A stretch of DNA of 45,174 bases from Jimgerdemannia flammicorona (Eukaryota). Each line of letters starts with the position of its first letter. The stretch's first letter is position 1. The DNA is taken from the NCBI GenBank assembly GCA_003990765.1, contig RBNJ01000064.1, positions 1-45,174 on the forward strand, in the 5' to 3' direction. The notes beneath the pieces were generated by a model. It had not been told where the DNA came from, did not search any database, and saw only the letters and a list, made by a program, of their open reading frames with translations. This document shows positions 1 to 45,174 of the stretch, one piece after another. The position numbers and the translations under genes were made by a program.

Positions 1-20
1 TATAAAAAAAAAAAAAAAAA
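1..20 (+). repeat. Poly(A) tail of an upstream LINE inserted into ORF1 of the next LINE
   Basis: TAT followed by an A run matches the LINE 3' end at 4033-4059 (GACTAT then A run); purine-rich ORF1-type sequence follows directly. Confidence 0.6.
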
Positions 21-3000
21 GGAGGAGAAAGGGTATGAGGTGGATAAGGAGCAGGAGGTGGAGCTAGCAGGAGTTGCTGGTGAAAGGGTCAAATACTGTT
101 GAGCTAAGTGATATGAATTGCAGCTCTGGCAGGAGGCCTACCTGGAGTACTATGAGGAGTTTGAGAAGAAGGCAGATAGGGAGATGAATGAGCTATTGGC
201 TGGATTGGAGGCTCAGAGGACTGAAGAGGCAGAGGCAATTGCAGAACATAATCTGGATTTGGCACAAGAGGAGATGACCATGGAGTAGTAGAGAAGGACT
301 TGATAATATACTATATTTCATTATAAATAGTACAATCAATATTTTTTCTTTAAACACATATAGGCTATAGGGTGCTTATTGACATAGGAACATTTTTACT
401 TGGCTGAAGGAATTGGAGGCTGATCTCTTCCTCTTACAGGATGTTAGGTGTGAAGATGATTTGGATAGACTGGAATAGATGAAGGAATGGGGAGGTGAGG
501 CAGTTTAGAAGAGCAAGGTTGGAATTCTGGTATGGAAAGGCAGAGGGGTAATAAGGGATATACAGAGCTGGAGGGATAGATTGATCTGGGGTGAGTGAAT
601 ACATACAGGATGAGAGTCAGTTATAGTGGGCTCCTATTACTGCCCTGCTGTATGGGGTGAGTATGTGGATTGGGTGAAGAGTCTTCAGGAGAGTGGGATC
701 CTTATAGAGGCCAGGGTGGATATGCTTAGTGGAGACTTCAATATGGTCCAGGATGTGCTATTGGATAGAACAGATAGAGGATAGGGAGCTGAGGGTCAGA
801 GTGGAGGGCTGGCAGTTTGAGAGAAAGTGGAAAGACTGAGTGCTCTGGTGAATACAGGTAGGGAGTGCTGGGGGGATAAGAGGGTATATACACATTGGGC
901 AGGGGGCTTGGGGATAAGAATTGATTGGATTCTGATGACCAGCTACTGGGGCTTGGATGTTTGGAAGTCACTAGAGGTGGAATGGTATCCTTGGTCAGAT
1001 CATTGGGGGCTTTTAGAACAGGGGCATTTTGGGGGAAGTGGGGATGGGCCTGGACATTGGCACCTCAATTCAAATGATAAGACCCGGTGGGATGAGTGGG
1101 CTGTGGACATTCAACTGAGGGTGAAGTGCTGGAGACAGAAAGGTGCCCCAGTTGGTGTTTAGTAGATATGGATAAAAGAGATGGCCAGGACCTACTGAAG
1201 TAAGGCTGGCAAGAAGGCTGGGAAACAGAGGAGGTGACAGATAAGATGGACTTCTAGTAGACTATCTAAACTCTTGGAGAATCAAGAAAGACTGGTGATA
1301 TTGGAGGGGGGGGAGAATTGGAGATCAATGAGGGTGAAAATGGAGGTTGGCAAACTACAACAGGTATGTATTACAGGAAGAGGAAGAGACAAGGGTGCAA
1401 AGTCTGGCAGTGCAGCTCTATTGACAGGGTTTGGAAGAAGGAGAGAGACCCTCAAAGTATCTCATGAGAGCCCTTCAGGTGAGAAGGGTGCAGCAAAGAT
1501 GAGAGGGGGTACTTGACTCTGATGGTATACTAGTATATAGTATACAAGATATTCTTGGATCTTTAAAGGAGTATTGGAGTGGATTGTAGAGTGAGGAGGA
1601 GGGTGGGGCAGATGCTGATACTATTGACCAAGCATTGGAGGATTGGTGCTCTCTGCAAGTAGATGAGTTGGGAGACTTGGTATTGCTAGTACAAGAAGAG
1701 GAGATCCACCAGGTTCTTACTGCAACAATGCCAGGTATGGCACCTGGGGAGGATGGTTTGCCCTGGGACTTCTGGAAGAAGATGGTGAGAGTCTCAGAAG
1801 TACTGAGTGAGATGATGACATTGTGTGATTTTATTCTACAGACAGAGAGATGGGTGGGGGAACAGGATCTAGAGTTGGTGACATTGCTTTACAAGAACAA
1901 AGGAAGGTGAGAGGACTGGAAGAACTGGAGGCCGATTATGCTGCTGGATATGGACAGAAAGCTGGTTACTAAGGTGGTAGTCATGAGGTTACAAAAGGTG
2001 GCCCAGCAAGTCTTAGATATTGAGCAGAGGGGCTTTGTAGGAGGCTAGCTTATTAGGGATGACACAGCCTGGGTACATGAAGTTATTGAAGGGGCACAAG
2101 CTAGTGGACTGGATGGATGACTGGTCTTTTTAGACCAGGAGAAGGCTTACAACTAGGTGAGGCAAGTCTGGTTGGTGAAAGTATTGGATAGGACTGGGGT
2201 TCCACACTAGTTCAGGTCAGCAATGGTCAGCCTACTAGAAGAGAGTAGGACTGTGCTCATATATAATAGACATAGAGGAGTAGCATTTCTCCTAGGTAGA
2301 GGGGTACTCCAGGGGAACCCACTGTCCCCCATTCTGTATACCCTTTCTCTGGAACCCTTAATGGATAGAATCAGGTGGAAGATAGTGGGGCTCTCCATCT
2401 TTAGTATTGGGTGGAAAGTAGGGGCCTTTGCAGATGACATGGTAGTTGGCCTGGGATTAATTACTGATATTGAGGAGCTTAAGGCAATAGTAGAGTGGTA
2501 TGAGGAGAACTCTGGAGCTAAACTTAATTGGTATAAGTGTGAAACAATGATATTAGGCAATGGTCTGGTGGGAGGGGAGGTTATTGGAATAATTGTCCCT
2601 GCTGGAGAGGTAGTATAGTACTTGGGAATCTATCTGTCAGTATATGGATCAGTTCTACCTAGACTTTAGTGAGAGCAGTGGGTTGGCATCTTGGGGGAGG
2701 TCCTGTGGAGTTGGGGGGATTACCAATTATCTCTGGCAGGGCATGTCTTGATTTTGAACACCTACTGACTGCTGAAGTTGTGATATCTGGCTTATCATCT
2801 GGACTTTCCAGCCTGAGTGATGAAGAGATTGATGAAGCTGGCCAAGGGGTGGATTTGGGCTAGAAGAAGGAGTCAGATCAGCTGGGAGGTCTTGTCCTTA
2901 CCAGTGGCAAGTGGTGGACTTAGGCTGATTGACTTTCCAAAGAGGCTGTACTGCTTGAGAGCATGGTAGTTGAAGAGAGCCATGGAGTTGAGAGGGGGAG

Positions 3001-4059
3001 ATTGGATCCCCCTATTGTAGAAGGTCTGGGAAATAAGGTCCTCACCAAGAGGTTCACCTGGAGATCTCCTATCTTTGGTTGGTCTTTGGAATACTAAACA
3101 ATTGTAATATAAAGGCTTCTGGTGGGGAGTGGTGGAAGGGGCACACTACATTGGAATTCGTTGGCAGAGAAATGAAGAAGAGGTGGCTTAGGACCTGGCA
3201 ATATGGAGATGGGACCAAGTGTTGATGAGTGGCATTCTCTTAATCGAGTTTGACATTAGTAATGAGATTGAATGCCAAAGGGGACCAGGCCAGGATCTAT
3301 GGCCCAGCAGTTAGCAAGAAGTAGAAATCAGTGAAGAGTGGGACTGGTGTGGCATTTGGACCTAGAGTACTGAGATGAGAAGATAGATATCACTAAAGTA
3401 CTGGGTAACTTAGTGGTATATGCTGAGGAGGAATATCATGCTCAACTACTGCTCAGGTCACCTTATTGAGAGAGATTGCTTTGACTATGAGGAGTACCAT
3501 AATGTAGGACAGGAAGGGGGATATATGTAGATATCTGAACATTGGCTAGAAGAGTGTGAGGTACTTAGTAACTTTTGGCAGACTATTGGGAATTATTTGG
3601 AAGTAGGATACAGGGGAGTTGGCATGCAGGGGTGATAGAAGGATTTGAGAGATAGACTGATGGGGGGGGTGGAAAAGGAATGGCTCACATTAGGCTGGAC
3701 TTTGGCTATTTGGGTGGAGTTGGCCAGTCACTGGCTATTTGTTTTTGAGGATAGGAGAAGACTGGGCTTGAGGGTCTGGCTGCTGTAGTAGCATAGCCTT
3801 ATGGAAGACACCTTGACAGGCTGGTGGCTTGGTTGGGGGTTGCAGAGTGGTCAAAGGTGTCACTTGATAGAGAAAATCTATAGGCAGAGTGGGGGGAGAA
3901 TTGGAGTAGTGGGTGAGAAAGTAGTCTTTGTTCAAGAGAGAGTGGGGAGAGACTCACCTATAGGGATCAGGTAGTGGGAGGAAATACTGTAAACTTATTA
4001 ATAGACTGATAATAAATAGTAGAGTCCAAGTGACTATAAAAAAAAAAATAAAAAAAAAA
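21..4059 (+). mobile_element. L1/Tx1-like non-LTR retrotransposon (ORF1 C-terminus, ORF2, poly(A)), degenerate
   Basis: APE endonuclease start near 335-450 (IFSLN...WLKELEADLFLLQDV); RT motifs APGEDGLP, KNWRPIMLL, LDQEKAYN, GVLQGNPLSPILY, AFADD, YLGI; AATAAA then A-tail at 4038-4059. Confidence 0.93.
320..3950 (+). pseudogene. LINE ORF2 (APE endonuclease, RT, C-terminal Cys/His domain) with many premature stops
   Basis: ORF-track fragments 827-1162, 1635-1910 and 2223-2618 carry APE/RT motifs; intervening stops are TAG/TGA/TAA at apparent Trp/Gln/Arg positions. Confidence 0.9.
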
Positions 4060-4060
4060 G

Positions 4061-4590
4061 CATATAGAATTTGTAGCTTTCTATCTACTATGAGAAGCAA
4101 TCTCAAGTAACTAGTACTGAAAGGAAAATGAGAATTAGCAGAGAGAGTGTGCAGAATTTGTAACCCTCTGTCTATTGTAAAGAGTAACTTTAAGTAGCTA
4201 GTATCAGAGCCCAGGGCTGGAGTAGTACTCCTAATAAATCAAATTAAAGATCTAATTCAATTTGAATACTATTTTTCAAAATATGATAATTTGATAAAAA
4301 TATATCCATATTTAATGATCTTTAGCTTTTTAGATTTCCCTATATAAGAGAAATCTAATAAGTTAAAAATTATTAAATTTAAATATATTTTTGTTAAGTT
4401 ATTATATTTTGAAAAATAGAATTCAAATAAGATCCTTAATTTGATTTAAATTTGATTTGATTTAAATGACTCTCAATTTGATTTAATTTGAATTGATTTG
4501 AGTATATTTGAGAGTACTAGGCTAGAGAAAGCTTATAGAATTTGTAGCCCTACTATCTACTGTAAGAAGTAGCTTTAAGTAGTCAGAATC
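4061..4590. repeat. Three degenerate tandem copies of a roughly 50-bp core (AGAATTTGTAGCCCT...AAGTAG), period about 80-87 bp
   Basis: Core starts at 4066, 4153 and 4537; the spacer between the second and third copies is interrupted by a hAT MITE. Confidence 0.75.
4223..4519. mobile_element. Non-autonomous hAT-type MITE, copy 1
   Basis: TIRs TAGTACTCCTAA / TTGAGAGTACTA; 8-bp TSD GGCTGGAG (4215-4222) / GGCTAGAG (4520-4527); AT-rich interior with AATT(C/T)AA repeats; reverse-complement homologue of 14153-14552. Confidence 0.85.
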
Positions 4591-4722
4591 CAATATAGTT
4601 TTAGATCTCACAGATATCCTCTATATGAAAATACCATAGCAGCAGCATTATATAACAGAATTAGAGGGCCAGTAGAGTCTAGTAAGAAGGCTAAACTATT
4701 ACTTAAAAATATATCTAAACTA

Positions 4723-4727
<5 letters not shown>

Positions 4728-4767
<40 letters not shown>
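4728..4767. repeat. (TA)n microsatellite forming the 3' tail of the minus-strand LINE
   Basis: About 20 TA units directly adjacent to the LINE 3' end (reverse complement ...AAGTAACTATAAA). Confidence 0.9.
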
Positions 4768-4773
<6 letters not shown>

Positions 4774-7700
4774 GTTACTTAGACTTCACCATTTATTACC
4801 AGTCTATCAATATAATTACAGTAACTCCTCCCACTACCCAATCCCCATAGGGGAGCTCCCCCCAATACTCTCACACTTGAATACCACCTTACTACTCACT
4901 ACTCTAATCTTCCCCCCACTCTGCTCACAGATTTTCTCTATCAGACAATACTACCAATCACTCTACAGACTCCAACCTAGCCACCATCTTGTCAAAACAT
5001 CCTCTATCAACCCTTTCTACCTCAATAGCTATACCTTCAGACCCAAATATCTCCTTTTCTTAAAAACAAATAATCAGTGATCTACCAGCTCCTCTCATAT
5101 AGTCAATATCTAACCTAAAGTAAGTCACTCCTTTCTAACCCCCCCCATCAATCTATCTCTCAAATCCTCCCACTGACTCCTTTCATTATCCCCCTATGCA
5201 CAACCTCCAATCAATTTCCAACTATCAGCCAAAAGTTATTAAGCATCTTATACTCTTTCAGTCAATATTCTGATATCTACACAAACTCTCCTTCCTGTCC
5301 TACATTATAGCACTCCTTACAGTCAAAGCTTTCTCTCTCTATAAAGTGGCCTGAGCAAAGTTAAGTATGATATTTCTCTATAACATGTACTACTAGACCA
5401 CTCAGTACTTAGATAGCAGCCACTGTCTTATCTCCACACTCTAGATTCAGACCCCATTTCAGTCTCACTCCTCTCCTATATCCACTAACTACTATTTGCT
5501 GGGCCATACATTCTGTCCCAGCTCTCTCTGACACTTGACCCCATTACTAATATTGAAGTCAATTAGGAGAATGCCCCCCAACAACACTCAGTCCCATCTC
5601 TACATTACTGGGCCCCAAGGCAACTCTCCTTTATCTCTCTATCAGTGAATTTCAATACAGTGCACCCAATCTACTATCTCTTACCAAAAGTCCTTATACT
5701 GCATGTACTCACTGTTCTGAAGCCCAATCAAGAACAGTAGATCCCTTGTAGAGCCTCTTGATGAGAACCTCATCTTTCAGACCTTTTTATCAGAGAAACT
5801 CAGCTACCACCTCTCAGCTCCACAGCTCTCTTCAGCCACTATGCTCTCAGGCAGTACAGCCTCTTTGGAAAGTCAATCAGCTCAAGGCCCCCTCTAGCTA
5901 CTGGCAATTATAAGATATCCCAGCTAATCTGACTCCACCTCCCAGTCTAGATCCAATCCTTGACTAGTTTCAATAATCTCTTCACCACCCATACTGAGAA
6001 GTCCAGATGATAAGCCAAATATTACAACTTCAGTAGCCAGTAGATATTAAAAATAGAAATACACCCTGTTAGTGACAAATGGTGGCCTCTTCAACTCCAT
6101 AGGACCTCTCTTCAGATCACCACTCATTGCTCCCACCAAGGTCTTAGTAGAACTGATCCATATATTAAAAGATAGATATCTAAGTATCTCACTGTCTCTC
6201 CAGCAGAGACAATTGTTCCAATGACATCTCCTCTTATCAGGCCATTGCTCAATATCATTATTTCACACTTGTCCCAATTAAGTTTAGCCTCAGAGTATAC
6301 CTCATACTACTCCACTATCTCCCTGAGTTCCTCAACATTAGTGATCAATCTCAGACCAACTACTATATCATCTACAAAGACTCCAACTTTCTACACAATA
6401 CTAAATATTGAGAGCCCTACAATCTTCTACTAAATTCTATCTATCAAAGACTCCAAGGAAAGAGTATATAAAATGGGAGACAGTGAGTCCCCCTGGGGAA
6501 TATCTCTATCCAGGGGGAATGCCACCCCTTGATGTCTATTACATATGAGTACTACTCTACTCCCTTCCAGTAGACTGACTATTACTACTTAGAACTACTG
6601 AGAGATACTAATTTTATCCAGTACCTTTGCCAACCAGACTCTCCAAATATGGTCATATGCCTTCTTCTGATCCAGGAAGACTATTTGCCCATCTAGTCTA
6701 TAGGCTCATGCCCCTTCAATAATACTATGCACCCAGGCCATACCATCCCTAATGAGCTGGCCCCCTACAAAATCTCACTACTCTTCACCCAAAACTTACT
6801 GAGCCATCTTCTACAGCCTTACTACCACCACCTTAGTGACAAACTTTCTATTCATATCCAGAAGCATAATAGGCTGCCAGTTCTTCTAGTCCTCTCTCCT
6901 ACTCTTGTTCTTATAAAACAATACCACCAGCTCCAGATCCTGCTCACTCACCTATCTCCCTGACTGTAGTACTAAGTTACAAAGTGCCATCAGCTCTCCT
7001 AGCACTTTAGAGACTCTCACCATCTTCTTCCAAAAGTCCCAGAGCAGACCATCCTCTCCTGGTGTCATACCTAGTATAGTTATAGCAAGAACCTGGCAAA
7101 TCTCCTCCTTCTATACAGGCATCACTAAGCTACCTAGCCCATCTGCCTATGGTGAGTACTAATCCTCCAAAGTATGATCAATGATAGCAGTATAAGCCCC
7201 ACCCTCCTTCTTGCTCTACAAACCACTCCACCTCTTCTTTAGTGAGCCAAGAATGTCTTATATACTGTGCACCAGCAGACCATCAGAATCTAGTACCCCC
7301 TCCTACTGCTACTTTACTCTCCTCACCTGAAGGGCCCTTATGAAAAACTTAGAGGGCCTCTCCTCTTTCTCCAGCCTCTGCCAACATAACTGCATAGCTA
7401 GACTTTACACTTGTATCTTCTTCTCCTCCTGCAATATCTATTATAATTCTGCAACCTCTATTTTTATCCATATCGATCTCCAATCCTCCACCCCCTCTAG
7501 GGTCAACAAATCTGCTCAATCTTCCAAAAGCCTAGCCAGTCTAGCAGAAGCCCACATCACTCTCTTTCTCTTCTATCTTCTAGCCACCTTACCAGTCTCA
7601 CTCCAGTAGACTCTAGCAGTCTCCTTCAACCTCATTTACTAAATACCAACTAGAGTGCCTTCCTGTACCCAACCCTCTACTCTCTGCCAAATATCCTCAG

Positions 7701-10624
7701 CTCATTTGTCCCATAATATCTTCTCATCTAACAAAGAGGAATTAAGGCACCAATGTCCAGACTCATCCCTACTTCCTCCAAAATGACTCTATCTTAGTAG
7801 TCTCCAATGATCAGATTACAGATACCACTCAGCCTCCAGCAACTTTCACACATCTAAGCCCCAGCAGTCTGCCATCAGAACCCAGTCAATCCTCATCCCT
7901 AGGCCACTCACTCAGTGCATATATATCTTCCAATCACCCCAGAACCTCCTGCCTGTATCTACTAGAGCACTCAGCCTTTCCACTTCCTCTTATATCTCCA
8001 GACCTCCAATCTTACCCTTAGCCCCTCTCTCTCTATCAGTTCTATCTACTAGCACATCTCAGACCATATTTAAGTCTCCTCCAAGCATATCCACTTCAGT
8101 CTCTGCAAGGGCCCCACTCTCTTGAAAATTCTTCACTCAATCTACATACTCACTCTATATAACAGAGCAGTAGTAGGAACCCACTGTAACTAGCTCCCAA
8201 CCTGGTTATATGTATCTACTCTCCCCAAACCAGTCTATCTCTCCAGCTCCTCATATCTCATATCTCCCCTCTGTCTCTCCAGACCAGAATCCCAATCTTA
8301 CCCCTCTATACTGTCTCACCTCTCTATTATTTCATTTATTCTAGTCTATACAAATCATCCTTACATCTGATATCCTGCAAAAGAAAGAGATCAGCCTTCA
8401 ATCTTTTCAGCTAAACAAAAATATTCTGACATCAAAATGAACTCCATAATCTATTTATATTCAATGAAAAAATATTAGTTGTATTATTCATAAGGAATTT
8501 TGTGAAATAACAAGTACATCCTCTATTGCTCTATATTTATCTCTACCTGTACTAAGTTCAGATTTCTTTCAGCAGCCCTCTCCTTCTCTTCAATCCTCTT
8601 AGTCTCTAATCCAACTAGTAGTTCAGTAAGTTCCCCATTCTTCTTTTTCTCAAAGTTCTTACAATACTTCAAACAGGCCTCCTGTCAGAGCTGTAGTTCA
8701 TATCTCTCTACCCACCAGAGGGCAGCCCACTCACCAGCAATAACTGCCAACTCTACCTCCCTTGCCTTGTCAACCTTATACTCTTCCTCTTCCAGAAAAA
8801 CTGTAAGTATCTCCACCTTCAGAGCCTCCACCACTCTATCCCCATACAAGATTTACATCTATTACTCATTACTAAGTACCCTCAGGTCCACTTTCCCTAA
8901 CTTCTCTGCTGCCAAGTTATTCATTATCTGATACATCTATTGGAGGTTACTTATCTCTCTTCTCTCCAGAGTCACTAGTCTCTCTTCTCCCAGTATTAAT
9001 ATATCAGTCTCTGTACTTGCCATCTTATCTCACTTCTCTTCAGGAATATCCACTAATTCATCCTCATCAGCTGCCACCACCTATCCCTCTTTCACTACCT
9101 CAGAAACTCCAAAGTATACTTACTGGGCCCCCTACATAGGTACATCCTCTGCCATCTAGCCCCTTGAGGTGGGACCTCATCTAATAAGAGGAGGGGTGTC
9201 CTCTCAGATCTCAAACATACCATCTATATATAGATTATTACTAGTTACCTCCTTGTCTACTTCTGGCCCCATCTCCACCTTTTCTCTATCTTCACTAGCC
9301 CAGACACTCACTTTGGCACCCCCTGTATCCACAATTCTACCAGCATCTCTCTTTATCTTACCCTCCAGGTTTACCAGCAGCTCCCTCTACCTCTTGTATC
9401 TTTGATATCTTTTCCACATCTTCTTATCTATGCAGATTTGCTTCTCATCCACCATCTCCAAATGTATTGACTCTATATATTCCTTCCAAGTCTTTGCCCT
9501 CCACTCTACTCTACTGCACCACTCAGCTCCTCCAGTACCTCCTACAAATCCTCTTCCTTCTCCTCACTCCCCTTTACCCTCATCATCTTACATAAGAAGG
9601 CCCCCCATACTATCACTGAAGGCCAGTCTCTAGTCTTCCCAGTAGCTTTCCTCTCAGCTAACTGAATCTGAATATCAATATCTCTAGTTCTGAATGAGAT
9701 CTCTTCCTAAACCCAGAACCCAACATCAACTATCTCTCTATACTTAGCTATAACTTTCTTGACTCTCCTCCTCATCTCCACAGCAGTCATCATAAGCACT
9801 TCTTTCACCAGAAGTTATACCACTCTGGAGTCCCACCTCAAGCAATATGCTATTGGAATATACACTTTTCCAACAGTCAGCCCAGCCTTCAGTGCATCCT
9901 CTAATGACTCAGTCTCCTCAAAGCCTATCTCTACTTCTTCCAATTCCTTCAGAAACTTTACAGATACTACTCTAGCCATTTACTTAGCAATCAGCCCCAA
10001 TATCATTTTTGCTATTACTACTAAGCTTCAGAAGTATAAGGTAACTATGAATTCTGAGATTGACTTCTTGAGTAATGGGGCTACTGTCAGTTCTGTTACA
10101 CTATCTACCAGATTACTGGACCTCATGCCTATTCCACAACTCAGTCTACTATCAGCAGTTCTATTTAGATTTTTTTCCAGATTGCCCATTATGCCCCCAT
10201 CAGCAGTCACTTTCCCAGCCACTACACCACCAGCCCTCCTACTCTGGCCCCCCAGAGGAGCTCCCCCCTTCTCCCCAGCAACTGCTTTTCCCTTCTCCAG
10301 CTCCAGCTATCTCTCCAGTTTCTTTGTCTGAGCTCTTATCTTGACCTTAGCAAAGGTCAGCTATCTATTCCTCTGCTGTCTTATTCCACCTCTTCTATCA
10401 CTACTGGCCCTCCATTCTCTCAGAGAAGCACTTGGCATCCTCAAGCCTATATCTTAATCCCACTCCACATGCTGCTAGTTAAAGGTACTGAGACTGCCCT
10501 GCTCTGTACACTCTCCAGAATACTTATTGCTCACTATATTATTAAAACCTTTTCACTGAAAATGTTGTTGGAAGTATTATCTGAAGTTTGTATAACCTAA
10601 ATATTATCAGAAAAAGATCTATTG
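4730..10624 (-). mobile_element. Full-length L1/Tx1-like LINE, degenerate (ORF1 about 10537-8480, ORF2 about 8480-4880)
   Basis: Reverse complement is colinear with 21-4059 including the 3' UTR; 5' end matches the 5' ends at 16997 and about 44855; 14-bp TSD TAAACTATCTGATA (4716-4729) / TAAACTATCTAATA (10625-10638). Confidence 0.92.
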
Positions 10625-12294
10625 TAAACTATCTAATACTTACAAAACTACTCTACTTACTAATCTCAGACTATAATAAGTCTGTTGTCTATTGTAAGTA
10701 TAACAATAGTTATATCTGAGCTCTCTTTAAAGATAATAGTACTATAAAGATCATACAGCTAAAATAAGACTACTATATTGACTGCAAATAGGACTTTGAA
10801 GCTATAAGTGAGATTATACCAGATATCTCTACTACTCTCTTAAGTAGAACCCCTCCTTTTCAAAATATAGAACATTATCAGAGTAATATTATTATCTGTA
10901 TATATATATAGAGAAATATTATACTTGATATACTTCAATATAGTATAAATATATAGTTTTATAAACTCTTAGTCCAGAACCTCATACTGTTAAACAATAC
11001 TAAAGAAGACTTACCCTTTATTGAGCCCTAAGAGATCTGGCTTAAATATCTATCAAAACAGATCAGTATCTGATCAATTCTTCTGTTCTATAAGCAACTC
11101 TCTCTCAGTTATATAAATAGTCAAATATTTATCTTATACAGTATATTGAATTGCATCAAGAATATATATAGTCATACTGAGAGTACTACTATACTAATCT
11201 ACTGTTTATTCTAGCAATCTGCTCAAAGATATGGATAATCCTGATAATGTTCCAGAGATCTCTGCCTAGGTATCATCAAAATGGTAACTGCTGCACTATA
11301 TGGAAAATATACAAATTATGCTTTATATGAGTACTATGCTAAATCAAGCCATCTAATCCATGACAAATATGTCTGGTATGCTTACATTAAAGAAGTTTTA
11401 ATGCCTTCTTAAAGACATCTATACTCATGATGACTTTACAGTCTATCTTACTGACAAAAATCTAGAGTTTACTATAATTCTATGTACTCTATATCTTGAT
11501 GATCTTTGGTTCCTTCTTCACAATCCTATATATGTGAATGATTTCTCTACAATTGATGACATTAAGGAATTGGTGAAGTTAGACCTATTAGGTCTACTAG
11601 AGTTCTGCATTGGTAATTCAAGTTATATACCAATTTGAGAACATCTTATAGAACCTAATAATTGCAAGTTACCCATGTTTTATATACTATCCAAGATATA
11701 CAAAGAGGCTTATATAGTATGACATCCTATCATTAGAGTATTTAACTCTCCTATAACTGAGATTTCACATTTTCTATCTTGCTTTCTCTATCTGTAGTTG
11801 GCCCATCTGTACCATAATATGAGTTATTCACATTACTCACCTCTATGTAATATATTAGAACTATTACAATTAGTTCAATCAGATTACCTTGATGTATCTG
11901 CTTGTTCTCTCATCACTACTAGAGATTTCACTATATTCTATACCAGGATCACACTAGATGAGTATATAGACTGCCTTATCTTTTTGTTGACCATAGTATT
12001 CCTCTCTGGCTCTTTGCTACTTGAAGCTATGTTAGACCTTATTTGTATAGTTATAACTTATACAACATTTATATCTACCATCAGTTCCTTCCACTCTATG
12101 ACTAGTATTACTATGGGTACTAATTGTACTCTAGATCCAGTCAATCTTATTGGTTTTACTCATAAGTTATATACCTTGCAAATGTCTAACCATTTGCTCA
12201 GCCAAGCTATTGTAGCTAGGCTAAAGTTCTGCCAGTTTATTGATGATTTAATTGTCTTTACACCTGTGATCATAGACTTGACCTTGATTTTTAG
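10625..12294 (+). mobile_element. Penelope-like element (PLE) reverse transcriptase, degenerate and 3'-truncated; continues from about 4590-4729 across the LINE insertion
   Basis: Ordered PLE RT motifs: TDKNL (about 11452), LPMFYILSKIYK..HPII..NSP (FY.LPKIHK..RPI, about 11670-11750), RDFTIFYTRI (D..SLYT.I), SITMGTNCTLDPVNL (G.AMG...P.LANL), FCQFIDD (R[YF]IDD). Confidence 0.85.
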
Positions 12295-12296
12295 TA

Positions 12297-12529
12297 CTGT
12301 ATCTCTTTGTTGGTATTGAAATGTAGCCAAATTTGGCTACAAAAAAAAAAAAAAATTTAAAAATTTTTTTAACTTAATATTTGAAGAAAATCTATGAAAG
12401 CTAGTAAAAAATTTTTTTTTTTTTTTTTAGTAAAATAATTTTTTATGATTTTTTTTTATTTTTATAAAATTTTAGTTACAGTTGTTTTTTGCAGCCAAAT
12501 TTGTCTGCAATACCATCTAAGAGATACTA
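12297..12529. mobile_element. Foldback MITE with TA flanks (Tc1/mariner-pogo-like)
   Basis: Imperfect TIRs of about 45 bp (TA-CTGTATCTCTTTGTTGGTATTG / CAATACCATCTAAGAGATACTA-TA), each containing the palindrome TG(T/C)AGCCAAATTTG(G/T)CT(A/G)CA; A/T-run interior. Confidence 0.7.
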
Positions 12530-12531
12530 TA

Positions 12532-15500
12532 TCCTGTCCAACAATGACTCCAGAGAGAGGGCATAAAGGATCAGTAATAGTGGATCTCTCTGTAGTACTT
12601 CTCTATATATGTAGGAGAAATGACTCCTCTCTATATCTATTCACTATAATAGCTGCCTGACTCCCCTATAACAGACTGATCAGCAATTCTCTAAACTCTG
12701 AGGGAACTCTTATTTGCTTCAATACTCTCTCTAGCCATATATGCTAGACTCTATCATAAGTCTTCTCTTGGTTCAGAAATACTAGTCAACCATCAACTCT
12801 AGTAGCATGAGCTTTCTCAATAATACCATAGATCTATACTGTCCCATCTCTTATCAAATGACCTCTGACAAAGCCCCTCTGCTCTGCCCCTAATACCTGC
12901 TGAGCCACTCCCTACAATCTAGCCACTAATATCTTCATCACTAACTTGTGATCTATATTCAGAAGTATAATTGGCCTCCAGTTCTTCCAATCCTCCCTCC
13001 TTTTCTTATTCTTATATAATAGAGCTATAAGCTCTAAGTATTGCTCTCTAATCTAGGTCTCTAAGCCAATAACTTCATCATATATCTATATTATCTCCTT
13101 CAGTACCACCTCCATACCAGCTATCTGCTTCCAAAAATCCCAAGATAGTCTATCTCTCCTAGAGCTATCTTCAGACTCATCATTGCCAAAACCCTACAGA
13201 CCTTCTCTCTCTGGACAGAAACTCTGAGATCACCTAGACCCTCTGTTGGGTCTGGGTGCCAATTCTCCAGATATCATTCAATGTCCAGTATATCTTCTCT
13301 ACCCTCCTTCTTACTCTTCAATTACTCTTATTGAGACCTCAGTTGACCCAAGATCTCTGGTATCTTAATTACCATATCCCCTACTTCATTCAATACTCCT
13401 TCCCATCACTGCCTCATCCTTCTCACCTAAAGCAGTCTTGATAGGAACTTTGTAGGTCTCTTCCTCTTCTCCAAGCCCTGCCATCTCAACTGAGTCACTA
13501 TTTCCTTCACCTGCAATTCCTTCTTCTGTCTAAGCAGCCTCTTCAATTCTTTCACCTTCTGCCAGATCTGTTAAGCCCTCCAATCCCCTTTCTTGCTATT
13601 GTCTAAAGATCCTGCCCACCTCTCCAGTAGCCTCTCCAACCTCTATGAGGCCTATCTTATATGACTCCTCCTCTAAGTACCTCTTCTCCTCCCAGCCTCA
13701 CTCTAGAACTACTGAGCCTCAGATTTCAAATACTACCAATAATTCCCAATCTCCAAACTCTGTGCCCTTCAGCTAATAATCCTGTACTAATATCCACTAT
13801 TCATTTTTTCTATAAGATATGTTTCTCCTATAATAAAGTATTTAGATATTAATGTCCAGATCTCTCTCTACTTCCCCCAAACCTCCTACAGTCTAGCAAA
13901 CTCCAGTTATCAGACCAAAGACACCAAACTATCTCAAGAGAGCTCTAGATATCCTCTCCCCAGTACTCAGCAGTCAATATCCAGTCAATTCTTGATCCTA
14001 GCCATGAGTATAGACTCTGTGATCTCTCTATCCAAGATACCCTATATCTACCAGTAAGCTCAATCTTCCAATCTCCTCCCAGTCTTCCATTCCCCCACCA
14101 CTATCTGTCATCTTCCTCTCTCCATCAGTCCTGTTCAGCTGTCCATTACATATAGTGTTCCCAAATAAATTTAATCAATTCAAATTGAATTAAATTGAGA
14201 GTAATTTAAATCAAATTAAATTAGGGATTTTTCAATTCAAATTAAGTTTGAATCAAATTGAGTTTGAATCAAATTGGGATCTAATTTGAATTGAAATTAA
14301 AAGTTAAACTTTAAAATACAATAACTTGATTAAAATATATCCAAATTTGAAGAATTTTAGCTCATTGGATTTGTCTTAATAAGGTGAAAACAGTATAACA
14401 AAGATTATTAAATTTGAACATTTTTCTGTCAAGTTATTGAATTTTAAAAATTTAGATTTAATCAAAATTCAAATCAAATTGGACCTTGATTTGAATTGAA
14501 TTGAATTGAATTGAATCAAATTGGGCCTCAATTCAATTTGTTGGGAGCACTAATTACATATCATATTAAAGTTGTCTCCCAGACAGTTGATCTTCTCTAC
14601 TACTATAATACTAGTATCTTGTAGTTCCCTTATCTACTCTACATACTCCTCCCTTTCTACTGGGCAATAATATGACCCAATAGTCAAAAGGCTCTAGCCT
14701 GACCTCCTCTACCTCATACTACTCTACCCCCTTAATGTTCAATGTCCCCAATGTCTCTCTTGTCCTTCCTAACCAGAATTCCCACCTAACTCTACCACAT
14801 GACCACACCTCCCCATTCTCTTATCCAGTCTTACATATCCAAGCCAATATCATAGCCTATGTCTTACAATAAGAACAGATCTGCATCTAGTCCCTTCAAC
14901 CAGCTGAAAATATTCTGATATCTCATCATATCCCTCAAACTATTGATATTTAAAGAGAAGATTCTAGTTGTACTATTTATATTAAATGATGTTTAGAGAG
15001 TAAGCACCCACTTTATAATTCTATACTCACTATATTGCTAGCAACATCCAGATTCTGCTCTATCTCAATCTCATCTGTCTCTCCCTACTGAGCATCTAGT
15101 ACTTCCAAGATCTCCTGACAGTCCTCACTATCCACTGTCTCTATATTAGACCAATAGTTCTTGTACACTATCTGTCACTTCTCCAACCTCTTTCTAGATC
15201 TCTACAGATATACTATATACTCATTTGCAATAGTTAGAAGCACTACCTCCTTAGTATCATTCACCTCATATTACTTTATCTCTAATAAGCCCATCAATAG
15301 TTTATTTCAAAGCTTCTATATCATCTCCTCTCTTTGTAGAATCTCACCCCAATGTCTTTCACTAACTACCCTAAAATCTACCTTATCCAACTTATCTACT
15401 GTAATATTTATCATTACCTTTCACAGCCACCTCTCCTCTCCTATAGTCTTATCAATATCTAGGGCCACCTCCTGCCCCTCAACCCCTGGATCCCCCTCAG

Positions 15501-16997
15501 CATTCATTCTCACTGACTTATTCCAGTCATCCTTCAGTATATCCTGCAGCTTGCCAGTCTCCACCCCTCTAGTGGACACCCTATACTGCACTTAGGCCTT
15601 CTTGACCATCATTATATCCTTGGCCACTACACTCTGCTTAGAGCTTCCCCCCTCCTTCAGGGTCACCATGGGAGTCTCTCTCTTTTCTCCTACCCAAGTA
15701 CTTGCTCTTGATCTACCACCAATAGCAGTAGCCTCACCCTCTGCCCTCTCTCTCAGATTTGCCAATAGGTCTTTTTGATATTGCCTCTCTTATACTCTCT
15801 CCCAGGTAGCTTTATCCAGTTACACTCTTCTGCTATTCATAATCTCAACCACTATCCTAGCCTTGAACTTCCTCCAGATCAGCCACCTCTTCTCCACTAC
15901 TCCAGCCAAGTCTTCCAACATCTCTAGCAAGTCCTCCTCCTCTTCAGGTATTCTCTTTATCCTTGAGATCTTATACTCCACCAGTCTCTACTTTATTATC
16001 ACTGGTCAATTCCATTCTTTCCTTATATTCTCCTTGCTTGCCAGTCTAATCTGAATATCCATATCTCTAGTCCAAAACTCAGTCTCTTCTCAGACCTAAT
16101 AGCCAATATCTACCATATTACTATACTTCTTAATAATATCTACAATTAGCCCTCTGGTCACCTCCTTCTTCACTATGAATACAATCACTACTATCAGTTA
16201 TACTACTCTGGGGTCTCAATATAAATACTAAGCCATAGAGATTGCTACTCCTCCTATTACTACTCCTTTCTCCAATACTCTCAACATTAACTCCTCCTTC
16301 TTAAAGTCTACCTTCACTTCTTCTAATCTCTTTAAGAATTTCACTGAGGCTATTTCTTTCACCTCCTAAGTTAGAAGATTCAGAACTATTTTTGCTATAA
16401 CCACTAAACCTTGGAAGCACAAAGTAATCATAAATTTGAATACTGACTTCTTGAGTAATGGTACTACCACCAGACTCATTATACTATCAGCTAGGTCCTC
16501 AGACCTCATGCCTTCTTCCAGCCCAGTCTTACTATCAGCTATCATATCTGAATTTTTTTCCAGATTAGCAGTTCTTCCATCATTAGTAGTCCTACTCCCC
16601 CTAGCCCCTACTCCACCAGCTCTACCACCACCACTACCATGGGTCCCCTGCCAGGCCCTGCAGCTCTCTTCTTCTTCTTGCTCTTCTATAGTCAGCCCTC
16701 TAATCCAGTCATTGGATACTCTGCCTTGACCTTGTCAGCAAATCTCATTCTTTCAGATCTCTGCCTACTAGTCTCCACTCTTCTATCTTCTTATCCACCA
16801 AAGAGAGTGTCCAACAGGCTCTTCTCCAATCCATGACTCCTCTCTACATACTGTCAGTTGAATGTACTAGAGCTGCCCTGTTCTACATACTTCTCAGAAT
16901 TCTTATCAGTTGCTATATTATTATTACCTTTTCTTCAAAAATGAGTAAAAAGTATTGTCAGAAGTTTGTATAATCCAAATTATACTAGAGAAAGATG
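12532..16997 (-). mobile_element. L1/Tx1-like LINE of a related subfamily, 3'-truncated within RT (ORF1 about 16916-14970; ORF2 from about 14970)
   Basis: Reverse complement gives VLQRDPLLLILYALSLE at the left end, KNWRPI, APE start IFSLNI, ORF1 RFADKVK; 5' end CATCTTTCTC shared with other copies. Confidence 0.9.
14153..14552. mobile_element. Non-autonomous hAT-type MITE, copy 2 (400 bp), inserted in the LINE APE region
   Basis: TIRs TAGTGTTCCCAA / TTGGGAGCACTA; perfect 8-bp TSD ATTACATA (14145-14152 and 14553-14560). Confidence 0.92.
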
Positions 16998-16999
16998 AA

Positions 17000-18126
17000 C
17001 TATATATCTTATCCATTGCTTATTACTATTGTTTATTATTTAGTAATAATATAGTCTTATTATAGATTACAGGCTTATTTATTATTGTTATATAAGTATA
17101 TTTATAAGTACTGATATAGTTTATATACTATTTATTGTTATGATGGAATATTCTAAATAGATCTCAATAACCTCTTAAATCTGCTTAAATTTCACTATCC
17201 AGTCTTGATCTATACTTCTTTTTGCTCTTTGAAGAGGTATTCTTTTTATTATTCTTATCTATAATTTCTATAATTCTTAGTTCTGATAGGTTTATTAATA
17301 TATGTATAGGCTATATTAGTACTAGTGTAGGTATCATTCCACTTATCTTTAAAGTTAGTATAGATATTACTAGCTATATCATTAGGTTAGATATAGAGAG
17401 AATAGAAATTTCTATATAAATTTCCTACTTAGTCTCCTTGAACTAAATATTATGAGAGATAATTATTTAACATTTCTGTGAGTTTTACAGTCTATATACC
17501 ACTCTATCATATCTAAGAAATATATGCTTATTAGTCTTCAGCTCAAACTTAACTTTATTGCTACCTTTATTTTGAATATAAGTCTTACTTTTAAATATAT
17601 ATAGATGTGAGATATCAGACTTATATCTACTCTACAGTTCTTTATAAATAAGATCAGCATTATTCCTAGATTGTTAATTATTATCAGATTTCTTATTTAG
17701 AGCTTAAGAAATATAATGATTTTAGGTAAATACTACTATATTTACTACTTTGGCCCAAAAAGAGTATAACAAGTTAGCTATATTTATTATTATTCAAGCT
17801 ATCTCTACTATTACAATATATTGACTTAATATAGTTAGTTTATAAGGTTGGAGCTATTATATAGATTGACTTGAATCTCTAGTTATTTTATCAAAAGTAA
17901 TAAAATATTTAATAATTTCTCTATTTTATATAATATAGATAATTTAGACAATTTCCTTAATAGAATATATTCTTAAGTATAGTATTAATTTGATAATTTT
18001 AGTTGATTTCTTTTTGAGTATATTGTATAGTAAGAGCTGTTTTCTTATATTTATAATTTCTATATAATGATCTCTATATAGTAGTTTTCTTATATAATTT
18101 TTGTATAACAATCTGATATTATGTAT
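17000..18126 (-). mobile_element. Ty1/Copia integrase remnant (left part; split by the Gypsy element)
   Basis: Reverse complement translates to LYSFWAKVVNIVVF (LP..FWAEAV.TAVY), SDISHLYIF and KFELKTNKHIFLRY..YRL. Confidence 0.7.
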
Positions 18127-18536
18127 TGTCACATAGTGGTCGCTGAGTCCTTCAAATATGCCAGATTCTCTTCAAAGTATATCTCTTAGACTAACTCAAG
18201 TTGTTATAAGCAAGTTCTTATTGGAGTGCCTTCCCAAGGTCTTATAGTCCTCAAACTTCTTATCTTTAACTGTCTTGTTATCTCTTAGATTGCTTGCAAG
18301 GAAGTATGTGTAAGTGAAACTGGAACTGACTTTATTTCAGAGGAAATAAGAGAGGTATTTATACAAAATATAATTCAATAGTTGCTAATATATAAAGCTA
18401 AATATAAATTCCAATAACTAAAACTACTAAGTTCCAGGGCTGGCATTATTTAGTATTACATCAAAATACTAGTGCTGGAACAATTTCGCATCACCTCAGA
18501 ATGCCAGTGCTGGCATTATCCAGTGTTACAAAGAAC

Positions 18537-19340
18537 TTAGAGCAGAAAGTTCAGGATTATGGGGGCTTCATCATCATCATTACTGAAGGAGATGAGATCC
18601 GTGAATTCATCATTTTCGCATGCTTCGATGTTATGCGGGATGATATCATTAATGATGTCATCATGTTTGGCTATGGTAGGGAAATTGGGGACAAGGTCTG
18701 GAGCTCTCCAGTCTATGAGGTTCTCTTCCACAAAATAAGGAACAAATGTGGAATCTTAGAGAGATCTAACCTAGATGCTTGGGCCTTAGAATACTGAGAT
18801 CAATCCTTGCAGGAATTGATCTGGGTTGTCCTGAAGGATAGGGTGTCAGAAGTCTTCTACTTCTTCACTGTTGAGGGTGATAGTAGACTGGGCTTCTGTA
18901 GCCACCCTGGCTTCTAGTGCATTAATATGGTGGGATGATAGGTCTCTGAAATCTGAGACTCTAACATACTCCAAGTTGGGGATTGACCATGGTGCATGCC
19001 TGAAGATCTGATGGATCTTTCTAGCTGTCCTTGTTTCATATATATCCATGGGAGTGGCATCTTGTAGCTCTTGGGTGCTGGCCTGGGGGAACTCCCAGCA
19101 GAGGAGGTTTTCTATTTTGTACTCCTGCCACATTTGGAGGCATTCAGTAGCAATGGTGATCCTTGTTTCCATTTCGCAGCAGTAGAGGATAAAGTGATAA
19201 GGGTCTGCAGTACCCAGGTTGACGCTAGGAGTCCTTCTTGAGTGGGTCCTCATGGCTCTTCTGATGTCTTGGAACATCCTTTCCTCAACCAAGATACCTT
19301 GGTAATTCCTTGACCTTGAGGTTTGGTGAGCAGTAGGCAT
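18537..19340 (-). pseudogene. LTR-encoded ORF of about 267 aa, unknown function (four premature stops in this copy)
   Basis: ORF-track pieces 18846-19340 and 18537-18731 are in the same frame; three of the four internal stops are sense codons (TGG, CAG, CAA) in the other LTR copies. Confidence 0.8.
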
Positions 19341-19420
19341 TTTATTTGTGGTAAGTCTTTGAGCTATTTTGGGATTGGTGGTTCTTGTTGGTTGCTGCTA
19401 CTGTAGTTCCTTGATCCTTC

Positions 19421-19427
19421 TTTTATA
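19421..19427 (-). promoter_or_regulatory. Putative LTR TATA box (TATAAAA) about 87 nt upstream of the LTR-ORF ATG
   Basis: Conserved in all three copies (19421-19427, 26550-26556, 36982-36988). Confidence 0.55.
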
Positions 19428-19582
19428 TTCTTCAGGATGCTTATGCTGTGGTCACAATGACTCACAGTTGGTCATCATTGCTCATCTCATATGCCATATG
19501 ATCTTCTTATGCTCTGATCTGGTGGCTTATAAGGAAAGGCTGTCTCCTGTGCTGATGTCATCATTCTGGGGTCACCGTTACA

Positions 19583-19594
19583 TCTTCCTCCTGA
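19583..19594 (-). other. Polypurine tract
   Basis: Element strand reads AGGAGGAAGA immediately before the TGTAAC start of the 3' LTR. Confidence 0.85.
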
Positions 19595-19895
19595 ATAAGG
19601 ATCTTCCTGAGCATCCTTATTCATTGGTCCAGTCCTGAAAAATTTGCTGATCCCATAACCTCTGGCAAGGGGTCAAAAACTAGTGTTTATGGGCTGGTAT
19701 CTTCTCTTTGTATTTTGGCATGATGGTGAAGAGTCGCTCCCTTTATATAGAGCAAGAGCCTGATTCTGATCTTGATCAATCAGTTGATGGTTCGAACTCC
19801 TCTGACTGCAAAAGTCTCATGGATGAGTAGTTGCCAGTACCATATCCCTTAGAGAATGATCCAGACAGATAGCCTGCTGGTCACAGGACATGCTG

Positions 19896-22800
19896 TTACA
19901 ATTCGTGGACTAGAACCTCATGGGCAGTCATCATGTTTTGCTTCTCTTGTATAGGTTTGTAGTACTTCTTAAGTCTGTTCCTATGTACCATGGTAGGCAG
20001 TATGGTCCCTGGGATTTTTCTAAGCCAGAAGGTAGTTTCCTTGATATCTTGCATGTAGAAGGATTCTTCCCATTTAGGCTCCAGTTTTCGTGACCATGAG
20101 ACTTCTACTATATTTCGATATAGTAGAACCTTTTCTCCAATTCGGATGGATTCTAGGGCCTTGTGATTCTTTTCCACATTCTTCCTTATCAGTGCTTGTG
20201 ACTTGGTGATGTAATCTTCAGCCTTCTTCCTGATTTGGTGTAGTCTCTGGATTTCTGCATCAACCCATCTCCAAGTTAGGTCTAGATTTGTAGCTGAGGT
20301 TCCATTAGAATCTTCTTCTCCAAAGAGCAGCTCTCTTGGGGTAAAATGTGTGCTCTGTGACCATATGTCTCGTAGAATGGGGAGGGCAGTTGGGAGATAG
20401 TTATCCCAATTCTCATATGTCTCTGAGATCTTTGCTAGGATGTTCTTAAGGGTCTTGTTGGTTCTCTCTGTCTGTCAATTTCCTTAAGGGTGGTATGCAG
20501 AGGTCTTGATGTGCTGGATCTTGTATTTCTGGTACATTATCTCATGGAATCCATTGACAAATTCTGTGCTGTAGTCTGTTGTGATTTGCTTTGGTGTCTT
20601 GTAGCAGCAGATGATTTCTTGGTGTAGGAAATCAGCTATAGAGAGGGCATTGGCTTCTTGTAATACTCCTGCCTCTATTCATTTGGTGAAGAGGTCTACA
20701 ATAACTATAATATAGCAGTTTCCTGATAGTATTACTGGTAGTGGTCCAATGATATTCATTGCAACATGATGGAAGAGGATAGGCTCAATTCTTGATGATC
20801 CAGGTGTCTGGTCTTGCTGATCTTGTTTCTGTTTTTGGCACTTGTCACACTCTTTGACAAATTGGCACAGGTCTTCTTCCATCTTGGGCCACCACATGGT
20901 TCTTCTTGCCTTGTTGTATGTGTTGGTTCCTCCTAAGTGTCCTTGCTCATATACTTCCTTTATTACTTGATACTTCTTGTGTTTAGGTATTACTAGCTTT
21001 CCTCCTTTTCTGAGTGTAGTGTTGTCTAATTCAAACTGTTTCCAAGTCTGGTTGATGATGGTGATTGTCCAGGGTTCGAGGTGGTTGGGCATCTTCTACT
21101 GCCCAAGGTAGCTGATTAATCCATAGTATGTATAACTCCTTATTCATGTTGAATAGTCTTGATGGGGATGTTTTGGGGTGTCCTTGAGAGTGCATCAGCA
21201 TTGGTGTTGGTCTTTTCTGGGCAGTGCTTGACAGTACAGTCATATTCTTGCAGCCTGTAGATCTATCTGGCATATATTCCTTTGGGGTTCAGAGCGTGGA
21301 ATAGCCAGGCAAGAGCAGAATGGTCTGTTTGAATGGTGAAGTGTTTTCCGGCTAGATAGTAGTGGAACTTATCTACTGCCCAAACTACCACTAAGCATTC
21401 AAGCTTGCATGACTTGTAGTTCTGTTCCACTCTGCGAGTACCTCAGCTTGCATAGGAGATGACATATTTATGTCCATCTTTCTTCTGAGCTAGGACCACT
21501 CCAAGTCCTATAGCACTCACGTCTGTCTGCAAGATGAATTCTAGGCTCCAGTCTGGTCTTCTGAGGATGGGTGCTTGGGTCAACCTGGTCTTGAGTTCAT
21601 TGAAGGTTTCTTGGTGCTCCTTGGTCTATTCGAATTTGGTCTCCTTCTTCAGTAGCTCATAGATAGGTGCTGCAATGTTAGAGTATCCTTTGATGAATCT
21701 TCTATAGTAGCTGGCCAGTCTAAGGAAGGCATGGACTTCTGTGGTTGTTCTAGGTCTTGAGTAGGCTGCAATAGCCTCAATCTTCATGGGGTCTGTGTGG
21801 ATTCTGGTCTGGTTGATGAGGTGTCCTAGGTAGGTGATTTCTTGAGCTGCAAACTTGCATTTCTTGGGCTTGATGTAGAGGTCATGCTCCTTGAGCCTCT
21901 TGAGGACTAGCTGTATGTGATTGACATATTCCTGTGCAGTGTTGCTGAAGATGATCACATCATCAACATAGACAAAGAGCCATTTTCTAATCTCATTGCT
22001 GAAGACTCTGTTCATCATTTGCTGGAAACTTACTGGGGCATTGCACATTCCAAATGGCATTCGCAGATAGATATAGGTGGTATCAGATGTGATAAAGGCT
22101 GATTTCTCACTGGTATCTTGAGTGAGACTGATCTGATGGAAGCCTGAGAACAGATCCAAGGTGGTGTAGTATTTGGCTTCGCTTCTAAGGGTGGTAAGGA
22201 TTTCTTGAATATTCGGTAAGAGCTGCCTATCCTTCTTGGTGATGGCATTGAGTTTCCTGTAGTCAATGCAGAGTCTTGATACAAACTCTCCAGACTTGCT
22301 TCCTTTCTTTAGGACAAGGACAATGGGTGAGGCCCAGGGGCTGATAGCTTGCTTGATGATTCCAGCTTCTTCCATTTCCTTGAGTTCGGCTCGCAGCCAC
22401 TCTCTGTAGGCAGGTGGTATGGGTCTGGCTTTCTGGTAGATAGGCTTGGTATCACCAGTGTCAACTTCATGGTGGTACTTGGGTTCTTGATTGTGGATAT
22501 CCCTAAAGTCTGTAGCAAGTACTTCTTCGTTCTGGTACAGGATCTTGAGAAGTTGTTCCTCCAGGGGAAAGTTTTCTCCAATGGTATATGTGTGCTTGTT
22601 CTGATCCTTGTTTTTCTTGTACTCAAGTTCAGTAATCTTGGTGGTGGCATAGGCTCCTCTTTCAGTAGATCCAAAGCCTTGTTCTCCTCTCTTGGTCTTG
22701 ATAAGTTCAGTGGCCTCTATGATCTTGGGCTTCTTGATTTCGTGGATCAGCATCTGGCCAATCCTGTCATACTTCTTGACTTCAAAGGGGGTGGTGTGGT

Positions 22801-25135
22801 TGTGATTTCTGACTATGAGAAAAATCTCACCAGTGTAATCAGGGTCAATTACTCCTCCTTCAACTGAGATTTCGCTTTTGGCCAGACTGCTCCTGGTCTT
22901 GACTCCAATTCCAGTGTCAAGTAGAGTAGTGGTCTGTGGTTCAAGGATAGTGTCTTGGATGCTGGCAAGGTCCATTCCTATGGCTCCTTTAGTCTTATAT
23001 TCTGGGATCTTGGCTTCAGGGTGAAACTTCTTGACCTTGAGGGTAATGTCTAATTCTTGTTCCTCCTCATCATCACTGTCAGCTTGAAGCTCTGGGGGCT
23101 GGTCATCTTCTTCAGCTTTCCTTTTTGCTTTGGCAGCTTCTTGCTTATATTTCTGTTGGTGGATTTTCCTGACTTCGCTGATACAGGACCAGCAGTCATT
23201 CAGGTGTTCGGAGCAGTACATTCTAGTACTATGGGGGCATCTTACTTAAGGGGCATACCCGTCAATGATCTTGTTATACTACTGCTCATCTGTGAACTTG
23301 GGTGTCTTGTTCTTGTTCTTGTTCACTGAGTGCATGAAGACCTCTGTGTCTTCTTCATCTCCTTCCTTCATATCTGACAGGACTCCTTTGTGGACATTGA
23401 TAGAAACTCATACTTTTCTTCCTCTATAGTTGATCTGCATCTTCTGAGCATTGAGGTCAATGATGGCCTTGGCCTTGTGAAGCCATTGGTTGCCAATGAG
23501 GATGTCATAGTTGGTGGCACTTGTAACAATCACATCTACTGGGATGGTAGCTCCTCTTATCTTGATGGGGACTTCTCAGATTTTGCCAAGGGGGGTAGCT
23601 CATATACTGTCTGCTGTGACATAGACCATCTTGGTGGACTCTTCAATGTCTCAACCTAGGTAATCAATTGTCTTCTTGCTCATGAGGCATCCTCCAGCAC
23701 CAGTATCAATGATGGCATCAAAGATACAGTCTTCGATCTGGTAGGGGGTATAGGCTGATGTCTTGCACTGGTCTTTGGATTCTTCACCTGAGTTCTCAGA
23801 TTCTTCTTGTGCATTGTGAGCTTCTACAATCTTGTACTCTTGATTCTTGACAGTAGTTGTAAGTCCTACTCTCAACTGCTGTCTGAAGGCAGGGACTTCA
23901 GCTAGCTGCCCAAAAGTGGCATTGACCTTCTGTTCCTTGAGGTCCTTGTAGATATCATACTGATGGATCTTGGTCTTGTGCAGCTTCTGTTCCTTCTTGC
24001 TCTCACTTTCTCCTGAGACTGGAGTAGTGCCTTCGATAATTTGGCAGGCAGCCTCATCTAACTCCATGTCTTGATCAATCTCCTCGTATTGGGTCTTGCT
24101 TTGAATAGTGACAGCTGGAGTCTTTTTTGGTCTTCCAACTGGCTTGCTGTTGCTCTTCTTGTCATAGGGCTTGGACTGGGTTCTGGTACCTTCAGTAGTA
24201 GGGTAGAATTCGAGCTCCTCATAGTATTCTTCATCATCAGTGTCACCGATCTCCTCAATGACTACTGCATTAGTTTATTCTCTAGTTCTGCTAGCATTGC
24301 TTGGTTGGGCTTTGCATCTTATTTTGGTCATGCAACTCTTTGCATAGTGGCCTTCTTCTCTATATCTGAAGCATGTGATATTGCATTCTTCTGTAGCAGC
24401 TGCAAACCTCTGCACTGGTCTCCTGTTGGCACTTTGGACTTCTCTAACAACATTACCAAGGTGTGCAGTCATCTTGGTGAACTGCTTGGCAAGTTCTTCC
24501 ACTGGGTCAGCTTTGGCTGTCTTTGGGGTAGGTGGGGTTGGTTGTCTGTTTACAACTGTGGCAGGTAAGATACTAGTTGGCTTTGATGGCTCCATCTTTA
24601 TGTCAGTTATTTTATCCATTGAGTGTTTGGCAGGGTGTCTGGTAGTCCAATATCTCTGTGCAAAGACCACTTTCTGATCAAGGGTCAGTGCAGCTGAGGT
24701 AGACCAGATTGCTAGGGCAATTTCAGGGTGAACTCCTTTGAGGAAGGTTGAATCTGCTATTTGTTTCTTGAGGTGGTCATCATAGCCGGCCAAGACAATC
24801 TAGTGGTAAATTTGGATATAGAATGAGTTGAGATCTTCACTAAGTCCCTGGTAGATAGTATTGAGTTAATTCTTGAGAGCTTGCTTGATCTCTTCGGTAT
24901 AATATGTTGTTCTGAGGAAGGCCTTCATGTTGGCAAGTTTGGCTGCACCAGCATCAGCAATAGTGGCTGCATTGAACTTGTCTCTGGCAGATCCTCTGAG
25001 ACCGACTGATAGAAGGGCCAATTGAGCATCCACACCAAGGGCTCGTATGGCAGTGAATTGTTCAAAGTCTTCAATGAAGATCAGGATTGACTCTTTAGTA
25101 GTATATCCATAGAATATGAGGGGGCACATTTCCAT
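19896..25135 (-). pseudogene. gag-pol polyprotein: Gag with CCHC knuckle, aspartic protease, dUTPase, RT, RNase H, integrase
   Basis: TCFRYREEGHYAKSC; AIIDTGAGGC; SPWASPIVLV, RLCIDYRKLN, LDLFSGFHQI, MPFG, YVDD; LQTDVS..GLG, TDHSAL; GHLG...CDKCQ; KLEPKW...VHRNRLK. Fragments starting at 25135, 24793, 24067 and 23221 share one frame; a frameshift lies near 21270. Confidence 0.95.
22664..23041 (-). CDS. dut: Trimeric dUTPase domain within pol
   Basis: All five motifs in order: AIGMDL, RSSLA, GGVIDPDYTGEI, DRIGQM, RGEQGFGST. Confidence 0.95.
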
Positions 25136-25234
25136 CTTGTCTTAAATTCTTGCAGGGGTGACTCTTGTAGTCAGGGTAGTTGTTGTGGGAGTTGTTCATT
25201 TTTCAGCTTGAAAGTGAGGGATTCGTCTTGAATC

Positions 25235-25252
25235 ACCAGCCAAAGGGCACCA
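25235..25252 (-). other. Primer-binding site
   Basis: Element strand reads TGGTGCCCTTTGGCTGGT, 3 nt inside the 5' LTR; cognate tRNA not identified. Confidence 0.8.
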
Positions 25253-25255
25253 AGT

Positions 25256-26711
25256 TGTCATGTAGTGGTCGCTGAGTCCTTCAAATATGCCAGATTCTCT
25301 TCAAAGTATATCTCTTAGACTAACTCAAGTTGTTATAAGCAAGTTCTTATTTGAGTGCCTTCCTAAGGTCTTATAGTCCTCAAACTTCTTATCTTTAACT
25401 GTCTTGTTATCTCTTAGATTGCTTGCAAGGAAGTGTGTATAAGTGAAACCAGAACTGACTTTATTTCTAAGGAAATAAGAGAGGTATTTATACAAAATAT
25501 AATTCAATGGTTGCTAAGATATAAAGCTAAATATAAATTCTAATAACTAAAACTACTAAGTTCCAGAGCTGGCATTATTTAGTGTCACATCAAAATACTG
25601 GTGCTGGAACAATTTCACCTCACCTCAGAATGCCGGTGCTGGCATTATCCAGTATTACAAAGAACTTAGAGTAGAAAGTTCAGGATTATGGGGGCTTCAT
25701 CATCATCATCACTGAAGGAGATGAGATCTGTAAATTCATCATTTTCATGTGCTTCGATGTTATGCAGGATGACGTCATCGATGATGTCATCATGTTCAGC
25801 TGTGGCGGGGAAATTGGGGACAAGGTCTGGAGCTCTCCAGTCTATGAGGTTCTCTTCCACAAAATAAAGAACAAATGTGGGGTCTTGGGGAGATCTAATC
25901 TGGATGCTTGGGCCTTAGAATACTGAGATCAATCCTTGCAGAAATTGATCTGGGTCATCCTGAAGGATAGGGTACCAGAAGTCTTCTACTTCTTCGCTGT
26001 TGAGGGTGATAGTGGACTAGGCTTCTGTAGCCACTCTGGCTTCTAGTGCATTGATACAGTGGGATGATAGGTCTCTGAAATCTGAGACTCTAACATACTC
26101 CAAGTTGGGGATTGACCACAATGCATACCTGAAGATCTAATAGATCTTCCTAGCTGTCCTTGTTTCGCATATATCCATAGGAGTGGCATCTTGTAGCTCT
26201 TGGGTACTGGCCTGGGGGAACTCCTGGCAGAGGAGGTTTCCTATTTCATACTCCTGCCACATTTGGAGGCATTCGGTAGCAATGGTGATTCTTGTTTCCA
26301 TTTCGTAGAAGTAGAGGATAAAGTGATAAGGGTCTGCAGTACCCAGGTTGATGCTAGGAGTCCTTCTTGAGCGGGTCCTCATGGCTCTTCTGATGTCTTG
26401 GAACATCCTTTCCTCAACTGAGATACCTTGGTGATTCCTTGACCTTGAGGTTTGGTGGGCAGTAGGCATTTTGTTTGTAGTAAGTCTTTAAGCTATTTTG
26501 GGATTGGTGATTCTTGTTAGTTGCTGCTACTGCAGTTCCTTGATCCTTCTTTTATATTCTTCAGGATGCTCATGCTGTGGTCACAATGACTCACAGTTGG
26601 TCATCATTGCTCATCTCATATGTCATATGATCTTCTTGTGCTCTGATCTGATGGCCTATAAGGAAAGACTGTCTCCTGTGCTGATGTCATCATTCTGTGA
26701 TCACTATTACA
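25256..26711 (-). repeat. 5' LTR (1456 bp) containing the LTR ORF (26469-25666)
   Basis: Direct repeat of 18127-19582; ORF pieces 26137-26469 and 25666-25860 are in frame. Confidence 0.97.
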
Positions 26712-27330
26712 GTATATAGAAAATTTGGCAGATTTCCTTATCAGAAAAATAGTGGCTTTTCCTTAAGCAGCAGGTTACTTAGTAATATTCTTCAGGTTTA
26801 GTCTGATAAGTATATCAAAATATAACAGATTTCTTAAGTTCTTTAAGCTTATTTAGTAACTAGACCAAAATATGATAGACTTCTTTATGTCAAAAAGTAG
26901 ACTAGAGTAAAAAAAAAATAAAGCTCACAATTTTCTAAAAGTGGCTTTAGAGTAAGTATTTCTTTTAAATATTATAATTCTTTCTAAATCAAGTAGCTCT
27001 TAGTAGACATATATCTCTTAAAGTATAATAAACAGACTTGTCTTTTACTTTTCTTGACTTTTCAGACTGAGGTTTATTTACTCCTATCTCTGGAACATTT
27101 TATATAATTATAATTACTATCTGATTGCCATATAACTAACTTAAAAATATACAGTAATGCTATTTTGAGAAGAGAGTAATCAGGTGTATCTATTGGATAC
27201 AGATATATCCTTAGAACATAGATAAATAAATCTGATTTAGTATCTTATTATTATAAGTAGTAATATATTAATAACTAGGTATAGATAACTATACTATACT
27301 GAGTATTATATTATCTAACTATACTATATT
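26712..27330 (-). mobile_element. Ty1/Copia remnant (post-protease and pre-integrase region); right part of the copy split by the Gypsy
   Basis: Reverse complement gives NVPEIGVN-type post-protease text and a degraded pre-integrase segment that joins the integrase left of 18127. Confidence 0.55.
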
Positions 27331-28880
27331 ATTTACTTATCACATCAGTCTCCACTAAAGAGTAGTCTGTTCTCAGACTTTTCTTTAGTCATTATTATAG
27401 TATCTATAGACATCTTTAGTATCTATATCTGCTATTGAGAATTACCAGATTTAGTACTGGTCAAGTCTCAATCTTACAATAAGAACTAGTACCAACTATC
27501 ATCCAGACTATAGAAAGATATATCAGTATATATCTGTATAGAGATATTAGAAGATAGAAGATAAAAATCCTCATTGATATAGAAGTAGATATCTGTATTA
27601 TTATTAAATAATTTCAAAATACCCTCTAGTGATCTATTGATAGACTATTTAATCTGAGTATCATAATAGTAGATAGAGCTCAAACCCAACCCCTTAGAGA
27701 AGTATAAAATATTATGATCTCTCTGAGACACATCTAGTTCTCTATTTCAAAAGCTATTATTACTAAAGCTATTATATATATTATGATCCTTGGTATCAAT
27801 TAGATGAAGAAAATGAATGAAGTTATTGATATTCCAACAGATACTCAAATTTGACTATAGAGAAAAGAAGTATAAAATCAAAATAACTAGCTATATATAA
27901 GTAATTGAAGAAGAAGAAGATTACTATCCAGAAAGAGTATACCAGTAGTAAAGAATCTATTATAGAGAAAGAAGAAGCATATGAAGATAGAAATGATCTC
28001 AGACTTAACCCATAAATCAACCTAGTATATAATAGACCAGAAGACAATATATGGGTCAAAGATACTATCTCTATTATAATTACAGCTCTTGTAGAATAAG
28101 CCAGAGAATACTCCATCTATCTTAAAAGATATAAGTATCTTGAATATTTCTCTAAGATTATTAAAATAAGGAATTTATCTAGTATAGTCTACTCTGAGTA
28201 TAGAAAATGAAAAAAGAAATACAACTACTCTTTAAAGATATCTATAACTAAAGCTGCTAAAGTATAAGTAATCTGGGGTCAAGAAGTATCTAATAAAGAA
28301 ATTCCTAAAAATAATACCCCCAAACAGAAGAAACTCTCTGAGCTTATTTCTTGGAATAACTCTCACTAGATACAATCTGAAGATAATGCTCTCTAGAATA
28401 CTAAAGAAGGACTAAGTATAGTTGCTATTGTCTTAAAATGAGAAATATACCAGAAAAATAGGAATATACTAGTATTAAAAGGTCTTTTGCTCTCTCTGAG
28501 ACTACTACTAGTAGTACTACTTATTATATCAGTAAGAAAGATAGAGACACTGTATATCAGGATCTCTAATCATAATTACATAGATAACTATCTTTTAAAA
28601 GACTACTATAATGTTAAAAAGATAATTCAATATATAAAGTCACTTCATCTGAACAGCTTAGTAACCCTTTCTCTAACTTATGATAAGGATGGATACTAAT
28701 TCTTAAGGCAGTAAGAAGTCAATAACCAAGAGCTATATTTTTGAGCAATGGAATATTATAATTATAGGAAATACTCAGACTACCAAGATTGTCTATATTA
28801 GAAGATTTATCTTAGCCAAGATATTACTATATATATACTTAAAAAAAGAGATGACAGAGCTCAAATCTTGTTGAAATATC
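27330..28880 (+). mobile_element. Highly degenerate Ty3/Gypsy protease-region fragment
   Basis: About 27560-27830 translates to ILIDIEVDICII...IDR.FNLSIIIVD..QPLREV...MILGIN*MKK, a transition-eroded version of IDTGAG...ILG.xW as in the protease at about 23430-23730; acidic linker follows. Confidence 0.6.
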
Positions 28881-30900
28881 TTAATTATATAGCAACTTGA
28901 TATAGTAGTATAGCTTAACTATATTATTATATAAATGTCATCAATGATAATATATAAAAATATATAAGCTAGTATTAATAAATAATACTTCTCTTCTCTC
29001 TATCTATTTTTTCTCTAAGTATTCTACAATAAAAGATTATGAGCCCCAACTTCTTCAGCTATATACCTCTCTAATATATACTATACTATATTATATAATA
29101 TCAACTAATACGTGACAAAAATATATCAGTTCTAAGTAGTATAAGTAGAATAGAACTTAGAATAAATACTAGTAATATTAGCATATCTATTATGATAGCC
29201 ACAACTATGATCATTCCTGCAGCAGTACTAACAATAATGGTAAAGAGGATAATTCCTATTTTTGATAGTAGGAACTATACTATATGAATATATTATATAA
29301 AAAATCTCTTAGAAGAATATAGTCTGGAGGACTATTGGAATCCACAGATATAAATAATAATATACAATATTGCAAAGAATTACAAAGTACTAAGGGAGAT
29401 TATATTCACTCTTTTAAATATATAAATAAAGCTTAAGAGATCTTATGCAATTACTATCAATAGGCATCTATATCAAACAGATTCTATGTATCTGAAAGTA
29501 TAACTGTTTAATCTCTAAATGAAGTTTAAAGAGAGTATCTGAGACTATACTGATCAAGTCAACAAGCTAGCAAATTAAGTGAACTCTCTTATATCTATAT
29601 CAGTAGATACTATCAAGAATAAAGACAAGGTTCTGGTCCTTATATGAGATCTTTCTAAGATATATAATATTATTATTACTATAGTTAGAGAATCTAGTAA
29701 GCTATCAGACCATAAATACATCATTATAAGACTTTTAAATTAGAAATTAAGACTGAGTAATAATAATAATAAAGATGATGAGAAAGCATTCTATAGAGTA
29801 TATAAATGAGGTAAAGGTAACAATAATAACAAATAGAAGTAAGACAAAGAATGAGATCAAAGTCAGTAATATAAGAAATTTAATTAAATACTTTTACTAT
29901 AATAAGGTTAGATATTATGAGCAAGACTACAATAATTAGAAGAAGAAAAAGGATAGTTAAGAATAATAGCAGATAAATATAGTAGAGGTCTATTCTTTAT
30001 AAAGGTAATAATCTATCTATATATAGAGGTAGATATAAAAGTGAATTTAAGAAATATTTTTACATTAATGAAAAATACTTCAACCACTAGTTCTACTAAT
30101 ACTAGTTACAAATGCAGTTCTACTAGTTATACCAGATCTACTAGTTTGGGTACTAATTTGATATCTATAAATTCTGATCAGCAAAATATTTTTCAGATAG
30201 TAAAAAATAGTAATATCAATACCAACAGTATCAGTACCAATATAAGCTATATGTCAAACACTTATATATTAATGAAGAAGTCCAGCTTATAGATTCTGAT
30301 GCAATATAGTATATGATAGTATACTATAAGTGGTTCTTTATATATAAGAAGTTTGAGTATCTCATATCTATTAAACTGAGTAATAATAATATCATACATC
30401 TAAGGCAAAGGAAATATCATTATATACCTATATAGGAATATTGACAAACCTTCAGACACCTTTATAGATATACTATATACATATACTAAATATAAATAAG
30501 AACCTCTTCTCAATAGACCAGATAATAGCTTGAGAAGATAGAAGAGTAAATATATATCTGAATAATATAATAATAATCAGTCTAAAGAATAATAAAAAGT
30601 TAATATATATATTAAAAAAGGGGAACCTATACACAATTAATAATATACCAAGTAGTATATTATCTACATATTCCATAACTATAAATAGAGAAGATCTCTA
30701 ATATATATAGTATAAATATTTTAAATATATTAGTAAGATAAGTCTGAAACAGATGATAAGGAGTAAATCTATATATAGATTATCAGACTATATATATATA
30801 TTACTGAATTTCAGCTTTCATAATGAATATATAATAAATAAGACTTCTTAGTGACTTTTTTAGAAATAGATGAAGCAAATGACTGATATTCGTAATCTGA
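28880..30900 (+). mobile_element. Ty1/Copia 5' half (LTR end, PBS, gag, protease, pre-integrase), degenerate
   Basis: PBS GATTATGAGCCC at about 29035 (GGTTATGAGCCC type); IFDSRNYTI*..KNLLEEYSL; eroded CCHC knuckle at about 29890; IDSDAI*YM at about 30290. Confidence 0.8.
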
Positions 30901-30920
30901 TATATATTAATATTTCAAAT

Positions 30921-33900
30921 TATTATAAAAGAGGCATTTTATTGAAGTTCTTGAAGTTGTATATTTCATATATTATTGATAAATAATATTTATCTGATGA
31001 AATAACATAAGGTCATATGCTGATATATTGAGTTACCATCTCAATACTTTAACTCAATGAGATATATAACCCAAAAAGAGAATATAAACTAGAGTAAACA
31101 AAAAAGGAGGAGAGAGAGAGAGAGAAAGATAGAGATATTAAATAGTATGTATGAGCAAAACTAAGTATGACCAATGGAGTACTATCTAGATAATCAAAAA
31201 AGATCAAAATTTCCTGCTTATAACTATAAAATAGATAAGAAATATAGTAGAAGACTAGTAATATTTGCAGAAATGTAAGCAATATGATAAATATATATAA
31301 CATCTATAAGAATATAGATATATATATATAGGATATAATGGAGGGCTTTTTAAAGTCTGAAAAGTATCTTGTGATTAAGTAAATACTGGCATAAGACCTA
31401 TTCCTTTATAATATAGCTCAAACTTCAGCTTTGGAAGAGCTTTCATAAGTGAATCAGCAATCATATACTCTATGGAGATGTATTCTAGATATATAGTGCT
31501 ATTTTCTATATATTCTTATATGAAATAATCTTAAATATCAATATGCTTTATTCTATTATAATGTATCAGATTTCTGGCCAATACAATCATAGACTGATTA
31601 TCCTGGTATAGTATAGTACATTTTTAAACAAATCCAAGTTCTTTCAATAGTTTATAAAGCCAAATAGTTTCCTTTATTGCTAAAGATAATGCCTGATACT
31701 CAGCTTATATAGATGAGATTGCAATGGAGGATTGCTTACATATTTGCCACAAGATAATGGATCCTTTATTGCCAATATAGAAGAGATATCTAGTTATATA
31801 TTGATGGTCATCTAAGTCTCCAGCTCAATCAGTATCATATGTATCAGATAGCTAGATGTTATTGCTCTTTCCATTACTCTTACTTAATCCAATATCTCCT
31901 TTACTACCCAATGTGAGTATATAGTATACTATACTCTTAAGATATCTGAAAATCCTTTTAATAGTACTCTAATGTAAATTCTCATAGCAGAAGGAGTACT
32001 GTGCTACCTTATTCATAGTGTATGATATATTGGGTCTTGTTTTAAATATAAGATATATAAGAGAGCCAACTGCTTGCTGATGTAGAATATTGGCACTATT
32101 CATAGTAGACATATTATTATCATTTATGAGAGTAGTATCTGGCTTTCTTAATTTTACAGAAGTATCTATAGAGTGCTGACTGGCTTACATTCACTCATAT
32201 TGAAGTATTTGAGGATTGTTTTAATGTAAGTTCTTGTGAGAGGTATATAGTATATGTATTCTTATTATATATAATAGATATCTCCAAAAGAAAGAATATA
32301 TTACTCATATCAGTCATCTTGAATTCTTGATATAGAGTTTTCTTTACTTCATTAAGTCTATTCTTACTAGTTATAATAATGATATCATTAATCTATATAC
32401 TAATAAATACTATGCCATTGTTATAATACTAGATATATATATAATTGTCTGCTTTGCAATACTTGAACTCATTGTTAAGGAGATGTTTATCAATCCTTTT
32501 ATTCCATAGATATGTTACTTACTTAATATTATATAATCCTTTATATAGTTTATATATAAGCTTACCATTCTGGTCATCATATAGTTTATATTCTTATGGT
32601 TGATAAATATATAGTTCAGTGTCTATATCACTATTCAGAAAAGCTGTCTTTACATCTATCTGATAGATCTCTAGATCATATAGTATACTGATTATAAGGA
32701 GTATTCTAAGTGAAGTAAGCTTAAATACTGGTAAAAATATCTCATCATAGTCTATACTATAATCTTGTGAATAACTCTTAGCAATAAAATGAGCTTTATA
32801 CTACTCTATATTTCCTTTAGCATTATGCTTTATTTTATACATCCATCTTGATCTAATTGCTTGATAATTTGATAGAAGAAGTACTAGATCCTATGTTCTA
32901 TTCTGGATAAGCAAATCATATTCTTCATCTATGACTTATTTCCATTTCTTGCTATCAGAATTGATTACAGCTTCATCATATATATTTGGCTCACTAGAAG
33001 ATATTATGATATATACACATTCATATGCTTCAGTATAGCTCACACAGTCCTTATATTACTATTGAAAGCTTATTGATATATCTCAATAATTTTCCAATTC
33101 TGAATAAGTTTCTTAGTAAATGTTGAAGTACTTTTGCTTTTATTTACTCTTTGTAGAAGACTCTTTATTATTAGAGAATTTGTTATTATCTTTATCTTTG
33201 ATCTCTATTATTCTAGACTCAGGCTCAGATATATATAATAGTTGAAAATAATTTTAATTGACTACTGGAGAGGTGGATGATAGTTGTACTGATTGCTATA
33301 TTTATACTGACTGGAATGTAGATGTAGATGTAGAGGTCTCAACTGATACTTCTATATAGATTTCCAAGTCTTTTTCTCTAAACTGTATATTATAAGAGAT
33401 GACTATATACTACTTATATAGATCCTATAGTTAGTATGCTTTACCAGAATATTTAAGAAATATATACTTACTTACCTTGGGTTCAAATTTATCCTGAGTA
33501 GCATTGCTTTTATCAAGGATATATATATCAGATCTGAATATATGTATATGAGATACATCTGGCTTGGATCCACTTCATAATTCTTCAGAAATAAGATTAT
33601 TTTCCTTAAAATGCTTATTATTGCCAGAATTCTTACTTAGCAATTGAGATATATATCAGTTATAGATATACATCATAGTATTTATAGCTTCAGTCTAATA
33701 AGAATATAATAGTCTGGTAGCATTGATCATTATATATATCATTTCTCCAGCTATATAGTTAAATCACTCAGTCATACTATTCTACTGAGATATATAGAGA
33801 GCTGTCATTTGATGGATTATGTTATATTTTATCAGAAACTGCTTGAATATATAGTTGACATATTCACATCTATTATCTGATTATATAGTATATATTCTAT

Positions 33901-36099
33901 ATCTTGTCTTATTCTTGGCAATTACTTTAAATTCTTTAAATTTATCCAAGACTTTACTCTTTACTAATAGAAGATATACATATACTTTATGTATATAATC
34001 ATCAATGAATATGAGAAAATATCTCTTGCTAGAATGTGATAGTATATATATCAGCCTGTATATATCTGTATACATGAGGTTGAGGCTCCTGGATATATAC
34101 TTTAATCATTCTTTAAATGGTCACTAGGATGTTTTCTTTACTATAAAATCTTTACAGAAACTGTCATATAGATATGTTGCCAGTAATCCTCTGATAGATC
34201 TACTTCTTATCATCTGTTCAAGGCTTTTTTTATCAATATATCCTAAGCATTAATACTATGTATTAGATATATCAGATATAGTTGTTATATATGTAAAGAC
34301 TTTTGCACTTCTCAGTATACTATTGATTATATAAAGATTGCCACATTTCAAAGCTATTATTAATCTCTTGTTATTATACAAATTATACACTATTGTGTCC
34401 TTTGAATGTATGTATATTACTTTGTTGCCATGGATCATTATTTTGTTTATAGAGAAGAGATTCTTTCCTATCTCTGAAGTATACAGCATATCTACAAAAG
34501 TAGCAGTAGGCTTGATGATATTTCCATGAAGATATATACTGATATTTCCCTTTTCTTGAGTATAGATGATATTATTATCTCCCAACTTGATGGGTACAGA
34601 ATGTTCAAACAGTTGATATATAGAGAACTATTCTTTGTGTGGTATCATGTATTTGTATAGCTCTGAAATCCATTAACCAGATATATATCATTGTCATTAG
34701 CTATATTTACTATGTATTCAGTAGATATATAGTTGGTGGTTTTTCTATCTATACTACTAGTGGTACTGATATCATTATCACTTTTTGTCAGTCTAAAAGT
34801 ATTTTATTGACTAGTATTTATAAATAATGAGTTGGTAGATTTGGCAGTCAAACTGCTTATAGATATCAATTCCATGCTTGCAGAGCTGGTGGAACTAGTG
34901 CTAGCAGTAGATTTGGCAGAGTTTTTTAATTCAAAATTGTCATCCTTACCAGACTTTGTAGATGTAGAGGGACTGGTAGCTTGCACAAAAAATAGATTAC
35001 TACTTTCATCAGTTTCAGCAGTATTTATATTACCATATTTCTCTGAATAGTTTCCACCACTTTCACATTACTAATGCTGGCTTTTTCTATACTTATTTTC
35101 ATTTTCCCAGTGATAGCATTGGTGTTTTCTATATCTAAACTTGCTACAGTATTTATAGTACCTATAATACTTAGCTAATTGACTAGACTGATAGTTGTAT
35201 TATTGAGCTTGGGTTTGGATTCATTAGTCTTATTAGCCATATCTTTGACCTCATTTGATACTGCACCTATAGAACCTATAGAATGCCCTTTTATTATCAT
35301 TATCTTCAGTACTATTTCCTTGGCATATTTTCTCATTCATAAGGCTTGTTATTATATAGACATAATCTGTGAGAGTACTGCTCTTATATATGGCTGTGAT
35401 GACAATATTATATGCATCTGGAAGTTCCCTTATGAGTGCTTTAACCTTATGATCATCAATGTGACTGATATATTTGTAGATACTCTCCTTGGGCTTTATT
35501 TGAAAATTGAATGGCTGAGATTTCGGATAGAATCTATTTAATATAGATGCTTATATATAATGATTACATAGAGCTTCCTATGCCTTGTTGGCCATATTTA
35601 CATATATTATAAGCTTTTTTTGTGAGTTTGATAATATAAATATAATCTTATGTAATACTTGGCAATTTTTTGAAGATTGTAGTCTTGAATCTATACTTAT
35701 GGCTTTATATACTCTACCAGGCTACATTCATTAAGGAGATTCATCATATGGAACATCCAGATAGTATAATCTTTCTCATTAAAGATTGAGAGAGACCTCT
35801 TGGCTGTATTTATACTTATGATAGAGACTGCTCACATTGCCAGAATACTCATAGTTGGTATATCTATATTACTTATATTGCTAGATTAATTGTCTAATAT
35901 TTCTAGTATATATTTATAAGGTATATATATATATATTACTATATCTACTTAGTACTAGCAGGGCTCATAACCTTTGTTAGAAAGAGGGACATTTTTATTG
36001 AGTTTATATAGGACACATATTTCACATATTACTAATAGATAACATAAGACTGATAAAATCACCAATCATATATTGATATATCAAGTTGCCATTCCAATA
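30921..36099 (-). mobile_element. Near full-length Ty1/Copia element, degenerate, with LTRs of about 125 bp (30921-31046, 35975-36099)
   Basis: PBS GGTTATGAGCCC at 35961-35972; IFNEKDYTIW gag; WLMD protease at about 34670; YFLIFIDDY integrase (ORF 33881-34075); RT; RNase H DNQS..KHIDI..MIADSLMKALP ending at about 31376. Confidence 0.92.
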
Positions 36100-39096
36100 T
36101 AATTCTTTGATCTATATCACTTAATGTATAAATATACACTATCTGGAATAATAAACAACTCCTTCTTCTCTCTACTTCTTATTTACAATAAAGATTATAA
36201 GTCCTGTTTAATAGCTAAAAAAATACCTCTTCTAAGACTATATACTAGTCTATACCAAGATATTACAAATGACAAATTAAGGAGCCAATACAAGTATGCC
36301 AGTCATAGTAGACATAAGTACTCTCAGAATAAGTATGATGGTCATAGTTCTCATAGTAAGTATAAACACAGCCAAGAGATTAATCCTAATCTTTGATGGC
36401 AAAGATTACACTATTTGGATATTTCATATAAATAATCTTCTGAAGAAGTATGAATTGATAGAGTATATAAAACTATAAGTATAAACAATTGCTAAACATT
36501 ATGTGAGATTATATTCATATTATCAAACTAGTAAATAAAGCTTATAATATATATTATGATAGTTTATAATATATGAGAGACTCTATATAATTATCATATA
36601 TAAGCATTCTTATTAAATAGATTTTATCTGAAATTATAATTATTTAATCTATAAATAAAATTCAAAGAGAGAATTTATAAATATATATATCAATCATATT
36701 AATAATCTAGTAAATTAGGTAAATTTTCTAAGTATACCACTAGAGTATATTAGTAATAAAGATAAGATTCTAGTCCTTATAAGAGATCTCTCTGAAGTAT
36801 ATAATATTATAATAGTAGCTATATATTATAACAGTGACCCCAGAATGATGACATCAGTACAGAAGATAGTCTTTCCTTGTAAGCCACCAGATCAGAGCAC
36901 AAGAAGATCATATGGCATACAAGATGAGCAATGATGACTAACTGTGAGTTAATATGACCACAGTACAAGCATCCTGAGGAATATAAAAAAAGGATCAAGG
37001 AACTGCAGTAGCAGTAACCAATAAGACCCATCAATCCCAAAATAGCTCAAAGACTTACCACAAATGAAATGCCTGCTACTCACCAAACCTCAAGATCAAG
37101 AAATCACCAAGGTATCTTAGTTAAAGAGAGGATATTTCAAGACATCAGAAGAGCCATGAGGACCTGCTCAAGAAGGACTCCTAGTGTCAACCTGGATACT
37201 ATAGATTCTTATCACTTTACTCTCTACTGCCATAAAATGGAAACAAGGATCACCATTGCTACCGAATGCTTCTAAATATGACAGGAATATGAAATAGAAA
37301 ACCTCCTCTGCTGGGAGTTCCCACAGGCCAGCCCTCAAGAGCTACAAGATGCCACTCCCATGGATATATGTAAGGCAAGAATGCTAAGAAGATCCATCAG
37401 ATCTTCAGGCATGCACTATAGTCAATCTTCAACTTAGAGTATGTTAGAGTCTCAGATTTCAGAGACCTGTCATCCTGCCATATCAATGCACTAGATGCCA
37501 GGGTGGCTACAGAAGCCCAGTCCACTATCACTCTCAATAGTGATGAAGTAGAAGACTTCTGGCATCCTATCCTTCAGGACATTCCAGACCAATTCCTGTA
37601 AGAATTGATCTCAGTATTCTAAGGCCCAAGTATTCAGGTTAGACCTCCCCAACACCCCACATTTGTTCTCTATTTTGTGGAAGAGAACCTCACAGATTGG
37701 AGAGCTCCTGATTTCCCCACCGAACATGATGACATCATCCTGCATGAAGTACGTGAAATGTATGATGATAATGAATTTACAGACCTTATCTCCTTTAAAG
37801 ACATCCTGATCTCTGATGATGAAGTCTCCATAGTTCTGAACATTCTGCTCTAAGTCTCTTGGTTACACTGAATAATGCCAGCACTGGCATTCTGAGGTGA
37901 TGCAAAATTATTCCAGCACCAGTATTCTGATGTGATATCAAATTATACCAGTATCCTAAACCTGTACAACCATCAGTGCCAACCCTGGAACTTAGCAGTT
38001 TTTCCTATCCTGGCATTTTATTTTAGTTATTGAAATTTATATTTAGCTTTATATCTTAGCAACTATTGAATTATATTTTATATAAATACTTCTCTTATTT
38101 CCTCTGAAATAAAGTCAGTCAACTCAGTGTAATACATATAATCCCTTGCAAGCAATCTAAGAGATAACAAGACAGTTTAAAGATAAGAAGTTTGAGGACT
38201 ATAAGATTTTGGGAAGGTACTCCAATAAGAACTTACTTATAACAAACTTGAGTTAGTCTAAGAGATATACCTTGAAGAGAATCTGGTATATTTGAAGGAC
38301 TCAGAGACCACTATATGACAATATAAGAGTAGAAAACTCATAAACTATATTTACATAATAATAAACCTTATCTACAAAGAGATGTATCAAGGAAATGATG
38401 ATAATAGTGATGATGAAAAATTATTCTACAGATCATATAGATGAGGCAAAAAGTACTAATAGAGTCAAAAATGTAAATCTAAGTTTGACAGAAACTACTA
38501 TTACTATAGTCAGTATAGATATATACAATAACTACTATTATAAAGATATATAAGAAAAATAATAAAAATAAGTATAGAGGTTAGTATTAGTAATATGGAA
38601 GTTATAGAAAGAATTGAAAGAATAGCAAAGAGTAATATAATGTAAATACTGCCAAAACTAATAATAACTAAGGTAGAGGTATATTTTATATATAAGTAAT
38701 ATATATTAAGTATTTGAAGAAGACATTATCTATATCTATATCTAAGTAATATATTTTTAAGTTACATAGTAAAAAATGATGATATCAAGATAAGTAAAGT
38801 ATGTACTATACTAATATAGCTAATAATAATAATATATAACTTTTAGATTTAGATACTATGTAATATATAATAGTTCTCTGAGAATGATTCTCTTCTTTAA
38901 GTATTTGGTATTAATTAAATTAAGTAACAATAATATTATATATATTTAAGAAAGAGAAAATATCAGTATATATCTTCATGAAATATCACAGAGCCTATCA
39001 GTACTTTTTAGAATATACTATATACTCTAAAGATAAGAAGAACTTCTTTTTAATCAACAAAATAATAGTCTATAGTAATAAAGAAATTATATTATA
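36100..39096 (+). mobile_element. Ty1/Copia 5' part (LTR end, PBS at about 36195, gag, protease), interrupted by the solo LTR
   Basis: GATTATAAGTCC PBS remnant; IFDGKDYTIWIFHINNLLKKYEL (ORF 36296-36478); colinear with 29035-30550 on both sides of the solo LTR. Confidence 0.8.
36827..38320 (+). mobile_element. Solo LTR of the dUTPase-Gypsy family (1494 bp) with LTR ORF 37069-37853
   Basis: Reverse-complement homologue of 18127-19582; termini TATAAC (TG mutated to TA)...TGACA; 4-bp TSD ATAT (36823-36826, 38321-38324). Confidence 0.95.
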
Positions 39097-41300
39097 TATA
39101 ACTGACAACACTGGAATAAGGAAGCAATAACAACAGATCTTGTAATTATCTTGATCAGATGATAACTCCAATCTTATAGTATAATAATCAGATGATACTA
39201 TCTAATGACCCACTCAATCCATCAGGTGATCTGACCAAAGAGAGCAATAATAATCTGAGCTAAAATGAAGGCCATGCTATTTAAAGAACCTAGAACCAGT
39301 GTGTTATGTAAGAAAAATCAGAACAAATAAGAATACAATACCTCCTTCTCACTACTCTAACCAGACCTCCTACTATAGTATTTCTTTACTAAGTCTGAAG
39401 AGCCTTATTCTTGAAGCCATTGAAATGGCTATCTAGTGCCCTAATACTACTGATCATCTGAACTTCTATACTGAAGACCTTAGATATTTCATCAATTACT
39501 GCTATATAATGATCCAGCAGCTCAAGAATACTACTGACCAAATGACTCTCTAGTATGACTATAAAATTGAACAATGAAACCCAAGAAGATGACCAGGAAG
39601 ACCTTATTGCTGAACTATTAACCACCAACTGGCTGATAAAGAGAGCTCTTCATGTCTACCAAATCTTCTATCATGTATCCTGGGCTATAGCTTATTTACC
39701 ATTAAGCAAATAGTCTACCTCATTACTAAAGAAGTCAATTAGATAGAAGTTGAAGTTGCTGATTATATTGGGAGCAACTATATTACTATAGCAAACTAAA
39801 CCCACTCTGCCAGACTTCTATACTATCTCTCTCTAAGACAACCATTAAAGCCATCTGATAAGTCTTATGGAAATCTTTGAAGACCCACCTATTACTATTG
39901 AAGCATCTGCAGGAGTTACTATAATCACCCACTACTCTATCAGTTATATGTTACATTACATTATATGGGAACTAAACTAAGAAGTCCCAGAAGCTTCTAT
40001 TTAAGAAGAAGAAGAATACTAAAACTCTATTATCAAAACTGCTGTGATATCTCAAGATGCCCAAACTGATGAATTCTAAGAAGAAGAAGAATAACAAAAA
40101 ATCTACCAGTCTTCAGTCTATCTTCAAGCTGTGTATGAATTAGAAAACATCATTGAGGATAATTGGTCACTATTCTATCTCCTCATCTCTTAGCTAGCAC
40201 TTTCTCTCTTTGAAGAGTAGTATGATGAAGTCACAATCTAATAAGGTAATTTACTTGCCACTGGTGAAGAATACCATGTCTTTTAAGGCAGAGATCAATA
40301 TTCCTTACCAGTAGTATAGAATAAAGATATTTCAGCCTTACTCAATTTAGTTAGTATCACCCTTTACACAAGTGTATTATAGTTTAGCTAAATATAGAAT
40401 AGCCCTCCCATTACCCAAACATTCTTTGCCAGTAGTATAGAATAAAAGTATTCCAACCTTACTCCATTAGTATAGTTTTTGCCACTGATATACTACTACT
40501 GATAAACCAATAGTATATCCAGATCTTACCACTAGAGCATAGTAGAAATATGTATAAATACCCCCAAAGACAAGAGTGAATAAATCTTAGTCAGATAGTT
40601 TAAAGTAAAAAGGATTTACAGAAAAATATACTACCTCTAAGAGTAAAGGGATTACTCTTACTGTCTCAGAAATTGATACATATAAAAATTATTACAAAAC
40701 TTAAGATATAAACTACTACTACTATAAAAATCATCACAAAAAGATATAAGTCAATTAGTTTAGAACTGCTACTACAGAAATCAGATACAAGACCTCAAAC
40801 TATACAAAATTCTAGATACAAAATTGCCAACTTATTAGGAAACTTCACTAAGAACACCAGGATAACTGTCAGCATACCAGAATCTGTGATATACATATTG
40901 TCACCTTTTGCCATTCTGAACAACTAGTCATGTAACCAATGACTCATAATATGTAAACTTCAATAATATATGAACTCCAACTTAATGCAAATAAGAAATA
41001 CAAACAAATCAAATAGTAGCTGAACTGAATATTGAGCCAGAACATTATTAGATAAAAAGATAAATAATATATAAGATAATCAAGTAGTATATTAAGCTGT
41101 ACATTCTACAAGTAGGACATACATATTATATATAATAATATACTCAATAAGAGCAAAAGTATATAGTTTGAAGAATGATAAGGAGATTATAATAATGTCA
41201 AAAAATGAGACAATCTTTATATAATTAATAGTATACTAAGTAGTATAAAAGTCTCTATATATATAATAACTAATGAGAGGACTCATTTGAGCCTATAGAT
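39097..41300 (+). mobile_element. Second, diverged ORF-in-LTR retrotransposon: putative LTR about 39097-40668 plus eroded internal start
   Basis: Begins TATAAC like the family-A LTR; TATTTAAA box at about 39278; degenerate ORF about 39338-40285 homologous to the LTR ORF; ends ...TCTCA followed by a PBS-like TGATAC. Confidence 0.65.
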
Positions 41301-41591
41301 CAATAGATGCAGAAATATCTTAGGTACTTAGATCTTTGACACTATATGCCTTATCTCTATTTTGGGCTATATAGTGGATATATATTTTCTTTTTTAGTCT
41401 TCTTCACTTAATACTATCTAATTCAATGCTCTATGTACTATATACTACTCTTTATACTATAACATACATTCATATTTACTTTTATATATATTTGCACTCA
41501 CTTTTTCTAATTACATCATATTTACTATATACTTCATCTCTATAGTACTTACCATCAACTCCTGTCCTCTTATCATTATGACCCCTCCAAT

Positions 41592-42990
41592 ATGTCTAAA
41601 GGGCAACATGATCTTGGTTCTGCATCCTGCTCATTCTGCTACAATATCTCTTTTATCAAACATGTGCTCTACTTTTTGCAAGATGACCACAATGATGATG
41701 ATAATCCCAACATCAGTACTCTGATTTTATATCTCAAAAATCTACCAGAAGAAGCAACTTCCACTTTCCCCCAATACTCTTCATGGCTCTCCACCTATGC
41801 AATATCTAAGGCCTCTGTTTGAGCATAGTCTTCTACTCTAGAGCAGTCTACATCAGCAGCTCTACTGCTCCCTTCTGTCAGCTCCATCAAGGCCAACATC
41901 ATTGCACTACAAGAACATACTTCTGGCCAGAACTACTATATTGATGAGCTGCTCTACCTACTCTATGCATATCTGGCTATGACTATTATTGATATCTCAG
42001 CCTTGACCCTGATAATTGAGATCTACCCTTCTAGCAATCCTGCTATCCCTATTATAAATAAATCATTTATAGATTACACTACTACATCTCTATTAGTAGC
42101 TATCATTTCTGTGTCTTCTCTTTCAATAGTAATTCTCACCTCTGCCCCCCCTAGCTCTTATGACCTACTTGGTAATCCACAGAGTGAGTTCTTTCCTCTA
42201 CCTGCTGTTCCAATTGCTGTCACCTCCCACACTATCATTTGTGGCATCAATCTCTCACTCAAGTACACTCATATCAACCAATGCCTCTTGGCAGTGATCA
42301 TCGACAACTCCTTCTCTACTACTTCTCTCAGCCAGTTTCTGAAGCATAATGTCACATCTTCTGGCTCTCCTCCTGAGGCTCAATTCATTGAAACAATCAA
42401 CAACACCAGCACAAAGGTCATTCTGTAGAGGCCTCTATTTATTATTAAGAATCTCCCAGATGTCTCAGTATTTCTCACCACACTTCTTAGTTATTTCAGT
42501 ATTCTCCAGAATACTTATCCCAGGCTCACCAAACCTACTCTATTCTTCACCTATATTGTCAACTTTATTCTACTCTCCACATCATCCTTCTGATCAGTAC
42601 TTCTAAACTATCACATCTCCTTTCATACTAAGTACTTAACAGAGATTGTGAACAACAGTGTCTCCCCAACCTAATATTGCTTATGGGCTCACTGTGACTC
42701 TGATTTATTCATAGTGTTTAGTCTATACCAATGTCCCTGAATACTGGTTACTGCTCTTAAGCCATCTAGGCTTCATGGTTCTCTACAGTCCTCTCATCCT
42801 ACTAAAGGCTCAATCTTCTGTATGGAGAATAGTACAGTGAGCTGTCCTATATGCTATGCCTATAATGGTGTTACCAGTGACAGATTTCTCACAAAGGATC
42901 CAGGCTGTCAGTGGAAGAACTATTTCTATACTCATGTCTATATACAGTATAGCAAAGACCATTCATAGTCTCACTATTCACATAATCTAC
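41592..42990 (+). pseudogene. DIRS/Ngaro-type (tyrosine-recombinase retrotransposon) gag/ORF1, degenerate
   Basis: One frame runs through ORFs 41592-41822 and 41979-42428 and on to LLSYFSIL...F*SVLLNYHISFH...LWAHCDSDL and a C-terminal ICYAYN..GCQWKNYFYTHVYIQYSKDH (eroded Cys/His finger). Confidence 0.6.
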
Positions 42991-43020
42991 TTTTAGCTCT
43001 AGGAATTTGCTCTTGCCCTG

Positions 43021-43101
43021 CTCACCTATATTTCTCCACGCACTCCACTCACCTGTATTCCTCCACCCACTCTACTCACCTGCGATCCTCTATCTGCCTC
43101 C
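43021..43101. repeat. Three 27-bp tandem repeats (CTCACCTRTATTYCTCCAC...)
   Basis: CTCACCT recurs at 43021, 43048 and 43075. Confidence 0.8.
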
Positions 43102-43179
43102 AATATATTTCTCCAATGACCAATTATGCTTCTATCTAATGATGCCACTCACATGTCCCTTTCTCCGCTGCCTTACCAG

Positions 43180-44326
43180 TCACAAGGTTTGGTAGGTGAC
43201 CTTCCGAGTCTCCTTTCCCCTAATATTACTCCCTCTACCTCGGGTTGGTTTGCTGTGCCTACAGGGGCATGGTGGGAGGAGGGCAATGGTGATAAGTTGC
43301 CCCTTTATCAGTATCAGATTGGTGCTTCCTCCACTTTTTTGTAGATTCTGGTGCCTTCAGCTACATCTGGGGTATATCCGTTTTGGTGCAGCACCTTCTT
43401 CCTTTTGCCATCGCCAACAAGGAGTTGTCTCGGTGTATCTTGGGCTATATAGAGAGTCAGCCGACCTTGGGCATCAAGTGCTCAGTGTAGGTTACCTGCA
43501 GGTCCTTGGTGCCTGTGGTGGGGCCCTCTGGTTTTGGCGAGCTTCCTGGCGAGCGCAGTTCAGGCATAGGTGACTGTTTTTCGGGTGATGTTGGGATGAG
43601 AGGGGAGATGGCCGTCACAGATAGGAGGAAGGGCAATTATGGTGAACCAGTAGGGTGCCAGGCTGGGGGCAGTCGTCGGGGCTGGGGTGGGTGCTGCTTT
43701 GGTGGGGTCTTTTGATTGGTGCGGTGTGGTTAGGTAGTAGGTGTCACTCTTGGCTTCTTTTAGCGATTTGTGGGGTTGGGCCCCAGTCATTAGGGGGGGT
43801 CGGGGGGCCTGAGGCTACCCATTTCAGATGTCTTGGCTGTACTCAACTAGAACTAGGAGCTGATATGGCAATATGATCGAGGCCTGCAGGCTTGAGTAGT
43901 GGAGTATTGGGGGTCTCCTCCTGCCTCATGTGTAAGTTCTCTACTCACCTTGACTGAGAGAACCAGGCCCTACCCACCATATTGTACTTTGATGAGGGTT
44001 TTTTCTTTATCTATCATTCTCTTTGGGGTGGCAGGGGCTATTCTATTTGGCTCGGGTGTGGCCTTGTACATATGTTGGGTTCTCAGGTGTGCACTTTCGG
44101 TCATTGGCGTATGGCTGGGTTTTCCCTAGTGGTAGGGAGAGCATGGTGTGCAGAATGAGGTGCGGGCTACTTTGCCCTGCTGCACCTGGTATGGTTGAGC
44201 TGCTGGACAATAGCTAGCCTAAGTTAATGGGGGGGCAGTGCTTGATGGATAGAGGGGGAGGGTTTTGGCCTATATAGTCTAGGTTCCCTTCCAATAAAAA
44301 TCCATGGGACATAGAGTCTGTTAAAC

Positions 44327-44355
<29 letters not shown>
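43180..44355 (+). mobile_element. 5'-truncated LINE-like insertion of a different family with long 3' region and poly(A)
   Basis: AATAAA at about 44293 then a long A-tail at about 44328-44355; ORF 43196-43573 resembles an ORF2 C-terminus (FW..LH...LWFWRASWRAQF); left boundary uncertain. Confidence 0.55.
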
Positions 44356-44358
<3 letters not shown>

Positions 44359-44852
44359 GCTGGGGATGTCTGCTAGAGAGGTCTTGCGACTAGTGGGAGA
44401 GGAGATTGCTGGGGCTGAGTTGCTGAAATTCATCCCATTGGCAGAGGCAGTTGAGATAGGATTTGTTGAGGAGGAGGAGATGGTGAATTATGAATTTATG
44501 TTGAACTTCCATGCTGGGCATCTGGTGGATGGGGGTCAGCTGGATTGTGAGGAGTGTTATAATGTTGGGCAAGTTGGGTGTTTTGTGCAGATGTCAGAAC
44601 ATTGGCTGGGGGAGTGTGAGGTTCTGGGTGACTTTTGGATAGCTATAGGGGACCACCTTGGGGTTGAAAGGAGACCAAATGGGGAGAGAGGTCACTGGGA
44701 AGATCTGGAATCTAGACTGGTGGGAGGTGTCAGCAATAGGTGGCTTACTGTAGAATTGGTTGTAGCAGTGTGGGTGGGGTTGGCTGGACATTGGCTCTTT
44801 GTTTTTGAGGAGGGGCGATAGATAGGGATATGGGAAAAGTTATTGAGACAGA
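44356..44852 (+). mobile_element. Internally deleted L1/Tx1-like LINE fragment (ORF1 piece joined to ORF2 C-terminus)
   Basis: ORF 44366-44821: LKFIPLAEAVEIGFVEEEE matches ORF1 of 4730-10624 (VKFLKELEEVEIGFEETE); MLNFHAGHL..DCEECYNVGQ..SEHWLGECEVL matches ORF2 at about 3440-3570. Confidence 0.8.
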
Positions 44853-45174
44853 CACATCTTTCTCCGGTAACATTCAGGTTACACAAGACTCGGACAACAC
44901 TTTCTACAACGTTTTTGGTGTCCAACAACTAATAACATGGACGGCAATGATCGATCTGGTGAGCGTACTGGCCAGGGGGGTGGCAGCGCCTTTGGCTGGC
45001 AGCAGGTGGGGAGGAGGGGAGATGGTTTGGGGATGCCAGGGGCCTTGATGGCTAGCCGGGGCCCCAGCGGCGGAGGGAGGGGAGGTCTGAGGCAGAGAGG
45101 AGGGGAGAGGACGACCTTTGCTGACAAGGTCAGGATGGGGGCGATGGCTTCTGGGCTGGATAGTTGGCTGGGCC
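44853..45174 (+). mobile_element. 5' end of a young L1/Tx1-like LINE; ORF1 starts at ATG 44937 and is open to the window end
   Basis: 5' end CATCTTTCTCCGGT...ACACAAGACTCGGACAACAC is homologous to the 5' ends at about 10619 and 16997; MDGNDRSGERTGQGGGSAFGWQQV...TFADKVR; CpG retained. Confidence 0.88.

Follow-up and report, generated by a model that had tools for sequence, protein, structure and literature searches.

The arrangement of MMTV sag, in which a gene lies within the LTR itself, has its other known examples chiefly among a handful of retroviruses, and it is present in a Ty3/Gypsy element of Jimgerdemannia flammicorona, where it carries a new protein family. In the stretch of DNA analysed here (the window, 45,174 nucleotides), a sense-strand frame of 267 codons plus a stop takes up 804 of the 1456 nt (55%) of the LTR, from LTR position 243 to 1046, and it recurs in a solo LTR. 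This frame is confirmed as what decay has left of a real gene for a protein, lying wholly within the LTR, residence in the LTR being seen directly in the window copies. A sequence-only reading of the window had proposed a conserved protein-coding gene there, with a 267-codon frame covering over half of each 1456-bp repeat, and both proposals stand: the gene has three subfamilies and occurs in two LTR families at the same offset. The explanation as a whole, which joins this real LTR gene to weaker steps concerning expression and function, is held with about even confidence.

The carrier is an 8.6-kb element on the minus strand of the window (Table 1). Its two LTRs, each of 1456 bp and 93.2% identical to one another, have TG...CA ends and are flanked on the outside by the 4-bp target duplication ATAC; the LTR-LTR BLAST alignment extends one base past these bounds. 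Together with a purine tract and a candidate primer-binding site, these are the termini of a Ty3/Gypsy element. The internal domain order (gag-PR-RT-RH-INT) is likewise that of Ty3/Gypsy (Metaviridae), the interior is colinear with the database polyprotein P0011, and an Integrase_H2C2 match is present (Pfam, 2.8e-17). The nearest polyproteins with the same dUTPase order, as found by the pol search, are 38-45% identical, and a dUTPase between protease and RT is also described for the bdelloid Juno and Vesta families in the accessible text of PMC5408684. In the ESM Atlas, the gag part of P0011 led to clusters most frequent in Streptophyta and Basidiomycota, which is a weak lead to the host. Rfam and tRNA scans of the whole window gave no match. 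The 5' and 3' LTRs differ by 93 transitions and 6 transversions, while the solo LTR, which belongs to the same family (family A), is 12-15% diverged from them.

The background of the window is 22-30% GC, with a CpG observed/expected ratio of 0.07 overall and 0.01 in positions 1-17000; within the element interior, 26 of the 34 remaining CpGs stand in TCG on the plus strand. A repeat of about 4 kb is present in two head-to-head copies, 73.6% identical, at 21-4040 (+) and 4768-8793 (-). They have GC skews of about +0.5 and -0.5, with an RT domain (PF00078, 5.8e-10) at 2211-2615 (+). Just ahead of the first copy, a poly(A) run stops at base 20, and another lies at about 44326-44357. The two repeats probably derive from retroelements of a different class that have since decayed. 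At 27492-27833 (+), weak protein similarity (E 9e-4) to P0017, on the protease side of that polyprotein, may mark another decayed Ty3/Gypsy fragment.

Table 1. Features of the LTR gene, its carrier element and the related LTRs, in window coordinates.
Feature	Position	Strand	Remarks
5' LTR, family A	25256..26711	-	TG...CA ends; ATAC target duplication; 93.2% identity to 3' LTR
Candidate primer-binding site	25236-25252		TGG start; 3 nt past 5' LTR
Internal region: gag (CCHC), protease, dUTPase, RT, RNase H, integrase	19583..25255	-	at least 7 frames, broken
dUTPase domain	22664-23017	-	Pfam 1.4e-21; between protease and RT
RT	21821-22309	-	RVT_1 4.7e-33
Purine tract	19583-19592		adjoins 3' LTR, upstream in sense direction
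3' LTR, same element	18127..19582	-	TG...CA ends; ATAC target duplication
Solo LTR, family A	36827..38320	+	1494 bp; ATAT target duplication on both sides
LTR gene, 5' LTR copy	25666..26469	-	premature TAG111, TAG151, TAA185; pseudogene
LTR gene, 3' LTR copy	18537..19340	-	premature TGA165, TAA185, TAG190, TAA195; pseudogene
LTR gene, solo-LTR copy	37069..37853	+	5 premature stops; 1-nt deletion near 37384
TATAAAAG, TATA box, candidate gene promoter	19420..19427	-	motif; LTR position 156; 87 nt before ATG
Three tandem 35-bp repeats, palindromic core	18434..18530	-	directly past gene stop, before downstream TATA box
Equivalents of the 35-bp repeats	~25563-25659, ~37871-37988		other two family-A LTRs
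TATAAATA, TATA box, candidate genomic-RNA promoter	18356..18363	-	motif; LTR position 1220; 3/3 copies
AATAAA	18331..18336	-	motif; LTR position 1247; sole poly(A) signal kept in 3/3 copies
Family-B solo-LTR-like insertion	39092..41153	+	~2.06 kb; ends approximate; nested in decayed Ty1/Copia copy
Subfamily-B gene copy	39338..40235	+	ATA-decayed start; at least 12 stops and at least 1 frameshift; LTR position 242

All four copies of the gene in the window, three in family-A LTRs and one of subfamily B, are pseudogenes, dead relics of a frame that is still open in database proteins. The 3' LTR copy matches the intact P0005 at 68% identity over 276 aligned positions covering all 271 residues of that protein, and the 5' LTR copy matches P0004 at 84% identity. 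Every premature stop of the three family-A copies falls at a position where the intact relatives have Gln or Trp, and a single C>T or G>A change accounts for each; the reading of the stops as C>T/G>A hits was correct, and the LTRs themselves show the same excess of transitions. Against the element LTRs, the solo LTR carries indels of 3, 9, 18, 12 and 1 nt within the frame, which reproduces the net 18-nt difference and the single 1-nt loss already reported. The seven indels outside the frame measure 1, 31, 22, 3, 1, 1 and 2 nt. On the other strand, facing the acidic-tail region, there are two open frames at 18408-18797 (+) (129 aa) and 25675-25926 (+) (83 aa); they are taken as by-products of composition, because the database relatives all match the sense frame only.

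One of these stops has a history of its own. Codon 185 is TAA in all three family-A copies, as had been pointed out together with the sense codon of a diverged homologue; it is Gln in all six subfamily-A relatives that cover the codon, and the equivalent residue is Glu in P0132, P0133, P0134 and P0136. As the stop is common to the element LTRs and to a solo LTR 12-15% diverged from them, and a triple independent hit is unlikely, the truncation would be inherited, and the family-A lineage probably went through two or more transpositions while its gene was only 184 codons long. Such transposition implies that the full protein was dispensable in cis, or else supplied in trans. With all four window copies dead and TAA185 suggesting movement in the truncated state, the idea that the gene survives in every solo LTR is not borne out.

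Relatives of the protein are few. When the 5' LTR copy was used as query, a word-based search returned five among 327 candidates, one of which, the open P0005, spans the whole frame. A profile search of 1.84 billion representative proteins gave six matches at E <= 0.001, five of them real, the discarded one being P0135 (E 6e-4), a spurious hit to a repetitive protein over 23 profile positions. This exhaustive search recovered only the family itself, with no relative longer than 342 aa and none fused to another protein. A word search with the family alignment found 12 proteins at E <= 0.001 among 8000 scored candidates, a count that excludes broken relatives since gene callers give open frames only, and 7 of the 12 are pieces of 87-215 aa; the relatives are encoded on short contigs of 567-4848 nt. 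They form three subfamilies: A (P0005, of 271 aa, with P0004, P0006, P0007, P0008, P0131 and P0138), B (P0136, of 325 aa, with P0134, P0137 and P0139) and C (P0133, of 342 aa, with P0132). P0005, P0136 and P0133 are open at full length, one for each subfamily, and the subfamilies are 32-47% identical to each other. All four relatives that reach the N-terminus at full length begin with Met-Pro, and 23 invariant residues are spread across the core of a layout common to the three subfamilies.

No domain had been recognised in the frame at the outset, and the database searches agree. No Pfam family was matched by P0001 or P0002 at E <= 1, nor by P0005 and P0132-P0134 at E <= 0.1; within Pfam, neither MMTV_SAg nor the known extra ORFs of LTR retrotransposons (e.g. 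ATHILA ORF-1 and gag-like families) matched the family, and a PDB profile search gave nothing at E <= 10. On these comparisons, the family is new, previously unnamed and without known relatives.

The second LTR family (family B) shows that residence in the LTR is not confined to one lineage of repeats. Its insertion is recognised as such because it is missing from a paralogous Copia stretch (34279-34576); it opens with TATAAC at 39097, as does the decayed family-A solo LTR, and its right end is blurred through AT-rich decay. Decayed Ty1/Copia copies lie at 34259-34627 (-), 35254-35550 (-) and 38929-39091 + 41154-41272 (+), called from Pol_BBD (1.2e-7) and a copia-type gag (0.002), the last being split by the family-B insertion. 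Within that insertion, tblastn with P0136 matches the gene copy at E 4e-49 and 2e-24, and the diverged homologue noticed earlier is therefore real, a dead subfamily-B copy. The gene starts at LTR position 242 in family B and 243 in family A. At the protein level P0136 also finds the family-A LTR (E 2e-13), within the frame of the gene, whereas blastn between the A and B DNA reaches only E 0.037. In two families that can no longer be aligned as DNA, the gene thus occupies the LTR at an equal offset. A comparison of the two promoters by aligning the upstream regions was dropped, as the family-B sequence is too decayed.

Is the gene under selection? In active elements it very probably is, of the purifying kind: three subfamilies only 32-47% identical that nevertheless remain open and alignable, with the same start and layout, would hardly be expected unless the protein were selected. 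In the window itself, the one signal favouring a coding frame is the excess of indels in multiples of three when solo and element LTRs are compared, 4 of 5 inside the frame against 1 of 7 outside (one-sided Fisher p ~0.045). The Nei-Gojobori dN/dS is 0.30-0.32 in the solo comparisons and 0.57-1.2 in shifted control frames, but it is also 0.31 for the 5'/3' LTR pair, which diverges neutrally, and the window dN/dS thus carries no selection signal; it was rejected as a test because its baseline is fixed by the 93:6 transition bias together with codon composition. The counts by codon position were dropped as well, those of the solo comparisons (42/21/55 and 37/24/54) having the same shape as those of the neutral pair (22/14/26). 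At the DNA level the frame is not better conserved than its flanks (15% divergence versus 8-13%).

From the order of its motifs, the LTR can be divided tentatively into its usual parts. The gene probably sits in U3, because the repeats, TATAAATA and AATAAA that follow it stand in the usual order of enhancer, promoter and poly(A) signal, the last 27 nt downstream of TATAAATA (LTR positions 1247 and 1220), which is how a U3 normally closes before a short R. The core motif of the 35-bp repeats has nine matches over both strands of the window against 1.14 expected, and six of its seven distinct sites lie in family-A LTRs; in the solo LTR the repeat region carries extra sequence, through insertions of 31 and 22 nt. 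Upstream of the gene, TATAAAAG is kept in 3/3 family-A copies, and LTR positions 156-242 are free of ATG in both element LTRs, with 7-8 ATGs upstream of position 156. With a little less than even confidence, these motifs suggest that the gene has its own promoter in TATAAAAG and ends at the poly(A) signal of the LTR, each LTR being a self-contained unit of about 1.1 kb. Transcription would then start from TATAAAAG, with a leader of about 55 nt without ATG, and would stop at the LTR's own poly(A) signal; with both signals in place, every LTR, solo ones included, would yield an mRNA of about 1.1 kb.

The predicted protein shows a marked gradient of charge. Per 30 residues, the charge of P0005 falls from +4 at its N-terminal end to -7 at the other, and P0136 likewise passes from basic to acidic; the N-terminus of P0133 is near neutral and its tail is acidic. 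In all three subfamilies the last 60-100 residues are strongly acidic with bulky hydrophobics embedded. Kyte-Doolittle scores over 19 residues peak at 0.59-1.07 in five family members, and by this measure none of the five has a transmembrane segment or a Sag-like membrane anchor. Two AlphaFold2 runs, both of low confidence (mean pLDDT 35.7, then 46.7), suggest a core of helices from about residue 18 to 185, together with a small beta hairpin and a tail without order. Foldseek with this low-confidence model against PDB and BFVD gave no match at E <= 0.001, all listed matches having TM <0.2, and the ESM Atlas neighbours of P0005 offered no lead (best feature score 0.83, best TM 0.33). The product is pictured, at the same even confidence as the explanation to which it belongs, as a soluble protein of about 270-340 aa, encoded by an accessory gene of Ty3/Gypsy elements that carry a dUTPase, with an N-terminus that is basic in A and B, a mostly helical conserved core and a variable acidic tail.

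Acidic activation regions typically mix acidic residues with bulky hydrophobic ones. The protein would accordingly be a nuclear regulator that raises LTR transcription, possibly via the palindromic repeats. By analogy with foamy-virus Tas, this role of nuclear activator is offered as a tentative one, and it is ranked first on composition only, namely the basic N-terminus of subfamilies A and B and the acidic, hydrophobic tail of all three; the acidic-hydrophobic tail and the 35-bp repeats on the U3 side would be compatible with an activator binding its own repeats. It is equally tentative that each LTR is a full cassette (promoter, ORF of 270-340 aa and poly(A) signal) for an element-specific regulator, which would make this the first LTR-borne gene to be described outside retroviruses.

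Other explanations concern either the reality of the gene or the way in which it is expressed and used. The frame could be a non-functional relic, a captured host fragment or an absorbed internal ORF, open by chance in young copies and picked up by gene callers. The window copies are indeed all dead, with one stop common to three of them, the dN/dS within the window is uninformative, and the family is small and drawn from short contigs with many partial members. Such a relic would nonetheless not be expected to keep an open full-length frame, a start and a layout through three subfamilies of that divergence, nor to show protein similarity that outlasts DNA similarity and in-frame indels skewed to multiples of three; moreover, the 1.84 billion representatives include no cellular relative that could point to a donor gene. 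This explanation is very improbable. Another would take the TATA box at position 156 as the genomic-RNA promoter, placing the gene in a very long R/U5 leader as the first cistron before gag. That box does precede the gene, which is on the sense strand and ahead of gag in the 5' LTR. An R of about 1.1 kb would be needed, however, the 5' LTR AATAAA at position 1247 would have to be ignored, gag would have to be re-initiated after an 804-nt frame, and the standard succession from U3 to R is what the repeats, TATAAATA and AATAAA show beyond the gene, all of which makes the long leader improbable.

Nearer to the proposed cassette is the same U3 gene expressed in the manner of MMTV sag, from a subgenomic mRNA in which a donor in the leader is spliced to an acceptor before the ATG of the 3' LTR; on this view no solo LTR would express the gene. 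Splicing is the usual route for retroviral 3' accessory genes, and an AG-ending stretch about 20 nt 5' of the ATG and a GT-containing stretch just past the candidate primer-binding site can be picked out by eye as possible signals. The ORF3s of LTR retrotransposons also come typically from spliced messages, as far as the accessible text of PMC5408684 goes. A spliced message has no need of the TATAAAAG box kept in 3/3 copies or of an ATG-free leader, and we consider this route rather unlikely. The same grade is given to a real gene whose product does not activate the LTR and instead counters host silencing or serves particle or integration biology, which puts such a role about level with that of the activator. 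The repeats have been hit hard by the host, as judged from the CpG ratio of 0.07 and the 93 transitions against 6 transversions, and acidic disordered tails are also found in histone-binding and chaperone proteins; nothing in particular tells against this explanation, and the searches yielded no domain or fold that would back such a role. The preferred explanation remains a U3 gene with its own promoter and, more tentatively, an activator as its product.

How does this gene compare with known systems? The likeness to MMTV sag is one of arrangement: a sense frame, accessory and non-structural, fills most of a long LTR (~1.3-1.5 kb) and is present in each LTR. Sag, however, belongs to a vertebrate retrovirus and is a membrane glycoprotein of type II, whereas the protein described here has no hydrophobic segment or Pfam match and its carrier, a Ty3/Gypsy element, lacks env. 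Nef of HIV and SIV, and Tas (Bel1) and Bet of foamy viruses, are likewise accessory, encoded at the 3' end and reaching into U3 (the U3 placement being drawn here from motif order), but they overlap only the edge of the LTR, while this gene lies wholly inside it. Tas binds DNA and activates its own LTR, through an activation domain that is acidic and C-terminal. No sequence or fold match to foamy Tas/Bel1 or to HTLV Tax was found in Pfam, in PDB sequences or by Foldseek with the low-confidence model, and by sequence the LTR gene is a member of neither the MMTV sag nor the Tas family. Closer to the carrier in kind are the lineage-specific extra genes of Ty3/Gypsy-like elements, such as ORF3 of the bdelloid Juno and Vesta, ORF1 of the plant Ogre, and the ORFs of Athila/Tat. 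The plant ORFs are internal, between the LTRs. The bdelloid ones lie between pol and LTR according to the accessible text of PMC5408684; the present gene differs in being part of the repeat itself. A literature search, conducted outside subscription journals and supplements, found LTR-resident ORFs described for retroviruses only and for no other LTR retrotransposons.

The usual view of an LTR is that of a control region without coding function, and a solo LTR is seen as an inert scar or an enhancer. Selection on a gene within the repeat would alter this picture, as each element would hold two copies and each recombination between LTRs would leave one behind in the resulting solo LTR. The dating of elements from their LTRs presumes neutral divergence of the pair, and part of the LTR is here coding. 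The family extends the short list of retroelement accessory genes, and it provides a non-retroviral parallel to MMTV sag for questions of origin and expression. If the proposed cassette is true, solo LTRs scattered through the genome could still supply a factor that works in trans to activate or protect the active elements.

Follow-up and report, generated by a model that had tools for sequence, protein, structure and literature searches.

Sequence comparison confirmed that an insertion in the window (the whole 45,174-nucleotide stretch of DNA that was analysed), here called element B, carries a true homologue of the open reading frame (ORF) found inside the long terminal repeats (LTRs) of a Ty3/gypsy family of the same window, family A, and that this homologue starts as far from a TGTAAC-like terminus as the ORF of family A does. 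We consider it quite probable that element B is a solo LTR of a distant sister family of A, with its gene inside the U3 part of the LTR, and that it was inserted into a copia element and has decayed since.

The 45-kb window is a nest of retroelements. Those that bear on element B, and element B itself, are located as follows.

18126 to 19582, minus strand: LTR-A copy A1, the 3' LTR of element A, with its ORF at 18540-19340.
19583 to 25254, minus strand: interior of element A, where Pfam matches dUTPase, RT and RNase H domains.
25255 to 26711, minus strand: LTR-A copy A2, the 5' LTR of element A, with its ORF at 25669-26469.
About 29436 to 36813, minus strand: copia element with RVT_2, Pol_BBD and gag matches (Pfam).
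36825 to 38323, plus strand: LTR-A copy A3, with 82-83% identity to A1 and A2; it is unpaired in the window.
38792 to 39096, plus strand: left flank of element B, a Pol_BBD-coding copia fragment that aligns to the reverse complement of 34396-34734.
39097 to 41123, plus strand: element B, about 2.03 kb inserted as a discrete unit and interpreted as a solo LTR, with each boundary uncertain by about 15 bases.
41124 to 41352, plus strand: right flank of element B, the same copia fragment continued.

Element A is a full-length Ty3/gypsy element on the minus strand with two 1457-bp LTRs, which are 93% identical to each other. As read from the flanks, its LTR termini are TGTAAC...GTGACA and its target-site duplication is the 4-bp ATAC; the purine tract AGGAGGAAGA precedes the 3' LTR, and TGGTGCCC... 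starts three bases after the 5' LTR. The internal region gave Pfam matches to RVT_1 (5.7e-33), dUTPase (2.1e-21) and RT_RNaseH, and in the protein collection the pol sequences nearest to that of family A were only 38-45% identical to it. The ORF lies entirely within the LTR, with its ATG at LTR position 243 and its end at position 1046 of 1457. In the copia element, the Pol_BBD match covers 34259-34627 on the minus strand. The Pfam scan of the window covered 86 and 99 stop-free ORFs of at least 55 aa, so that domains broken into shorter pieces may be missed.

On either side of element B, 38929-39087 and 41154-41272 align in reverse orientation with a single uninterrupted, Pol_BBD-coding stretch of the copia element (34279-34576). 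An empty-site scan against two copia copies gave its best result at the removal of 39088-41134 (plus or minus 10), which made the alignment continuous. This makes element B a discrete insertion, about 2.03 kb long. The end at 40668 that had been assigned to it in an earlier, sequence-only reading proved too short, as the flank alignments and the empty-site scan extend the unit to about 41123, some 450 nt further. The candidate 3' ends, ...GGACA and ...ACATACA, lie within TA-rich flanks. Matches of the TATTATA/ATTATA type, a possible target-site duplication, stand beside the candidate ends of element B, but the flanks are TA-rich and of low complexity. Short stretches of the 3' end of element B and of the U5/primer-binding-site (PBS) region of LTR-A look alike by eye.

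The landmarks of LTR-A and element B follow one another in the same order: terminus, start codon, ORF, repeats, TGTATAAATACC box and AATAAA.

39097 to 39102, plus strand: 5' terminus of element B, TATAAC, one G>A change away from TGTAAC of LTR-A; copy A3 also has TATAAC.
39338 to 39340, plus strand: start codon position of element B, ATA at position 242 (AATACCTCCTTCTCAC); LTR-A has ATG at LTR position 243 (AATGCCTACTGCTCAC).
39338 to 39571, plus strand: ORF remnant block 1, with the ATA aligned with the family start Met and two in-frame TAG stops.
Positions 251-475 of element B and 245-473 of LTR-A: transition-tolerant DNA match.
39576 to 39944, plus strand: ORF remnant block 2, one frame off from block 1.
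39639 to 39935: second protein block, matching aa 141-240 of the LTR-A ORF (tblastn).
39945 to 40190, plus strand: Glu-rich tail of element B, in the frame of block 2, ending in ...SLFYLLIS.
40297 to 40468, plus strand: post-ORF direct repeats of element B, two of 51 nt (40297-40347 and 40418-40468), 84% identical.
18434 to 18530: post-ORF repeats of LTR-A, three at 35-nt spacing, directly after the stop.
40551 to 40584, plus strand: TGTATAAATACC box and AATAAA of element B, a candidate core promoter/poly(A) signal and U3/R border.

A common layout of the two LTRs had been proposed, and its main elements held: the terminus is TGTAAC-like and the ORF begins at the same offset (242 versus 243), although the codon at this place in element B is ATA and not ATG. 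The TATA-like boxes upstream of the ORF, which had been taken as part of this layout, differ in sequence between A and B (that of LTR-A is TATAAAA at position 156). It is the downstream TATA/AATAAA module that is conserved, with its TATA at position 1220 of LTR-A. The TGTATAAATACC box is identical in sequence in A (position 1218) and B (position 1455), and is followed by AATAAA at positions 1247 and 1483, respectively; the gap of 26-27 nt between the two signals in element B matches the spacing in LTR-A. The exact 12-mer occurs in the window only in A1, A2 and B, which amounts to one independent extra match, and at least three matches with no more than one mismatch were obtained in 3 of 100 shuffles of the window. 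Repeats after the stop and an acidic tail, also listed among the common features, are indeed present in both LTRs, but neither the repeats nor the tails have statistically supported homology between A and B, and for the tails none was detectable.

The homology of the encoded proteins was seen with two kinds of query. The peptide blocks quoted in the sequence-only reading were all found where it had placed them, namely EDLRYFINYCYIM at 39473-39511, YDYKIE at 39554-39571, HVYQIFYHVSWAIAYL at 39651-39698, DFYTISL at 39813-39833 and LMEIFEDPPI at 39864-39893, and the corresponding blocks of family A are at 18789-19208, minus strand. The tblastn search with the ORF of the A2 LTR gave two collinear high-scoring pairs one frame apart, which link aa 32-113 to 39320-39568 and aa 141-240 to 39639-39935 with 24.6 and 22.7 bits and 22% identity. 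These were the best non-A matches across the six frames of the 45-kb window (E 0.006), and none of 300 dinucleotide shuffles reached the best pair or the collinear pair. The second query was a protein profile built from seven database proteins alone, none of them from the window. In the six frames of the window it matched only A1, A2, A3 and B, and nothing else even at E<=1000. In element B, its matches form collinear blocks at 39356-39589 and 39642-39944, again one frame apart, which correspond to profile positions of about 8-87 and 107-209. When the region of element B was searched alone, the blocks scored 19.6 and 15.4 bits, as compared with 7.4 bits for the best of 1000 dinucleotide shuffles. 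The alignment of the proteins, on which the claim of a homologue in element B had been made to depend, is thus significant, with the motifs in the order of the family. Over the Glu-rich tail of element B, that is its C-terminal third, the profile gave no match even at E<=1000; this tail possibly corresponds to the acidic tail and LNFLL end of the family, an equivalence without statistical support.

Could such a similarity be a product of chance or composition? The identity of only 22%, the 10-25 bits of each block and the AT-rich sequence would speak for it. However, no shuffle among the 300 and the 1000 reached the observed scores, the blocks are the sole non-A matches in six frames of 45 kb, and the two of them lie next to each other in collinear order, at the LTR offset known from A, so that we give this explanation practically no credence. 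A further explanation would dispense with a second family altogether and take element B for a copy of family A that is old and heavily deaminated. Repeats of the window do decay almost only by transitions, as seen in A1, A2 and A3, which differ from one another almost solely in this way; CpG is near extinct in the old repeats (observed/expected 0.00-0.02), and element B has a GC content of 32%. The differences between A and B are of another kind. In the ORF region they share 56% identity, with 17% transitions and 25-27% transversions, as against the near-pure transitions among the A copies, and in a comparison of purine/pyrimidine classes, which argues against deamination as the source of the divergence, they differ at a quarter of sites. 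Element B is also longer than LTR-A by about 570 nt. BLASTN gave no match between them at E<=1e-5, in keeping with the little DNA similarity noticed earlier, and outside the ORF they could not be significantly aligned even when transitions were tolerated. The transition-tolerant local alignment of A 245-473 with B 251-475 scored 77.5, with a maximum of 70.5 in 60 shuffles. Similarity is thus significant inside the ORF; the score of the 5' 242 nt was reached by 28 of 500 shuffles and that of the post-ORF DNA by 381 of 500, neither being significant, and the TGTATAAATACC 12-mer is the sole exception to non-alignability outside the ORF. A proportion of transversions of this size indicates a diverged family and not a deaminated copy of A, and we regard the latter as very improbable. 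The claim of a second, diverged LTR family stands insofar as element B is too diverged for a mutated copy of A, but it is represented by a single, unpaired insertion.

No second copy of element B was found in the window by BLASTN or by the profile search in six frames, and no PBS or polypurine tract adjoins it. A solo LTR is the simplest and most likely reading of such a unit. It was weighed against two others, each of which seems improbable to us, and to a similar degree. Element B might be a non-LTR pseudogene or retrocopy of a cellular gene or of a gene of another element, possibly even the source of the LTR-A ORF. This would agree with its being unpaired, with the lack of significant similarity between its 3' half and A, and with the fact that the database relatives are known here from protein sequences alone. 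The homology, however, starts at an equal distance from a TGTAAC-like terminus (242 versus 243 nt), as in A, a TATA/AATAAA module lies downstream of the ORF, and an mRNA retrocopy would not begin at the 5' terminus of an LTR, upstream of any promoter. Alternatively, element B might be a truncated element, composed of a 5' LTR that extends to about 40903 (...ATATTGTCA) and about 220 nt of leader, or it might be an LTR with a small nested insertion in its 3' part. The stretch AGAATCTGTGATAT...TGTCA at 40879-40903 resembles by eye the terminal AGAATCTGGCATAT...GTGACA of A, the adjacent CCTTTTGCC resembles in the same way the PBS region CCCTTTGGC of A, and AATAAA is more than twice as far from the end in B (540 nt) as in A (205 nt). 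The local alignment of the 3' part of B with the U5/PBS region of A is nevertheless no better than that of shuffled sequences (43.5 versus a shuffle mean of 43.8), and a truncation would need a deletion that ended exactly at the outer boundary to keep the copia flanks contiguous.

The gene of element B is dead, a pseudogene of the LTR-A ORF family. Its frame is broken by 12 in-frame stops and one or more frameshifts, and ATA stands in place of the ATG. The frame changes between about 39572 and 39640, and the second frame contains ten TAA or TAG stops up to 40190. No open frame leads from the MPxxR start to the LNF motif, and the C-terminal third is not detectably alignable. Being a pseudogene, this copy speaks for ancestry and not for current selection. 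One of its stops is aligned with a conserved W of the family and others with Q, as expected of decay by C>T and G>A changes. A variant, ciliate-type genetic code, in which TAA and TAG would be read as Gln (table 6), was considered and rejected: stops differ between the two LTR copies of element A, with Q in A1 where A2 has a stop, and A1 has TGA where A2 has TGG. In addition, the stop of element B aligned with the conserved W does not fit such a code, the intact relative P0002 reads through 271 codons without a stop, and the window has no shortage of TGA (939, as compared with 1007 TAA and 928 TAG). Classical repeat-induced point mutation (RIP) of the Neurospora type, with CpA>TpA changes, was rejected as well. 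Its composite index is 0.02 in element B, -0.7 to -0.8 in the A copies and -0.22 in the copia element, and it is positive only in two short AT-rich stretches. A better fit is CpG loss combined with decay by C>T and G>A changes in general.

The protein family of the LTR-A ORF comprises P0001-P0009, P0130 and P0131. One member, P0002, is an intact protein of 271 aa that runs from MPAAR... to ...ILNFLL. P0001, P0003, P0004 and P0006 are 73-80% identical to it, P0005 and P0009 are 47% identical, and P0007, with 342 aa, is 41% identical. Full-length intact ORFs among the database relatives are those of P0002 and P0007, and several others are partial. Database relatives at 37-47% identity keep the MPxxR start, the order of motifs and the C-terminal LNF motif. 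As relatives at this distance include full-length intact ORFs, the protein is old and constrained, and the retention of the start, motif order and LNF at 41-47% identity would be hard to explain without purifying selection. The concentration of conservation in the coding part of A and B is likewise, as judged from their alignment, what protein-level constraint would predict. The family is a small one. Only 4 clusters came out of an exhaustive phmmer search of 1.84 billion representatives, and the profile search of a set of 5.8 billion proteins returned 9; all database relatives are encoded on contigs of 600-4848 nt, P0007 on the one of 4848 nt.

A stop at ...ISVF*GPSI, where the database relatives have Q or E, is common to A1, A2 and A3, which stem from two independent insertions, and it means that the gene may not be under selection in this genome. 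Differences at codon positions 1, 2 and 3 number 37/24/54 between A1 and A3 and 42/21/55 between A2 and A3, counts in which effects of selection and of base composition are not separated; A1 and A2, the LTR pair of a single element, show the same trend (22/14/26). The sequence-only reading had concluded that an ORF within the LTR is an old, lineage-wide trait under protein-level selection and not a recent capture, and this interpretation as a whole is supported in part. Diverged relatives with intact ORFs favour an old trait under selection, while the pseudogene in element B attests no more than ancestry. That an LTR too diverged for DNA alignment has this gene equally far from its terminus speaks against a one-off capture.

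We propose that element B was left by an LTR retrotransposon distantly related, as a sister, to the dUTPase-bearing Ty3/gypsy family A. It would have been inserted into coding sequence of the protease region of the copia element, and would then have decayed by C>T and G>A changes. Its gene, of about 270-285 codons, would have lain wholly inside the LTR, starting about 242 nt from a TGTAAC-type terminus. The TATA/AATAAA pair is the only non-coding block common to A and B, and we therefore place the U3/R border there, which puts the gene in U3; in living versions of the element it would thus probably be found in U3, upstream of this conserved module. A gene in U3 would be copied into both LTRs in every cycle of reverse transcription. 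Its expression may then resemble that of the sag gene of mouse mammary tumor virus (MMTV), as an accessory gene near the 3' end of the element. Alternatively, TATAAAA at position 156 of LTR-A and AATAAA at position 1247 could delimit a self-contained transcription unit of about 1.1 kb in each LTR. More broadly, a dUTPase-bearing Ty3/gypsy clade may have kept, by vertical descent, a functional accessory gene in its LTR, probably in U3, past the point at which the LTRs themselves can be aligned, the gene belonging to an orphan family of about a dozen sequences among 15 billion proteins. We put this forward tentatively, with a chance somewhat short of even.

An LTR is usually regarded as a control region that does not code for protein. 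The U3 of the MMTV LTR contains the superantigen ORF sag; there, as in LTR-A, an ORF of about 270-320 codons is contained in an LTR of 1.3-1.5 kb, with its start close to the 5' end of the LTR and a TATA/poly(A) module after it. The gene of LTR-A and element B is like sag in layout, as an ORF inside the LTR that precedes a TATA/poly(A) module, with its U3 placement being our inference. MMTV, however, is a vertebrate betaretrovirus, whereas family A consists of Ty3/gypsy-type retrotransposons with a dUTPase, and the LTR-A protein is not a Sag by sequence (Pfam) and bears no sign of a membrane or superantigen protein. As it belongs to no Pfam family, the resemblance to sag is one of layout only. 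In open-access literature on LTR-borne ORFs we found mainly MMTV, and none for retrotransposons.

Comparable features have been described for several groups of LTR retrotransposons. The plant Ty3/gypsy elements Retrosat2, RIRE3 and RIRE8, which have long LTRs, carry a lineage-restricted ORF0 of unknown function that diverges much faster than pol (PMC3485330). ORF0 is internal, upstream of gag-pol (PMC3485330), while the LTR-A ORF is inside the LTR. Fungal Ty3/gypsy elements with a dUTPase include PosPlaTy3-5 of Postia placenta, elements of Phanerochaete chrysosporium, and Tmt1 of Tuber melanosporum (PMC2864245). In PosPlaTy3-5 the dUTPase is located between protease and RT (PMC2864245), and family A, likened to it by domain order, has its dUTPase N-terminal to RT in one reading frame (Pfam). 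An LTR-borne ORF of the kind seen in family A is not mentioned in the passages on these elements (PMC2864245). LTR retrotransposons of bdelloid rotifers contain captured ORFs beyond gag and pol (PMC5408684), and in having extra ORFs they can be likened to family A.

If the proposed placement is correct, a conserved gene wholly inside an LTR would be duplicated at each retrotransposition and left behind in every solo LTR, and accessory genes in the style of retroviruses would have arisen in retrotransposons outside vertebrates. The recurrence of this gene, equally placed, in a second LTR family that cannot be aligned as DNA argues against a spurious ORF as well as against a single capture.

Element B and LTR-A define an orphan protein family, with no Pfam or PDB match and no confident fold. 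Among nine family members searched against Pfam at E<=1, the only match was to ATG5_HBR at 0.088 in two of the nine, which is at chance level; the PDB sequence search gave no match at E<=1, and the ESM Atlas yielded no useful neighbour, with a top score of 0.83, below the threshold for a lead. The AlphaFold2 model of a family protein is poor (mean pLDDT 43.8), and a largely helical product is predicted with low confidence. An acidic tail was found in all lineages examined, with a net charge of -12 over 45 residues in P0002 and P0007, and this C-terminal tail is studded with the hydrophobic motifs DLIxF and LNF. A basic N-terminus (+8) is confined to the A-like proteins. From this composition one might guess at a regulatory or adaptor protein that serves the element, which is the weakest step of our proposal. 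As for annotation, genes in LTRs will be mislabelled as hypothetical host proteins, and the JGI names for P0001 and P0007 are already of this kind.

The gene carried wholly inside each LTR of the Ty3/gypsy element, family A, is present in three copies in the window:

18540-19340, minus strand, LTR gene copy
25669-26469, minus strand, LTR gene copy
37132-37850, plus strand, LTR gene copy, within A3
36825-38323, plus strand, A3, an unpaired family-A LTR copy

All three share an in-frame stop in the context ...LISVF*GPSI, a position occupied by Q or E in the database relatives. In this genome, the family-A gene may have been shortened to about 183 codons before the three copies inserted; alternatively, one C>T change may have recurred. 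The reading frame of A3 is damaged further, by a frameshift near 37380-37392 and by several stops. A3 starts 12 bases past the terminal repeat of the copia element (36576-36813). A gap of 773 bases separates its end from B, the decayed putative solo LTR, which lies downstream on the same strand. Inside the copia element, the Pol_BBD region is duplicated in inverted orientation (30310-30855 versus 34120-34651), indicating that this copy is rearranged or nested.

One plus-strand frame of B (39546-40502) runs for 318 codons without TGA, but contains 21 TAA or TAG stops. A ciliate-type genetic code, initially suggested by this frame, was rejected. B is poor in G (13% G), which can explain the lack of TGA.

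Further repeats occupy the left part of the window:

21-4040 and 4768-8793, arms of a 4-kb inverted repeat, 72.7% identical to each other
2211-2615, plus strand, RVT_1 fragment within the left arm
9665-10618 and 16048-16996, direct repeats with 71-76% identity, about 6.4 kb apart

The arms of the inverted repeat have extreme GC skews of opposite sign (+0.48 versus about -0.43 to -0.5), and a perfect palindromic stretch (about 4727-4773) adjoins the right arm. The direct repeats, which lie in a strongly C/T-rich region, could represent the two LTRs of an old element. A segment interior to them (12531-13019) matches the reverse transcriptase-bearing arms of the inverted repeat, and a scan of open reading frames of at least 55 amino acids detected no Pfam domain there.

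The observed/expected ratio of CpG is 0.01-0.02 in the inverted repeat, 0.00-0.02 in old repeats across the whole window, and low (0.12-0.18) in the young element A. Composite RIP indices, expected to exceed 0 under RIP, are negative for the most part. Taken together, the near absence of CpG and these indices point to methylation-type CpG decay with a general C>T bias, rather than to Neurospora-type RIP (CpA>TpA).
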